A stretch of DNA of 60,280 nucleotides from Candidatus Omnitrophota bacterium (GTDB lineage: Bacteria > Omnitrophota > Gorgyraeia > Zapsychrales > Zapsychraceae). This document shows positions 1 to 60,280 of the stretch, piece after piece (the first letter of the stretch is position 1; every line of letters starts with the position of its first letter). The notes under the pieces were generated by a model. The model saw only the letters and a list, made by a program, of their open reading frames with translations, was not told the origin of the DNA and did no database searches. A program made the translations under genes and the position numbers. The stretch lies in the NCBI GenBank assembly GCA_028280285.1, contig JANQMA010000023.1, positions 1-60,280 of the forward strand, written 5' to 3'.

Positions 1-1534
1 TATACCCTGTGTTAAAACATTTCGAACATCCCTTGGCGCGAAATAACCGGTATTTTTTCGATGGATCTAATTCAATTTTTTCGGCCATATCCTTGGGCAC
101 ATTATATTCTTCTTTACACCCGTCGCATAATTTACGCAAAAGCCTTTGGGCAACAATCGCTAAAACGGACGAGCAAATCAGAAACGGTTCAACCCCCATA
201 TTGGCCATACGCACAACCGATCCGGCCGCGGTCGTTGTATGTAAAGAACTTAAAACCAAATGGCCTGTGAGTGCGGCCTTAACCGCAATATCCATTGTCT
301 CCCCATCGCGAATTTCACCGATCAAAATAATATCCGGATCTTGTCTTAAGATTGATCTGAGGCTGGTGGCAAAGGTAAGGCCCATTGACGGCTTAACATT
401 GACTTGATTGACGCCTTTAAGCTGAAACTCAACGGGATCTTCAACCGTCACAATATTTTTGCCGGGCTCATTCACCGAGTTAAGTACAGAGTATAAAGTT
501 GTTGTCTTGCCGCTTCCGGTCGGACCACATGTCAAAATGAGTCCATGCGGTTTAACCGATGCATCCTTAAGACGCTTAAGCGATTCTGCTTGAAAACCAA
601 TATTGTCCACATTAAGCGCGGTTGCCCCCTGCTGATCTAAAACCCGGAGAACAACTTTTTCGCCATAGACCGTCGGAAGGACAGAAACACGAAAGTCAAC
701 GCCGCGGTTGCCGGAGATGATTGTTTTAAACCGTCCGTCTTGTGGCAGGCGGTGTTCAGAAATATCAAGGTTCGCAATAACTTTAATGCGCGCGACAATC
801 GGAAAATTAAGCGCCTTTGACATGCGGTCGATCTCACGGATAACCCCGTCAATGCGGTAACGTATACGCATTTGATGTTCCATCGGTTCAATAAAAACAT
901 CCGAGGCCTTGGCATGGACCGCTTGTTGAATAATCGTATCTACCAACTTGATAATCGGGGCCTCTTCGGTGAGCTCTTCAACTTGACCTTCTTCCCCGCT
1001 GATATCTTTAACAATTTCAAGATCACCGGTATCTTTAATGGACTGCATAATCTCATCAAATCGCCCTTCTGATTCGCCATCCTGCTCTCTTTCGGCTGCC
1101 CCTTCCACATAATATTTGTAAATAGCTGTATCAATATCCTCAGGACTGCCAATCACCGGGCTAATCGTTAAACCTGTGACCGATTTAATATTATCAATCA
1201 CAAAAATATTAAGCGGATCAACCATAGCAAGCGTCAGCTGATCACCCAATAAAGATATGGGCATCACCTTATACTTCTCGACAATTTCTTTGGGCACAGC
1301 AGCAACAGATTCCGGAGCAACATTTAAGTGAGAAATTTTAACAAGAGGAAGATCCAGTGCCTCACTTAATACTTGAACAAGCGTGGTCTCATCAATAAGA
1401 TTATGTTTGGTTAAAATTTTGGTAAGTTCGCCGCCGGATTTTTTTTGTTCTTTAAGGATTTCATCGAGATCGTTTTTGGCAACGAGATTGTCACGCGTGA
1501 GAATTGAGATTAAACGGTCTTTTAAAGACGCCAT
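1..1534 (-). CDS. PilB/GspE-family secretion/pilus ATPase, partial (C-terminal end beyond nt 1)
   Basis: Absent from the ORF track because no stop lies in the window. My translation from ATG 1534-1532 (TAATG overlap with the upstream ORF) gives MASLKDRLISILTRDNLVAKNDLDEILKEQ..., RIRYRIDGV, LPQDGRF, Walker A LTCGPTGSGKTTTLYS (nt ~485-535), VEDPVEF, RQDPDIILIGEIRD, GHLVLSSLHT, and LCDGC...GCSKCFNTGY at nt 2-150. The frame stays open to the window edge. Confidence 0.85.
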   Translation of the reverse strand, partial: MASLKDRLISILTRDNLVAKNDLDEILKEQKKSGGELTKILTKHNLIDETTLVQVLSEALDLPLVKISHLNVAPESVAAVPKEIVEKYKVMPISLLGDQLTLAMVDPLNIFVIDNIKSVTGLTISPVIGSPEDIDTAIYKYYVEGAAEREQDGESEGRFDEIMQSIKDTGDLEIVKDISGEEGQVEELTEEAPIIKLVDTIIQQAVHAKASDVFIEPMEHQMRIRYRIDGVIREIDRMSKALNFPIVARIKVIANLDISEHRLPQDGRFKTIISGNRGVDFRVSVLPTVYGEKVVLRVLDQQGATALNVDNIGFQAESLKRLKDASVKPHGLILTCGPTGSGKTTTLYSVLNSVNEPGKNIVTVEDPVEFQLKGVNQVNVKPSMGLTFATSLRSILRQDPDIILIGEIRDGETMDIAVKAALTGHLVLSSLHTTTAAGSVVRMANMGVEPFLICSSVLAIVAQRLLRKLCDGCKEEYNVPKDMAEKIELDPSKKYRLFRAKGCSKCFNTGY

Positions 1535-1983
1535 TATGTCGAACCGTAATATTTATCAATTGATTGTTGAATATCCGTTGTCGTGCTGACAAATGTCTGT
1601 ACAACGCATCCCGTCAGCTTTTCCACTTCTTCGGCAGCTTTAAGATTCAAAGGATTGGCCATTGTCAGCGTCAGGCTTTTACCAATCTTATCTATAGGGA
1701 TTAAACAATTTTCACGACACATCTCAGCAGGAACACTATCGAGCACCTCCTGATCAATTTCATAATTGACTAAAGGCAAATAAGGAAAACCGTACTGACA
1801 AGTTAAAGCCTGGGCAATATCTTTTTCCGTCGCAAAATTCAAACTAACCAGAACTTCCCCGAATAACCCGCCCTGTTCCTTCTGTGTTTTAATTGCCCGT
1901 TCAAGCTGCTCGTGATTGATAACGCCACGTTCAATCAAAAGTTGACCGAGCTGTTTTTTAGTCGTTTTCTTAAATTCGCGCAT
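1534..1983 (-). CDS. Stand-alone MshEN / GspE_N-domain protein with no ATPase domain; candidate c-di-GMP receptor
   Basis: 149 aa. Two tandem motifs of the MshEN type (xLGxxLLxxGxIxxxxLxxxLxxQ): QLGQLLIERGVINHEQLERAIKTQ and LFGEVLVSLNFATEKDIAQALTCQ. Its stop overlaps the start of the PilB/GspE-like gene. Confidence 0.6.
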   Translation of the reverse strand: MREFKKTTKKQLGQLLIERGVINHEQLERAIKTQKEQGGLFGEVLVSLNFATEKDIAQALTCQYGFPYLPLVNYEIDQEVLDSVPAEMCRENCLIPIDKIGKSLTLTMANPLNLKAAEEVEKLTGCVVQTFVSTTTDIQQSIDKYYGST

Positions 1984-2055
1984 TGTTTAACTCACAGTCT
2001 TCTGGCGACAATTGTACTATACATAAAATTCAACAACAAGCTAATTTGTAGAATT

Positions 2056-2158
2056 AAGGAGTTAAGGGGACACATCACTTAATTATATTATTTTTTTCCC
2101 GCACCGAGTATGGAAAACGGTAGCTGTATAATTAAGTGATGTGTCCCCTTAACTCCTT
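2056..2158. repeat. REPIN-like inverted doublet, family AAGGGGACACAT[CT]ACTTAATT
   Basis: Perfect 32-bp inverted repeat: 2056-2087 (aaggagttaaggggacacatcacttaattata) and 2127-2158, with a 39-nt spacer. The right arm contains the last 8 codons and the stop of rodA. Confidence 0.8.
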
Positions 2159-3247
2159 CCGGCTAAGATTAAGTAGTATCCCAAGCATAATAGCAAAAAT
2201 CAAAAAAGAGGATCTGCCGTAACTAACCAGCGGCAACGTTAGCCCGACAATGGGGAAAAGCCCGATCACCATCCCCACATTAATAATAACCTGCAGAGAA
2301 AAAATAACAACTATTCCAATGATTAATAATATACCGAAGCGGTCTTTCACTCTTTTTACAAGCGACAAGGCAGTCGAAATAAGCAAGAAGTACATCACTA
2401 AAAGTAAGATCGAACCCATAAGCCCCCACTCTTCTCCTATAACAGAAAAAATAAAATCTGTGTGACGCTCCGGAAGAAAATTAAGTTGATTCTGTGTTCC
2501 TGACAGCCATCCTTTCCCAAAAACTTGGCCCGACCCGACGGCAATCTTTGATTGGATAATCGTGTAGCCGGCACCAAGCGGATCTATGTTAGGGTTTAAG
2601 AAAACCAGAAGCCTGTCTTTTTGATAGGATTTGAGAAAATGCCATGCAAACGGAAGAACGCCCACACAGATACCAGCAAACCAAAAAAGAACTTTGTGGC
2701 TTAATCCTCCCGCATAAGCCATAAATATGAATATGCCCAGCATAAGCAAAGAAGTCCCTAAATCCGGTTGTTTAAAAATAAGAAACATCGAGACAGCTGT
2801 CATACTAAGTGGAAAAAGAAAGTCACGAATCAAACCTGTAATCTTATTATGGATATTGAATGATAATACAGGCCGGCGGTTCGCATAATAACGGCTTAAG
2901 AAAACGATTAAAGCCAATTTTGTTAACTCGGAAGGCTGAAAGTTAACACCACCCAACTGAATCCAACGGCGGGCTCCCAACGCATCGCGGCCCATGATCA
3001 AAACCAATATTAAGAGGATTATATTCAACGCATATAAAATATACCCCAAATCATAGAAGCGTCTAAAATCAACTCTCTCAAAAATAAACATAACGGCAAA
3101 ACCGAGTACGACGATGAACAGTTGATCATAAAAAACCGTTTGCGGCACACGCACATTTTGGTAAGATGCACTGTAAAGCGCCACTAGACCTAAGGCGACA
3201 ATGATAAATGTGAAGAGCCAAATTTTAAAAGCGATATTCTTGTGCAT
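2132..3247 (-). CDS. rodA: SEDS-family peptidoglycan polymerase RodA
   Basis: 371-aa polytopic membrane protein with FtsW/RodA/SpoVE-type segments (QPSELTKLALIVFLSRYY, GLTLPLVSYGRSS). Last gene of the mreBCD-mrdA-rodA block. Confidence 0.85.
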   Translation of the reverse strand: MHKNIAFKIWLFTFIIVALGLVALYSASYQNVRVPQTVFYDQLFIVVLGFAVMFIFERVDFRRFYDLGYILYALNIILLILVLIMGRDALGARRWIQLGGVNFQPSELTKLALIVFLSRYYANRRPVLSFNIHNKITGLIRDFLFPLSMTAVSMFLIFKQPDLGTSLLMLGIFIFMAYAGGLSHKVLFWFAGICVGVLPFAWHFLKSYQKDRLLVFLNPNIDPLGAGYTIIQSKIAVGSGQVFGKGWLSGTQNQLNFLPERHTDFIFSVIGEEWGLMGSILLLVMYFLLISTALSLVKRVKDRFGILLIIGIVVIFSLQVIINVGMVIGLFPIVGLTLPLVSYGRSSFLIFAIMLGILLNLSRKELRGHIT

Positions 3248-3251
3248 TATC

Positions 3252-3315
3252 TAGTTGTTTGTTGTTTGTTGTTTGTTGTTGGCCTAACAACCAACAACCA
3301 GCAACCAACAACTAC
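3252..3315. repeat. Imperfect hairpin with heptamer-repeat arms, (GTTGTTT)x4 / (CAACCAA)x3
   Basis: tagttgtttgttgtttgttgtttgttgttgg-cctaa-caaccaacaaccagcaaccaacaactac fills the mrdA-rodA spacer. No U-tract follows on the transcribed strand. Confidence 0.7.
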
Positions 3316-5031
3316 TTATAACATTTTCTTATCCCTCAATTCCATAAACATCTGCCGGGCAATTAAAGTAGCATTATGACTTGAACCGCCATGTTCGAGA
3401 AAAACACAAAAGGCGAAATTTGCATTCTCCCCCTTCAAATACCCGACAAACCATGCATGGTGATCTTTGTTCGGTGCGCTTTGTGCCGTTCCGGTTTTGC
3501 CCGCGATATAAAGACCCGGCAAATCCAAAAAGTGTGCGGTGCCTGCATAATCATCAACCGCAGCCCTTAATCCTTTTTTAACAGAATCAAAGACACCATC
3601 CTTGATTCTTAATTGTTTACCCTTGTAATTCTTTTTAATATCTTCCCCCGCAACGGATTTAAGCAAATGAGGTTGAACCGTTTGCCCATCGTTGACAACC
3701 GTTGCCATCATATTCACTAACTGTAAAGGTGTTGTTAAAACATCACCTTGTCCAATAGAAAAATTAAGCGTGTGCCCCTTATACCATCTCTTCCTGTATT
3801 TAAGCATGCGTGCGCGCGGTGAAGGAACATGTCCTTCTTTTTCATGCGGCAAATCAATGTGCGTTTTTGCCCCCAATCCAAACTGACGGGCATACGTGTT
3901 GATCATATCCGGACCCAACATAAGACCGAGTTTGTAATAATAGACATTACACGAATGCGCCAGTGACTTGGTTAAATTATATTGACCCGGTGGTGCGGTG
4001 CAGCCAAAGCGAATGCCACCCAGATCATAAAAGCCTTTTGATTCAATCAGACTTTCTGCGGTGATTTTTTTCGCATCCAGCCCGGCGATGGCCATCGGTA
4101 CCTTAAAGACAGAACCTGGTGGATAGGCCGCACTAACCGCACGGTTAAGCATAGGCGCACGTTTGTTTTGAAATAATGCCGTTAACTGCCTACTCTTTGT
4201 TTTATCAAGAAAAATATTGGGATCATAGCCGGGTGTGCTTGCCATCACAAGCACTTCACCAGAGTCGGCATTCATCATCACAATCGATCCGCGCTTTTCC
4301 CCCAAAAGTTCTTCGGCAATTTTTTGAATATGTGTATCAATAGTCAGCTGTATGTCCTGCCCCTGCGACGGCTCCTTAATGCTCAGTATGCGCACCTGCT
4401 GACCACGACTGTTGACTTCAACCTGCTGACCCCCTTGCTCGCCTTTAAGATAAGAATCATAATATTCCTCAACACCGGAGTAACCTATGTTACTTTGCTG
4501 CGAATAACCGTATTCTTGATAGCGTTCGTACTTGGCCCGATTAATTTTGCCGACATAGCCTAAAATATGCGTTGCTAAGTTTTTTTGCGGATAATATCGT
4601 TTAAAATTTGTATGAACGGCAATACTTGGATACAAAAACCTATTCTCTTCGATGACTATAGCTTTGGCCTTATCAATATCTTCAACCAAAATAACCGGAG
4701 CAAATGGCGTAAATTTTTTATTGCGATAAGTCTGCTTAAGTTTGTTCGCATCGGTTTGAAAGACATCACTCAAAAAATGAAACAGTCTATCTTTATCCGC
4801 AATGTCTTGCGGTGTGACCATCACATCATAAGAAATACGATTCTCGGCAAGAACCACGCCATTACGATCTGTGATTTTACCACGGTAACCCTCGAGCGGA
4901 ACAATACGAATCCGGTTATTGGCACTGAGTTTATGATAATATGGCCCGCGGATCATCTGCATATAGGCGAGACCTAATATCAAGGTAATAAAACCGATGA
5001 TTATAAGTGTATATATAGTCTTGATACGCAT
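3316..5031 (-). CDS. mrdA: Penicillin-binding protein 2 (elongasome transpeptidase)
   Basis: 571 aa. N-terminal TM helix. Transpeptidase motifs SxxK (PPGSVFKV), SxN (HSCNVYY) and KTG (AGKTGTAQ). Sits between mreD and rodA. Confidence 0.9.
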   Translation of the reverse strand: MRIKTIYTLIIIGFITLILGLAYMQMIRGPYYHKLSANNRIRIVPLEGYRGKITDRNGVVLAENRISYDVMVTPQDIADKDRLFHFLSDVFQTDANKLKQTYRNKKFTPFAPVILVEDIDKAKAIVIEENRFLYPSIAVHTNFKRYYPQKNLATHILGYVGKINRAKYERYQEYGYSQQSNIGYSGVEEYYDSYLKGEQGGQQVEVNSRGQQVRILSIKEPSQGQDIQLTIDTHIQKIAEELLGEKRGSIVMMNADSGEVLVMASTPGYDPNIFLDKTKSRQLTALFQNKRAPMLNRAVSAAYPPGSVFKVPMAIAGLDAKKITAESLIESKGFYDLGGIRFGCTAPPGQYNLTKSLAHSCNVYYYKLGLMLGPDMINTYARQFGLGAKTHIDLPHEKEGHVPSPRARMLKYRKRWYKGHTLNFSIGQGDVLTTPLQLVNMMATVVNDGQTVQPHLLKSVAGEDIKKNYKGKQLRIKDGVFDSVKKGLRAAVDDYAGTAHFLDLPGLYIAGKTGTAQSAPNKDHHAWFVGYLKGENANFAFCVFLEHGGSSHNATLIARQMFMELRDKKML

Positions 5032-5492
5032 GATTTTAAAAATTCAATCGTCATATTCGCGACGACCAAAGTCGAAACAACTTCCGGAATAAAAATGTGC
5101 ACAAACAGATGCTTGAAACTGGTTGTAAAAAATATCATATGGAGAAAATATTGAACGATAACGTTGATGCAGATAACACAAAAAATAATCAAAAGTCTCT
5201 TCCACATGTTGCCACGCGGATGGATAAAGCGCAACAACACTGTCACGGCGTAGGCGCAGAGAATATAACTTAAAAAACTAATACCAAACATTGATGTGCT
5301 GAAACTGTCTTGCAGCATACCGCAAAAGATCGCCGCAAAGATACTGTAACGGATCCCAAAAGCGAAGTTGGCGAAAATAACAAGTAAGAGCAAAAAATTC
5401 GGCTTAAACCACTCACCGATTGTGTTGAATAAAATAAATTCGGTAAGGTAAAAGATGAATGAGAAAAGGATGATGAAGATAGTCTTAAACAT
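5001..5492 (-). CDS. mreD: Rod shape-determining protein MreD
   Basis: 163-aa very hydrophobic multi-helix protein lying between mreC and mrdA. The call rests on synteny and composition. Confidence 0.65.
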   Translation of the reverse strand: MFKTIFIILFSFIFYLTEFILFNTIGEWFKPNFLLLLVIFANFAFGIRYSIFAAIFCGMLQDSFSTSMFGISFLSYILCAYAVTVLLRFIHPRGNMWKRLLIIFCVICINVIVQYFLHMIFFTTSFKHLFVHIFIPEVVSTLVVANMTIEFLKSCVSRLYIHL

Positions 5493-5507
5493 AATCTTTC
5501 AATAAAT

Positions 5508-5648
5508 TAGTGATAGAGTGATATTCATAAATGGATTGATAACTGGTGATAAAGTGATAATTAGAAATTGTAGGGAACGCTCCCTTTACTAATCAATACC
5601 TCTTTTACCTCTCATACCACTCCTATCACTCTATCACTTTATCACTCT
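5508..5648. repeat. Nested imperfect palindrome with AGTGATA-type repeat arms and a central GC hairpin
   Basis: agtgatagagtgata (5509-5523) is the exact reverse complement of tatcactctatcact (5624-5638). A second register pairs ggtgataaagtgata with tatcactttatcac. Central stem agggaacgctccct at 5572-5585. The element overlaps the mreC stop codon. Confidence 0.7.
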
Positions 5649-6427
5649 TTCAAAATCACCAAAACCTCTTCCAACTGTGACAACGCGACAGCCGGTTCAA
5701 CAATGGCTTCAATCGTAAGTGTCCTTGGATTATGCACCACCTCAACAATGATACCCACCATTAAACTCTCCGGAAAAGAAGAACTCAACTTCGATGTAAT
5801 CACTTGATCACCGCCACGGATACGCGCATCTTGATCGATATAACTCATCCGGCAATTGCCATCGAGCGTTCCTGAGATCAAGCCACTTTCTCGTGTGCGT
5901 TTAACGAGCGCCGCCAAGCTAAATTGCGGATCGGTGATCAAAATAACTTTGGCAGTTGTCGGGCTTACCTCTGAGACTTTGCCGACGACCCCAAGCGCAT
6001 TAACAACAGGCTGCCCCACTTTAACCCCTTCGTTTGCGCCTTTATCAATAATCATCGAATTATTCCAGTAAGACGGTTCACGTCCGACAACATTGGCCGC
6101 CACCGATGAATAAACCAAACTGCGTTTGAGCTTAAGCAATTCATCCAGGCGCGTGTTTTCTTTAGTCAGTTCATCAATACCGATCAACCGCGCCTTTAAA
6201 TAACCGACTTCTTTGCGCAAGGATTTGTATGCCTCAAACGTACGATGATAATAAAGAATTTTTTTGACTTCACGGATAGGAAAAGAAATGATTTTAACCG
6301 GAACAGAAACGACTTTGATAAAACCGAATTTAACGGCGGTGAAAAACCTGGACTGACTGACAAACAAAAGGAAAGGAATAATAAGAAGAAGCGCGTAGAT
6401 TATATTTTTTTGATTGTCTCGTAGCAC
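5642..6427 (-). CDS. mreC: Rod shape-determining protein MreC
   Basis: 261 aa. N-terminal TM helix, coiled coil (LKARLIGIDELTKENTRLDELLKLK), C-terminal beta domains (GANEGVKVGQPVV, LGVVGKVSEV). Directly downstream of mreB. Confidence 0.85.
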   Translation of the reverse strand: MLRDNQKNIIYALLLIIPFLLFVSQSRFFTAVKFGFIKVVSVPVKIISFPIREVKKILYYHRTFEAYKSLRKEVGYLKARLIGIDELTKENTRLDELLKLKRSLVYSSVAANVVGREPSYWNNSMIIDKGANEGVKVGQPVVNALGVVGKVSEVSPTTAKVILITDPQFSLAALVKRTRESGLISGTLDGNCRMSYIDQDARIRGGDQVITSKLSSSFPESLMVGIIVEVVHNPRTLTIEAIVEPAVALSQLEEVLVILKE

Positions 6428-6430
6428 GCA

Positions 6431-7504
6431 TTAAAAATCTAATTTGGTTGGCACCACAATCCGACGACGAAGCCGCGCCGGCATATTAAGCATTTGGCCT
6501 GTTCCAAGAACAACCGCGGTCAGCGGATCATCGGCGATATGCACCGGAAGACCGGTTTCCTCGGCGATGCGTTTATCAAGACCGCGCAAAAGCGAACCCC
6601 CGCCGGCCATAACGATCCCGCGGTCAATCAAATCGGCGGACAACTCGGGCGGCGTTTGTTCAAGCGTTGATTTTGACGCGTCAACAATCGCCTGCACCGG
6701 ATCATGCAAGGCCTCGCGGATTTCAACCGATGTGATCGTAATCGTTTTCGGAAGCCCTGAGATAAGATCGCGTCCGCGCACATCCATGCTTAACTCTTCT
6801 TCTAAAGGATAGGCCGAACCGATACGGATTTTAATTTCTTCGGCGGTTCTATCACCGATCATTAAGTTGTATGTTTTGCGTAAATATTCAATAATCGCCG
6901 CATCCATTTCATCTCCCGCGATGCGAATGGACTTTGCATACACAAGCCCGCCTAAAGAAATCACCGCAAATTCCGTTGTACCGCCCCCGACATCCACAAT
7001 CATATTTCCTGCCGGCTCTTCGACCGCCAGGCCGACACCAACAGCGGCTGCCTTCGGCTCTTCAATCAGCTCCACATGACGCGCCCCGGCCCGTTCCGCC
7101 GAATCGCGCACCGCGCGTTTCTCAACCGCTGTAATACCGGATGGAATCGCGATCACCATCGCCGGACTTAATAATGTTTTACGCTTGTGAACCTTACGGA
7201 TAAAATACTTAAGCATGGCCTCGGTAATTTCAAAATCAGAAATAACCCCGTCTTTCATCGGGCGGATCGCCACAATATTACCCGGCGTGCGGCCGAGCAT
7301 CTTCTTGGCCTCTTCCCCAACGGCAACGACACGGTTTGAGTCTTTCTCAATCGAGACAACCGACGGCTCGCAGAGAACCACCCCTTCGCCCTTAACAAAC
7401 ACAAGGGTTGTGGCCGTCCCTAAATCGATTCCTATGTCATTGGAAAATAAACCTAAAATATAATTGAAGGCAGTGCGGACGAACTTAAGAATTTTTTGTA
7501 ACAT
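6431..7504 (-). CDS. mreB: Actin-like rod-shape protein MreB
   Basis: 357 aa. [53 protein letters not shown]. Confidence 0.95.
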
Positions 7505-7625
7505 AAGCGGTCTCTATTGGTTAGAAGATCTCCGGGAAATGATTTCACCAGAGCTGTATTTATATGGTAATAAATAATTTGCATAATAATATATTAAATG
7601 GGTGGGGGTGTCAAATGGTTTGTTT

Positions 7626-8027
7626 CTACTGACATACCTTCAAGGAAGACATAGCCTTTTTGATGCCATCAAAGTCTTTGTCATTATGAAGCAACTGCAA
7701 ATCATGTTCAATAGCCACTTGAGCGATAAGACAATCAACGGAATTGCGAATTGTAATACCTTTTTTACGGCATTGAATATAAATCTTAGCAGCTTGAGCA
7801 TAAGAATCTTTCTGATCCAAAGGAACAAAAAAGATCAGTGTATCGAGATACTTCTTTAAAAGGTTATAATCTTTAGGATTTGCCGCTCCCTGCAACAACT
7901 CCTGATAGATATGGCTTGTAATACCAAAGGGTATTTTCGATGCAATGATGTCATTTAATTGATCGGTTGCTGCATTATCAGCGCCTTTAAAAAAGTCAAT
8001 TAAAACAGATGTATCTACCAAAATCAT
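7626..8027 (-). CDS. vapC: PIN-domain toxin VapC
   Basis: 133 aa. Starts MILVDTSVLIDFF, with the conserved N-terminal Asp. Lies 3 nt downstream of the small antitoxin gene. Confidence 0.8.
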   Translation of the reverse strand: MILVDTSVLIDFFKGADNAATDQLNDIIASKIPFGITSHIYQELLQGAANPKDYNLLKKYLDTLIFFVPLDQKDSYAQAAKIYIQCRKKGITIRNSVDCLIAQVAIEHDLQLLHNDKDFDGIKKAMSSLKVCQ

Positions 8028-8030
8028 ATA

Positions 8031-8228
8031 CTATCCTTTTCTTAGAGCTTTATAATTGTAGTCTTTACGAAAAGTGATTTTCCCTTTTAGTTCGCGCAGA
8101 TCCAACCGACTATGGTTTTGAACATACTCTTTTAATGCAGTTGTGATTAAATCTTTTTTAGTCCGCAACTTGGATAATTTCAGAGCCTTCTTAACCAAGG
8201 CTTCATCTAAAACAATATTTGTGCGCAT
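8031..8228 (-). CDS. vapB: VapB-family antitoxin
   Basis: MRTNIVLDEALVKKALKLSKLRTKKDLITTALKEY... AGGAGG lies 9 nt upstream of ATG 8228. The ORF track's longer start at 8252 has no RBS. Confidence 0.7.
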   Translation of the reverse strand: MRTNIVLDEALVKKALKLSKLRTKKDLITTALKEYVQNHSRLDLRELKGKITFRKDYNYKALRKG

Positions 8229-8300
8229 AGAAATACACCTCCTTATACACATAGAATAGCATATATATTAAATATAGCAAACCAATAAAAAATTTTTGTA

Positions 8301-8459
8301 TTATTCAGGCTCGCGAGCGAAGGACAAATCGCCAATTGCGGCCTTGGCGGCCTCATACGGCTCGGGATCATCCGGCAGATCATCGGCCAGACCGAGAAAT
8401 AATGGAAGGTTGGTCATTGGTTGGACATTGATGATCACCGGCACAAACCCATGCTCCAT
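8301..8459 (-). pseudogene. Orphan copy of the giant-ORF C-terminal tail (52 codons, below the ORF-track cutoff)
   Basis: My translation: MEHGFVPVIINVQPMTNLPLFLGLADDLPDDPEPYEAAKAAIGDLSFAREPE*. It aligns to the 3' end of the 2,089-aa gene (nt ~9292-9430; GLVPVIINVQPMTNLPLFLGLADELPDDPEPYEAAKAEIGDLS) at roughly 85% nucleotide identity by eye. It has no upstream body. Confidence 0.75.
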
Positions 8460-8484
8460 AATTATTTGATTCAATCGTCTGAAG

Positions 8485-8745
8485 CTAACGATAAATAAGG
8501 GAATATTTCTCTAAGTTATTTAGAGAATCAAGATCCAAATCTATATCTAAATCCGGCCAGAAAAGATGAAAGCCATGATGAAGTTCGACATCCTGAATTT
8601 GAGCAAGTGTGGCATCTTTAAACCACGGAAAGTCTTTATCAGGTAAAAAATACTCCTTGGCCTTAACCATAACCCAAATCCCAAATGAGGAAATGTTTAA
8701 AACATCAACTTTGGAAATGTTTTTTCCACGATTTTTTGGCTTCAT
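8485..8745 (-). CDS. DUF2442-family small protein
   Basis: 86 aa. Pattern ...FPWFKDATLAQIQDVELHHGFHLFWPDLDIDLDLD... matches DUF2442 as I remember it. TAATG overlap with hicA. Confidence 0.6.
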   Translation of the reverse strand: MKPKNRGKNISKVDVLNISSFGIWVMVKAKEYFLPDKDFPWFKDATLAQIQDVELHHGFHLFWPDLDIDLDLDSLNNLEKYSLIYR

Positions 8746-8972
8746 TACAATAAACCTTTAAAGTCTTCAACCGAAATTTGTGCTTGTTTGAGTATATGCG
8801 AAAGGGTTGAACGTTTGATAGGACGATGCGCAGGCACTGTCAGTTTAAGCTTTTTTGACGGTGTTTCTTTCTGAAGACGAATGTGGCTGCCTTTTTGACG
8901 GACAACAACCCAACCATTGCGGCGCAAAGCTTTAATGACTTGTTCATAATTGGCGCTAGGAACCTTTGTCAT
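8745..8972 (-). CDS. hicA: HicA-family mRNA interferase toxin
   Basis: 75 aa. VIKALRRNGWVVVRQKGSHIRLQK...TVPAHRPIKRSTLSHILKQA. Confidence 0.8.
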   Translation of the reverse strand: MTKVPSANYEQVIKALRRNGWVVVRQKGSHIRLQKETPSKKLKLTVPAHRPIKRSTLSHILKQAQISVEDFKGLL

Positions 8973-9172
8973 ATTGACAACTCTACAGATTCCGCATTAG
9001 GAGTAAAACTGTTATCGTCCTCAACCGGCTCTAAATAAAGTTCAATCGCCTCTTTGATATTAGCTATCGCTTCATCCTTACTATTTCCTTCACTAAGACA
9101 ACCAGGAAGGGCCGGAACGATTGCCGTAAATCCACCTTCTTCACTTGGTTCTAAAATAATTTGTAATGTCAT
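8969..9172 (-). CDS. hicB: HicB-family antitoxin
   Basis: 67 aa. EEGGFTAIVPALPGCLSEGNSKDEAIANIKEAIELYLE. GGAGG 8 nt upstream. 4-nt overlap with hicA. Confidence 0.8.
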   Translation of the reverse strand: MTLQIILEPSEEGGFTAIVPALPGCLSEGNSKDEAIANIKEAIELYLEPVEDDNSFTPNAESVELSI

Positions 9173-9250
9173 TTATTGTCCTCCAGAAATATTATCTACT
9201 CAGTTGAAAGTATAGCATATTTCAGCATACCAACACAAACCCAAAAAACT

Positions 9251-12200
9251 CTAACACCTTCCCCCTAAAACCTTTAACATTTCTTGCCGCAGGTGGGACA
9301 AATCGCCAATCTCTGCTTTGGCCGCCTCATATGGCTCGGGATCATCCGGCAGTTCATCAGCAAGACCTAAAAATAGTGGAAGATTGGTCATCGGCTGGAC
9401 ATTAATGATCACCGGCACAAGCCCGTCAATGCTTAAGCGCAGCTGCTCAATCTGTTCTTGCGGAATATCAAACTTAAGGCAATCATCGAACGCGTCTTCC
9501 GAACAATCCGAGCCCTGCATGCCTTTGGTCTTCAACTCCCAGTTGGCGGGGTTAAGATCAATCCCACCTTTCTTAGCGTCTAGCGTAGAGCGGTTAGCGT
9601 TTAGATCACTATTCGCTATACGCTGTACGCTGCCTTCCGCCATCGCCGCCGGGTCGGGTTTAGCTTCGCTATCAAGGGCTGCAAAATCATCTTCTAAATC
9701 TGTCTTTATTTTTTGTAGATGATAAATCAATACATCCACAAAAATATTCCCTACCTTTTCTCGACTAATAACTTCCGATAATCTTCCTTTCACCGTATTC
9801 AAATATACATCAATCTCTTCTGCCTGATTGTACGTTGGGATATTTTGTTGTATCTCATATTTACTAAATGACAAAACATCCCTCACCACTTCAACATATG
9901 TATCACTTATATCTTCATGCTGTGCTATAAGCTCAGCCATACGTTCTGTTTGTTTTTGAGAAGTTAATACGAATAGATCGCTCATTAATTTTCCACGAAC
10001 AGACAGCCCCTTTTCAGTATTACTCCAAATTTCTTTAACCAAATCAAGGGTTTGAGACTTTAAATCAATAATATATAAATTAAGCGCCATCTGAGCTGTT
10101 TCTTTATCATAAAGCAATTCATCAGGATCTTCGAAATTATTAAACGCAGTTTCTTTACGAATAAAAAATTCAAAATTCATTGTATCTGTAAATTTCATTG
10201 TAATACCAAAAATCGTAAAAAGCGCATCAACATCAGGGTTATCCAAAAGATAATCAAGGATAATAGGATATAAAAATTCCAATTGATCAACCCCATTGGA
10301 ATCCTCCGTTAAATGATCACTCACAATACTCTCAATATCAGAAAGGACCTGTATTAAAAACCCCTTCATTGTAGATTTACTATATGCCTTGCTTAGTTGA
10401 TCATAGCTTGCAACTTTTTCTTCATATAACTTGCGTAAACCTTGGTGCAATCCTTTGATTGTCTTACCTGTCTTATATTTATATTCTGTGTGACTAAATG
10501 ATGCCGCATCGCCCTTGCCTCCCATCGCCGCCGGGTCGGTTGGTTCTTGATTGAGAGCAGCCGTATCGCTATCAGTGTCCTCAAACGCATCTCCCATTTC
10601 CTGCACTTCATCAATCAACCTACGGGTATCCTTTTCATACTTTTGCTGGCGTTTAATTCCTTCTATTTTTCCCTGATCAAATGGTTTTCGCACCTCATCT
10701 CTTATATCCTCAGGCAGCGCAACTAAAATATGTGCACCCACAGTTGCAAGCGCTGACAATAGTTCATCTTGTTTTTTCACACCGGGCTGGTTCACTTGCT
10801 CCTTGATTCCTTCTATTATCTGACTCAGCAACAATGGAGTATCCTCCAACCGCTGAAGAGCCGACGTCACAATAGCTCTTTGCCTTCCTTCTGAGCCTCT
10901 ATTTTTAAAAATGGAAGTAAAAAGCTCAAATGATTCTTGTTGGTCAACAACCTCATCGCCATGCACAATACTATCCAAAATACGTGTAAGAATCACAAGC
11001 TCTAGATATTTTTTATTTTTCTCAGTATCAGCATAGAGCATTTGAAGATTATCCGAAAACTCAACCACATCATATTCACTCATCGCCGCGGCATCAGCCT
11101 TATCGCCAAGCGTTTCAGCATCCGAATCATTCGACGGGTCTAAAACAGGCGTATCTGTCATTTTATGAAACGGTTTATGGACACGTAACATAAATTTTCT
11201 AAACAAATCAGATAAGGATTTCTCTAAGTCATATAACTCACTCTCATTGGCTGGTGATGCCACCATGCCCATTTCGACCAAACCCGTTATAACCTCGTCT
11301 AGAACTTTATCCGGTAATTGTGTTTCAAGGAATACACCAAGAAACTGTGCTCCTAAATCATTCTTTCCATAACCAGCATCAAGTTGCTCAGCAATGCCCT
11401 TAATGCCTTTAATCATCTTAATACCCCTAGCGTCCTTAATATCCCCAAAATAATCTCTATTAATAATATTACGTTTAAGAAATTGAGGAGAATAATCAGA
11501 GATATTAACATATCTTACTCCCTTGGATGCGTGTACAGTATCATACGGCATATGATACAACACACTTAACTTCCACATTTCTATCAAGTAGTCTCCCAAA
11601 ACATCAAATTTTTCTTTCATAATTTGTTTCAAGTAGTCTCCTAAAACCTTAAAATCTTCTTCTGTAGGAAGTTGCATTAGCTCTAACATTTTAGTAATGT
11701 TCTCTGAAGGAATCATGTGACCATTTGCCCCTCTTACAAATTCATATTTTTTTTTCTCATTCCATGGGTGTCCTGGAAATTCGCCCTTGAGCAATTTTTT
11801 CTTTTTCGCCTGAGCATCCACACCCAAAGCCAAAGCTCCTGCTGCCGATACGGCCGTTTTCACAAACTTCCTGCGATTCATCGCCGCCGGGTCGGTTGGT
11901 TCTTGCAGCGCTGCTGGTTCAGAAACGGCAGCATTTTCTCCATCAGCATAATTAGTTTGCCAATACTGCATAACCGTCTCAATGAACGGCATTAATCGTG
12001 GCTTAACGTTTTCAAATTTTGGCACATCCCCAAACAACTCGATTAATAAATCATTTGCCTCTTGCCTTATATCGTTATCATCCAAAGATTCAATAAAATC
12101 CATACGATGTTTATAGGCTGCAGGTGATGAAATAAACATCAATTTTTTCTCTTCGGGTGACAAATTTTTAATACGCCTATTAGCCGCCTCAGACCCTATT

Positions 12201-15200
12201 CGATTGCTCAACCATGCTCTTACAGCCTCCCGCGCCCCTTCCATGCTATAGCCCAAACGGCGGATCAAAAGTTCTTCCCGAATAATCCGCGCCGCTATGA
12301 CATACTCTGGCGGCCATTGAAAATCGACCAACTTTTCGGCTAACATTACTTCCGGAAAAGCACGATTAACGGCAATCTCGTGAATTAATGATTTAGGGTA
12401 TTGTGAAGCAGCAATTTCTCCTAAAGCGCCTGCCAGTTCCGCATGAGCTGTGAATCTAAACTCAGGGGCCTCTATATCAGTTGTCGCATTATATTGCTTA
12501 ATTAACCTTTCGACCGATCGTTTATAGTCGCCTCGTCGAATACGCTCTGTTGTATAAACATGTGTAGTTTCATGATAAGCTATCTCCAGTAAATAATTTT
12601 TAATAATTCGCTTATCAGAAATATTTTTAAAATCATTTTCAAATACCCGGTATACATGTTGTGCTATTTCTGCACCGATAGGATCTTTTTTAAGATCAGA
12701 TACAACAGGAGAATTATTTAATTTTCGTTTAAGATTTTCCAGTTTTTTACGAAGATAATAAAAATTAACAAACACATTGTGTCCAACCTGTCTACCTATG
12801 CCGGTAAAAATAGGATTAGGTGTATCCACCATATGAAATAGTGTCGGTTTATCCAACATAATTTCTTGTTTCACTTTGCTCTGTATATTATTTTCATAAT
12901 AGAGAGCAAGAAGATCAACGTAAACGCCATTCAAATCAAGCTTGGCTTTACGTACGAATTTTCCATCCCGACCAATGAGTGCCTGATTGTCATCCAAAAG
13001 TTTTTGTTCTAATTGTCCGATCTGATCTGGTGTTAATCCTTTGGTGATCGGTAATGCGGCCTGTGCATTCATTTTTTCTAAAAATTCATGAATAATGCTT
13101 TGTGCGGTATCCCCAGGCTGAACGATAACATGATAATAAAAACTCCATTGATCACGCACAAACCGAAATTTTGCCCCCTGCAGAAATGGAGAAACTGGCC
13201 CCAACACCATAAGCGCCCCAACTGTCCTGATAAACCTTCGTCTATTCATATCCATCGCCGCCGGGTCGGTTGGGGCGTCTTGTAGCGCTCCATCATCTTC
13301 ATTTAATACATTCGCCGTATCAGCTTTAGATAAACTTGCAAACTCAACATTGTCATAGTTCAGTTTGTTGTATATCAAATCGAAATTCACCTCACCACCC
13401 CTTATGGCACGTCGCAACAAAGATAAACTACCATCTTCTCTGGACACTTTCATAGATGCAACAGAAATTATATTCGTTAAATGCACAAGATCTTTATCAT
13501 TTGTGATTATAAATTGCGAAGAAACATCAACCATCCTTTCAACAAGTAATCGATTTCCAATAATCTTCTCTGCGTCTTTTTCTGTCGACCATTGCGATAC
13601 TGCTGAGAAAAACCTTCCCAATTCATATGGTTCTTGTTTTGACATAGCAATGTAACTACGCAAACCATGATAAAAAGACTCGTAGTCAGAAGAGATAGCC
13701 AATGAAAGATCCTCTTCAGGAAGAAGGGCATATAGACCATAAATGTCCTCATTAAAATATTGTAGTTTTTCTTCAGGCATTCCATCTCGATTGGAAGAGT
13801 TTTCAATCGAACTGATAAGTGAAAAATATCCTTTATTATGATTTACAACAGCTCTTCTTTCTTTATCACTTCCATCATGCAATCGATGAAAGTCAGATAT
13901 ATATCCAAATTGCTCCTGTATGGCCTGCGCATAACGATTAAAGCGCTCTACATCTCCATTTAGCTCACGCATTGTGTCAAGAAGATCACTAAATTGATTA
14001 GAAATCATATTCTCATCAAAAATTATACTTTCCGTATAAGGATCCCACTGATCGAATCCTGCTCGCCGATACTCTTCCTTTAACATTTCTGTAAATATTT
14101 TATTAGAATTTTGCATTGACCAATGACTTGGTAAACCATTTTCTATAATTGAAGTAATAATATTTGACTTGAGATCAAGCATAGCGCTCATCATAGGTTT
14201 AACTTCTGTTTCATCTAAAAACAGATTGTCTTCAAAAGGTTCTTTTTCGTTTGGATCACTATCATCTCCTTGTTCTTCTTCAGATATTTCTTTTTCAATA
14301 ATTGTTCGTATTTGATCGCTCTCGACCTCATCAGATGACTTGAATAAAATGACAGACATAACAAAAGCTGCTCCTGCGGCTGCAAATAGACCTATGTTTT
14401 TGAGCGTTGATAATGACGCATTATCTTTGTTTTCTGTGCGTAGTGCATTATCCATCACCGCTTGATCAAAACCAAATCCCCCAGAAAAATACTTGCGTGG
14501 GATGATTTGTTGCGCAACCGGATCGTATTCTTCTTTGATGTAGTCATAGACCCCGACTTTGAATGATTCGACATATTGATCGTAGATTTTTTGTGCCGCG
14601 CCTTCTTCACCGTGCGTGACGCCTTTGGTCTTGTTCTGATCCACGTACACTTGTGTAAGAACAGAGTTCTTGAGCTTACGTTTGTACCAGCTGGCAAGGA
14701 TGAGCGAGTTGTAGATCTGACGCAGCGGAGCAAAATGAGTTCCTTGATTCACCTCTTCTTCAAGCACCGGGAGGATAATGTCACGGATAATCTCAGCGTT
14801 TGGCGTATAGCGTTTAGCGTTTAGGGAGTTATCAGCTGATGGCTGAGAACTACTATCCGCTATCCGCTGTTCGCTACTCGCTAGAGCCAGGTAATCTTCT
14901 TCCAGCATAACTTTCAATCTACTCTCCACCACATACGCCACGCCATCACCTTCATAGACAGTCGCCTCTTCCGGGACGATCCACACCTTATTGAAAGTGT
15001 TGACCGGTATATTATCCAAGCCCGATTTTTGCTTAATCCGCTCCCAAAATTTTTGTCCCACACCTCCATCTTCCGGATACATCAGTGATGAGGTGAGCTG
15101 CTTGAGTAAATAGTCCTGGGCCAGCAATTCACGGCCCATCTCCGTCATCCCAAATTGCTCCGGAATAATTCGGTCCTCTTCATACGGGGATAAGTTCACC

Positions 15201-15520
15201 CATAGATCAGATTCGGGGACAGTCAGTGAGGCAAGGAAGTATTTGATCAGCTTGGTAGACTCTTCCTGAAGGACCTCACCTTCCATCCCCGAATCTCCGG
15301 GATCTATAATAAAATCGAATTGAAAGGGGTTTTCCGGGTTTATCTTTAAACCCTTAACTGTCACTGGGGCATAGGGTTGTGTCAAATTAAGCATATTGCC
15401 GATCGGGAGCAACACTATCGGCTGGGCAAAAGCAGAAACGGGCATCTGGATAGATGTCCATAGAAAGGCCACTATAGTAAAAATAGATATAGTTTTATTA
15501 AAAGGGGTATTTCGTCTCAT
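9251..15520 (-). CDS. Giant modular envelope protein (2,089 aa), paralog of the 3,539-aa ORF; function unknown
   Basis: Uninterrupted 6.3-kb ORF in AT-rich DNA. Sec-type signal MRRNTPFNKTISIFTIVAFLWTSIQMPVSAFA. N-terminal domain (aa ~40-355) is shared with the other giant ORF (NPFQFDFIID, DLWVNLSPYE.DRIIP, FAPLRQIY.SLILA.WYK, IIPRKYFSGGF). Six D-x-A-[AV]-M junctions end at M356, M756, M1214, M1480, M1666 and M1960. Two internal Tat-like signals. HETTH at aa 983-987. C-terminal GGIDLN...GLVPVIINVQPMTNLPLFLGLA tail. Confidence 0.9.
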   Translation of the reverse strand: MRRNTPFNKTISIFTIVAFLWTSIQMPVSAFAQPIVLLPIGNMLNLTQPYAPVTVKGLKINPENPFQFDFIIDPGDSGMEGEVLQEESTKLIKYFLASLTVPESDLWVNLSPYEEDRIIPEQFGMTEMGRELLAQDYLLKQLTSSLMYPEDGGVGQKFWERIKQKSGLDNIPVNTFNKVWIVPEEATVYEGDGVAYVVESRLKVMLEEDYLALASSEQRIADSSSQPSADNSLNAKRYTPNAEIIRDIILPVLEEEVNQGTHFAPLRQIYNSLILASWYKRKLKNSVLTQVYVDQNKTKGVTHGEEGAAQKIYDQYVESFKVGVYDYIKEEYDPVAQQIIPRKYFSGGFGFDQAVMDNALRTENKDNASLSTLKNIGLFAAAGAAFVMSVILFKSSDEVESDQIRTIIEKEISEEEQGDDSDPNEKEPFEDNLFLDETEVKPMMSAMLDLKSNIITSIIENGLPSHWSMQNSNKIFTEMLKEEYRRAGFDQWDPYTESIIFDENMISNQFSDLLDTMRELNGDVERFNRYAQAIQEQFGYISDFHRLHDGSDKERRAVVNHNKGYFSLISSIENSSNRDGMPEEKLQYFNEDIYGLYALLPEEDLSLAISSDYESFYHGLRSYIAMSKQEPYELGRFFSAVSQWSTEKDAEKIIGNRLLVERMVDVSSQFIITNDKDLVHLTNIISVASMKVSREDGSLSLLRRAIRGGEVNFDLIYNKLNYDNVEFASLSKADTANVLNEDDGALQDAPTDPAAMDMNRRRFIRTVGALMVLGPVSPFLQGAKFRFVRDQWSFYYHVIVQPGDTAQSIIHEFLEKMNAQAALPITKGLTPDQIGQLEQKLLDDNQALIGRDGKFVRKAKLDLNGVYVDLLALYYENNIQSKVKQEIMLDKPTLFHMVDTPNPIFTGIGRQVGHNVFVNFYYLRKKLENLKRKLNNSPVVSDLKKDPIGAEIAQHVYRVFENDFKNISDKRIIKNYLLEIAYHETTHVYTTERIRRGDYKRSVERLIKQYNATTDIEAPEFRFTAHAELAGALGEIAASQYPKSLIHEIAVNRAFPEVMLAEKLVDFQWPPEYVIAARIIREELLIRRLGYSMEGAREAVRAWLSNRIGSEAANRRIKNLSPEEKKLMFISSPAAYKHRMDFIESLDDNDIRQEANDLLIELFGDVPKFENVKPRLMPFIETVMQYWQTNYADGENAAVSEPAALQEPTDPAAMNRRKFVKTAVSAAGALALGVDAQAKKKKLLKGEFPGHPWNEKKKYEFVRGANGHMIPSENITKMLELMQLPTEEDFKVLGDYLKQIMKEKFDVLGDYLIEMWKLSVLYHMPYDTVHASKGVRYVNISDYSPQFLKRNIINRDYFGDIKDARGIKMIKGIKGIAEQLDAGYGKNDLGAQFLGVFLETQLPDKVLDEVITGLVEMGMVASPANESELYDLEKSLSDLFRKFMLRVHKPFHKMTDTPVLDPSNDSDAETLGDKADAAAMSEYDVVEFSDNLQMLYADTEKNKKYLELVILTRILDSIVHGDEVVDQQESFELFTSIFKNRGSEGRQRAIVTSALQRLEDTPLLLSQIIEGIKEQVNQPGVKKQDELLSALATVGAHILVALPEDIRDEVRKPFDQGKIEGIKRQQKYEKDTRRLIDEVQEMGDAFEDTDSDTAALNQEPTDPAAMGGKGDAASFSHTEYKYKTGKTIKGLHQGLRKLYEEKVASYDQLSKAYSKSTMKGFLIQVLSDIESIVSDHLTEDSNGVDQLEFLYPIILDYLLDNPDVDALFTIFGITMKFTDTMNFEFFIRKETAFNNFEDPDELLYDKETAQMALNLYIIDLKSQTLDLVKEIWSNTEKGLSVRGKLMSDLFVLTSQKQTERMAELIAQHEDISDTYVEVVRDVLSFSKYEIQQNIPTYNQAEEIDVYLNTVKGRLSEVISREKVGNIFVDVLIYHLQKIKTDLEDDFAALDSEAKPDPAAMAEGSVQRIANSDLNANRSTLDAKKGGIDLNPANWELKTKGMQGSDCSEDAFDDCLKFDIPQEQIEQLRLSIDGLVPVIINVQPMTNLPLFLGLADELPDDPEPYEAAKAEIGDLSHLRQEMLKVLGGRC
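9576..9630. repeat. In-frame palindromic heptamer element, (GCGNNTA)x4 ... (TNNNCGC)x3
   Basis: gcgtcta gcgtaga gcggtta gcgttta g atcac tattcgc tatacgc tgtacgc. Encodes ~SVQRIANSDLNANRSTLDA, a segment missing from the equivalent place in the other giant ORF. Confidence 0.7.
9641..9660. repeat. GC-rich junction repeat, degenerate copy
   Basis: catcgccgccgggtcgggtt (KPDPAAM, M1960). A further variant, catcgccgcggcatcagcc, lies at 11081-11099 (DAAAM, M1480). Confidence 0.8.
10523..10549. repeat. GC-rich junction repeat, same core
   Basis: catcgccgccgggtcggttggttcttg. Precedes MGGKGD (M1666). Confidence 0.9.
11879..11908. repeat. GC-rich junction repeat, same core
   Basis: catcgccgccgggtcggttggttcttgcag. 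The first 27 nt are identical to the copy at 10523. Precedes MNRRKF (M1214). Confidence 0.9.
13253..13285. repeat. GC-rich junction repeat, core CATCGCCGCCGGGTCGGTTGG (encodes PTDPAAM on the minus strand)
   Basis: catcgccgccgggtcggttggggcgtcttgtag. Precedes MDMNRRRF (M756). Confidence 0.9.
14803..14881. repeat. In-frame palindromic heptamer element, (GCGTWTA)x3 ... (TNNNCGC)x4
   Basis: gcgtata gcgttta gcgttta ... tcagctga ... tatccgc tatccgc tgttcgc tactcgc. Encodes SSEQRIADSSS...SLNAKR inside the shared N-terminal domain. Confidence 0.7.
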
Positions 15521-15644
15521 GCATCACAATAAAAGTTGTTGGTTGTTAGATCAATTGAGTCTACCGAAGAAAGTATGCCATATATATTATTTATATAAAG
15601 ATAGGAAGGGAAAAATCAGGAAAGCGTTTTCGCAAATTTTACAT

Positions 15645-15974
15645 TTATTCACTCAGACGAAATGGCTTGATTTTTTTGACTTCACGGCTTGGATTATTGA
15701 GCGCATGCCACACATCATAATTTAATTGGCCTTGCGTCCACAAATCAATACTTGTTTCGAAACATTTGGATAGGCGATGCGCTATTTCTAGAGAAATTGG
15801 CTTTTTTTGATGAACAATATCACTTAAGTGTTTACGAGAAATCTTTAACCGATCGGCCATGTCTTTTTGAGTAATCTCAAAAGGGGCCATAAACTCTTCC
15901 AATAATATTTCCCCGGGATGCACCGGTGGACGATTAGTTGGCAAAGAGTAGTTAATTTTGTTTTTCATTATCAT
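15645..15974 (-). CDS. higA: HigA-family antitoxin (XRE helix-turn-helix)
   Basis: 109 aa. PPVHPGEILLEEFMAPFEITQKDMADRLKISRKHLSDIVHQKKPIS. GAGGAG 7 nt upstream of the ATG. Confidence 0.85.
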   Translation of the reverse strand: MIMKNKINYSLPTNRPPVHPGEILLEEFMAPFEITQKDMADRLKISRKHLSDIVHQKKPISLEIAHRLSKCFETSIDLWTQGQLNYDVWHALNNPSREVKKIKPFRLSE

Positions 15975-15985
15975 GTTAGTTCTCC

Positions 15986-16279
15986 TCAGTGATAATCGAT
16001 AATTTCTACATTTTTAGGCCCATCAGGTGACCACGCAAAACATATACGATATTGCTCATTAATGCGAATACTATACTGTCCTTTACGATCACCCTTTAAT
16101 TTCTCCAAATGATTGTTTGGAGGAATTTTTAAATCATTTAAACTCAACGCATTTTCTAAAAAATAAAACTTCCGATACACCAACTTCCATAAATGTGTTG
16201 GTAATCGTTTAAGTGCCTTTTTGCTGCGAATACCGTTGTAAATATCTTCTGTTGTCGAATCACGAAATGATTGAATCAT
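15986..16279 (-). CDS. higB: HigB/RelE-family toxin (plasmid maintenance system killer type)
   Basis: 97 aa. MIQSFRDSTTEDIYNG..., LKGDRKGQYSIRINEQYRICFAWSPDGPKNVEIIDYH. Toxin-first gene order is typical of higBA. Confidence 0.85.
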   Translation of the reverse strand: MIQSFRDSTTEDIYNGIRSKKALKRLPTHLWKLVYRKFYFLENALSLNDLKIPPNNHLEKLKGDRKGQYSIRINEQYRICFAWSPDGPKNVEIIDYH

Positions 16280-16284
16280 GACTT

Positions 16285-16314
16285 AAATGTAACCTAAAAG
16301 GTTACATTTGTCAA
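16285..16314 (-). promoter_or_regulatory. Putative higBA promoter with overlapping palindromic operator
   Basis: Minus strand reads TTGACA-17 nt-TACATT-taagtc-ATG. The perfect 10-bp inverted repeat AAATGTAACC/GGTTACATTT (16285-16309) covers the spacer and the -10 box. Confidence 0.5.
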
Positions 16315-16351
16315 ATATTTCTTTTTTCGCCAAATGGAAATAAAAAATCGA

Positions 16352-17635
16352 TTAACCGCGTACTTTTGCACCTAATCTCTTAAAATCTTTCGGAAAGCCG
16401 GGGTAGGATTTGGCGCAGCACTGCATGTTTTTGATGCGGACCCCGATTTTAAGGCCCAGGACGCTGAAGGCCATGGCCAGGCGGTGGTCGTTGTGAGGAT
16501 CGAGAAGCACATTGGATTTGTAGGTTTCTTGCGGATGAATAATGAGCGCATCACGGCGCTCGGTGATTTTGGCACCGACCTTAAGGAGTTCTTTACGTAA
16601 ATCGCCAATACGGTCCGACTCCTTGGCCCGCGCATGGGCAATGTCCACCAGTTCAGTTTTGCCACGAGCAAAAAGAGCGAGCACCGCCATAATCGGCACA
16701 AGGTCCGGACAGTCTTTGAGCGAAAACCGTCCGCCCTTAAGACGAAACGGCCCTTTAAGCTTAATCGCCTTGGATGTCTTTGTAAATTTAACCCCCATCT
16801 TTTTAATCAACGGAATAATGTGTCCATCGGCCTGCACAAACTCATCGCGAAACGCGCCTTTGAGTGTAACGTTAGAATCAGTTAATGCTGCTGCCGCCAA
16901 ATGAAATGCCGCCAGACCATAGTCAGACGGAACAGCGAAATTGCACAGCCCTTTAAACTTTTGTCCACCGCGTACCACATAATCACGTGCGCCTTTTTTG
17001 CGGACAGTGACACCCGCCTCTTTTAACACTTGTGTTGTCATAGTGATATAATCGCTCGACACAGTTGTGCTTCCCGTTAAATGGACATGCGTATTTTCAT
17101 CAAGTACCGGTGCCGCGATGAGAAGGGCCGAAATGAATTGAGAACTAAGCGAACCGTCGATATTAATTTTACCCGCTCGCAACTTACCGCCGGAAATTTT
17201 AATCGGCACACTTTCTTGACGCCCCTTGCCGCGAATCTTAACACCCATGGCACGCATGGCTTTTGTTAAAAATTGATTCGGACGGCCGACCAGGGTGCCG
17301 GAACCTTTGATTATCGAGTTGTCGGAATAAAGCGCACACAAAGGAAGGACAAAGCGCAGCGTCGTGCCGGACTCCTTGACGTGGATATTTTTTAAATTAA
17401 CTTTCCTTGCAAAGGCAGCGATCTTCCAGGCATCACCGACGGCCTTTGTGATTTTTGATCCGAACAACTTGGCCACATCACGGGCAACAAGCGCATCATC
17501 ACAATCCGAAGGATTTATAATTTTTGATTTTCCGCCGCAAGCCGCAATCATCCAAGCACGAATCGAATACGATTTCGACGCAGGAAGCTGGATTGAACCT
17601 TTAAGTTTTTGGGTTGGTTTAACTTGGAATAACAT
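16352..17635 (-). CDS. aroA: 3-phosphoshikimate 1-carboxyvinyltransferase (EPSP synthase)
   Basis: 427 aa. LPASKSYSIRAWMIAA, ESGTTLRF, GTLVGRPN, DHRLAMAFSVLGL. Confidence 0.9.
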   Translation of the reverse strand: MLFQVKPTQKLKGSIQLPASKSYSIRAWMIAACGGKSKIINPSDCDDALVARDVAKLFGSKITKAVGDAWKIAAFARKVNLKNIHVKESGTTLRFVLPLCALYSDNSIIKGSGTLVGRPNQFLTKAMRAMGVKIRGKGRQESVPIKISGGKLRAGKINIDGSLSSQFISALLIAAPVLDENTHVHLTGSTTVSSDYITMTTQVLKEAGVTVRKKGARDYVVRGGQKFKGLCNFAVPSDYGLAAFHLAAAALTDSNVTLKGAFRDEFVQADGHIIPLIKKMGVKFTKTSKAIKLKGPFRLKGGRFSLKDCPDLVPIMAVLALFARGKTELVDIAHARAKESDRIGDLRKELLKVGAKITERRDALIIHPQETYKSNVLLDPHNDHRLAMAFSVLGLKIGVRIKNMQCCAKSYPGFPKDFKRLGAKVRG

Positions 17636-18504
17636 TACCTTGCAACTACTTTATCATTTTTACGTGCGGTTTTGCTTGAGAGAGGCGGAATTAAATCGGC
17701 AGCAGACATTTCGAGTTGAACGCGCGTCACCTGAACATCGCCGAGATATTCTTGACCGCGGTAAATGGATAACACTTTGCCTACACTAACACCATCTTTT
17801 TTGCCTAGATTAACAATTACAAACTCCGTATCATAATCGACGCTTAAAATTCTTCCGTCCGGTATCTTGTCGGGAACAACATACGCTTCATCTTCTTTTT
17901 TTTCATCGTCAAAGCTAACATCAACCTCGGTTGATTTGACGGTTTTCTCATTATTATCTTTTTTCTTTTTCTTTTTTGCTTTGGAAAGCTTTTGAAAGTC
18001 CATCTCAATGGCTTCATATTTTTTCTTCAGCTCGGTGTTTTCTGTCTTTAATGCCTCATTTTCTGTATTAATTTTGGTAAGTTGACTTTGCAATTCATTA
18101 ACTGTTTTTTTCGTTGCATCCAGCTCGACCATCATTTTTCCCTTAAGCTCATCGCGTAAAGACTTTTCTTTCTCGAATTTTTCTTTAAGGGCATTGTTTT
18201 CATTTTTAAGCTCTTCGCGTAAACCCTCAGCCAGCTCAATTTCATCCAGGAGACTATTGATCCTTTCATCGGCCTCTTTATTCTTCTCCTCCATCAAAAA
18301 GGCAGTCTTTTTTGCCTCCTCAAGCTCACTGTCCAAACGCGCTTCACTGGCCTTACTTTCCCCAAGCATGGCCTCGGTTGCCTTGCGTCTTTCATGCTCT
18401 TTCTGGAAAAAGAAGATGGATATGGCCGTAAGCGAGATAAGCAACACCGCAATAATCACGGCAAAAACGACAATGACTTTTCCTGATCGGTTATTTTTGG
18501 GCAT
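17635..18504 (-). CDS. Membrane-anchored coiled-coil protein, function unknown
   Basis: 289 aa. TM helix VIVVFAVIIAVLLISLTAISIFFF, ~150 aa of E/K-rich heptad sequence, a poly-K tract, and a small C-terminal beta domain (FVIVNLGKKDGVSVGKVLSIYRG). Confidence 0.6.
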   Translation of the reverse strand: MPKNNRSGKVIVVFAVIIAVLLISLTAISIFFFQKEHERRKATEAMLGESKASEARLDSELEEAKKTAFLMEEKNKEADERINSLLDEIELAEGLREELKNENNALKEKFEKEKSLRDELKGKMMVELDATKKTVNELQSQLTKINTENEALKTENTELKKKYEAIEMDFQKLSKAKKKKKKDNNEKTVKSTEVDVSFDDEKKEDEAYVVPDKIPDGRILSVDYDTEFVIVNLGKKDGVSVGKVLSIYRGQEYLGDVQVTRVQLEMSAADLIPPLSSKTARKNDKVVAR

Positions 18505-18559
18505 AATCCACCATTTATTTATACTATGGTATCATAATATCAGTATTAATAATATAATG

Positions 18560-18815
18560 TAATTAAAAATGAAAAAATTAAAAATAAGAAAGAAAATTAA
18601 AAAATAAAATAAACTTAAAGATTAAAATTGTACTTAGTAGTTAGTAATTCGTAATTGGTTTATTTAAAATCATTTAAGATACATTGGTAACTCGATTTTA
18701 CGCACCGTACAACCCATTAATTACTAAATACCAATTACCAAATACGATTTTTTAATTCTTATTTTCTCTCAATTCTCAATTTTCTTTCTTATCTTTTACT
18801 TTTTAATTTTAAATT
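18560..18815. repeat. ~250-bp AT-rich imperfect palindrome (MITE-like) filling an intergenic gap
   Basis: The left arm contains ataagaaagaaaatt and cgtaattggt. The reverse complement of the right arm contains the identical ataagaaagaaaatt and ggtaattggt in mirrored order. Centre near 18690. Confidence 0.5.
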
Positions 18816-18840
18816 AATTAAGTAATGTGTCCCCTTAATT
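18816..18840. repeat. Single REP of the AAGGGGACACATTACTTAATT family
   Basis: aattaagtaatgtgtccccttaatt is 25/25 identical to 40896-40920. It supplies the last codons and the stop of rluD. Confidence 0.8.
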
Positions 18841-19726
18841 CCTCTGGAACTTTAGAGCAAAACTCAATCCACGCCTTTGTCCGGGGATGGGTAAACCCAA
18901 TCATATGCGCATGCAGCGCCAGGCGCGGAAAAGAACCTTTACGGCCATACTTCTCATCACCCAAAATCGGATGCTTGATATAGGCCATATGCACCCGCAG
19001 CTGATGCGTCCGGCCGGTCTTTGGAAAAAGCGCAACCAGACTTGCGCTACTGCTTCTTTTTAAAACCTTGTATTTCGTGTAGGCCTCTTTCGCGTGTTCA
19101 TCGTAGCTGACGGCGCGCTTATCATGCTGGCGCGCATGCCGGCCAAGCGGGACATCAATGATCCCCTCATCCCGGTCGATTTCCCCTTGCACAAGCGCGA
19201 CATATTGTTTTTGGACTTCATGCCTCTGAAACTGTTTGGCAAGTTTGGTATGCGTGATATTGTCCTTCGCCACAATAATTAAGCCGGACGTTTCTTTATC
19301 CAACCGGTGTACAATGCCTGGCCTGACATCAGAATTCACATCAGAAAGTTGATTCGAATAATTTAAAAGAGCATTAACGAGTGTCCCCGAATGCGCGCCC
19401 TTAGCCGGATGAACGGTCATACCGATCGGTTTATTAATCACTAGGAGTGCATCATCTTCATAAAAAATATCAAGGTCTATATTTTCCGGGGCCACATATT
19501 TAGGCGACAAAAAACCTTTAGGCACCTCAACATAAACATCATCGCCAACAGCTACTTTGTGTTTGGCTTTTACAATCTCTTCGTTGACCTTCACATGCCC
19601 GTCATCGATGAGCTTTTTAATCATGGTCCGTGAAGGAAATTCCGTTAAAATTTCCGTCAGAAAAACGTCGAGACGTTTATTATTATTATCTGCCGTGACT
19701 TTGTAATAATTATTGGTTGATTCCAT
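18818..19726 (-). CDS. rluD: RluA-family 23S rRNA pseudouridine synthase (RluD-like)
   Basis: 302 aa. S4-like N-terminus (KRLDVFL). Catalytic motif GIVHRLDKETSGLIIVAK. ileS-lspA-rluD synteny. Confidence 0.85.
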   Translation of the reverse strand: MESTNNYYKVTADNNNKRLDVFLTEILTEFPSRTMIKKLIDDGHVKVNEEIVKAKHKVAVGDDVYVEVPKGFLSPKYVAPENIDLDIFYEDDALLVINKPIGMTVHPAKGAHSGTLVNALLNYSNQLSDVNSDVRPGIVHRLDKETSGLIIVAKDNITHTKLAKQFQRHEVQKQYVALVQGEIDRDEGIIDVPLGRHARQHDKRAVSYDEHAKEAYTKYKVLKRSSSASLVALFPKTGRTHQLRVHMAYIKHPILGDEKYGRKGSFPRLALHAHMIGFTHPRTKAWIEFCSKVPEELRGHIT

Positions 19727-20220
19727 TATGATTTTGATTCATTTCGGGTGAGAAAGAAGCACTTAATCGCAATGATCACCGCACCGATGGTAATCGCGCT
19801 ATCGGCAATATTAAACACCGGCCAAATACGGAAATCGATAAAATCAATCACATAGCCGAGCGTAATGCGGTCGTACAAATTACCGAATGCCCCGCCGAGG
19901 ATAAGCGCAAAGGCAATGATATACGAACGGCTTAAGATTTCATCACTTTGTCGATAATAGTAAATGTTAAAAATAAGAAGAATGATGGCAATGATCGGCA
20001 CAATGATAAAGACAATACCTTGATCTTTAAAAAGACCGAAGGCAATCCCTGTATTGTGAACGAGTGTCATATGCAGAACATTACGTATGACAGGAAGCGA
20101 TTCACCTAGATCAAAAAAGTCGTTGAAGAATGTTTTGGTGATACGATCAAGAAAGATAACGGAGAATGTAACAAGAAACGTAAGGCAGATATCAAAACGT
20201 GACTGGATAAAATTCTTCAT
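19726..20220 (-). CDS. lspA: Lipoprotein signal peptidase (SPase II)
   Basis: 164 aa, four hydrophobic helices. NTGIAFG and FNIADSAI motifs. Downstream of ileS. Confidence 0.9.
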   Translation of the reverse strand: MKNFIQSRFDICLTFLVTFSVIFLDRITKTFFNDFFDLGESLPVIRNVLHMTLVHNTGIAFGLFKDQGIVFIIVPIIAIILLIFNIYYYRQSDEILSRSYIIAFALILGGAFGNLYDRITLGYVIDFIDFRIWPVFNIADSAITIGAVIIAIKCFFLTRNESKS

Positions 20221-20229
20221 AAAACAAGA

Positions 20230-20622
20230 TTAAAGCTCTCCTTTTTCCTCGAGCTCTTCTTGATGCGCAAGACAATACTCGGCATAAGGAATGGCTTTAA
20301 GACGCGCCTCTTTAATCGCCTTGCCTGTCCCCAAACAAAATCCGTATGTGCCGTTTTCGATCCGCTTAAGCGCATCATCGATGCGTTGCAATGTCTCACG
20401 GTCATGCGAGGCAAGGCCCATAGCAAACTCTTTGTCATAAAGATCTGTGGCAACATCCGCCATATGTTGAACATGCCCGGAGACATCCGACGATTCATTC
20501 ATCGTCGAACCGGCATTGTTGGACATATTTTTAATATCATGAACTAAATCTGATTTAAGGGCTAAAAGAAGTGTTTTGAATTTCTCTAACTTCTTTTTAT
20601 CCATTTTCTTCTTTTGTGGCAT
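20230..20622 (-). CDS. DksA/TraR-family regulator, variant with two Cys
   Basis: 130 aa. Coiled-coil N-terminus, then RIENGTYGFCLGTGKAIKEARLKAIPYAEYCLAHQ. CxxT...CxxH occupies the position of the usual CxxC...CxxC. Confidence 0.7.
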   Translation of the reverse strand: MPQKKKMDKKKLEKFKTLLLALKSDLVHDIKNMSNNAGSTMNESSDVSGHVQHMADVATDLYDKEFAMGLASHDRETLQRIDDALKRIENGTYGFCLGTGKAIKEARLKAIPYAEYCLAHQEELEEKGEL

Positions 20623-23416
20623 TGAGTAACTCCTTTACGATTTTGGCACATCTTAAAGACAGATCAGGAAACTCCGGATCGGCGCCGACATCCGTCGTGT
20701 ATTTCCACGAACGCGCGCATTTATCTCCCTCTGCCTTAACAACGTTGAGCTTAATATCTTTAAAGTCCTGGCCTAATCCATCGGAAAGGCTTTCGACTTT
20801 GACAACTTCACTTTGCGATACAATGAACATATCCGCCAGCTCTTCTTTAAATCCATCCAAATAGCTTTTCAGGTCATCCGAAGATGTTTCAAAAACAACT
20901 TTGGCATCCAAAGAACTACCGATCACTCCTTCGCCACGCTTATCTTCCAAGGCCTTTAGAACATGCGGTCTCAGCTTAAAGAGAGTTTCAAATTGAGCCT
21001 CAATGGCCGGATTGAACCAATCTTCAGGCACATCAAGCATACTCAATAAATGAACGCTGTCAACCAATTTCATATCTTCGGTTTTAGGCATCATTTCAAA
21101 GATTTCTTCGGTTGTAAAAACGATAAACGGGGCCAGGAGCCTGACTAAATAATTACAAATATGAAAAAGAACCGTTTGCGCGCTCTTACGTTCATGGGCG
21201 GATGCAGCCGGAATGTAGAGACGGTCTTTGAGAATGTCCAAGTAGTCATTGGACAAATCTTCATTACAGAAAGTATATATGAGCTTATATACTTTCGCAA
21301 AGGCATATTCATTAAAATTTTGCGATGATCCTTGCGCGACATGGGCCAGCTTGTCCAAGGCCCACTTGTCCAAATCTTCGAGTTTTTCGTACGGCACCAG
21401 TTCTGTGTCCGGATCAAAATCATGGATATTGCCCAGGATATAGCGGAAGGTATTGCGGATCTTACGGTACCCGTCGACCGCGCGGTCCAGCACCTCTTTG
21501 GAGACACGAATGTCTTCATTGTATGAACTGGAGGCCACCCAAAGCCTTAGAATATCGGCTCCGCTATTTTTGATGACATCAAGCGGGGAGATCACATTGC
21601 CAAGTGATTTGGACATCTTGCGCCCTTGTCCGTCCACCACAAAACCGTGGGTCAAAACCTCTTCAAACGGGGCCATATCCTCCATGGCAACAGCCGGGAT
21701 GAGTGATGACTGAAACCATCCGCGGTGCTGATCGGAGCCTTCCAAATACATTTGCGCCGGAAGTGCTCTTCCCATCTTTGATTTCACAACTGCCTGATGC
21801 GAAACCCCTGAATCAAACCAGACATCCAAAATATCAAGTGTCTTTTCAAACTCCGTTGCGCCTGACTCGGGACATGTAAAACCATCCGGCAAAAAGTCTT
21901 GTGCATCGCGCACAAACCACGCATCACTGCCTTCTTCTTTGACAATCTCCGCAAACTTAGCGATCACCTCCGGATAAAGACGCGCGATGCCGTCCTCCTT
22001 AGCTTTAAGCGCCGGGATCGGCACGCCCCAATAACGCTGGCGTGACAAACACCAATCCGGTCGTCCGGCCACCATGCCTAAAATACGTTCTTCACCGGAC
22101 TCCGGAACAAACTTAACTTTATTCTTAATCATATCGGCTAATTTTGCGCGTAGATTATTGTGATCGACTTGCAAAAACCATTGATGTGTTGCGCGGAAAA
22201 TAATCGGCTCCTTACATCGCCAGCAATGCGGATAGGAATGTTGAAATTTATTTTTATGAAGTAGCGCGCCTTGCTCATGCAATTTGGTCAGAATCGGCCC
22301 AAGCGCTTTGGAGACATGCTCCCCTTTAAACGGACCTTCGGTGTAAACGCCGTTATCACCGACGGGCATAAGCGTTGGCAAGCCGTACTTCTTGCCTGTC
22401 ATAAAGTCATCGGCCCCGTGGCCGGGCGCTGTATGGACAAGCCCTGTCCCATCTTCTTTCGTCACATAGTCGGCGACCACAACCGAACATTCATCGAGCA
22501 TACCAAACGGCTGTTTGTATTTTAATTTTGTTAAATCCTCACCGGAAACATTATCACCGACACGCACGGCATTAAGATCGCCGGTTAATTCCGTGATCTT
22601 TGACGCCAGTGATTTTTCTACAATAATCACTTCACTGCCGATATTAAGAAACATGTATTCAAACTGCGCATTAACACTGACCGCAACATTGGCCACAAGC
22701 GTCCACGGTGTTGTCGTCCAGATTAAGAGCGATACTTTTTTATCTGTTTTAATCAACGCTTCCGCGTTGGTTACCTCAAATTTGACATAAACGGATGTCG
22801 ACGTGTGATCCTCATATTCGACTTCAGCCTCAGCCAATGCTGTTTCGCAATCACAACACCAATTAACCGGTTTAAGTCCGCGCTTGACATATTGATCCTG
22901 TGTTAAACGTTCAAGGGATTTTAAAATCCAGTATTCGTAATCTTTATCAAGCGTCAGGTAAGGATCATCCCAGTCGCCGAAGACACCGAGGCGTTTGAAT
23001 TGTTCTTTTTGGATATCGACGTATTTAAGCGCATAATCGTGCGCGTCTCGTCGGAACTTAACACAATCGACATCGTCTTTTTTCTTCTTGAGTTCCTTGA
23101 GCAGTTGATGTTCGATGGGAAGGCCGTGGCAGTCCCAGCCAGGCACATAAGGGCTGTCCAGTCCCATCATGGTCTTTGATTTAACAATAAAGTCTTTGAG
23201 GATTTTGTTTAGTGCATGGCCGATATGAATGTTGCCATTGGCGTACGGCGGGCCGTCATGCAAGATGAAAGGCTTTTTGCCTTTTGTCTGTGCCTTGATT
23301 TTGCCGTACAAATCCATTTCTTCCCACTTGGTGATATACTTCGGCTCTTTTTGAGCGAGCCCTGCGCGCATAGAGAAATCGGTCTTGGGGAGATTTAGTG
23401 TCTTTTGGTAGTCCAT
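20597..23416 (-). CDS. ileS: Isoleucine--tRNA ligase
   Basis: HIGH (PPYANGNIHIGHALN) and KMSKS (GRKMSKSLGN) motifs. MDYQKTLNLPKTDF is the usual IleS N-terminus. The track's start at 23449 adds MTNDQRPTTSK, which is read from a hairpin arm. Confidence 0.95.
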   Translation of the reverse strand: MDYQKTLNLPKTDFSMRAGLAQKEPKYITKWEEMDLYGKIKAQTKGKKPFILHDGPPYANGNIHIGHALNKILKDFIVKSKTMMGLDSPYVPGWDCHGLPIEHQLLKELKKKKDDVDCVKFRRDAHDYALKYVDIQKEQFKRLGVFGDWDDPYLTLDKDYEYWILKSLERLTQDQYVKRGLKPVNWCCDCETALAEAEVEYEDHTSTSVYVKFEVTNAEALIKTDKKVSLLIWTTTPWTLVANVAVSVNAQFEYMFLNIGSEVIIVEKSLASKITELTGDLNAVRVGDNVSGEDLTKLKYKQPFGMLDECSVVVADYVTKEDGTGLVHTAPGHGADDFMTGKKYGLPTLMPVGDNGVYTEGPFKGEHVSKALGPILTKLHEQGALLHKNKFQHSYPHCWRCKEPIIFRATHQWFLQVDHNNLRAKLADMIKNKVKFVPESGEERILGMVAGRPDWCLSRQRYWGVPIPALKAKEDGIARLYPEVIAKFAEIVKEEGSDAWFVRDAQDFLPDGFTCPESGATEFEKTLDILDVWFDSGVSHQAVVKSKMGRALPAQMYLEGSDQHRGWFQSSLIPAVAMEDMAPFEEVLTHGFVVDGQGRKMSKSLGNVISPLDVIKNSGADILRLWVASSSYNEDIRVSKEVLDRAVDGYRKIRNTFRYILGNIHDFDPDTELVPYEKLEDLDKWALDKLAHVAQGSSQNFNEYAFAKVYKLIYTFCNEDLSNDYLDILKDRLYIPAASAHERKSAQTVLFHICNYLVRLLAPFIVFTTEEIFEMMPKTEDMKLVDSVHLLSMLDVPEDWFNPAIEAQFETLFKLRPHVLKALEDKRGEGVIGSSLDAKVVFETSSDDLKSYLDGFKEELADMFIVSQSEVVKVESLSDGLGQDFKDIKLNVVKAEGDKCARSWKYTTDVGADPEFPDLSLRCAKIVKELLNATKEENG

Positions 23417-23421
23417 CTTGC

Positions 23422-23508
23422 TAGTCGTTGGTCTTTGGTCATTGGTCATTGGTAAAAATTATATTAGTGGTTATCCCACTAATGACCAACGACTAATGAC
23501 TAACGACC
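23422..23508. repeat. Imperfect hairpin with TGGTCAT-type repeat arms and an inner stem
   Basis: tagtcgttggtctttggtcattggtcattggt ... ttagtgg-ttatc-ccactaa ... atgaccaacgactaatgactaacgacc. Lies between the mtnP stop and the ileS start. Confidence 0.7.
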
Positions 23509-23509
23509 A

Positions 23510-24373
23510 TTACGAAATATATTTACCAATTATTGGCTCAAGTTCTTTCTTTTTCGATTCAGGAATTATACTAGGATCTGTAATAATTGCAAACTTTAGT
23601 GCGTCGGCTGCGCTAAAGCTCGGCAGGGCGCCGATTTTAGGAATAGCAATACGCAGAATGTCTTTGGCTTTGTTCACATTTTTGTGCAAATAATCAATAA
23701 TCATCTCAACCGTTACGCTGTCGTGATCCGGATGCCAGCAGTCATAATCCGTTACGGCAGATAGAGTTGCGTAAGATATCTCGGCCTCGCGGGCAAGCTT
23801 GGCCTCAGTGACATTGGTCATACCGATAATGTCCATCCCCCAACTGCGGTACAGATTAGACTCGGCCTTGGTGGAAAATTGCGGGCCTTCCATCACAATA
23901 TAGGTCCCGCCTGCGTGAACTGATGCTTCGGCCTCTTTGGCGCTTTCAAGTAAGATGGAAGACAGCTCCGGGGACACCGGATCGGCAAACGCGACATGGG
24001 CCACAATGCCACCGGTAAAAAACGATGTCTCGCGGTCCTTTAAAGTGCGATCAACAAATTGATCCGGCACAACAAAATCCATCGGTTTAATTTCTTCCTT
24101 AAGCGAACCGCAAGCCGACACAGAAATGATGGCCTCAACACCGAGACGTTTTAATTCATAAATGTTGGCGCGGTAATTAATCTCACTAGGGGAAATACGG
24201 TGGCCTTTACCATGACGCGAAAGAAACACGACCTCAACACCGCTGAGTGTCCCTTTAACAAAATGATCGGATGGCCTTCCAAACGGTGTATCAAAAATAT
24301 CCAATACTTCGACATTTTCCAATCCTTCGAGCTCATATAAACCGCTACCACCTATTATGCCAATCTTTGCCAT
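23510..24373 (-). CDS. mtnP: S-methyl-5'-thioadenosine phosphorylase
   Basis: 287 aa. MAKIGIIGGSGLY, FLSRHGKGHRISPSEINYRANI, GMTNVTEAKLAREAE. Confidence 0.85.
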   Translation of the reverse strand: MAKIGIIGGSGLYELEGLENVEVLDIFDTPFGRPSDHFVKGTLSGVEVVFLSRHGKGHRISPSEINYRANIYELKRLGVEAIISVSACGSLKEEIKPMDFVVPDQFVDRTLKDRETSFFTGGIVAHVAFADPVSPELSSILLESAKEAEASVHAGGTYIVMEGPQFSTKAESNLYRSWGMDIIGMTNVTEAKLAREAEISYATLSAVTDYDCWHPDHDSVTVEMIIDYLHKNVNKAKDILRIAIPKIGALPSFSAADALKFAIITDPSIIPESKKKELEPIIGKYIS

Positions 24374-24394
24374 GTTCCGTGCTCCTTAATTTAT

Positions 24395-24458
24395 GTGATC
24401 TGTGCTCTGTGTTCTGTGGTCATTTATGAGTGATCACAGACCACGGGCCACAGACCAC
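24395..24458. repeat. 64-nt palindromic element (GTGCTCT/GTGTTCT/GTGGTC arms), copy 1
   Basis: gtgatctgtgctctgtgttctgtggtc-atttatga-gtgatcacagaccacgggccacagaccac. Abuts the proC stop codon. Confidence 0.85.
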
Positions 24459-25247
24459 TTACTTTGCTAATTGTTTTGACCTTTTCTTCGCCGCTACAAG
24501 TGCCGCTTTAAACATTTTGTCGAAGCCTTTGCGTTTAAATTCCGCAAGCGCGGCCGCCGTCGTGCCACCTTTCGATGTCACACGCGCACGTAAATCACCC
24601 GCGTCATCACCGGTCCGTTCAAGAAGTTGCATGCTCCCTGAAAGTGTTTGCATAACAAGTTTACGCGCATCCGCCTTTTTAAGTCCTAGAGATTGAGCAG
24701 CCTTAATAAACATTTCAACAAAAAGAAAAACATAGGCCGGCCCACTGCCCGAAACGGCTGTTAGAGCGTCGATCATCTTTTCCTCAACAATGACCGTTTC
24801 TCCGACGAACTTAAGAAGATTTTCAGCTTGTTTGAGATTTGGTGACGTTACATTTTGTCCAGCACAAAGTCCTGTAATGCCTTGGGCTATCTGTGCCGGC
24901 AGATTGGGCATAGTGCGCACAACTTTTATGCCGATTCCAAGTTTCTTCTCTATATACTTCGTTGTAATGCCGGCCGCAATAGATAAAACCAAATGTTTTT
25001 TTGTAATATGCGGTTTGATCGCCGTAAGCACCGCTTCAAAACTTTGCGGTTTAACGGCAAGTAAAATAATATTGGAATTTTTGATAACCGTTGCCAAATC
25101 ATCGACGCTAACTTTGTACTTTGACGCAATAGTACGCGCACGTCTTTTATCGGTCTCGCAGACACGCACCTTGTAGGTTTTGCGAATACTTGCGATAATC
25201 GCCGCGCCCATGTTCCCTGCTCCTATTATTCCGACTGTAGTTTTCAT
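24459..25247 (-). CDS. proC: Pyrroline-5-carboxylate reductase
   Basis: 262 aa. IGAGNMGAAI, VRTMPNLPAQI, SGSGPAYVF, VTSKGGTTAAAL. Confidence 0.9.
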   Translation of the reverse strand: MKTTVGIIGAGNMGAAIIASIRKTYKVRVCETDKRRARTIASKYKVSVDDLATVIKNSNIILLAVKPQSFEAVLTAIKPHITKKHLVLSIAAGITTKYIEKKLGIGIKVVRTMPNLPAQIAQGITGLCAGQNVTSPNLKQAENLLKFVGETVIVEEKMIDALTAVSGSGPAYVFLFVEMFIKAAQSLGLKKADARKLVMQTLSGSMQLLERTGDDAGDLRARVTSKGGTTAAALAEFKRKGFDKMFKAALVAAKKRSKQLAK

Positions 25248-25263
25248 AGGAAATCCTTTTTGT

Positions 25264-25328
25264 GTGATCTGTGCTCTGTGTTCTGTGGTCGGTTATGAGT
25301 GATCACAGACCACGGACCACAGACCACT
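25264..25328. repeat. Palindromic element, copy 2, near-identical to 24395-24458
   Basis: gtgatctgtgctctgtgttctgtggtc-ggttatga-gtgatcacagaccacggaccacagaccac. It differs from copy 1 at about 3-4 positions and overlaps the yggS stop by 2 nt. Confidence 0.85.
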
Positions 25329-26013
25329 ATTTAAAAATTGCCGATCCTATCCTCACCATATTCGCTCCTTCTTCCAGTGCAATCGCATAATCACCACTCA
25401 TCCCCATCGACAAATACTGCATTTCAATATTCGCTGATCCCCGGTAACGTTCTTTTGATTCATCAAAAATTTTTTTAAGTCCGCGAAAAGAGGCACGTAT
25501 GATATTCTCATCCTCGACAAACGGCGCCATGGTCATAAGCCCAAGCACATTCACATGGTCGAGTGAACGGATATGATCCAAAAGCACAAAAGCCGTCTCT
25601 TTATCAACGCCGTATTTTTGCTCTTCCGCCGCCACATTAATTTGAACAAGGATCTGAACAACTTTACCTGTTTTAACACCCTGTTTTTGGATTTCATCAA
25701 CCAGCTTAATCGAATCAACCGACTGGATAATATCAAATAACTCAACGGCGTGCTTAACCTTATTGGTTTGAAGATGGCCGATTAAATGCCTGGTGACTTG
25801 ATCAAGATTTTTAATTAAAGGAAACTTCTCCCGTGCCGCCTGAACACGATTTTCGCCAACATGACATAAGCCGCCTGCGATCGCTTCTTCGATGTCGCTT
25901 GCTTCTGAATATTTTGTCACACCGACAAGTGTGATCTCTTCTTCTGCGCGGCCGATTTTCTGGCAAACATCCTGAATTTGTTTATGAACATTACCTAAAT
26001 TATCCGCAATCAT
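25327..26013 (-). CDS. yggS: YggS-family pyridoxal-phosphate homeostasis protein
   Basis: LVGVTKY (PLP Lys), HLIGHLQTNKVK, LSMGMSGDY, GANMVRIGSAIF. ATG at 26013 is preferred over the track's TTG at 26031. Confidence 0.85.
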   Translation of the reverse strand: MIADNLGNVHKQIQDVCQKIGRAEEEITLVGVTKYSEASDIEEAIAGGLCHVGENRVQAAREKFPLIKNLDQVTRHLIGHLQTNKVKHAVELFDIIQSVDSIKLVDEIQKQGVKTGKVVQILVQINVAAEEQKYGVDKETAFVLLDHIRSLDHVNVLGLMTMAPFVEDENIIRASFRGLKKIFDESKERYRGSANIEMQYLSMGMSGDYAIALEEGANMVRIGSAIFK

Positions 26014-26088
26014 CGCCCTAAAGTAACACAATTCCGATTAGCGGTCAAACTGGATTAACATATAAGGTAATTCTTAGTCCTTTTTGTT

Positions 26089-26715
26089 TTAAACACACCC
26101 TCCCGGCACAAGTCCTTTCGGCGGATTGACACTGTTGATCTGGATTAATTGTCGTATCTTTTGATAATCTCCGATCACCGTCATTGTTCCGGGATCAATA
26201 CGGAAATAAAACATTTGTTTGCTTGATAGCCCCAGCAATACTTTTAAAAACATGCGAATGCATCCACCGTGAGTCACAATAACGATGCGTTTGTTATTAT
26301 ATTTTCGTCGGCAATGCCGGATAAAACTTTCGATACGTCTTTGCAAAGAAATGATTGTCTCCCCGCCCTTGGGTGTAACCAGCTGCCCTTTATACCATTT
26401 GGCATAAGCCGGATCCTTTTTGGCCATTAGCTCATCGGCTGTCAAACCTTCCCATACGCCAAAACTTAATTCGTCTAGCCGTTTATCTTCTGTAACTTTT
26501 ATCCGTAAAGGCTTCGCTAGAAGGTTCGCCGAATCCTTAGAACGGTTTAATGTCGAAGAAAATATTTGATGCGGCCGGTAAGCAGAAACTGCCTTAACAA
26601 AACGTTTGATTTGGTTTTTGCCGGTTTGTGTCAACGGTGAGTCAGCTGACCCTTGAAACCGTTTTTGTTTATTCCACTGCGTTTGACCATGACGGATTAG
26701 AACAAAATGTATCAT
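26089..26715 (-). CDS. Histidine phosphatase family protein (GpmB/CobC-like)
   Basis: 208 aa. LIRHGQTQWN catalytic RHG motif and IVTHGG. Confidence 0.8.
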   Translation of the reverse strand: MIHFVLIRHGQTQWNKQKRFQGSADSPLTQTGKNQIKRFVKAVSAYRPHQIFSSTLNRSKDSANLLAKPLRIKVTEDKRLDELSFGVWEGLTADELMAKKDPAYAKWYKGQLVTPKGGETIISLQRRIESFIRHCRRKYNNKRIVIVTHGGCIRMFLKVLLGLSSKQMFYFRIDPGTMTVIGDYQKIRQLIQINSVNPPKGLVPGGCV

Positions 26716-26768
26716 ATTTGCTCCCTTAGGACATTCATATAGTTCACATCTATATAAAGATAAGCCAA

Positions 26769-28568
26769 CTATATTTTTTCATTAAAATGTTCTAGATTAG
26801 CTTGAATAGTTTTAAGAAGCCGCGCTTTGGTTGAGCTGCCCTTTAACTCGTTTTCGGTGATTTCTTTCCATACTTCCGGAATAAGGACTTGCGATTCAAC
26901 GTAACGGTCGAAGGCCTCCTGAAACTGTGTACGGTCAAAGGTGTCTTTACGTTCAAGGCATTCATTAATGATCCACGTGAGTCCGTCTCCTGTCGTACGA
27001 TATTCATGATTAATCACGGTCGCACGATTGGCTACGTTCTCCATTGTCACCCAGCGTTTGCGGCTAAGCGCATAGACCAAATCTTGATACAACTGCTGGA
27101 AGCGAAAAGCCTTTTCCTCCCGTGTTTGTGTTAGTTTTAAATCATGTTTATTGGCATAGGACGCCGCCATGATTTCGCAAAACATCACGGCCGGCATAAT
27201 CGGCCACTCGCCTTCGTCTTTGTGTTCCATAAGAAAGCCGGGAAGCTCTCTTAATATGTGACGAATGAGAAAAATCGGCGGATGGTCAATGCCATCGGGC
27301 ACCTCATGCTCCCCTTCGACAATCTTAACATCTTCAAAATAATTAAGCACAGACTGAAATTCTTCTACCTTTTGTTTATGGTGAGTAAGCAGTTCATCGA
27401 TTTGTTTATGATCAAAACCGATTTTAAAAAGCATACGCCGCTGACGGTCGATCGCAAAGACTTCATCAAAAACACGCAGACTTAAATCATCGGCAAAATC
27501 TTTAATATTCTTTTTTTCTTTAGTAATGACAAAATCGATAAGCTGAGCGAAGGTTTGAATTAAATAACGGGCTTCATTGCGTTGCTCACTAAGTGATGTC
27601 GAATAACGGTCGACATCTTCATAACGATATTTATTGTGTTTAGCCGCAAAACGCCTGATCGATCCATAATCAAGCATCGCACCACTCGCAAGCATATTAT
27701 CCCCATCCCACGCAAGCCAATTAAAAATATACTCTTCCTCCATCAGCGCTGCAAGACGCGCGTATTGCCGGGTTAAATAACCGAGGGCCATCGCATAACG
27801 TTTATTCCCTTTTTTAGGAAGTTCCCAGTGGCCATTACACTCCTGGCGGTCTAAAAAATAATCAAAAGATCTTTTAAGTTCATCATATTGTCCGGACTTT
27901 AAATAACGAAAAAGATGTGCGGGGCGCAGAAGATTTGGGGCTGTACGCACACCGATCGCGGTATTATCTTTAAAGTCAATGACAACCAGCGTTCTTTCTG
28001 TTGGGAAGTCATGACGATAAAAAATTTCCGACATCACCGCACCGGCCATCATCTCATCCAAATCGGCCAGTCCCGATGCGTAACCATAGCTATCATCGCC
28101 TGTCTTGATGGCACCTTCGACTTCCTGCGCGCCGGGGCTGAGACGCGTTGCCCCTGTCCCACGCGATGAGACATCGAATATTTTTTTACCCATTCGCACA
28201 ACGCCGTTCCATATCGCCCGCCCGTCGCCTGAAGTAGAACCCATCTTACATTCATGCTGCAACTGCAAATAACGCGTGGCCATGTACAAACGATCTTCAT
28301 AGCCATCCTTAGGAAATTCGTCGCGGTGGGCCCAATCATGCTCATTAAGGATTTGAATAGAAAAAGTTTTCAGAAGAACCTCTTCAAGCTTATCATTCAT
28401 TTTCCAAGGATGATTCTTGCGGATCAAGCCCAATTCGATCGCGAGCGCAAAATTAAAGTAAAGCACACGCCCGCCTTTGCGGTAATGAACAGGATAGTCA
28501 ACATAGCCTTCCGGGGAGACATCACGCCAGGGATGCGTGCCGTCAATTTTGGCAAACTTTTCATACAT
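26769..28568 (-). CDS. SelO/YdiU-like protein adenylyltransferase (divergent, long form)
   Basis: 599 aa. GSTSGDGRAIWNG, DVSSRGTGATRLSPG, AGAVMSEIFYRHDFPTERTLVVIDF, GVRTAPNLLRPAHLF and WDGDNMLASGAMLDYGSIRRF run colinear with the E. coli YdiU motifs LGDGR, LKGAGLTPYSR, SEAM..LGIPTTRAL, MRFGHFE and NTDNMSILGLTIDYGPFGF. Confidence 0.6.
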   Translation of the reverse strand: MYEKFAKIDGTHPWRDVSPEGYVDYPVHYRKGGRVLYFNFALAIELGLIRKNHPWKMNDKLEEVLLKTFSIQILNEHDWAHRDEFPKDGYEDRLYMATRYLQLQHECKMGSTSGDGRAIWNGVVRMGKKIFDVSSRGTGATRLSPGAQEVEGAIKTGDDSYGYASGLADLDEMMAGAVMSEIFYRHDFPTERTLVVIDFKDNTAIGVRTAPNLLRPAHLFRYLKSGQYDELKRSFDYFLDRQECNGHWELPKKGNKRYAMALGYLTRQYARLAALMEEEYIFNWLAWDGDNMLASGAMLDYGSIRRFAAKHNKYRYEDVDRYSTSLSEQRNEARYLIQTFAQLIDFVITKEKKNIKDFADDLSLRVFDEVFAIDRQRRMLFKIGFDHKQIDELLTHHKQKVEEFQSVLNYFEDVKIVEGEHEVPDGIDHPPIFLIRHILRELPGFLMEHKDEGEWPIMPAVMFCEIMAASYANKHDLKLTQTREEKAFRFQQLYQDLVYALSRKRWVTMENVANRATVINHEYRTTGDGLTWIINECLERKDTFDRTQFQEAFDRYVESQVLIPEVWKEITENELKGSSTKARLLKTIQANLEHFNEKI

Positions 28569-28704
28569 ATATTAATATTATATGGAGGAATTTGGAGGAG
28601 TCACTGGAAAATCAGGATTTTTAAATGAGCGTACAACTTATGGAACAAAGTGACGTAAGTTGTTACAGCGAATTTACCTGCGAAGCGTAAGCGGAGCAGG
28701 TTCC

Positions 28705-30045
28705 TTAGAATTGCACCTCTTCCCAACCCGCAAGTGTATCGACAGGAATAACGCGGTTGGCTTTATTCGCCACACCAATCAACCGGCCATTAAGATCAAC
28801 TAAATAATCGCCTTGCACAATCCGCTCCCCATGCACGCCGGTTCCGCGAATACCTTTCACATCATATTTAATACGAAAATCCTTATCCTTTTTGAGATAG
28901 TCTCTTTTCACAATAAAGTAATCTCCCGCAATATGACGCGCTTTATCAGAAAGATTCACATTGCCATTATTGCGCAGGGCCAAAAGTGTCGGCATAAGTT
29001 GTCCAATCGGGGTATTGACCGGATAAGGCACGGACGTTTGATCCTTATAGTCAGCCAAAGCAATAGCCACTAAATCATAATCCCTATGCATTAACACACG
29101 ATTAATAACCTTACCTTGATGAGACATCTCAATTTTTTCAGGAGCTTTATCGGATCGTCCATAAAACCCAACTTGCCGGGAAGGAAAAATAAGGTAAATT
29201 TGGCCGTCAATCTTAACAGGCAGCAGAAATAATTCACGTTTATAAATAAGCCGATCATTACCAGCTTTGCGCGAATAAGTAACCTTGACCGTTTGCATCT
29301 GTGGATGCACATTATTGGTGTATGCCACATCGGCATCCTGGGTCATATCCTTAATGGCTGTAGCAAGCCGCTCGGCGTTTTGCTCGGCCTTAATACGACT
29401 CGCTTTGGCCTCTTGCATGGCGGAAATCGCTTTTGTTTTCTCCACCTCGGCTTTATAACTTTTCGCCAGCGCCTGGGCTGCTTTGTCCTCAGCCGTCTTT
29501 TTGGCGGCCAGCGCCTGCTCTTTTAACTCAACGGCTAATTTTTGAACAGTCTTTGCCTCCTCAGCCGCCATCGTCGCCAACTCAGTCTGTTGTTTCATCT
29601 GGTCAATCAGCTTGCGATTCTCTTCGACCGCTTCTTTTTGCATTTCAAGTTCGTTCTGATAAGACTTTTCAATTTTTTCACGCTCGGCCTGTTGTGCTGC
29701 TATTTCACTATTCAGTTGATCAAGCGTTTGTTCACGCTCTTTGAGCATCTTTTCTGTTTGTTCCAAATTTCTGGTAATAGCATCGCGTTCTGTTTTATTG
29801 GATTGCAGCGTCTTCTCTACCTCTTTACGTCGCTTCGCTTCCGCTTCTTTTTCTAAACGTGCTTGCACTAATTTTTTCTCAAGCGCTTCTTCAGACTTTC
29901 TTTTATCTTCTTTAAGCACCTCATGCATTTCTTTTAAGTGGAAAAAATCATCCATCGTGAGGACACTTTGCGTTCCAACATTCGTGATGGATGTCAGATA
30001 AAGGATAAGGAATATGTCGCACATGCCGATTAAAAACATTCTCAT
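28705..30045 (-). CDS. TM-Asp (TolR/ExbD/MotB-like anchor) + long coiled coil + C-terminal globular domain
   Basis: 446 aa. N-terminal helix MRMFLIGMCDIFLILYLTSI carries an embedded Asp10 (compare ExbD/TolR ...DVMLVLLIIF). ~200 aa of E/K/A/Q-rich helix resembling TolA domain II. C-terminal ~200 aa has DegP-like strings (DLVAIAL; GDYLVDLNGRLIGVAN), and I see no GxSGG serine motif. AAGGAG RBS. 14 nt downstream of the MotA/ExbB-like gene. Confidence 0.4.
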   Translation of the reverse strand: MRMFLIGMCDIFLILYLTSITNVGTQSVLTMDDFFHLKEMHEVLKEDKRKSEEALEKKLVQARLEKEAEAKRRKEVEKTLQSNKTERDAITRNLEQTEKMLKEREQTLDQLNSEIAAQQAEREKIEKSYQNELEMQKEAVEENRKLIDQMKQQTELATMAAEEAKTVQKLAVELKEQALAAKKTAEDKAAQALAKSYKAEVEKTKAISAMQEAKASRIKAEQNAERLATAIKDMTQDADVAYTNNVHPQMQTVKVTYSRKAGNDRLIYKRELFLLPVKIDGQIYLIFPSRQVGFYGRSDKAPEKIEMSHQGKVINRVLMHRDYDLVAIALADYKDQTSVPYPVNTPIGQLMPTLLALRNNGNVNLSDKARHIAGDYFIVKRDYLKKDKDFRIKYDVKGIRGTGVHGERIVQGDYLVDLNGRLIGVANKANRVIPVDTLAGWEEVQF

Positions 30046-30059
30046 TGCCCAATACTCCT

Positions 30060-30611
30060 TTACGTTAAATCGTTTTTAAGTGGTAAAGACACGAGAATTG
30101 TAAATCGGCCGAATAAGTACAGCAGAATGCCAGAAATTGTTGTCAAATAGGCCAGTGGCGCAGAAAGCGTACCGGCCAAAAAATGCGTCATACACACACC
30201 CAGTAATGATCCCAAAAGCCCCAAGTACAGTGGCGTCTCCGTAAGAAACTCAATCTGGCGCAAATCGCGCAGTGTAAACTCACTTTTATGACGTGTTTTA
30301 TACGCCGCCATCAGAAGTGGCGTAATCTGAAGAATAATAAAAGCCAGAATCATAATCACCAACCACCTCGGCGCCTCGGGTCTGGTTTCCTGCCCAGGTA
30401 ACGGAGCCCCGGTCTCAAGATGCGCTATTTTTTGGTCAAATGTTATTTGCGGCTGCGGCGTCTGAGGATCTGGATTATATTGGCTAATAAAAACCGCTGA
30501 TCCAACAATCGCAAACATAATCAGTGCATAAATCATTTTAAAGATGGAAGAAGAATATTCGTTTTTAACAGTTGCCGCTTTTTTGCTATGAGATGAATTT
30601 TTCTTGTCCAT
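30060..30611 (-). CDS. MotA/TolQ/ExbB-family-like membrane protein (divergent, short)
   Basis: 183 aa from ATG 30611 (GAGGAGG RBS). Four hydrophobic helices. C-terminal TPLYLGLLGSLLGVCMTHF...SAPLAYLTTISGILLYLFG resembles the P.LGLLGTV.GM...AL.TT..GL signature. The track's start at 30680 reads through a hairpin. Confidence 0.4.
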   Translation of the reverse strand: MDKKNSSHSKKAATVKNEYSSSIFKMIYALIMFAIVGSAVFISQYNPDPQTPQPQITFDQKIAHLETGAPLPGQETRPEAPRWLVIMILAFIILQITPLLMAAYKTRHKSEFTLRDLRQIEFLTETPLYLGLLGSLLGVCMTHFLAGTLSAPLAYLTTISGILLYLFGRFTILVSLPLKNDLT

Positions 30612-30622
30612 TTTAAGCCTCC

Positions 30623-30680
30623 TCAACTGCGTCAGTTGAATAAACCTATGCCTATTCAACTGACGCAGTTGAATAGGCAT
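30623..30680 (-). promoter_or_regulatory. Mutually exclusive stem-loops between addB-like and the MotA-like gene (terminator and/or translational control)
   Basis: Minus-strand RNA: AUGCCUAUUCAACUG-CGU-CAGUUGAAUAGGCAU, a perfect 15-bp stem. Then UCAACUG-ACG-CAGUUGA abuts the GGAGG RBS. The two 20-nt halves (30623-30642 and 30653-30672) are also perfect reverse complements of each other. Confidence 0.45.
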
Positions 30681-30725
30681 TTCGCTATTGTAAAGGCTTA
30701 AGCTTCTTTTGGCAAGTGCCCCGCT

Positions 30726-33524
30726 TTAAACCGGATCATCGATAAACGGAATATCAAGATCCGTGATTTCTGCCATAATGAAATCCAAGGCGCCTAAATA
30801 GGGCTGCAATACCGATCCGGCATCAGTTGTTGGACTCTTTAAAAACTTCGTCATTTTAAGTGTACGCAAATTATATAGAGCCGCGTTAATAGGCTCAGCA
30901 GGGTATTGATTGCTCAAGGTATACAAATACAACGGCAGCTGGAAAGACTTAATATGGTCACGAATAGCCTCGCGGGATAATTCTAAATTGGCAACACGCT
31001 CAGCACTTTGCGGCGCAATATCACTCGAACCGGTTTTATAATCAATAATCATAATCGTCCCATCCTCCATTCGATCGATACGATCAACAATATAACCGAA
31101 TCGGTAGGTACCGTTTTGTAGCTTAATCTGATCTTCAAACCATTTCTCAACAAACAGCACCGCCTTAACGCGCCTATCTTCACTCTCACGTTCATGTTCA
31201 AGGAAAAATTTAAATCGTTCCTGCAAAACACTTTTAAGGAGGAATGCATCGCTTTTCATCGATTTAGCAAAGGTTTGTTCAAACCGGTATTCGAAATATT
31301 GAAAAAAGCCTTGGATAAACTGATCGTCAATCACAGGTTTGCTATTTAAGAAATGTTTGAACTGCTCTTCTAACACCGCATGCGCAAATGTCCCTACCTG
31401 GGCGGCATCCGGCTCATCCAAAAGATCTTCTTTTTCTCTTAGTCCCAAAACATAGTTAGTATAAAAATCCATGGGATTGCGCAGATACGTATTAATACTA
31501 GATGGAGAATAACGATGATTCTTAAGAAACTCAACTACCTGCCTGGTTTTTTTCACCTCTTTGCGCCCAGCACCTATATTAACTTGGAAAACAGCCTCCT
31601 GCGGCTTAAGAATATCTGTTTTATTATGCTTCTTTTCTTCTGCCCAGATAAGCTCCTCGATAAAACGGCTGCGCTCTTTATCTTTACTCTCTTGATAAAT
31701 AAGATGCACATTCTTAGCCGATGAAATAAGCCGCATAAACTGATAACGCTGGATTTCTTCTTCGAGCTCCATCCGGTCGAGCCCAAGGCTTATCATCACC
31801 TCACGCGGAATAAGCGGCTCATAAAGATTTAAATGCGGTAAAACGCCTTCATTGACATCAAGCACAATCACATGATCAAAATTAAGCGAACGCGTTTCAA
31901 AAAGCCCCAAGAGCTGCAGCCCTTTAAGCGGTGAGCCCGAAAATGCGACGATCTCGCTATCCATCTTCGATTCAAAAATACGAAACATCTCCTCCTTGTC
32001 AAATGCCTCACCACCAAATGATGCTCCGTTTAGTTCATCGAGCATATATGCAATTTTATCAGCAATATTCAGATTAAGCGGATAATGATACATCGCACTT
32101 TTGTCAATAATCAAATCAAGCACTGATTGAAGTTGATTAACAAAAGAAGCAAAATTATTGACTTTTTCCCAAGCCTTCAAAAAATGCTCATGAATATTTT
32201 TTAGAACATCTCTTATCTCATTTTCCGATGCTTTTATATTTAACCGCTTGAGCATTGTCTTTGTTAAATCAAAGACTTCCGCGCAATTCTCAACATCCTC
32301 AAGTCGAATAAAAAGTGAACCGGAAATACCCGACGGCTCCATGCCGGTTAAAATCTCCTCGATCTTGTGAACAAGAATACGTGTCAACTGTGGATCACCG
32401 GTTAAATTAAGATTTTTGACAAATGGATGCCGCAAGACCTTTAAATAATCTTTGGCATAATACCGACCATTGTCAAAAGACAGCTGCGCACGAAATACCA
32501 TTTGAATAAGCGCATAAAGACTACTGCGTTTTAAAGGATAACCCATTGAAATATTAAAGTCCTTGGCAATTGATGCAACTTCGGATAAAAGCGGAACAAT
32601 ATGATCGGGGTTGGGTAAAACAATCACTGTTTTTTCATGCTCTTTAATCGTACCAAGGACTCCTCTGACCAAACCGATCTGCGAATGCGCGTCAAACCCT
32701 TTGTAGAGCTTAAGATCAAAGGTAGTCGGCTTTGGTTCATCTCCCTCGGAGATATCAATTTGAAAGCGTTTAGCGGTTCTTGCCAAAACCGGCCAGCGAC
32801 GGGCATCACCTTGAAAAACAAATGTTGCCATCTCACGATCAAACAAATTCTTAACCACGGCCTCTTCCGAACGATTAAAGTAAAAAAAGTTGGCAAAAAT
32901 GATATGCTCGATACCAATCATATCAAAATCATTAATCATGCGTGCTGCCGTAAAGTACTTAAACCCACGCGAATACATTTTAGTTTCTCTCATATGCGCA
33001 TGATACTTTGTGCGAATGGTAATAATATGGCGCAGCAAACCATTGATCTCATCCGGTACACCATAACCGATCGCCGCATTTTCTTTAAGCGCTGCAAGCC
33101 TGTTATTATCCACATCCTCCAAATCAAGCTGGTCAATAAAACGCAAGATTTCCTGTGCCCAAGGCAAAAAGGCCGCAAAGTTTGCGCGTCCCTTAAGTAT
33201 GTCTGGACAGTACGTTCTGGCCAAATCATAAATCACATACGCCTGATCCAAATCATTAGCTTTGGTGAATGATTGTGATTGACGAATCGTATAGGCAATA
33301 AAATCATCGATGGTGAAAATACGTGGCGCGATAAAACCTTGACCGATGCACTTGGCAAGTGCTCGTCGTAAAAAAAGCGCCGGTCGTTTACCACCAAAAA
33401 CAATGGCAAGTTTACTCATATCACGGTCTTCCGTCACATAATTAGCGGCTAAGTAATCAGCGAAATGATCAATAAATCCTTCGGTGAAGGGAAAAGTGAT
33501 AACGTTTTTGCCTAGTGTTTTCAT
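30726..33524 (-). CDS. addB: AddB/RexB-like PD-(D/E)XK nuclease subunit (no Walker A seen)
   Basis: 932 aa. C-terminal nuclease motif GYIVDRIDRMEDGTIMIIDYKTGS. Directly downstream of the AddA-like gene. Confidence 0.65.
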   Translation of the reverse strand: MKTLGKNVITFPFTEGFIDHFADYLAANYVTEDRDMSKLAIVFGGKRPALFLRRALAKCIGQGFIAPRIFTIDDFIAYTIRQSQSFTKANDLDQAYVIYDLARTYCPDILKGRANFAAFLPWAQEILRFIDQLDLEDVDNNRLAALKENAAIGYGVPDEINGLLRHIITIRTKYHAHMRETKMYSRGFKYFTAARMINDFDMIGIEHIIFANFFYFNRSEEAVVKNLFDREMATFVFQGDARRWPVLARTAKRFQIDISEGDEPKPTTFDLKLYKGFDAHSQIGLVRGVLGTIKEHEKTVIVLPNPDHIVPLLSEVASIAKDFNISMGYPLKRSSLYALIQMVFRAQLSFDNGRYYAKDYLKVLRHPFVKNLNLTGDPQLTRILVHKIEEILTGMEPSGISGSLFIRLEDVENCAEVFDLTKTMLKRLNIKASENEIRDVLKNIHEHFLKAWEKVNNFASFVNQLQSVLDLIIDKSAMYHYPLNLNIADKIAYMLDELNGASFGGEAFDKEEMFRIFESKMDSEIVAFSGSPLKGLQLLGLFETRSLNFDHVIVLDVNEGVLPHLNLYEPLIPREVMISLGLDRMELEEEIQRYQFMRLISSAKNVHLIYQESKDKERSRFIEELIWAEEKKHNKTDILKPQEAVFQVNIGAGRKEVKKTRQVVEFLKNHRYSPSSINTYLRNPMDFYTNYVLGLREKEDLLDEPDAAQVGTFAHAVLEEQFKHFLNSKPVIDDQFIQGFFQYFEYRFEQTFAKSMKSDAFLLKSVLQERFKFFLEHERESEDRRVKAVLFVEKWFEDQIKLQNGTYRFGYIVDRIDRMEDGTIMIIDYKTGSSDIAPQSAERVANLELSREAIRDHIKSFQLPLYLYTLSNQYPAEPINAALYNLRTLKMTKFLKSPTTDAGSVLQPYLGALDFIMAEITDLDIPFIDDPV

Positions 33525-33548
33525 AATATGAATAAAAATAATGATGCT

Positions 33549-33614
33549 GTACGGGTCGCTCGCGAGCGACCCTAATTTTTCGACATATTAGGGCGGCTCA
33601 CGAGCCGCCCCTAC
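33549..33614. repeat. REPIN doublet of GTAG-type REPs (GTAGGGGC-hairpin-GCCCTAAT)
   Basis: gtacGGGTCGCTCGCGAGCGACCCtaat (33549-33576) and, inverted, attaGGGCGGCTCACGAGCCGCCCctac (33587-33614). The TAG stop of the addA-like gene (33611-33613) lies inside the GTAG. Confidence 0.75.
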
Positions 33615-36600
33615 GTCACCTCTATTACCTTTTTATTTTTCGTCAACAAAACATACCCTTTCACATTCTTTCCAGAATAAATCCCCCGGCATATACCCAT
33701 ATATTCTTTAACCTGATCTCGATATTCATCCTTCATCTCATCGGTGTATTTATAATCAATAACCCAAAGTTCGTTTTCAAAAATCATGAGCCGGTCAATC
33801 CGCTTTGTGTGTCCTTCTTCCGTAATCAGTTCTATTTCATTATAGACTTCAGCATCGGGCACATTAAAAAACCGAGCAAACGCCGCGTCGCTTAGAATCG
33901 CAACCGTATGATTCTTTAACTTACTCATCTCATGTGAGTCGATTACCATATCGATATTTTGCCGATCAAGTTCAATAATCTGCTCAGCCTTAACAGTCGT
34001 ATTTTCAAATAAAGCCAAAAAGCGGTGAATGATCTCCCCTTGCCGACGGACCGTGCGGTTTCTTACCTGATCAATACTAACAAACTCCTCATTCAAATAT
34101 TTAATCCAATCATAATACTCAGCCTTTTCTAAGGGCTCGGGCGAAATCTGCGCTTTTATCTGTTTACTTGTTTGCCTGGCTCCATTTGTGTACAGCTCCT
34201 CAGGGATCAGAAGTTTTGCTATATTATTCGACTGACCAACTTTTTTTGGAATAAAACCGTAAAGCTCACTGCCAGCGCGTGTCAGCGCCACATAGACATT
34301 ATTGATTTCCGAAACGAGGGCTGTGCGATACTCATCCGCATAAATTTGATAAAGCGTATCAGAATAAAGATAATATTTGGCTTTAAGTCTTAGAAGGTTT
34401 CTTTTCCCATTAATCAAAAGCGAGACAAACGACTGCTTATTATCATGTGCGCCATGTCCGATCTGAACATCCATCCCTAAAAAAGGAATAATCACTACCG
34501 GAAACTCAAGCCCCTTGGATTTGTGAATCGTAAGCACATTCACCGCCTCGGTCTTGGTGCTGTGCACATAAAGCTCTTCTCCGGTTAAATTATCAAAGTA
34601 GGTAAGAAAAGCGCTTAAATCACTCACCTCCTCTTCCTGTTTTTTAATAAGTTCAAGCAAATGCATTAAAAACCCCTGATCATCGGGAAAATATGTTAAA
34701 CAGTCAAACTTTGTATAAAAGCTGACGACAAGTTCATACAAAGGATAGAGCCCCACACTTCTAAAAAATTCACTTAAAAAGTCATCCCATAACTTGGGAT
34801 GATCCTTGCGAAATGCCGTATAGAGATAAAAATCATTTTCTTCGACAATGTTTGATCGTTTAGAAAAGATATACTTATGCCAATCGCCTGTCTTGGTACC
34901 GGTAGCACGCGCAAAGACATCACTTAAAATAAATTCGGCAAAAGCAATATTATTGATGGGCGAATCAATAAATCTTAAAAAACTTATAATGGAAAGAACT
35001 GTTTGATTTTCCTGGATATTGGATGTGCGTTCCGACTGGACCGGGATTCCCTCGACCATCAGCCAATTGGTGACTTGTTCAATATGCGCATTGCTACGTG
35101 CTAAAACAGCGATATCGGATAGGGCAAAGCGCCCTTTAAGATCATCCATCAGTGTCATAAACTGATCGTGAATATATTCATCGCGTTCTTCTTTATTTCC
35201 AATATCGACATACTCTAGATGAACATAACCACCATCACGGTCTTTTTGATGTGTTTGCTTGGATGTGGCAAAAAGATTGGTCACAACATCAACTTGCTCA
35301 TCATCAAAATAAACAGTGGTGTGTTTGTTGGATTTTTTAGCTTCATCGATGGCGCGCTTACGCTGAATAAATCCACGCAAATTTTCTTCAGAAAAAATGT
35401 GATTATTAAAATTGACAATCGCCTTTTGGCTACGCCAATTATTGGCAAGTGTCTCCGGACAGACATTAAAATCATTAAACTTATCCTTAATTTCATCAAA
35501 TAGATTCACATCCCCGCCACGAAAGCCGTAAATCGCTTGCTTGCGATCACCCACATAAAATAGTGTACCTCCGGTCGAAAGGGCTTCGCGGACCATCTCC
35601 TCGACATTATGCCATTGCAGGCGTGATGTATCCTGAAACTCATCCAAGAGATAATGATGAAAACGTGTGGCCAGACGATAATATAATTCTTCAACGGTCA
35701 CACGCTCTTCATCGAAAAGACGCGTAGCCTTTTTGTTAAGCTCGGAAAGAAAAAGGATGTCATCTTTGGCCGTAAGCGTCTCAACCCCCTCTTTAACCTC
35801 ATCATAAACAAAGATATAGGGATTAAACAGACTTGCTGCCTCCAATTCACACAGCGTACGCACTTCTTTGACAATTTTATCCCAAAGTTTATCGATATCA
35901 CGATCGACCTGAACACCCTTATTAACTGGAAGCGCATCGTTTTTGAAATAGGTGGATAATCCGTCGATATCAAAACTATTTGTGTATTTATTAAGAAAAG
36001 CGTCTGTACTTTTCAAAAATGTTTTATTTACCCCTTCAGGCATTTTTTCTTTGAGCGTTTTGATATCATATAAAATAGATTTTTTAAGTTTAATGATATC
36101 CTCACTCAAAATCGGACTCGCATTAAATACCTGGCCATAAGTGTTGTCTTCATTAAATAGGGTAAAAATAATATCAAGCATATCTTTCTTGGGAAACCAG
36201 CCGGTGCGGTTTTCAATAAAAAGATAGTTATTAAGAAAAGTTTGGAATTTGCCGCGAATGTCTTTATCCGTATGGGCCCGGTCGATTAACTGATCAAGGC
36301 TGTGCTCAAGGTACTCGGCTGCATTGGTTTTAATTTTAAAGTTGGCGGTAAGACCGATCTTAAAGGCGCAACCTGAGAGAATCGCGTTAATGAATTTATC
36401 AATCGTCTGAATCTGAAAATAGTTGTAGTTGTGAATCACCTCATCCATGAGGTAATATGCCTTGGCCTGTGCTTCTTTGACACTTACACCAATGGGCCTC
36501 AGGATCTCTTCCTCCTCCACCGAATCCATTGTGCCGAGGGCTATTTTCTTAAGGAATTGCAAAATCCGCGCCTTCATCTCATAGGCGGCTTTATTAGTGA

Positions 36601-36769
36601 AGGTCAACGCCAGGATTTGGCGGATCGCCGACTGTTCCTCAGCCAATTTAGGATTAAGAATGAGTTGAATGTAACGTTTGGCGAGTGCATACGTCTTGCC
36701 GGAACCGGCGGACGCCTCAACCACACGCACTTCGGGGAACTTAAAAATGGATGCTTTTGTGATGGTCAT
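33611..36769 (-). CDS. addA: AddA/RecB-like UvrD-family helicase-nuclease
   Basis: 1,052 aa. Walker A VEASAGSGKTYAL, LLDEFQDTS, VGDRKQAIYGFRGG. C-terminal PD-(D/E)XK motif RIDRLMIFENELWVIDYKYT. Confidence 0.8.
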   Translation of the reverse strand: MTITKASIFKFPEVRVVEASAGSGKTYALAKRYIQLILNPKLAEEQSAIRQILALTFTNKAAYEMKARILQFLKKIALGTMDSVEEEEILRPIGVSVKEAQAKAYYLMDEVIHNYNYFQIQTIDKFINAILSGCAFKIGLTANFKIKTNAAEYLEHSLDQLIDRAHTDKDIRGKFQTFLNNYLFIENRTGWFPKKDMLDIIFTLFNEDNTYGQVFNASPILSEDIIKLKKSILYDIKTLKEKMPEGVNKTFLKSTDAFLNKYTNSFDIDGLSTYFKNDALPVNKGVQVDRDIDKLWDKIVKEVRTLCELEAASLFNPYIFVYDEVKEGVETLTAKDDILFLSELNKKATRLFDEERVTVEELYYRLATRFHHYLLDEFQDTSRLQWHNVEEMVREALSTGGTLFYVGDRKQAIYGFRGGDVNLFDEIKDKFNDFNVCPETLANNWRSQKAIVNFNNHIFSEENLRGFIQRKRAIDEAKKSNKHTTVYFDDEQVDVVTNLFATSKQTHQKDRDGGYVHLEYVDIGNKEERDEYIHDQFMTLMDDLKGRFALSDIAVLARSNAHIEQVTNWLMVEGIPVQSERTSNIQENQTVLSIISFLRFIDSPINNIAFAEFILSDVFARATGTKTGDWHKYIFSKRSNIVEENDFYLYTAFRKDHPKLWDDFLSEFFRSVGLYPLYELVVSFYTKFDCLTYFPDDQGFLMHLLELIKKQEEEVSDLSAFLTYFDNLTGEELYVHSTKTEAVNVLTIHKSKGLEFPVVIIPFLGMDVQIGHGAHDNKQSFVSLLINGKRNLLRLKAKYYLYSDTLYQIYADEYRTALVSEINNVYVALTRAGSELYGFIPKKVGQSNNIAKLLIPEELYTNGARQTSKQIKAQISPEPLEKAEYYDWIKYLNEEFVSIDQVRNRTVRRQGEIIHRFLALFENTTVKAEQIIELDRQNIDMVIDSHEMSKLKNHTVAILSDAAFARFFNVPDAEVYNEIELITEEGHTKRIDRLMIFENELWVIDYKYTDEMKDEYRDQVKEYMGICRGIYSGKNVKGYVLLTKNKKVIEVT

Positions 36770-36829
36770 GTAGGGGGTATTATATCGTCAATCCAGCGAC
36801 GATTCAATACATTCAATTAAGATACAACC

Positions 36830-38104
36830 TTACGTCGGTGGAAAGGGATCATTGGGATTGACTTCTCGCCACTCAATGATATTGGCGATAAACGGAACAA
36901 ACGGAATCTTCCGGTTGGAAATAAGTTCGGTGTTATAAGTATACAGTCGATCATCAAATGTATCCATATCAACGGCTGTTGCGCCTTTGCCACGCACGGC
37001 AATAGCCCCGGTAAATTCCAATGTCCCTAAACTTCCTACCGGACCTTCGGCTATAAACAGCCCTTCGCTTTCTCCGTCACCATCAGCCATCACAAAGGCA
37101 TTAATCGCAAGATCCCCATCGGCCGACGCCGCAACACCTTCAGGAATAATAACATCTTGCTTGGCAAACAACCCAATCTGCGGCACATCCTCTACACTAC
37201 TATCGGGAATTACAGCCCCATCAATAATGACATTGCCGTCTGCAACAATTAATAGAGACACATTATACTCACCGGAAACGGTGACATCTCCGTTAACATA
37301 AATAATTTGCGGTTCAAAACCGCCTTCAACCGGATCGGTGATTAAGCCATCTAAATCGGCTAAATCAATCGTTAAATTTCCGTCATGCACAAAACTCTCT
37401 TCGGTATCAACCAGTGACTGGGCGATTGTCTCATAACGCACTAAATCAACACCGGCAAAGGTGATCGATGGTGTTTCTTGGGGAGCCTCTCCGTTAATGA
37501 CAACCGCAGGATTTGTTTCTCCAGTGATACTATTGATGTAAAAAATATCTCCGTTAATTATAATAGTCTGCTCCTCATCGGGTAAAGAGGCATTGACATC
37601 AAAGATAATATCTTTGGCTAAAATATCTTCATCGACGGTCGCTCCGCTTGCAATACGTAGCTCACCCAGTGTTGAGACCATAAAACGCCCTGGGTTTTCA
37701 ATCAACACCCGCGCAAGGATTGCACGCGGCACATCCCCTAAAGAGTCGAGTCCAAGCGATCTGACCCAAACAGTGGCAAATCCAAATAAATCATCAGCAG
37801 CCGCTACCTCAACCGCATAGCTGCCGATCGCATCATCCGGCTCTTCTTGGCTTGCTATAGTGTCAGTAAAAGGAGTCTCTTCGCCGACTTGCCATGATCC
37901 ATCGCTGCGCAGCTCAAATACAGCTCTTTCAATACCCGACTCAGCCGCATGAAAAGACTCATGCGTTGCGCGGCGCAAATTCGCCATGTCCAATTGCGCA
38001 CCTGAACGCATAAAAGCAACGCCTAAAAAAATCGTGAGGAATAAAGCAATAAACAGGCTCGCAAGAAGAACAAACCCAGACTTATTATTTTTTAAGATTC
38101 GCAT
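36830..38104 (-). CDS. PilX-N-type minor pilin-like protein with beta-helix-like C-terminal region
   Basis: 424 aa. MRILKNNKSGFVLLASLFIALFLTIFLGVAFM (PilX_N-like hydrophobic N-terminus). Repetitive V/I-x-G-D strands (IIINGDIFYINS, IIYVNGDVTVSGEYNVSLLIVADGNVIIDG). Confidence 0.55.
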   Translation of the reverse strand: MRILKNNKSGFVLLASLFIALFLTIFLGVAFMRSGAQLDMANLRRATHESFHAAESGIERAVFELRSDGSWQVGEETPFTDTIASQEEPDDAIGSYAVEVAAADDLFGFATVWVRSLGLDSLGDVPRAILARVLIENPGRFMVSTLGELRIASGATVDEDILAKDIIFDVNASLPDEEQTIIINGDIFYINSITGETNPAVVINGEAPQETPSITFAGVDLVRYETIAQSLVDTEESFVHDGNLTIDLADLDGLITDPVEGGFEPQIIYVNGDVTVSGEYNVSLLIVADGNVIIDGAVIPDSSVEDVPQIGLFAKQDVIIPEGVAASADGDLAINAFVMADGDGESEGLFIAEGPVGSLGTLEFTGAIAVRGKGATAVDMDTFDDRLYTYNTELISNRKIPFVPFIANIIEWREVNPNDPFPPT

Positions 38105-38106
38105 TA

Positions 38107-38586
38107 TTAGTTTCTCGGATATATTTCGGTTGAGGTAACAAAATTCACCCGCCGGGCAAAAACCGTATCGGCCAAGGCCAAATCAATCAATAAAGCTTCT
38201 CCATCTTTCATAAATTCAGTATTTTCATAATCAATATTTTCAGACAACATTTTAATCAAACCATCCTCACGCTCAACTTCAAAACGCCCATTATTGGTCA
38301 TACGGTAAATACCAATCACCGATCCGTCGACCGCAATCATGGTCGCCGTTTGTTCATCATCACTCTTAGCCGAAACATCGATCTGTGCCGCCTGACGCCC
38401 GTTGTCAGTCATTGATTCAACAATCCGATTCGCATCAGACCACATATCAGCGCGCGCTATCCGGTCTGTGTAATACGACCAGTTTTGAATAAAGACCGCA
38501 TGCACAAACAAAGATGCTACACCGATGACCGCAACAACCGTTATGATCTCTGTTAATGTTAACCCTTTTTTATTTTCAAATCGCAT
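38107..38586 (-). CDS. Prepilin-type N-terminal cleavage/methylation domain pseudopilin
   Basis: 159 aa. MRFENKKG/LTLTEIITVVAVIGVASLF class III signal. Confidence 0.7.
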   Translation of the reverse strand: MRFENKKGLTLTEIITVVAVIGVASLFVHAVFIQNWSYYTDRIARADMWSDANRIVESMTDNGRQAAQIDVSAKSDDEQTATMIAVDGSVIGIYRMTNNGRFEVEREDGLIKMLSENIDYENTEFMKDGEALLIDLALADTVFARRVNFVTSTEIYPRN

Positions 38587-40715
38587 TACATCCCGCCGCT
38601 TTGTCTTTGCATATTAATATTTACTGTTATTGTTTCACCCGCATTAAGTGCTTCTGTGGTCACAGATACAGGAATATACACATCATTTGTATCTTCCACA
38701 CTGACTGTATGCCTTAATACGCCATGATTAAAATAAGGATCAGTCTGGGGCAATAACGGTGGCGGCCATGTTTCAAGGACACTATCAAACGTCACCTCCC
38801 CGCTACCCTCTGTTATTTGATTAGAAGCAAAACCTGTATAAAGTCTAAGCGTAACACGGATATCCGGAATAGTTAAACCGGTATCCTCATCAAATACACG
38901 CACACGCACCTGGCCAAAACCCTCCGGCCATAATCTGGCATCATATTGTTGTAGTGTATCTTTAATAATTACAGCCTCCGGCACGCCGAGAGCCGAATAC
39001 CAATTATTGCCCGTCGATATTAAATTGTAATACCCATTCAAACTGATTTGGGCCGTCGTCGCCGCTGAAACGCGCAACCTAAACCCTTCATCCGGGCACA
39101 CATATTCATAAAAACCGGCCCCGTTTGTCGATGCATTTGTTGAACGAATGCGTACCGCAGCTCCAGAAAGCGTTCCACCTGACTGCGCATCAAAAACCAC
39201 GCCCTCAACATCCCCGCAACTGTGGTCACTCACATCACCGATCGTGAAATCGCCACCATCGACCACATTGTTGAGAAACAATGGACCGATTGTTTTAGTG
39301 CTGCTATTTCGATTTTGTGTGCTCGGTGTATTACAACATCCAATAAATGACACGCGTGCCGATGCCCATACTTGCAAATAGTTTTGACTAGGGTTGCTAT
39401 TGGCAAACATTTCCTGCACGGCCGGGACAATAAATGTAAATCGTCCGTCGGTCCCCGTTGTTGCGGTTTGACGTGACCCATTGCTTCGCCAGTCGGCCTG
39501 ATCCGATCGTGGCCACCGTGCATAAACAGTCGCACCCACAATCGGCGCACCATCACTATCAATCACCCGTCCTGTGACTGTGGCTCGCGGAACGTCCTGA
39601 ACTTCAATGTCGACTTCTGTTGTCTCACCTGCTCTTACTTCAATGCGGTCCGTTGCGGCACTACCGTTACGTCCATTACAGACGAGTGTCCCATCAGCCT
39701 GCGTTTCGGCTGATGACCACCCTTCCTTGTCATAAACAAAACTGCACGATGGAAATCCGGCCAAACCTGCTTTAAAGGCATCGGTTGAATTCAGTGTATA
39801 GGTTTTAACCTCATCAGGATCATCAAAGGCAATGGTGAATGTCCCTGTTCTTTGATTTGTTTTGCTGTCCACCTGACTCCCGTTTTGAAAAAGCCGGACA
39901 TCCGCCCCACCGTCAAAATGACTGACCGTTGCATTGCCATTCGTTTGATCAACCACACGCCAGTTAATCTGTCCATCATCCGGATTAGCCTCCATACAAA
40001 TATTCACTTCCTCCTCTTCATTCGACTCAATTGTAACTGTAACCGGGTCAGTCGTTACATAATTGACATGTGTTGCCGTCAGCTCCCATAGGCCAGCCGA
40101 CATGGCAAAGGTGTTGCCGCTGCTAAAATCATAATTATAACCGTCTGCATCAAAAGACGCAGCAGAAGAAACTGAATGGGTTTCCGTCCCACCATCCAAG
40201 ACAGCGGAAATAACAGCGCCACCGATAATATCCCCGCCACTGCACTCCGTCACCACCCCGACAATATTACCCGGTAAGGCATCCGGCGGACGCGCCATCA
40301 AAAGCACCGAATTTAATTGACGGTTTACCCCTAATTCATTCCAGGAAACAGTAATCTCTATTTGCTTAAGTTCGGCGCTGCCTTGATTGACCACATTCAG
40401 TGTGCGTGTATGATTAGGAAAATCCTCTTCAATAATTGCCAAACCGCAGGTGTCACCTTCATCCGGAGGAAAAGCACAATTGTTTAAACTGTCAAAAGAT
40501 GTCTGTGCCAGGCGGCGCACCTCTTCCTGGCTTTTTTGCAGGAGATTAACCGCCACGCTGCGCTCACGCGACATTTGACCGGAGGCAAACAAAACATTCA
40601 CCGCCGTAATACTGCCGGCTGCAATAATGGCAATAATCACAATACCAAGCAGGACTTCGGTTAGAGTGATGCCTGATTGTGATCGTAAGATTTTGTTTTT
40701 CATAATATTATCCAC
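38586..40715 (-). CDS. Very large pseudopilin (709 aa) with repeated carboxypeptidase-regulatory-like beta-sandwich domains
   Basis: SQSG/ITLTEVLLGIVIIAIIAAGS class III signal. Repeats of the pattern GRVIDSDGAPIVGATVYARW, GVVFDAQSGGTLSGAAVRIRS, VRVFDEDTGLTIPDIRVTL. The track start is a GTG at 40715; an alternative ATG lies at 40703. Confidence 0.7.
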   Translation of the reverse strand: MDNIMKNKILRSQSGITLTEVLLGIVIIAIIAAGSITAVNVLFASGQMSRERSVAVNLLQKSQEEVRRLAQTSFDSLNNCAFPPDEGDTCGLAIIEEDFPNHTRTLNVVNQGSAELKQIEITVSWNELGVNRQLNSVLLMARPPDALPGNIVGVVTECSGGDIIGGAVISAVLDGGTETHSVSSAASFDADGYNYDFSSGNTFAMSAGLWELTATHVNYVTTDPVTVTIESNEEEEVNICMEANPDDGQINWRVVDQTNGNATVSHFDGGADVRLFQNGSQVDSKTNQRTGTFTIAFDDPDEVKTYTLNSTDAFKAGLAGFPSCSFVYDKEGWSSAETQADGTLVCNGRNGSAATDRIEVRAGETTEVDIEVQDVPRATVTGRVIDSDGAPIVGATVYARWPRSDQADWRSNGSRQTATTGTDGRFTFIVPAVQEMFANSNPSQNYLQVWASARVSFIGCCNTPSTQNRNSSTKTIGPLFLNNVVDGGDFTIGDVSDHSCGDVEGVVFDAQSGGTLSGAAVRIRSTNASTNGAGFYEYVCPDEGFRLRVSAATTAQISLNGYYNLISTGNNWYSALGVPEAVIIKDTLQQYDARLWPEGFGQVRVRVFDEDTGLTIPDIRVTLRLYTGFASNQITEGSGEVTFDSVLETWPPPLLPQTDPYFNHGVLRHTVSVEDTNDVYIPVSVTTEALNAGETITVNINMQRQSGGM

Positions 40716-40720
40716 TTAAT

Positions 40721-40797
40721 GCTGGATACTAGATCCTGGATGCTGGATGTATTTTTTTCATCTAGCATCTAGTATCAAGGATCAAGGATCAAGGATC
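40721..40797. repeat. Imperfect hairpin with CTGGAT-type arms and (AAGGATC)x3 tandem repeat
   Basis: gctggatactagatcctggatgctggatg ... catctagcatctagtatcaaggatcaaggatcaaggatcc. Confidence 0.6.
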
Positions 40798-40812
40798 CAT
40801 TATCAAGTGCAC

Positions 40813-40845
40813 AAAAAAACCCCCCGCTCTAGAGCGAGGTTTTTT
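40813..40845 (-). terminator. Intrinsic (bidirectional) terminator between pilQ and the pseudopilin genes
   Basis: Minus strand: AAAAAA-CCUCGCU-CUAG-AGCGGGG-GGUUUUUUU. 7-bp GC-rich stem, 4-nt loop, U7 tail. Confidence 0.7.
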
Positions 40846-40921
40846 AATTAAGGGGACACATTACTTAATTCTAAAAGATAATAACAAAAATGAATAATTA
40901 AGTAATGTGTCCCCTTAATTA
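40845..40921. repeat. REPIN-like inverted doublet, family AAGGGGACACATTACTTAATT
   Basis: 26-bp perfect inverted repeat, 40845-40870 and 40896-40921, with a 25-nt spacer. Lies 3 nt past the pilQ stop. Confidence 0.8.
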
Positions 40922-40923
40922 GC

Positions 40924-42507
40924 TTATTCTCCATGAATAATTGTCGGCGTAACGGTAATGATTAATTCCGTGTCAATCACTGTATGTTTTTCATAACTGA
41001 ATAAATTACCCAATAACGGCACATCACCGATCACAGGCACTTTAAAAAGATTCTCTTTATCTTCCTGATTAAGCAATCCACCGATGACAAAAGGCATCCT
41101 ATCTTTAGCCCTGACAAATGCCGTCGCCGTGCGTTTACGTGTTTGTGGAAACTCATCATTCGGTCCGCGGAAGGTAAAAATAAAACTTACCTCCGGCTCA
41201 ACCTTAAGCACCACAAAATCATCTTCAATAATAGACGGTGTAATCGTAAGACGTATACCCGGCTCCTCAAAACGCACATCTGTCGTCGCAACTCCGCCTG
41301 AGACCGTTGTTACAGTGTAGGGAATTCGGTCACCGACAAATATTTCCGCCGTCTCATCATTAAGCGTTGTAATGCTTGGGTTAGAAAGCACCTTGGCTTT
41401 ATTCTGATTTTCCAACATACGGACCACCGTATCAAACTGCAAAGCATTCCTTGATAAAGAAAATACCTTAAACGGCGCATCCGGCGAGTCTTCCGGATCA
41501 TCAAAATCAACCGAACGCCCGCTTTCCTGGTACGACAAAGTAATTGAATCGGACCAATCCACGCCTAAGTCTTTGAGCGCATCTTTATTCAGCTCAACAA
41601 TCTTGGCCTGCAGAAGAACCTGCGGCTGTGGAATATCGACACCGGCCAAAAGTCTTTCTACTTTAACAATATTTTCCGGTTGGCCAACAACCATTAAACT
41701 ATTAATCGATTCACTTGAGCTAACAGATTCAACCAAGTCTTCGACTAAGGCTTCAGCCTCTTTAACATCAAAATTTTTAAGCTTGATCACCTTTGAGATA
41801 AGACTTTCATCCCTGAGTTTGTCATTACTTGTGATAAATAAAGAGTCCTCTACCTTTTTAAAACCCAGACCATAACTATTGGCAATCAAAAGCAAGGCCT
41901 CCTTAATCGTGACGTCTTTTAAATAAAGGTCAAACTGATTGTTCCTTAAAGAAGGATCAATCACAATGTTGATGTCCCCCGTTGCCCCGATAGTTAGGAC
42001 AATATCGCCCAAAACAGTTTGATCAAAGTCTAAATCAATCTTCTTACTTCTCAACTCTTCGCTGATCAAAGAATCAATAATTTCAGAAGATGTCATCACC
42101 GGCGTACTATTTTCATCTTTTGCAGCCGGCTTTGTAGTAGGAATTTCTGAAGCCACGGCCTCTTCATAGGCCTCATCAATGGTAAGATGAGAACGGATAC
42201 CCTCGACCGTTTGCTCCCGGATACTCACCGCATGATAATCTTCAGGAACTTCAAGGAACAGGTCTTCAACTTCTTGAATGGCCTGACCGATAGCATCAAG
42301 TTCCTTGGCATATGACGCATCACTCATAATGTCAAACTCGTCACTATCCCCGATTTTTTCTTGTTGCATCTCTTCGCTCTTATTCTCATAAGTTAGCTCG
42401 TTCTCTTGCTTTGCGTCCGTGTTTTCAGCCCTGGATAATGACACATTGACACTGCATATGAAGAAACTCATAAGAATAATTGTTTGGATTATTCTTGTCG
42501 CTTTCAC
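40924..42507 (-). CDS. pilQ: Secretin (PilQ/GspD family)
   Basis: 527 aa. Signal peptide. C-terminal secretin domain (VLSNPSITTLNDETAEIFVGD..., LFKVPVIGDVPLLGNLFSYEKHTVIDTELIITVTPTII). Confidence 0.85.
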   Translation of the reverse strand: MKATRIIQTIILMSFFICSVNVSLSRAENTDAKQENELTYENKSEEMQQEKIGDSDEFDIMSDASYAKELDAIGQAIQEVEDLFLEVPEDYHAVSIREQTVEGIRSHLTIDEAYEEAVASEIPTTKPAAKDENSTPVMTSSEIIDSLISEELRSKKIDLDFDQTVLGDIVLTIGATGDINIVIDPSLRNNQFDLYLKDVTIKEALLLIANSYGLGFKKVEDSLFITSNDKLRDESLISKVIKLKNFDVKEAEALVEDLVESVSSSESINSLMVVGQPENIVKVERLLAGVDIPQPQVLLQAKIVELNKDALKDLGVDWSDSITLSYQESGRSVDFDDPEDSPDAPFKVFSLSRNALQFDTVVRMLENQNKAKVLSNPSITTLNDETAEIFVGDRIPYTVTTVSGGVATTDVRFEEPGIRLTITPSIIEDDFVVLKVEPEVSFIFTFRGPNDEFPQTRKRTATAFVRAKDRMPFVIGGLLNQEDKENLFKVPVIGDVPLLGNLFSYEKHTVIDTELIITVTPTIIHGE

Positions 42508-42509
42508 TT

Positions 42510-42965
42510 TTACATACTCCTTCTTAAGGTTACTGTTTGAACACCGTTGCTAAGGATGACCTTATCTTCACGAATCTTCTTCACCGTGTAATTTTTGATA
42601 CGATCTCCCGTTTTATAAATACCTCTTTGCGAATCGCTTTTCAAAAAAGCAGCGTATTCGTCATTGATCTTAGATAAACCAAGAAACTTAAATGTATGAA
42701 TACCCGCTGTGTTTCTGTAGGCCGGCACCTTTGGCCTGCCAAAACTTTCACTGCCGACTAAAGGCTTAAACGGATCACGCGCCGCATTAATTTGTGGGCG
42801 CTCAGGCTTAAGGATAACTTTGGCCAGGTCTATACTCTCTACTTTATCAAGTATAGCTGTTTGAGCCTCTTTGCTTTTTTTAGAGGACGCAGCCTTTTTA
42901 GACTCTGCGCATCCGCACAAAACAAGTGCCACACCCAATATGAAAATTACCGTTCTGCGTTTCAT
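42510..42965 (-). CDS. PilP-like lipoprotein
   Basis: 151 aa. Lipobox LVLCGC. C-terminal RGIYKTGDRIKNYTVKKIREDKVILS beta domain. Lies between the pilO-like gene and pilQ. Confidence 0.5.
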   Translation of the reverse strand: MKRRTVIFILGVALVLCGCAESKKAASSKKSKEAQTAILDKVESIDLAKVILKPERPQINAARDPFKPLVGSESFGRPKVPAYRNTAGIHTFKFLGLSKINDEYAAFLKSDSQRGIYKTGDRIKNYTVKKIREDKVILSNGVQTVTLRRSM

Positions 42966-43603
42966 TTGTATTCCAACTCCTCCAGCGTTTTAAAACTGTA
43001 AATCTTTAAAGTAAAATCACACTTCAGTGAAGGATATTCTCGCCCGGAAGCCATTTCAATATTGCTGATCGTAATGAGTTGTTTAAATTCATCCAAATAG
43101 TTAAAAAATTCCATAAAAGAACTAAACGTCCCCTCCACCTTAATCTTAATGGGCATTGCCGCTAAGGTGAGAATACGTTTAACATCACTTTGGCTTTTAA
43201 ACTTTTCGCGGGTTTTCCTCGCCTTTCTTTTCTTGGCAATAAAAGCCTGCGGTGTGGAAACACCCTTTGCCGTCGTCACAGCCTTAAATCTCTGTGTTTT
43301 CATATCGATAATCTTTACCTCTGTGCTGCCTGCATAGGCCGAGATCTCATCCAAAAATGAGGGGATATCCTGCTCACTGAAAAGGTATTTGTCAAATTCT
43401 TCCTTTTCGGTTTCATATTGTTCAATATATTGTTTAAACTCAGCGATATTTGCCTCAACCTTAGCCAACTGATCTTTTTTAGCCGTCCACTTTTGCTCAA
43501 CTTCCGTATAGTCCAGATGTTTATTGAAACTCTGTACGAGGAGCATAACAATAAATGCACAAACACAAAATATAACAATTTTATTAATTTTCGATCGTGT
43601 CAT
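42962..43603 (-). CDS. pilO: PilO-like inner-membrane pilus alignment protein
   Basis: 213 aa from ATG 43603 (GGAG RBS). TM helix, coiled coil, and a C-terminal ferredoxin-like segment (IKVEGTFSSFMEFFNYLDEFKQLITISNIEMA). The track's start at 43723 overlaps 140 nt of the upstream gene. Confidence 0.6.
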   Translation of the reverse strand: MTRSKINKIVIFCVCAFIVMLLVQSFNKHLDYTEVEQKWTAKKDQLAKVEANIAEFKQYIEQYETEKEEFDKYLFSEQDIPSFLDEISAYAGSTEVKIIDMKTQRFKAVTTAKGVSTPQAFIAKKRKARKTREKFKSQSDVKRILTLAAMPIKIKVEGTFSSFMEFFNYLDEFKQLITISNIEMASGREYPSLKCDFTLKIYSFKTLEELEYK

Positions 43604-45095
43604 CTTTTTTCTCCGCCTCACGCAACTTGGCAAAAATCCCAAAATTATAAAGCTTCTTATCCTCAACTTCTTTTTCGCGCAAGAAGTCAAACTTACCCTT
43701 TTGTAAAATCGTTGAATCATCAATGCGGCGAATTAACTCGGCAATCGGCTCCATGGTAAAAGCTTGCCCCTTAATACTCGCACGGCCTGATTCACTAAAT
43801 TTAAATGATGTTAAGGCAATATCCTGTGGCAATTCAGCCGAAACAATGGAAAACACCTGCGCCCAAGAAACACGATTGAGCTGTTTGACATAGGTTGCTT
43901 GTGCAAGCACCTGTTCTTTCGTCGCTTCATATTCTTTTCGCTTAGCAAGCAACATTCCTTCTTCTTTTTTACGTGCCTTGATAGTGCTCCTTAAAATTTT
44001 TGTCTCTTTTTTCAAAGAAGTGATCTTTTGGCTCAAATTGTAACTATGCGTCCCAAAAACCAATAAGGCGCTACCTGCCACGGCTAAAGCGACCACAGAT
44101 ACCTTCACTAGATATTTCTTTACCTGAAAAAGCTTAATAAAATGATCTGATGGAAAATCCAGTTTTAAACGGTTGGCCCGTGCAATAATCGGCATCAGCG
44201 CCAGAACATAAATAGGATTAACATTGTGCTCACCCTCAACCGCAATATTTGTAATCTTATTGAGAAACGGCACAATAACATCGATATCCGCAACAGCATT
44301 CCTCATGATATGGCCTAAATCAGGAATTTGTTCTTGATCCCAAATGAGCGCCATGCGGCCGACTTCTTTATTGCCTTTCTCAAGCCCGTAAGAACGTAAA
44401 ACACGTTTTAACTCCGCCACCCACGCGGCAATCACCCGCTCTTTTGCCTCTTGGGAGGCAGCAAGTACATATTGCTGTATCCCGGATGAAAGCTTGTAAA
44501 CTAACTTGTATTTGCCGTCCTCAATGATACTGAAATAGGCCTCTTTTTCATCAAGATAAAAAATCGCATCACAGCTTGTGGCATAGTTGTCGGCTGTTTG
44601 AATCAGTGGTGCAATTTCTTTCAAATTGAGAGGCGAAACCTCAACATTGCGTAACAATAACTTTAAGTCATCTATTTCTTTAAGGGACCCTTTTAAAAAT
44701 TGACGGTTCACCGCTGCGAAAACAACTTTATTTTTGCCTTTCGCGGCAGGATAACGTTTATAAATAAATTCAAATTTGCCTTTTTGAAAACTTGGCAGCC
44801 TTTCTATTTCACTGGAGACCACCTCCTGCATTTCTTTATGCGACAATGCCGGCAGAGTGACTTGATGCACAATACTGTCGCTGCGTGAAATAGTCAGATA
44901 CACGCTGTCCACATAGATCTGCTTCTCAACGATCAAGTTATTAATCGCTTGCGCAAGGTTGCCCTCGACCGACAAGTCTACCCCAACGGCAGCCTTGCCG
45001 GCCTTAAGCACACAATACTCCTTATTACGTTTTTCAGCGTAAACGTAACGCAATGCACTATCCGCAATATCTATGCTTAAAATGCCTTTCTTCAT
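43584..45095 (-). CDS. pilM: PilM-PilN fusion (actin-like ATPase domain + TM + PilN-like region)
   Basis: 503 aa. MKKGILSIDIADSALRYVYAE (PilM-type N-terminus). TM helix VVALAVAGSALLVFG near aa 335, followed by a coiled coil and a PilN-like domain. AAGGA RBS. Confidence 0.65.
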   Translation of the reverse strand: MKKGILSIDIADSALRYVYAEKRNKEYCVLKAGKAAVGVDLSVEGNLAQAINNLIVEKQIYVDSVYLTISRSDSIVHQVTLPALSHKEMQEVVSSEIERLPSFQKGKFEFIYKRYPAAKGKNKVVFAAVNRQFLKGSLKEIDDLKLLLRNVEVSPLNLKEIAPLIQTADNYATSCDAIFYLDEKEAYFSIIEDGKYKLVYKLSSGIQQYVLAASQEAKERVIAAWVAELKRVLRSYGLEKGNKEVGRMALIWDQEQIPDLGHIMRNAVADIDVIVPFLNKITNIAVEGEHNVNPIYVLALMPIIARANRLKLDFPSDHFIKLFQVKKYLVKVSVVALAVAGSALLVFGTHSYNLSQKITSLKKETKILRSTIKARKKEEGMLLAKRKEYEATKEQVLAQATYVKQLNRVSWAQVFSIVSAELPQDIALTSFKFSESGRASIKGQAFTMEPIAELIRRIDDSTILQKGKFDFLREKEVEDKKLYNFGIFAKLREAEKKDDTIEN

Positions 45096-45121
45096 AATCA
45101 GTTCCTTAAATACCTCTAGTA

Positions 45122-45493
45122 TTATTCTTCGTCTTCCTCAAGGTCCTCAGGAAAATCGCCTGTCGCTGTTGCCACTTTTCCGTCGGCGGTGTCCGGATCA
45201 TCCGTAATAGAGTACACAGCACCAAACGGCGCATCGTCATTCGGATTTTCATCTAAATAATCACCTGCGATTAATTCAGCTTCAATATCATCGCAAAGAT
45301 CCCAATCTCTTTCCTGCGTGTAGCACAACATAATCGCCTCATCAATCGTATCAAGATTCGAAAGATGTTTGGCAACGTTTGCACGCTCAATCGCTTTAAC
45401 GGCATTTGGCAGAATTAACGCAATCAAGATACCTGCAATAACCAAAACGATCAAAACTTCTGTTAATGTAAATCCTTTGTTTTGTGTCTTCAT
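45122..45493 (-). CDS. Type IV (pseudo)pilin, probable major subunit, with an acidic C-terminal tail
   Basis: MKTQNKG/FTLTEVLIVLVIAGILIALILPN class III signal with Glu+5. Tail DDPDTADGKVATATGDFPEDLEEDEE. ATG at 45493 (GGGAGA upstream) is preferred over 45508. Confidence 0.8.
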   Translation of the reverse strand: MKTQNKGFTLTEVLIVLVIAGILIALILPNAVKAIERANVAKHLSNLDTIDEAIMLCYTQERDWDLCDDIEAELIAGDYLDENPNDDAPFGAVYSITDDPDTADGKVATATGDFPEDLEEDEE

Positions 45494-45589
45494 TTTTTCT
45501 TCTCCCATGTTTCTTTTATTTAACTTTTGTTTTTATTTTAATCAATTGAGCTGATACATCCTTCGTCAGCCTTCCCCATCTATATAAAC

Positions 45590-45605
45590 AGCAAATACTG
45601 TGCCA
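45590..45605 (-). promoter_or_regulatory. Sigma-54-type promoter upstream of the pilin gene
   Basis: Minus strand reads aTGGCACagtatTTGCTg, matching TGGCAC-N5-TTGCW with correct GG/GC spacing. It lies 7 nt past the pilC stop and ~85 nt upstream of the pilin ATG. Confidence 0.6.
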
Positions 45606-45611
45606 TGTTCC

Positions 45612-46811
45612 CTATGTTAATCCCTGCCAAATGGAAAATACCGGTAAATAGATCGCCAAAAGTGTGATTACGATGATGATGCCTACAAAAACAATCAAAG
45701 CCGGCTCAATAATCGTAAAAAATTTATTCTGCCTGTATTCGACCTCTTCATCAAAATGATGTCCCAGCGTTTCTAACACATCGACAGTCCGCCCGCTGGC
45801 CTCGGCGATTCCAACCATTTCAATCAGCATTACCGGAAAAGTGGCTGCCTCTTTAAAGGCTTCGTATAAAGAAACCCCCTGCTCTACCTTTTCCTGCACA
45901 TCATTAATCCCGTCACGGATGTATTGATTACCCGCGGTCGTTTTTGAAACCTCAAAACTTTCAACCAAAGGTACGCCCGCCCCTATCATAATCGACAAAG
46001 AATTAATGAAGCGCCCTAAAAACATGGACTGCAAAATGTATCCCCAAAACGGAATTTTCAGCTTTAATTTATCAATGTAATACGAAAATTTTTCTTTTTG
46101 CCGCATAAATTTGTACATACCAAAAAAGATTATGCCAATAATAAGAACACTAAGAATAAATGCCCACGAGCGCATAGCCTCTGATATCCCAATAACAATC
46201 CTTGTTAAAGCCGGAAGCTCAACGTTCAATTTAAACAAGACTTTTTGAAAAGTAGGCACAACAAAGGCAAACATACAGATAATCACCAAAATCGCAAATG
46301 AAACCACGATACTGGGATAAAGGGTGACTTTTTTCGTACGCATAATATTTTGCCGGCGCTGCTCCAAATACTGCGTCAGCCTTTTAAGGACAGCAACCAA
46401 TCCCCCTGCCTTTTCCGCGACAGAAATAAGCGCAAGATACAAAGGTGGAAAGATATTAGGGAACTCCCCCAAGGCCTCTGAAATCTTTTTCCCCTTCTCC
46501 AAGTTAAGACGCACATAACTAATCACAAGTTGCATCGTCTTATCTTCTGTTTGCCGCCACAAAATATTCATGGCTAACAAAATCGGAATCCCTGATTCAA
46601 TTAAGGTCGAAAGTCGACGCGTAAACATAAGAAGAATATCAAGTTTTACTTTTTTGGCGTAAATGTGTTTCTTATCATAAGGCTTAGCGCCGATAAAATA
46701 AAAGCTTGAACCGCGCAAATGCTCTTTAACCTCACTCACACTCCGCGCCTCGATAAACCCGAATAACGGCCTACCTGAATCGTCTTTTAATTTATAAATA
46801 TAACTTTTCAT
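45612..46811 (-). CDS. pilC: Type IV pilus platform protein PilC/GspF
   Basis: 399 aa. Duplicated T2SSF domains, three TM segments, typical ...GIPILLAMNIL... and ...GAGVPLVESFEV... segments. Confidence 0.85.
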   Translation of the reverse strand: MKSYIYKLKDDSGRPLFGFIEARSVSEVKEHLRGSSFYFIGAKPYDKKHIYAKKVKLDILLMFTRRLSTLIESGIPILLAMNILWRQTEDKTMQLVISYVRLNLEKGKKISEALGEFPNIFPPLYLALISVAEKAGGLVAVLKRLTQYLEQRRQNIMRTKKVTLYPSIVVSFAILVIICMFAFVVPTFQKVLFKLNVELPALTRIVIGISEAMRSWAFILSVLIIGIIFFGMYKFMRQKEKFSYYIDKLKLKIPFWGYILQSMFLGRFINSLSIMIGAGVPLVESFEVSKTTAGNQYIRDGINDVQEKVEQGVSLYEAFKEAATFPVMLIEMVGIAEASGRTVDVLETLGHHFDEEVEYRQNKFFTIIEPALIVFVGIIIVITLLAIYLPVFSIWQGLT

Positions 46812-46817
46812 ATTCGT

Positions 46818-48467
46818 CTACTCTATTGTAGTTATCCGCATCACTTCTTCGAGCGTCGTTTGTTGCTGCATCACTTTCATAAGTCCAGATTGTCTTAATG
46901 TCGTCATACCTTTTTTTTGGGCATGGGCGGCCAAATCACTTTCGTCGGCCGATTTAACAATCATGTCTTTCATTGCTTTATCAATACATAAAATCTCAAA
47001 GATGCCTGTACGCCCGACATAACCTGTATTAAAACATTTATCACACCCAACAGCTTCAGCTAATTTTGTGCCATTTTTAAATGGGACGTACCCTTTAATC
47101 AAATCGATCGTTTCTTGATCCGGTGTATACTCCCGACGGCAATCCGGACAAAGCGCACGTACCAAACGTTGCGCCACAACACCGATCACAGAAGAACCGA
47201 TGAGAAACGGCTCAATACCCATTTCGAGTAAGCGTGTCACCGCGCCGGCCGCCGTATTGGTATGCACCGTGGATAAAACCAAATGCCCGGTTAATGCCGC
47301 ACGGATCGCGGCATCCGCTGTCTCCACATCGCGGATTTCACCGAGCATAATAATATCCGGATCATGACGCAGGATATTGCGCATGGCACTGGCAAACGTA
47401 TAACCGATGTAACTATTAACCGGTGTTTGATTAATTCCTTCCAGTTCATATTCAACCGGATCTTCAACCGAAATAATATTTTTCGCAACATCATTGAGTT
47501 GTGTCATCAGCGAATAAAGCGTTGTGCTTTTGCCGGCACCCGTCGGACCGGAAACAAGAATCAGACCGTGCGGGCGGCCCATAAGCTCAGTCATCATGTT
47601 TACTTCCGCTGCATCCATACCGAGTGATTCAAATGAACGGCTTGCAAATTTTTTGCTGAGAATACGTAAAACCAGATTCTCACCGTAGATATTACATAAT
47701 GTCGAGATACGCAGGTCATATTCAACACCGGCATGAGTGAACGTCGTGCGTCCATCCTGCGGACGACGGGTTTCGGCCACATCCATACCCGCAATAATTT
47801 TAATACGCGCAATGACATTGCGCTGAAGCTCCCGCGCTACAGGCGACTTTTCATACAAAACACCATCAATGCGGAAACGCACACGCATCTTATCTTTATG
47901 CGGCTCAAAATGAATGTCTGACGCTCTTTCGTGAATCGCGGCATGAATAATCGAATCAACTAAACTGACAATAGTGCTAGAAGAAGCTTGTTGGCTGTCT
48001 TCTTCCTTTTTCTCTGCATCAAGTGTAAGAAATGAATGCGCATGCTCTTGCAAATGTTCTTGAATTTCTGTGAGGCTCGCCATCACCGGTTCAATCAGGT
48101 AGCCGCTTTTGTATTGAATTTCTTGCAGAGCATTTAAATCAAGGGGATTATTAGTCGCGAGTGTAATGGTATTGCCGTTAACGGCAATCGGTAAGACCTG
48201 ATGGGTTTGGGTCAACTCATAGGAAATAAGTTTAAATGCTTCTTTATCAATCGTCTCATCTGTTAAACTGACATAAGGCAGTTGAAACATCTTAGCCAAA
48301 TTCTCGGCCAATTGCTTTTCTGTTACCCACCCTTTATCGACAACCAGCTCGCCGATACGCCGGGGATCAACTTTCTGCACCTCCAGCACCTCAAACAGCT
48401 GGTCCTGTTCAAGAAGTCCTTCACGGCAAAGGACCTGCCCTAGTTTTAATGATTGCTCTTCTCCCAT
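46818..48467 (-). CDS. pilB: Type IV pilus assembly ATPase PilB/GspE
   Basis: MshEN-like N-terminus (KLGQVLCREGLLEQDQLFEVLEVQ). Walker A SGPTGAGKSTTLYS, DPDIIMLGEIRD, GHLVLSTVHT, CPDC...CDKCFNTGYVGR. ATG at 48467 (MGEEQSLKLG) is preferred over the track's start at 48536. Confidence 0.9.
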   Translation of the reverse strand: MGEEQSLKLGQVLCREGLLEQDQLFEVLEVQKVDPRRIGELVVDKGWVTEKQLAENLAKMFQLPYVSLTDETIDKEAFKLISYELTQTHQVLPIAVNGNTITLATNNPLDLNALQEIQYKSGYLIEPVMASLTEIQEHLQEHAHSFLTLDAEKKEEDSQQASSSTIVSLVDSIIHAAIHERASDIHFEPHKDKMRVRFRIDGVLYEKSPVARELQRNVIARIKIIAGMDVAETRRPQDGRTTFTHAGVEYDLRISTLCNIYGENLVLRILSKKFASRSFESLGMDAAEVNMMTELMGRPHGLILVSGPTGAGKSTTLYSLMTQLNDVAKNIISVEDPVEYELEGINQTPVNSYIGYTFASAMRNILRHDPDIIMLGEIRDVETADAAIRAALTGHLVLSTVHTNTAAGAVTRLLEMGIEPFLIGSSVIGVVAQRLVRALCPDCRREYTPDQETIDLIKGYVPFKNGTKLAEAVGCDKCFNTGYVGRTGIFEILCIDKAMKDMIVKSADESDLAAHAQKKGMTTLRQSGLMKVMQQQTTLEEVMRITTIE

Positions 48468-48768
48468 ATCGTTCTGATTGTAAAATATTTGCCCCCCAAA
48501 ATATAAGCATGAGTCAAAATACTTAACACGTACCAAACAAATAAATTACACTTCTTTTACTATTTTGACTGTTCCCTATGAAACGCCGTGGCTACGTTTC
48601 TTAAAGCTAGAGAAAATCGGATTGTATAAAAATGTTTAAACAACTATCGACTATCAATTATGGACTATAATAGGGAAATAATCAATAGGACAAACCCGGA
48701 CAAGCACGAGTGCCATTTTTCGGCAAATTACCATCATTAGCAGGTATTATTACCGTAACCATAACCGA

Positions 48769-51700
48769 TTAAATCATAGCCGGCTCAATGGCGGATAATT
48801 CGTACTCCTCTTCTTCCTGGCGGGGTGCAAGGCCAAGGAGCGGAAGCACGCTTGGCAGAGGAACAAAATTAATAATGACAGGGGTAAAGCCGCGCACATT
48901 GCCGAAATCCTCAAGTGCCGCCGGGTCAAAGTCGATCGTCACACCAGAGCCCTGACGCTCTACCTCAATATCATTCATATCAATCCCACCAACATCCGTC
49001 ATCACAGCATCATCTTTACCATCTTTCTTAACTTTTATTTGATAATAGTCGGGCTGCGTGTCTCCGCCTTTATTATAAGGCCCATTAACAACTTCAACCC
49101 CTTCAGGATAATGATCTGACTCAATTTCTATAATTTCATATTCTTCATCATCCAAACTTGCCAAATCAATCCCAGCTAAGTCAACCATTGTCTCACCTGT
49201 ATCAACAGACGTATCCAACACCCCGGCGTCAAGCGAAGTACGATATTGATTTAAAAGAGCCCCTGCGTGAATCACTTCTTCCATATACACATTCGGAGTA
49301 TGAAAACTCGGATATTCATGCATTCTATATCCAAGAGAAAAACTCTCCCCGTTTCGTGCTAAAACAATCGCATATGGCAATAGAGAAAAAATATACTCTT
49401 CAATTTTTTCTTCATTTAACCTGTCGTAATCTTTTGTATTCAGACTAGCATTAATTTTTTCCAGTTTTTCTTTTAAAATATCATGCTGTTGCTTCGCCAA
49501 CCGCGCAAGAGCTTGATCTTCCTTTTCCGGTGATTTAGTTCTAATAACTTCTAAATAAGCTTCTTTTCTTTTTTGTTTCCACGTCGTAATTGCCAACCTA
49601 TCGCGTATCATCATTTTTTGCCAACTATTTTGAAACGAATCTTTACTATGTTTATTTCGATAATTTAAATAATCCTGTAATAAATAAACTCCAAAAGTCG
49701 ATACAAATAGAATCCCTACAAAAGTCGTCAGTAAAACTGTCTGAAACGTGTCATCCGACATACCCAACACCGCGGCATCGGTATTATTTAACACATAAAG
49801 TATTTCGCGCGCCTTTACACGAAGATCTAAATAATCAACAACAGTATCACTCGATCCTCTATCTTTAAAATTAACACGTCCTGCTGTAATATCGTCAACA
49901 GCTGAAATTTTTTCTAAAACAATATTTAATCTTCGTGCTTGATCGGCATCTAAGGCATAGCGATATTTATGAACAACCAAAAGTTCCTCTAAAAATCGAT
50001 CCCGCTCCTGAACTAATTGTTGTTTAGTTTCACCAAACATAGCATAAAACATATTGTCCCCAACATATTCTATTTGCTCTTGCGAAAAATACAGCGGTAA
50101 CACATCTAAATCTAAAAACTCCTCTACTGCCCGATCAATATCTTTTCTCGAAACATTTCGATTTTTTTCATTCCATTGCTCTTTCAAATTCAAAACATGA
50201 AGTCGAGCCGATAACTTTCTTGCAAATTTTCTTACCTCATCATATAAAATGATTTCTCGCTTATTGCCATCTTCTTTCCAAGCTTGAGAAGAAACTTCTT
50301 CAAAAATATCTTGAACAATATTAACCTCACTTAATTTTTCGATTAATCTTTCTCGCTGGTCATATCTAAATTCACCTAAATAGTCGTTTAACAATTTTAA
50401 CTTATCTAACACCTTTGCCTTTTCTTCCAATAATGATTTTTGCATATCCAAAACATAAATCTGCTCAGCTTCGCTTTCGGCATAAAATGCTTTGTATCTA
50501 TTTCTTTCTTGAAATAAATCACCTTTCACAAAACGATTAACAAAAGAAGATATTTCAGCCCTATTATCACCACGCCCGTCTTCCAATTGATAAAAATGAT
50601 CAAAATCCGGCATTTTTTCTAAAAAGCTATCTGTTGTTCTTTTGGTATCAGAAGTTGAGACACTCTGAGGCGTAAAAACAGTGTCGTAACGATCCATTGT
50701 TTCAAATGTGGCTAGCTCCAAATCACGTTGTAGATTAATATCAAACCCAATATTTAATCCATTCATGTGTTTATTAACAATACCCTTATAGGGCGCATAC
50801 TCTTGTTCAGTCATTGGGTTAGCAATATACGCAAATGTAATATGCCCGACAAATGGAAATTGTGCATGAATATCAGTCCTTTTAGATATCACTGTACGAA
50901 TAACATCAATACCTTTAACAGTTTCTCTATTTTGAGGCTCCACCAAGGCAAGCAATAAAAATGGCGCAAAAGAGCCTAATTCTGTTATTTGAAAATTAAG
51001 ATTGTCAAATGCCTTTGTATCATGTAATTGCTCAAAAGCCGTCTTTACCTTTTGGACAACAATCTTCTCAACATCCTGCTGCGGCTTTCCTTGATATTCA
51101 ATATTCCTTTCTTTAATACGCGCAAGATCATCTGGATTAACCAAATCCTTAAACGTCATATGAAAAGAATCTTCATCCACAAATGCAAGCTTATCCCTTA
51201 GTCCCGCCTCGTTAATATCTTGTTCAATAGCACGTTTGACATCAACAAGCTGACTTTGTGTCCTATCATCAAAGCGAACAATCACTGTATTTCCACGAAA
51301 TTCTTTAAACTCCAAGCTATCTGGATCAAGCTTCGCCCTTGCCGGAATCACATCCTGTTCAGTAAGCTCAATTCGTTCATTCCGTAAATTTGAAAATTCA
51401 TTAAATGCTGCTTTTCTACCGGCACCAATTAATACTTTAGCTGCCTGCTCTAAATCATTAGTGTCGCTTGCAAAAATACGTATGCGATAACCAAATGTAT
51501 TTCCAACCTGAGTAGGGTCTTCTTGTAATTCTATTCCTTTTGAGTCAAGTAATGCCACTACTTGATCTAACTTAATTTCAGGAATTGTCACTTCGATTTG
51601 AGTATTATTAATAATAGCGCTCTGTCCATAAATTCGTTGCACTTCCTCCCGCAATTCATCCAACACCGCCGCGTCGTCTGCGGGCCCCTTTGCAGCTTCC

Positions 51701-54700
51701 TTTAACACCGCATTATCACCATCATCTTTTTTTGTAAAATACCCTAATAATATACCAAAGCTTCCTACAACAACCATTGCTACACCTAATACAGTAAAAA
51801 AATCCGCAGACGACATTGTGGCAAAATCATCAACATCAGCTTTCTGTCCCAACACCGCTGAGTCAACTCTAAACACTCTATCAGTCACATCCTTATTATC
51901 TCCTTGTGTTCTTTTATCCACAATATCAATCGCTAACTTCACATAACCACTTCGTTCAGTAGTCTCATAAAGATTAGCTGATTCGCTTATAAGAGAACGT
52001 ATGTGCTTCAATTCAATATCTGCATTTTCGCCTAATTCCATATAGCGTTTGATTTGGTCTAATACCGGTGGGTGCACATATACTGAAACACCGCCTCTAT
52101 TCCACATTTCATCAACTATCTTTTCATCTGCTTTCTTAAGAATTTGTTTTTTATAAATCTCATATTGAACTGTTAAATTTAGATCTTTTAAAGGCTCATA
52201 AGTCCTTAAAAGATACCCTGCACGCGCCCATTCATCAATAGAAACATTTGGAGTATTAAAACCAGGGTAATCATACATTGTATATTTTAGAGAAAATTTT
52301 TCACTGTTTTGAGCCAACAAAATAGCACTAGGTAACAATGAAAAAATATTTTCTGTTATTTGTTCATCTGACATTTTGTCATAATAACGCGTATCTAATG
52401 TCTCATTTATTCTTTCTAATTCACCCTTTAAAAAGTCAAACTGCTCTTTAACAAGCTTGGCTTTAATCTGATGCCTTCTATCTTTTGATTTACTATTGAC
52501 TATATTGTAATAAGCATTTTCACGCTTCTCTTGCCAATCCAATATTCCAGTAGAATTAAATAGCGCCAACCAATCTTCTTCAAAACCTTTAATAACTTTA
52601 TTTTCACGAAACTTTAAATATCCCCCTAAAAGTGGCGCGCCTAAAGCAAGTCCAAGTGTAATCACTAGAAAGGCTACCGTCTTAATTGTCTCAGCTGTAT
52701 CAACAGACATACCCAACACTGCATCATCTTTTTTAATAACTTCAACTCTAACTGAAGTAGTAAAATCTTCTTTTTTAGGTTCTTCAGGAAGGCTAGCAGG
52801 GGGACCACTCGCATCTATCTCCCCTATTTCGTACCACGCCATCGCTTCTGCATACCCTGTCTCATCAAAAATAGCTTCATGATATATCACATCAAACTTT
52901 TCATGAGCACGGTAAATTTCGTCGCCAATAATATCTATTACTTTTTGAATATTATTATTAGTAACAGCATCATATGCGTGTGGCTTTAGTTTATCCTGGA
53001 TAGCTTGTCTTGCCTCTCTGGATGTTATACGATCCCATTTTAATAAATCACCTAACTCAAACTTCTTTATCGCCTCAGATAATAATTCATACTGCGGCGT
53101 CTGTTCCGCATACCATCCGTCAGGTCGCACGCCTCGTGTTCCCCCCATATTGGAACCGGTCATTGTAGAAGAGAAATATTCATACTCCTTCGCGACACGA
53201 TTCATAACAGTATTTTTCAAATACTCTAATCCACGATAATCCCCCGATAAATACATTTCTCCCACAAAATCAACCGCATCTTTAATTGCTGTATGAGGCA
53301 ATGAATCCTCATTATACCTTTCCATCTCACCGGTGAGCTCATCGGCGGTGAACATCTTGTCTTCAGCAGTTAACTCCTGTAGCTCATCCCACAAATCGTT
53401 TAAATACTGCTCATCGCCAGTTTTCTTAGCATTCATTGCCTTTTCTGTTAAAAAATCCGCTGCTTTTATTTCATCCTGCATAAATCCAAACTGCTCTAAC
53501 GCTCTCTTGGCTTCAGAAGAAACATACTTATCCGCATGGGCAAGATTATTTTTTAATGTTCTAACGGCGCGCCAATAGCCAAGCTCTCCTAATGTGCTCA
53601 TCGGCTGCCAAGGATAAGGATGGTGACCATTTTTTGCCGCAGCCATGTTGGCAATCACGAGATCTTCTGCAGTAAATTCCGAAGGATATGAAAGAAATAA
53701 TTTAGCGACCTGCTCATGAATCTTTTTGTTAGAATAACCGAGAAAAGGTAGTACATACTTATTATAACTCCCATCATAATCTTGACGTGCTATTTCCCAT
53801 CCTATTTTACGAATAGCATCTAATATTTCTTGTTCAGAATGTTCATTTGGATTTTCTAAAATTTTAATTGCTGTTTTCAAGAACACAACAATCGTCGCGG
53901 CATCAGTTTCTTGCAATGTCGCACGATCTTTTTTAAGAATGTATGGTTCATTATCTCCTGTTGGAACATTCTTAGACGGATCATTTAAACCGGAAAAAAT
54001 AATATAATAAGGTTCTTCGTCCCTGTCGTGAATATTTAACGGTCGCTTTTGTCTAATAGCCGACGTAGCATTGGCACTGCTGCGTTTTCTTTCGATTTTT
54101 AATGCTATTTGACTAGGTCTGTTAGCCAGGTTTTTTAACAATTCCGGCAGTTTTACAATAAGACCCTTTGTTTCACCGGAACGCAAAGTTGTTTTGGGTT
54201 TATTGGTATCTTTGCCTTCTTCTATAAAGCCAACCTCAGCTTTTAAGCCCACATCGGTATCATCCCATTGAAGATAGGCGTCAACATTTGTAATCGACAT
54301 TTTTTCCGTGCCATTATTTTCCAAAAAAACATATAAATTATTGTCATACCATTCAACCGAGGCGCCTGGAATAGAAGTACGTATGCCTAGAACGATAAAA
54401 TCGGCCGTGGTTTTAGTGACATTAACTTCTTTAACACCGTCCCACTGCGTTGGCATCTTAACTTTATCCGGAACAAAATTGCGAATAGAGTCGACGTTAA
54501 ACGATGTTTGTGCGCCTGCCGTACATACCCCGGCCAAACACACCGTCATCAAACTTACAGTAAGCATTGGCAATACCTTAGATTTAAACAGCATCGCCTT
54601 ATCACCTTCGATGACTTTTTTGACAAAGACTCCGATTAATGGGTTTTCTTGGCTTATACGGGAGAAAAGCTCCTTTTGTGTTAGTTTCACCGCATTAAGC

Positions 54701-57700
54701 AATCCGCCCATTTCTTCAGAAAGCTCATTCTTTTCATCAGACGTAAGTTCCTTATGAAGCGCGATCGCATCCTTCCAATTTTGTGCCGATAATATCTTAA
54801 GGTCACCTTCTACCGTCCAGTCTCCACTCGCATAGTTAGCTATCAGACGAAACGTTTCCCCCACAATGTCATAAAGCGTGGTTTCTTCTCTTTGGTAGTC
54901 AACCGTATAGCTGACAGGTTTGATTTGCCCTTCTTCAAGAAGGCCTTCACTTATATATTTTGCAATGACACTATTAAACTGACCCTTAGTTCTTAATTGC
55001 TGCAGTGGTGTGTGCATATATAAAATTGTCTGTTCTTGCCCATAAGTAAAAAGGCCTCCATCCTTCATCAAATCGATTGACTTGGTAAAATTTTGCACAG
55101 TATACAAAGCATCCGGTTCGATCAAAACAATGTCATCGTTTTTAAGATCTTTTGCAATATTCGCAAATTGTGAGCCTTCTTCCTCAGCCATTTTTATCAT
55201 AAGTATGCGTATTAAATCCGCTTCTGACACCGTCTCATCGGTTACTTCGGCCATTTTGCGTAAATCAGCCGTTGCTCTTCCTTTTTTACCGGAAATGAGA
55301 ATTTTGTTTCCAATTCCTTGTTGATAAAGATGCATAATTTTTGTTAGGGCGTTTATATCGCTGTTGCCCGGTATCATTAAAATGTCGACACCTGCAGTTG
55401 CCAGCTCTCGTTCGTTTACATCATTATGCACAAGCTTACGAATCAGAGAATCTTCCTTTGTGGCCACATCCAATACGTGGAGAATATGGTCGCCCTTCTG
55501 TTGACGGGAATCCCGACTCTCATCGTTGACCAAATCCGTATACAACGACTCAACCAAATCTGGATTTTTCATACTTCCCAAAACAATCTCCGCCATCGCT
55601 TTTCTGTTGTTTAAAGATTCATTATTAACTAGTGCCTTCATTTGAACTGTAGCCACTATATAATCTTTGCCTTTCCCAAGGGTGCCTTCATCCGTTTCTT
55701 GTGCCGCTTTATTAAGAGGTTTATCAGGATCGATCGTGGGCTCTACAATTTCCGGTGGGATATTAGTGAATAAAAATGTCCTTACTTCATTCGTTTTACG
55801 ATGTTTGTAAACGGCATAGAGCGGATCATCATTGGGTATTTTTTCCCAATTAAAAAACTGAAAAGCTTCTTCAATAAATGCCGCTTCCTGTTGCGCAAAA
55901 AAGTTGGCATATTCGGTATTAATTATATTTTCATATGCCTCTAATCGGTCCGCTAAAGAATTGTCAGCTTGTGCCAAAATATTACGATTGCGTTCAAACT
56001 GATGCAATTCTTCGACATCCATTGGTTTTTCACGAACCACACCAATATGAAAATAATTTCGAATTTTTTTTCTTTCAGGACGAGGCAATTGCCGCACCTG
56101 CTCATAACGCTCCTCAATCGATTGACCGGTAATTCTCTGTTCCGCCAGATCAAGTAACGCGACACTACTGTACTCATCATAAGCCTGCTTTAACTCCCCC
56201 CTTGCAATAAATCTACTCACAATTATTTTCGGACGTGAAACACTAACAAAATCTACCAGCTCGGGTTCACTAAGCATCTCTTCTTTAACACTCTTTATAT
56301 TCCAGTGTACATAAGGATCTGCTGCGGACGCATATTCAACAATTTCAGTAAGCAAAACCCCCTGAAGGACCAATCTTACTTTTTCATCATACACACGCTC
56401 GTTTAAAATATTCTCTGGAACCTGATTTTTATTATAGGAGACAACTTCCGATGTTAACCTGTTTTTATACGTTATAACATTCTTATCTTGAGAAATCTTT
56501 TTCCATAATTCTTGTAAGTTGGAACGATCATAAAAATACGCAAACCTTTTAATCATTGTTTGCAAGCGCTCTGCTACGATCCAATTTTCTTCACCTCTAC
56601 CACCTTTTTTAAAATAGTCATATACATACTTCACCTTGGCATAAAACTCGGGATCACGTTTTGCTAAATTCCGCTCCAAATATTTGAAAAGAAACCCGGG
56701 CACTTGATGTCCGCCTAAAATGTCAGGGTCTCCATATTTATACAATTCTTGAAATATTTTTGTATCGATTTTCTTTTTATCAACATTCTTATCGATCATT
56801 TTTGTGATCGTCTCTTCTTCCAATACAAAAATAGCATTATGGTTTAAGAAAGCCTTGCCGCCATACCAGAATAAGATGAGTCCTTCTGGTATAAGCAAAA
56901 TAGGTGCATAAAAAATGGAGGCGACTACGGCTGCCACGGCCCCCACACCTATTAGAGCTTTGGTGACCCATGACAATTTCTTAGGAAAAAATATTTGATC
57001 CATCTCAGCGGATACTTCTTGAATAGAGTATTTATGCGCATTTTTTATACTCCTTTCCGCCTCTATCAACGTCATCGCCGCGTCGTCTTTACCGTTTTCC
57101 TCATTTCCTTTCGACGACACATTGCCATAATATTTCTCCTCCAAAAGATTAACTTCATCTAGAGTAGCTGGTTTTTTTAATTTATCAGGATAAATCAAAT
57201 AATCATATAGTTTGCCTAAGTCAGAATTGACCTCTTGTGTTAATTCATATAATGCATTGCTATATTCTATATTCCCTTTTTTAAATCCTTCTTGGAACTC
57301 ACGCTTAAGTCTCATTTCTTCCTGTCCAACAAAAGTAATTAGCTCATTTATGCGTGAACGCGTACTCTCATAGCGCAAAGAATTAATGACACTCTCAATA
57401 AATATTAAAAAGATGTTTATCAAAAAGGCTGAATCGGCATCAACATCTTCCGCCATCGCCGCGGCGTCTGTATTCTGTGAACCACCTTCCTTAAGAACAG
57501 CATCATCTTTATTATCTTTCTTAACTTTTATTTGATAATAGTCGGGCTGCATGTCTCCGCCTTTATTATAAGGACCATTAACAACATCAGCCCATTCAGG
57601 ATAATGATCTGACTCAATTTCCATAATTTCATATTCTTCATCATCCAAGTTTGCCAAATCAATCCCGGATAAGCCAACAATTGTCTCACCTGTATCAACA

Positions 57701-59388
57701 GACATACCTAACACCGCGTCGTCTTTTTTGTCATTCCTTGACATTTCATCAAGCTCTTCTTCTGATATAAACGGATCGTCTTGTATTTCTCCCACCCCTT
57801 CTTTACCCAGCTGCTGTAAAACTTTATCATTTATCCATTTGTGTCGCCTTTTCAGCAATCTCAGTTTTTGAATAGCTTTTTGTTTTTGCTCACCACTCAA
57901 ATTTGGAATAGTCTCCTCCAAATTCTCCATTTCTTGTTCTATAGATTCTAACCTATCCACATTTTTGCTAACGGCCATAGCCAGCCTAACCCCTACATAA
58001 ATTATAAAAACCGCTATGACTATGCCAATCTCCGGTGGAAAAGAGTCTTGTTGAGCAAAATAGTTATTATCAAAAAGGTTCATCAAGATCATATATTTTC
58101 TAACTAACGCCGCCGCGTCGTCTGCAAACCCCTCCACATCTTCCTTATCTTCCTTGCCAATCAACATAGCAAAGTCATCCTGCCACCCTAATTGCTTTAA
58201 TTCTTTTGCTTCTTTTTTAGCCAACGCATCCATTGCCGCACTATCTTGATCCGCGATAACGCGTGCAGTAGCTTGATACCGATCACCTACCCCTGCAAAG
58301 GCTGCCATATCCGCATTGTCTGTTGGGGCAATGATGATGGCCGTATCATGAAAACCACCGGAGAAATATTTGCGTGGAATGATGGTTTGGCTTATTGCGT
58401 CGTAGTCTTCTTTAATAAAAGAAAACACGCCCTTCTCATAGGCCTGCATGTAGCGGTTGTAGATTTCGTTGGTTATTTTTTCATCGCCGGTTTCGATCCC
58501 ATCGACTTTGTTTTGATCAGCATAGACTTTGGATAAAAGACTGTTTTTGATATTTTGTTTGTACCATTTGGCGAGGATCAGGGAATGATAGATCTGGCGC
58601 AGTGGTGCGAAATTCTTACCTTGATTTATTTCACGTTCGATTTCGGGAAGGATGAGCTCGCGGATGACTGCAGCGTGTAGCGGTAAGCGTTTAGCGTTTA
58701 GATTACTACTTTCTTTATTCTGATCACTGCTATCCGCTATACGCTCTTCGCTATACGCTAAATAATCTTCTTCCAACATAACTTTCATCCTGGAGTTCAC
58801 TACATACACTGTCCTGTCATACTCATACACACTCGCACTTTCCGGTAAGATCCATACTTTATTAAATAAATCGGTCGGAACTTCATTGATACCGTACTTT
58901 TCGCGGGCCAACCTTTGCACGCGCTTCCAAAACTTCTTACCCAGTTCATCTTCCGGATACATCATGCTGGCGGTTAGTTGTTTTAATATATAATCCTGCG
59001 CAAGCAAGTCACGTCCAAGCGCCGTCTTACCTAATTCATCGGGAATAATGCGATCCTTTTCATACGGAGACAAGTTCACCCACAAATCATCTTGCGGAAC
59101 TGTCATGGCGGCCAAAAAGTACTTTACAAGCTTTTCGGTCTCTTTCTTAACCTCATCAGCATCAAGGGCAGAATTGCCACTATCAATAATAAAATCAAAT
59201 TGGAAAGGATTATCGGGGTGGATAGTCATCCCCTTCAAAAGCACCGGCACATAGGCAGGGCTTTGCAGAACCATAGCCCCCGGAACCGGCAGATTAAGCG
59301 CATTGATTGATTGCGCGTAACTTGGTGGAATTATAGAAGTAGTTGTAAAACAGATAATAATGATACAAGAAATGATTCGGTTAATCAT
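48769..59388 (-). CDS. Giant modular envelope protein (3,539 aa), paralog of the 2,089-aa ORF; function unknown
   Basis: Uninterrupted 10.6-kb ORF. Sec-type signal MINRIISCIIIICFTTTSIIPPSYA. N-terminal domain and C-terminal tail (GGIDMN...GFTPVIINFVPLPSVLPLLGLA) are shared with the other giant ORF. 13 D-x-A-[AV]-[ML] junctions plus one GDKAML variant. At least 7 internal hydrophobic helices. Internal Sec-like signal at aa 1599-1628. 2H-phosphoesterase-like HxTx pair (H2743, H2849). DUF218-like segment (aa ~1327-1467). Confidence 0.9.
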   Translation of the reverse strand: MINRIISCIIIICFTTTSIIPPSYAQSINALNLPVPGAMVLQSPAYVPVLLKGMTIHPDNPFQFDFIIDSGNSALDADEVKKETEKLVKYFLAAMTVPQDDLWVNLSPYEKDRIIPDELGKTALGRDLLAQDYILKQLTASMMYPEDELGKKFWKRVQRLAREKYGINEVPTDLFNKVWILPESASVYEYDRTVYVVNSRMKVMLEEDYLAYSEERIADSSDQNKESSNLNAKRLPLHAAVIRELILPEIEREINQGKNFAPLRQIYHSLILAKWYKQNIKNSLLSKVYADQNKVDGIETGDEKITNEIYNRYMQAYEKGVFSFIKEDYDAISQTIIPRKYFSGGFHDTAIIIAPTDNADMAAFAGVGDRYQATARVIADQDSAAMDALAKKEAKELKQLGWQDDFAMLIGKEDKEDVEGFADDAAALVRKYMILMNLFDNNYFAQQDSFPPEIGIVIAVFIIYVGVRLAMAVSKNVDRLESIEQEMENLEETIPNLSGEQKQKAIQKLRLLKRRHKWINDKVLQQLGKEGVGEIQDDPFISEEELDEMSRNDKKDDAVLGMSVDTGETIVGLSGIDLANLDDEEYEIMEIESDHYPEWADVVNGPYNKGGDMQPDYYQIKVKKDNKDDAVLKEGGSQNTDAAAMAEDVDADSAFLINIFLIFIESVINSLRYESTRSRINELITFVGQEEMRLKREFQEGFKKGNIEYSNALYELTQEVNSDLGKLYDYLIYPDKLKKPATLDEVNLLEEKYYGNVSSKGNEENGKDDAAMTLIEAERSIKNAHKYSIQEVSAEMDQIFFPKKLSWVTKALIGVGAVAAVVASIFYAPILLIPEGLILFWYGGKAFLNHNAIFVLEEETITKMIDKNVDKKKIDTKIFQELYKYGDPDILGGHQVPGFLFKYLERNLAKRDPEFYAKVKYVYDYFKKGGRGEENWIVAERLQTMIKRFAYFYDRSNLQELWKKISQDKNVITYKNRLTSEVVSYNKNQVPENILNERVYDEKVRLVLQGVLLTEIVEYASAADPYVHWNIKSVKEEMLSEPELVDFVSVSRPKIIVSRFIARGELKQAYDEYSSVALLDLAEQRITGQSIEERYEQVRQLPRPERKKIRNYFHIGVVREKPMDVEELHQFERNRNILAQADNSLADRLEAYENIINTEYANFFAQQEAAFIEEAFQFFNWEKIPNDDPLYAVYKHRKTNEVRTFLFTNIPPEIVEPTIDPDKPLNKAAQETDEGTLGKGKDYIVATVQMKALVNNESLNNRKAMAEIVLGSMKNPDLVESLYTDLVNDESRDSRQQKGDHILHVLDVATKEDSLIRKLVHNDVNERELATAGVDILMIPGNSDINALTKIMHLYQQGIGNKILISGKKGRATADLRKMAEVTDETVSEADLIRILMIKMAEEEGSQFANIAKDLKNDDIVLIEPDALYTVQNFTKSIDLMKDGGLFTYGQEQTILYMHTPLQQLRTKGQFNSVIAKYISEGLLEEGQIKPVSYTVDYQREETTLYDIVGETFRLIANYASGDWTVEGDLKILSAQNWKDAIALHKELTSDEKNELSEEMGGLLNAVKLTQKELFSRISQENPLIGVFVKKVIEGDKAMLFKSKVLPMLTVSLMTVCLAGVCTAGAQTSFNVDSIRNFVPDKVKMPTQWDGVKEVNVTKTTADFIVLGIRTSIPGASVEWYDNNLYVFLENNGTEKMSITNVDAYLQWDDTDVGLKAEVGFIEEGKDTNKPKTTLRSGETKGLIVKLPELLKNLANRPSQIALKIERKRSSANATSAIRQKRPLNIHDRDEEPYYIIFSGLNDPSKNVPTGDNEPYILKKDRATLQETDAATIVVFLKTAIKILENPNEHSEQEILDAIRKIGWEIARQDYDGSYNKYVLPFLGYSNKKIHEQVAKLFLSYPSEFTAEDLVIANMAAAKNGHHPYPWQPMSTLGELGYWRAVRTLKNNLAHADKYVSSEAKRALEQFGFMQDEIKAADFLTEKAMNAKKTGDEQYLNDLWDELQELTAEDKMFTADELTGEMERYNEDSLPHTAIKDAVDFVGEMYLSGDYRGLEYLKNTVMNRVAKEYEYFSSTMTGSNMGGTRGVRPDGWYAEQTPQYELLSEAIKKFELGDLLKWDRITSREARQAIQDKLKPHAYDAVTNNNIQKVIDIIGDEIYRAHEKFDVIYHEAIFDETGYAEAMAWYEIGEIDASGPPASLPEEPKKEDFTTSVRVEVIKKDDAVLGMSVDTAETIKTVAFLVITLGLALGAPLLGGYLKFRENKVIKGFEEDWLALFNSTGILDWQEKRENAYYNIVNSKSKDRRHQIKAKLVKEQFDFLKGELERINETLDTRYYDKMSDEQITENIFSLLPSAILLAQNSEKFSLKYTMYDYPGFNTPNVSIDEWARAGYLLRTYEPLKDLNLTVQYEIYKKQILKKADEKIVDEMWNRGGVSVYVHPPVLDQIKRYMELGENADIELKHIRSLISESANLYETTERSGYVKLAIDIVDKRTQGDNKDVTDRVFRVDSAVLGQKADVDDFATMSSADFFTVLGVAMVVVGSFGILLGYFTKKDDGDNAVLKEAAKGPADDAAVLDELREEVQRIYGQSAIINNTQIEVTIPEIKLDQVVALLDSKGIELQEDPTQVGNTFGYRIRIFASDTNDLEQAAKVLIGAGRKAAFNEFSNLRNERIELTEQDVIPARAKLDPDSLEFKEFRGNTVIVRFDDRTQSQLVDVKRAIEQDINEAGLRDKLAFVDEDSFHMTFKDLVNPDDLARIKERNIEYQGKPQQDVEKIVVQKVKTAFEQLHDTKAFDNLNFQITELGSFAPFLLLALVEPQNRETVKGIDVIRTVISKRTDIHAQFPFVGHITFAYIANPMTEQEYAPYKGIVNKHMNGLNIGFDINLQRDLELATFETMDRYDTVFTPQSVSTSDTKRTTDSFLEKMPDFDHFYQLEDGRGDNRAEISSFVNRFVKGDLFQERNRYKAFYAESEAEQIYVLDMQKSLLEEKAKVLDKLKLLNDYLGEFRYDQRERLIEKLSEVNIVQDIFEEVSSQAWKEDGNKREIILYDEVRKFARKLSARLHVLNLKEQWNEKNRNVSRKDIDRAVEEFLDLDVLPLYFSQEQIEYVGDNMFYAMFGETKQQLVQERDRFLEELLVVHKYRYALDADQARRLNIVLEKISAVDDITAGRVNFKDRGSSDTVVDYLDLRVKAREILYVLNNTDAAVLGMSDDTFQTVLLTTFVGILFVSTFGVYLLQDYLNYRNKHSKDSFQNSWQKMMIRDRLAITTWKQKRKEAYLEVIRTKSPEKEDQALARLAKQQHDILKEKLEKINASLNTKDYDRLNEEKIEEYIFSLLPYAIVLARNGESFSLGYRMHEYPSFHTPNVYMEEVIHAGALLNQYRTSLDAGVLDTSVDTGETMVDLAGIDLASLDDEEYEIIEIESDHYPEGVEVVNGPYNKGGDTQPDYYQIKVKKDGKDDAVMTDVGGIDMNDIEVERQGSGVTIDFDPAALEDFGNVRGFTPVIINFVPLPSVLPLLGLAPRQEEEEYELSAIEPAMI
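49000..49218. repeat. Intragenic direct repeat R2 (~216 nt), copy near the 3' end of the giant gene
   Basis: Encodes VLDTSVDTGETMVDLAGIDLASLDDEEYEIIEIESDHYPEGVEVVNGPYNKGGDTQPDYYQIKVKKDGKDDAVM. About 90% nucleotide identity by eye to 57493-57711. Confidence 0.9.
57493..57711. repeat. Intragenic direct repeat R1 (~216 nt), copy near the 5' end of the giant gene
   Basis: Encodes VLGMSVDTGETIVGLSGIDLANLDDEEYEIMEIESDHYPEWADVVNGPYNKGGDMQPDYYQIKVKKDNKDDAVL. Confidence 0.9.
58673..58758. repeat. In-frame palindromic heptamer element, (GCGNNTA)x4 ... (TNNNCGC)x4
   Basis: gcgtgta gcggtaa gcgttta gcgttta ... tatccgc tatacgc tcttcgc tatacgc. Encodes YSEERIADSSDQ...SSNLNAKR. Confidence 0.7.
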
Positions 59389-59439
59389 AAATCCCCCGGT
59401 TTCGGTTATCGGTGTCGATATTAAATATAAATCTATTTA

Positions 59440-59955
59440 TTATTCCCATATGGGATTTGTTCGAATATACCATCGAACATATTGTAATTCCTGTTTATTT
59501 CTAATAACACGATCATGATAGGAACGTTGCCATAATTTAAAATTTGATTCATCATATTTACCCGTAGGGGCCGACCAACGCGTCGGCCCTAAATTCATCG
59601 GACGATTCGCCTTAATAAATTCATTGGTGGTCATGGTTTTAAACCATTGAATTATTTTTGGTATTGATATTTTCGGGCGGACACATTGGTCCGCCCCTAC
59701 ATTATATTTTATTTTAATAATTCCATGTAAATGATCCGGCATAATTATATATTCATCCAATTCACACAATGAAAATTTACAGGATAATGACCGCCACCAA
59801 AAATCGACCATTTGACCACATAAATCAAGACACATCGTTTCTTCACAAATATCACCAAATAATTTCTGCCTTTTAAACGAACATATTGTCACAAAATAAT
59901 ACCCTGTATTCGTATAATCAAATTCTTTCCATCGTAATTTTTTCCTAACAAACAT
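59440..59955 (-). CDS. IS200/RAYT-like Y1 (HUH) transposase
   Basis: YYFVTICSFKRQKLFG, HUH motif MPDHLHGIIKI, catalytic Tyr region LWQRSYHDRVIRNKQEL. AGGGGA RBS before ATG 59955. The track's longer N-terminus (MRLTVSMHVTVSM) is a translated tandem repeat. Confidence 0.8.
   Translation of the reverse strand: MFVRKKLRWKEFDYTNTGYYFVTICSFKRQKLFGDICEETMCLDLCGQMVDFWWRSLSCKFSLCELDEYIIMPDHLHGIIKIKYNVGADQCVRPKISIPKIIQWFKTMTTNEFIKANRPMNLGPTRWSAPTGKYDESNFKLWQRSYHDRVIRNKQELQYVRWYIRTNPIWE
59564..59592. repeat. GTAG-type REP embedded in frame in the RAYT CDS
   Basis: GTAGGGGCCGACcaacgcGTCGGCCCTAA. Encodes ...LGPTRWSAPT... Confidence 0.7.
59673..59700. repeat. GTAG-type REP, inverted copy, embedded in frame in the RAYT CDS
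   Basis: ttcGGGCGGACacattgGTCCGCCCCTAC, whose reverse complement is GTAGGGGCGGAC...GTCCGCCC. Encodes ...VGADQCVRP... Confidence 0.7.
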
Positions 59956-59968
59956 ATGTTCCCCTAAC

Positions 59969-60052
59969 ATCGACACCGTAACGTGCATCGATACCGTTAG
60001 ACGCATCCGATACGGGTATCGAAACCGTTAAACGTCACCGTAAAATGGGGGG
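59969..60052. repeat. Degenerate ~18-nt tandem repeat (ATCGAYACCGTWARACGYC, 3-4 units) upstream of the RAYT gene
   Basis: atcgacaccgtaacgtgc / atcgataccgttagacgc / atccgatacgggt / atcgaaaccgttaaacgtc / accgtaaaatgggggg. Confidence 0.7.
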
Positions 60053-60280
60053 TTTAGGACTCCTCAAGACGCCGTGGCTACGCCCATGAATCGGAAGAGA
60101 TTGCCCTTATATTAAGAGTATAAGTATGTAATATAAATATAGATATATCAATAGGACTTAGTAGGACAAAGGCAGACACTGTGAAATGGACCCCATTATT
60201 GGACAATTAGCAGATTTAGATAGGACACTAGTACAGCTGAAATAAAGTGCTAGTATAGACCAATAGGGAGATATCATGAA

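Follow-up and report, generated by a model that had tools for sequence, protein, structure and literature searches.

A short genome-specific motif between the units of long Omnitrophota proteins

Why should one five-residue peptide recur along a protein of several thousand residues, and what might read it? The question is raised by a window of 60,280 nucleotides of Candidatus Omnitrophota DNA (assembly GCA_028280285.1, contig JANQMA010000023.1), the whole stretch analysed here, which carries on its reverse strand a 3,539-aa ORF (48769..59388) and a 2,089-aa paralog (9251..15520). A sequence-only reading of this DNA had listed 14 copies of a D-x-A-[AV]-[ML] motif in the large ORF and six in the paralog, had proposed that they divide the protein into modules, and had offered three mechanisms: a proteolytic processing site, a hinge between modules, or the trace of a recombination junction.

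Two long paralogs with a recurrent pentapeptide

All 20 listed positions are exact in the translations. The pattern itself fits 12 of the 14 copies in the large ORF, DKAML1600 and DAGVL3391 being the exceptions, and four copies had been missed: DPAAL3492 and DFAML409 in the large ORF, DTAAL1656 and DFAAL1949 in the paralog. In its strict form, D.A[AV][ML], the motif occurs 13 times in the large ORF against 0.32 copies expected from the protein's own composition (Poisson p = 4e-17), and 8 times in the small paralog against 0.18 (p = 2e-11), in agreement with the original estimate of well under one chance copy per protein. Some copies lie in duplicated segments; discounting these leaves about 10 independent sites, which is still far above chance, and the observed and expected counts rule out chance or composition as the source of the motif. 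Nor is it found at similar density in unrelated proteins encoded in the window: the 29 remaining ORFs with lengths of 150 aa or more (~12,000 aa in total) hold a single strict copy.

The large ORF comprises a signal peptide, a conserved N-domain, around nine motif-separated units and a conserved C-terminal tail; all of the features that follow lie on the reverse strand. The signal peptide and N-domain, the family-defining feature, occupy aa 1-345 and end in IPRKYFSGG (58354..59388). DSAAM (aa 382-386, 58231..58245) closes an appendix to the N-domain and is followed by DFAML (aa 405-409, 58162..58176), a copy of the DxAM form found family-wide, and by DAAAL (aa 424-428, 58105..58119), 30 aa ahead of a helix at aa 454-472. 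DDAVL (aa 556-560, 57709..57723) opens a segment, aa 556-637, that is duplicated at aa 3387-3468 (77% amino acid and 90% nucleotide identity), again with a motif at its start, there the degenerate DAGVL (aa 3387-3391, 49216..49230). A twin motif comes next, DDAVL (aa 628-632) and DAAAM (aa 641-645) around an 8-aa spacer (57454..57507), then a helix at aa 650-668; DDAAM (aa 768-772, 57073..57087) lies 47 aa ahead of the helix at aa 815-833. A module common to seven relatives (aa 1306-1595, 54604..55473) is directly followed by DKAML (aa 1596-1600, 54589..54603), the Met of which starts the signal-peptide-like MLFKSKVLPMLTVSLMTVCLAGVCTAGAQT; our search found no homologs of the unit at aa 1598-2225.

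Further along, DDAVL (aa 2221-2225, 52714..52728) opens unit B, with a helix at aa 2238-2256, and DSAVL (aa 2509-2513, 51850..51864) precedes the helix at aa 2530-2548. A second twin, DNAVL (aa 2558-2562) and DAAVL (aa 2572-2576) with a 9-aa spacer (51661..51717), begins a unit that runs between the motifs at aa 2572 and 3204 and holds the only Pfam domain of the protein, a 2H-phosphoesterase-like domain (PF08975, aa 2693-2782, 51043..51312). DAAVL (aa 3204-3208, 49765..49779) then opens unit B', a duplicate of B (aa 2221-2400 against aa 3204-3386, 43% amino acid identity), and the alignment of the two starts at the motif. DDAVM (aa 3459-3463, 49000..49014) stands immediately ahead of the C-terminal tail (GGIDMN...FDPAAL...GFTPVIINFVPLPSVLPLLGL, 48772..48999), which itself includes DPAAL (aa 3488-3492). 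Besides the signal peptide there are eight internal hydrophobic segments, starting at aa 454, 650, 815, 1605, 2238, 2530, 3218 and 3503, each with a motif 9-47 aa upstream; the three hydrophobic stretches quoted by the sequence-only reading are present.

Similarity between the small paralog and the large ORF is confined to the N-terminal ~370 aa (52% identity) and the C-terminal tail. Its eight motifs are at aa 352, 752, 1210, 1476, 1652, 1662, 1945 and 1956. Between the second and third lies a candidate zinc peptidase unit (aa 757-1209, 11894..13252), with a Tat-like signal right after DPAAM and a conserved HETTH at aa 983-987. A twin junction cassette, DTAAL-NQEPT-DPAAM (10523..10567), contains the 21-nt core CCAACCGACCCGGCGGCGATG, which recurs exactly at three junctions of this protein (the twin cassette, aa 752 and aa 1210) amid unrelated flanks, and a 15-nt junction core is repeated exactly four times, again with unrelated flanks. 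NCBIfam has no family for either protein and gave only a sub-threshold Tat-signal match, in the small paralog.

Family membership, unit boundaries and motif forms

On the evidence of sequence matches, both proteins are members of a large, previously undescribed Omnitrophota family. Its plan is a signal peptide, a conserved N-domain of ~330 aa, variable cargo and a conserved C-terminal tail. The N-domain (WVNLSPYE ... LAQDY.LKQLT ... FNKVWI.P ... LRQIY ... IPRKYFSGG; 63 invariant columns in the alignment) is matched at E ≤ 1e-5 by more than 1,200 database proteins, with 43-61% identity to the large ORF among the matches listed, and the tail signature, GGID(M/L)N ... F-D-P ... G(F/L).PVIIN..P....P.LLG, is carried by both window proteins and by 113 of 120 proteins examined. 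We confirmed 583 loci in GTDB genomes, with up to 8 in one MAG and two in the window; they are labelled Candidatus Omnitrophota or Omnitrophica, and some MAGs 'uncultured Planctomycetales'. The cargo includes many enzyme domains, frequent HEAT, ankyrin and TPR domains and, in six relatives, M48 units. The N-domain has no match in Pfam, NCBIfam or the PDB, and its AF2 model (pLDDT 68) none by Foldseek at E ≤ 0.001, on which grounds we rejected its identification as a recognisable protease or known fold; the tail model is of low confidence (pLDDT 66, pTM 0.23). Neither the family nor the junction motif is described in the literature that we could search, where the strings YFSGG, WVNLSP, GGIDMN and GGIDLN appear in no paper.

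Across this family the strict pattern is only ~1.7-fold enriched (47 copies against 27 expected in relatives) and was rejected as the general motif. The family-wide form is D-x-A-M-[LMTV], of which D.A[AV][ML] is a local variant: D.AM occurs 394 times in 119 homologs against 36.7 expected, with up to 17 motif copies per protein. At 22 genomic loci, the family ORFs contain 111 D.AM in 32,900 aa (4.6 expected) and all other ORFs 13 in 70,450 aa (7.2 expected), 7 of these 13 being inside two further family members. The motif is restricted to the N-domain family and is absent in neighbouring genes.

That the motif divides the protein into modules, as first proposed, is borne out by shared-module boundaries, avoidance of Pfam domains, bracketed enzymes, shuffling breakpoints and restriction to the family. 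Only 1 of 86 internal motifs falls inside a Pfam match, compared with 13.9 expected (p = 5e-6), and one motif is found at the border of a TIM-barrel match. Whole enzymes are bracketed by motifs (PGM domains I-IV; PPDK_N with its mobile and PEP_C domains; aldolase), as are HPr and REC, and REC units start 3-8 aa past the motif, much as native response regulators begin after their Met. The module at aa 1306-1595 has a motif directly after it in the window protein and in five of the seven relatives: DKAML in the window and, in four relatives, DAAMS, DNAML, SSSPV and SSSPI, respectively. In P0049, alignments cover aa 433-1070, 1111-1702 and 1727-2253, with motifs at aa 426, 1070, 1095, 1705 and 2257, and the same units recur in a different order in P0073. 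Overall, alignments start or end within 30 aa of a motif in 32% of cases, versus 14% for random positions (p = 1e-7 for starts and 1e-8 for ends). Unit-shuffling breakpoints thus coincide with motifs, and module gain and loss in orthologs maps to the motif.

The repeating unit of junction, helix and soluble domain holds in the large ORF and is only a tendency across the family, in which 38 of 86 internal helices (44%) have a motif within 60 aa upstream, against 12 (14%) at random and 14 with a motif downstream, while a strong helix comes after only ~7% of DxAM motifs. Short spacers separate twin motifs that lie 8-40 aa apart, and the flanks of the motif are polar-rich and without information content family-wide.

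The form of the motif differs between genomes. Elsewhere it reads [AS]SSP[IV], NxAML or DxAVL/DxAAM, and the form is common to the paralogs of one genome: 62 proteins have at least two DxAM and 25 at least two SSP[IVL], with 3 having both and 30 neither (p = 1e-7). In close orthologs the forms replace each other column for column, so that DAAMV aligns with SSSPI in orthologs that are 77% identical. They have no residue in common and are alike only in that the residue at position 3 is small and that at position 5 aliphatic, and a single protease family is therefore not implied. Some genomes bearing the N-domain family have no recognisable motif.

At 133 DxAM sites across genomes, all four Ala and both Asp codons are used; the SSP form uses AGC, AGT and TCN, with its first Ser drawn from both Ser codon families, and a low-GC genome has AGT-AGT-CCT in place of TCC-TCG-CCG. 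In the DxAVL of two other genomes, Val is GTC or GTT, mostly GTC. Since residues are kept while codons vary between genomes, the peptide itself is under selection. Within the window the codons are biased (Ala GCG in 16 of 21 motifs versus a 29% background, Asp GAC in 11 of 21 versus 21%, Val GTG in 8 of 9), GCC-TCC-TCG-CCG-GT is nearly invariant in P0118, and in the large ORF aa 554-570 and aa 2219-2235 share a 51-nt junction stretch at 90% identity. Together with this Ala and Asp bias, the exact 15-21-nt junction copies of the small paralog show that a DNA-level process is also at work in this genome.

What may read the mark

The mark lies between units, is under selection at the peptide level, is restricted to one family and comes in interchangeable, genome-specific forms. 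Very probably a common factor reads it as an inter-unit mark. Both long ORFs would then be polyprotein-like chains of an Omnitrophota-specific family, in which the polar linker immediately preceding each unit bears D-x-A-[M/A/V]-[L/M] as a short linear mark, placed, for units with an N-terminal membrane helix or signal-like segment, just ahead of that segment. As dozens of sites per genome change in concert, we infer that a single trans-acting reader is needed, which would change together with its marks. This reader could well be a protease, a proposal that we make with some reserve; an endopeptidase would be the likeliest candidate, cutting the chain at the marks and freeing the units, and those with a leading helix would become membrane-anchored proteins. 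Among the three mechanisms first offered, putative proteolytic processing is the one that best fits the genome-specific forms. More tentative still is the full scheme, in which Omnitrophota would translate ordinary enzymes together with regulators and membrane proteins into single chains and split them at a genome-specific five-residue code by a co-evolving protease.

Where such a protease might be encoded was addressed in the window and the family. Pfam and NCBIfam reveal no protease domain in the large ORF, and no protease gene was found adjoining either paralog. The HExxH unit of the small paralog has only 2 detectable relatives among 1.84 billion representative sequences, both retaining HExxH; it cannot be the general reader with so few relatives, and we rejected it as general cognate protease. 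No column of the N-domain alignment tracks the motif form (best total-variation distance 0.73, with forms clustering phylogenetically). Other window genes include MreBCD, a PBP2-like transpeptidase, a RodA-family protein, a class I tRNA synthetase and a type IV pilus/type II secretion-type cluster, and the neighbours of the two proteins are PilB/GspE-, PilC/GspF-, PilN-, PilO- and secretin-type genes and proteins with an N-terminal methylation motif; at the loci of two relatives there was no linkage to a pilus cluster. Scanning the window with Rfam and for tRNAs returned no matches.

An unlikely but serious alternative is that the mark is never cut, and that the chain remains whole, a membrane-tethered multi-enzyme scaffold on which the mark is a docking or hinge motif for a putative partner, or a structural cap. 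The partner could be a repeat domain (HEAT, ankyrin or TPR units), a chaperone or an export factor; alternatively, a small cap might form at the start of each unit. Position, family restriction and genome-specific forms would suit any trans-acting reader equally, and the repeat domains in question are frequent among family members. D, N and S, the residues found at position 1, are classical helix N-cap residues, and the low-confidence tail model predicts a helix that starts right after the D-P of DPAAL. Published work likewise treats giant proteins as membrane-anchored architectures (10.64898/2026.06.07.730766). A cap gives no reason, however, for the concerted genome-wide switch between DxAM and SSSPV in orthologs 77% identical, and twin motifs 8-40 aa apart look more like the borders of excised spacer peptides.

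That the mark is a functionless protein-level trace of a DNA junction, left as units were inserted, duplicated or exchanged by recombination, we consider improbable. The shuffling breakpoints fall on motifs, and this genome supplies the three exact 21-nt copies and four exact 15-nt cores in the small paralog, the 51-nt junction stretch and the codon bias described above, to which the nearly invariant P0118 junction can be added; breakpoints in linkers are expected regardless, because only such recombinants would be viable. Across genomes, by contrast, codons drift and residues stay, the signature of peptide selection, and the variable position 2 leaves DNA pieces too short for homologous recombination. 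A pure scar, one of the three original mechanisms, is disfavoured because codons differ while residues are kept, yet the exact 15-21-nt cassettes show DNA-level copying within this genome. Very improbable indeed is that the Met, Val or Leu of the motif is an internal or ancestral start codon, such that units are translated separately or the motif survives from earlier gene starts. In the window, signal-peptide-like or Tat-like sequences begin with the Met of DKAML and DPAAM, Val is GTG at all but one of its window sites, and the spacing of REC units resembles that of native response regulators. We nevertheless rejected alternative starts: there is no Shine-Dalgarno-like sequence upstream of the motif Met, although several true window starts have one; SSSP[IV] has no start codon yet is column-aligned with DxAM[LV]; Val is GTC or GTT in the DxAVL of other genomes; the conserved upstream D-x-A is left unexplained; and promoter- and terminator-like sites within the gene are no more frequent than in shuffled sequence.

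Weighing these points, we favour a mark read in trans, with processing as the preferred but tentative mechanism. If processing is true, it would be an unusual large-scale use of polyproteins in cellular organisms, with a cleavage code specific to the lineage; such a polyprotein system would compare with that of RNA viruses, would be employed by many paralogous genes per genome, and would bear on the metabolic organisation of small-celled, apparently host-dependent bacteria. The mark also turns the polyprotein question into a simple proteomic test, namely whether neo-N-termini appear at the motif. Should the mark prove to be a docking motif instead, it would still be the assembly grammar of a scaffold. 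Independently of mechanism, more than 1,200 proteins share an N-domain with no Pfam, NCBIfam or PDB relative.

Comparison with known systems

Short border motifs are familiar from polymorphic toxins, in which VENN (CdiA) and PxxxxDPxGL (Rhs) mark the border between conserved and exchangeable parts and coincide with recombination breakpoints. Those motifs form a single border before one C-terminal toxin, whereas the mark described here recurs between non-toxin units; Pfam finds no FHA domain, Rhs/YD repeats or immunity gene at the window proteins, and the downstream genes are of pilus and secretion type. Among viral polyproteins, picornavirus 3C, potyvirus NIa and the nidovirus main protease each act on one product that yields many mature proteins and has short conserved sites between them; the sites and the specificity of their protease evolve together and vary by lineage, and short spacer peptides can be released between neighbouring sites. 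The N-domain family likewise has conserved short sites between its units, the putative products. The window chains differ in their cellular chromosome context and in that no embedded protease was found in the large ORF, and the family differs in that many paralogous chains per genome (up to 8 loci per MAG) use the same code.

MARTX toxins of Vibrio and its relatives are also very long secreted proteins with conserved ends and a strain-variable central array of effectors. Their units are separated by processing sites in unstructured segments, with a small-Leu-small consensus at which the toxin is cleaved by a cysteine protease domain of its own (PMC2900308; PMC6315884). The sequences are unrelated, as are the N-domain and tail to the MARTX ends; Pfam and NCBIfam detect neither RTX-type repeats nor an InsP6-activated cysteine protease domain in either window protein, and no type I secretion genes lie beside them, pilus/secretion-type genes being found there. 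MARTX cargo consists of toxins, whereas that of the N-domain family is mostly housekeeping-type enzymes, and MARTX sites are cut, whereas the marks described here, of 4-5 residues and differing between genomes, are putative cut sites.

A further comparison is with the giant proteins of Omnitrophota ('Archaeovorins', 'multi-enzyme metabolic cluster'), which come from the same phylum as the N-domain family and resemble it in content, in that a single membrane-associated chain carries glycolytic and sugar enzymes, PPDK, HEAT, methyltransferases, and NUDIX and receiver domains. At 3,539 and 2,089 aa, the window proteins fall below the giant-protein threshold of at least 10,000 aa (10.64898/2026.06.07.730766); another threshold is a gene of more than 20-30 kb (PMC10066038). 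Neither 10.1101/2023.11.21.568195 nor 10.64898/2026.06.07.730766 describes the N-domain, the C-terminal tail or the junction motif, and the words motif, cleav*, junction and linker do not occur in the latter. Three recent studies of these giants dealt with size and domain content and left unsettled whether they act as a single chain or as many products; splitting into several products has been proposed (10.1101/2023.11.21.568195; 10.64898/2026.06.07.730766), the cleavage points were stated to be unknown (10.1101/2023.11.21.568195), and one of the three states that their absence blocked structural analysis. The motif supplies direct candidate cut points, and dividing long chains there yields units that can be annotated and submitted to structure prediction. 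If the processing reading is true, the code (DxAM[L], SSSP[VI], NxAML, DxAVL/DxAAM) could parse the giant proteins of the phylum into mature products.

Junction motifs in the window and their chromosomal surroundings

The sequence-only reading had divided the 3,539-aa ORF (48769-59388, minus strand) and its 2,089-aa paralog (9251-15520, minus strand) at copies of D-x-A-[AV]-[ML], and translation confirmed every listed position exactly. Most listed copies fit that pattern, but DKAML1600 and DAGVL3391 fall outside it, and four copies had not been listed (DFAML409, DPAAL3492, DTAAL1656 and DFAAL1949). The large protein has 13 copies of D.A[AV][ML] versus 0.32 expected from composition (Poisson p = 4e-17) and the small protein has eight versus 0.18 (Poisson p = 2e-11), in line with the earlier estimate that chance copies would be rare; the remaining 29 window ORFs (~12,000 aa in total) hold one copy. 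Some copies in the large protein are not independent, because the segments carrying them are duplicated: aa 556-637 (57478-57723) matches aa 3387-3468 (48985-49230) at ~77% aa and 90% nt identity, and aa 2221-2400 (52189-52728) matches aa 3204-3386 (49231-49779) at 43% aa identity, all on the minus strand and both pairs with their first residue exactly at a motif. A helix behind the junction had also been described, and in the large protein a motif precedes each of the eight internal hydrophobic segments by 9-47 aa. In the small protein, the Tat-like signals MDMNRRRFIRTVGALMVLG... and MNRRKFVKTAVSAAGALALGVDAQA both come after DPAAM, the NCBIfam Tat-signal match at MNRRKFVKTAVSAAGALALGVDAQA being under the family cut-off.

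The window is ordinary chromosome, with genes for MreBCD, a PBP2-like transpeptidase, RodA-family and EPSP-synthase-family proteins, LspA, a class I tRNA-synthetase, a UvrD-type helicase and a PD-(D/E)XK nuclease. The large ORF is followed immediately, on its own strand, by a type IV pilus/type II secretion-type cluster (38107-48536, minus strand) of PilB/GspE-, PilC/GspF-, PilN-, PilO- and secretin-type genes, along with genes for two proteins bearing an N-terminal methylation motif; no such cluster was seen beside relatives at two other loci. Just upstream, a 188-aa ORF (59440-60006, minus strand) gives a weak IS200/Y1-transposase-like Pfam match (E = 1.2e-4, under the curated cut-off). G+C is 36-40% in the large ORF (48001-58000), where GC skew is more negative, and 42-46% in its neighbours; skew is negative across the whole window, and the minus strand encodes 31 of the 32 ORFs that reach 150 aa. 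Neither tRNAs nor Rfam families were found in the 60-kb window, nor any ORF of at least 150 aa in 7505-9250 and 15521-16351.

A protein family with genome-specific motif forms

The two proteins have in common only their first ~370 aa (52% identity) and the C-terminal tail. The family is defined by a conserved ~330-aa domain behind the signal peptide (N-domain; 58354-59388, ending in IPRKYFSGG, in the large ORF and 14468-15520 in the small ORF, both minus strand). A database search with the query recovered over 1,200 proteins similar to its N-terminal ~10% (43-61% identity); wherever their source is named, it is Candidatus Omnitrophota/Omnitrophica. With each species represented by a single genome, a scan gave 583 confirmed family loci, up to eight in one MAG. 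The N-domain had no match among PDB sequences, Pfam, NCBIfam or in a fold search (AF2 model pLDDT 68, best Foldseek E-value 0.96); no mention of it was found in the searchable literature, and the family's signature strings appear in no searchable paper. The tails (48772-48999 and 9254-9553, minus strand), aligned with those of relatives, end in a hydrophobic PVIIN..P....PLLGL stretch. Most relatives are 2,000-5,700 aa long with very diverse Pfam content, including phosphoglucomutase (PGM), PEP synthase/PPDK, phosphoglycerate kinase (PGK), enolase, aldolase, NDK, HEAT, ankyrin, methyltransferases, radical SAM, receiver domains and M48 peptidase. The only Pfam domain recognised in either window protein is a 2H phosphoesterase (aa 2693-2782) in the large one; neither has an NCBIfam match above a family cut-off. 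In the relatives P0002-P0120, the N-terminal signal peptide precedes enzymes that are normally cytoplasmic (PGM, PPDK, PGK, enolase, aldolase, HPr, receiver domains), and these chains have at most a few additional membrane helices.

Across 119 relatives the pattern as first written is enriched but only weakly (47 versus 27), while an unbiased look revealed a general form, D-x-A-M-[LMTVAI]-[ASTGV], with 394 copies versus 36.7 expected and flanks devoid of information content. D.AM is absent from 39 of the 119, many of which carry [AS]SSP[IV] at equivalent places, such as straight after the N-domain. At two or more copies per protein, the DxAM and SSP[IVL] forms are almost mutually exclusive (DxAM only, 62; SSP[IVL] only, 25; both, 3; neither, 30; Fisher p = 1e-7). 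Other forms are NxAML (one MAG), DxAVL (two MAGs) and DxAA[MIL] (the three relatives P0100, P0041 and P0034); the window uses DxAVL together with DxAA[MIL]. Paralogs of one genome have the same form, and some genomes bearing the family show no recognisable motif. The genome-specific forms are interchangeable: in P0006 and P0022, 77% identical over 2,600 aa, DAAMV stands against SSSPI and DKAMT against DSSMV, column for column. In the alignment, even a position embedded in the tail co-varies with motif form, its second site F-D-P-[AV]-M-M having Met in DxAM-form proteins and reading FDPAEL or FDPVEI in SSP-form proteins.

The motif is confined to this one protein family, a restriction that held at 22 DxAM loci, in the window and at two additional loci. 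Family ORFs at the 22 loci contain 111 D.AM in 32,900 aa versus 4.6 expected, and all their other ORFs (150 aa or longer) contain 13 in 70,450 aa versus 7.2 expected, seven of these lying within two further family members. The original observation was real and stronger than could be known from the window, whose motif represents a local variant of the genome-specific punctuation that long modular proteins carry throughout the phylum.

Motifs lie in linkers between protein-sized units

A module of the large protein (aa 1306-1595) is common to seven relatives, and straight after it come DKAML in the window, DAAMS in P0026, DNAML in P0012, SSSPV in P0003 and SSSPI in P0002; in P0004 it ends at SSSPA, outside the SSP[IVL] pattern. 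In eight proteins with Pfam coordinates, one of 86 internal motifs falls within a Pfam match versus 13.9 expected (p = 5e-6). The marks enclose whole enzymes rather than single domains, as with PGM domains I-IV of P0063 (aa 1320-1822, motifs at aa 1300 and 1849), PPDK_N + mobile + PEP_C of P0078 (aa 1302-2270; 1187 and 2726), HPr of P0056 (aa 4151-4230; 4132 and 4247), a receiver domain (REC) of P0118 (aa 1953-2054; 1947 and 2080) and aldolase of P0110 (aa 3247-3546; 3180 and 3590). The sole internal case, SSPI at aa 690 of P0118 (locus L003), lies in the first residues of a partial triosephosphate-isomerase match (aa 685-856) that begins at profile position 47; either this unit is truncated or it is an exception to the rule. 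Alignment blocks of P0049 (aa 433-1070, 1111-1702 and 1727-2253; motifs at aa 426, 1070, 1095, 1705 and 2257) recur in a different order in P0073, with similar cases in other pairs. With all pairs pooled, distinct alignment boundaries fall within 30 aa of a motif in 32% of cases, for starts and ends alike, versus 14% for random positions (p = 1e-7 and 1e-8). Shared module end, Pfam avoidance and breakpoints thus all agree with the proposed division into modules.

The proposed unit of junction then helix extends to the family in part: helices tend to follow a motif, which lies within 60 aa upstream of 38 of 86 internal helices (downstream, 14; random positions, 12), but most motifs have no helix behind them. 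Paired motifs 8-40 aa apart make up 50 of 416 gaps, with a semi-conserved spacer (e.g. DLAM-AIEPQS-DNAM); the window has DDAVL-KEGGSQNT-DAAAM, DNAVL-KEAAKGPAD-DAAVL, DTAAL-NQEPT-DPAAM and DFAAL-DSEAKP-DPAAM. Taken together, these data show that the motif is a short linear mark set in the polar linkers that separate protein-sized units.

Peptide, DNA and the function of the mark

At 133 DxAM sites across genomes, Asp is encoded by GAT (83) and GAC (50) and Ala by all four codons with a mild GCG excess (58 versus 39 expected); the first Ser of SSP is AGC, AGT or TCN. The second Ser and Pro of SSSP[IV] are nearly always TCG-CCG at five loci (L003, L005, L006, L045, L066), and a low-GC genome (L025) has AGT-AGT-CCT in place of TCC-TCG-CCG. 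Residues stay constant as codons vary, and the motif is therefore under selection as peptide. Inside a single genome, however, junction DNA varies less than the peptide alone would allow. Window motifs use GCG for the position-3 Ala in 16 of 21 (background 29%), GAC for Asp in 11 of 21 (background 21%) and GTG for Val in 8 of 9. In the small paralog, (E)PTDPAAM junctions are encoded by the 21-nt CCAACCGACCCGGCGGCGATG, in three exact copies with unrelated flanks (first bases 13273, 11899, 10543, minus strand), and its 15-nt core GACCCGGCGGCGATG, in four (13267, 11893, 10537, 9655, minus strand); in P0118 (L003 10001-23173), GCC-TCC-TCG-CCG-GT is almost invariant. From this uniformity it follows that, within one genome, junctions also undergo copying, conversion or homogenisation as DNA.

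As dozens of sites per genome change together, we infer one trans-acting reader, which would read all marks of its genome and alter along with them. Cutting by a protease is its most likely function, a tentative choice given slightly less than an even chance and preferred because a polyprotein with its protease is the best-known arrangement of this kind. Processing would set free short spacer peptides between twin motifs, and would turn units that start with a helix or signal-like segment into separate membrane or exported proteins. Against it count the lack of a protease domain in the large protein, of an adjacent protease gene and of any protease tied to the mark in this analysis, together with an N-domain that has no fold match and no alignment column tracking motif form. 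The mark might instead stay uncut as a docking or hinge motif, which we consider rather unlikely. It is less probable still that it is the trace of a recombination junction; shuffling breakpoints at motifs and junction DNA identity within a genome favour this origin, and the drift of codons from genome to genome speaks against it. That the motif marks internal or ancestral starts is very improbable: the Val of DxAVL is mostly GTC in two other genomes, and such codon variation with residues kept rules out alternative start codons.

With processing as the preferred reading, one lead is a unit of the small paralog (aa 757-1209; 11894-13252, minus strand) with a Tat-like signal immediately behind DPAAM and an HETTH sequence. 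Just two relatives of this unit were detectable among 1.84 billion representative sequences; both belong to the family and keep HExxH, and in P0122 DxAM stands on both sides of each HExxH copy. The unit may be a zinc peptidase peculiar to the family; its rarity rules it out as the general reader of the motif. Six relatives carry M48 peptidase units.

Among working analogues the MARTX toxin family comes closest, with conserved ends, a variable unit array and, in unstructured stretches between the units, small-Leu-small processing sites that are cut by an embedded cysteine protease (PMC2900308). No MARTX-defining feature is present in the window proteins. Published Omnitrophota giant proteins have the same kind of multi-enzyme content; work on them proposes cleavage and reports no motif, one paper stating explicitly that the cleavage points are unknown. 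The modular reading is supported, with processing as its possible biochemical mechanism, a leading candidate not quite reaching even likelihood.
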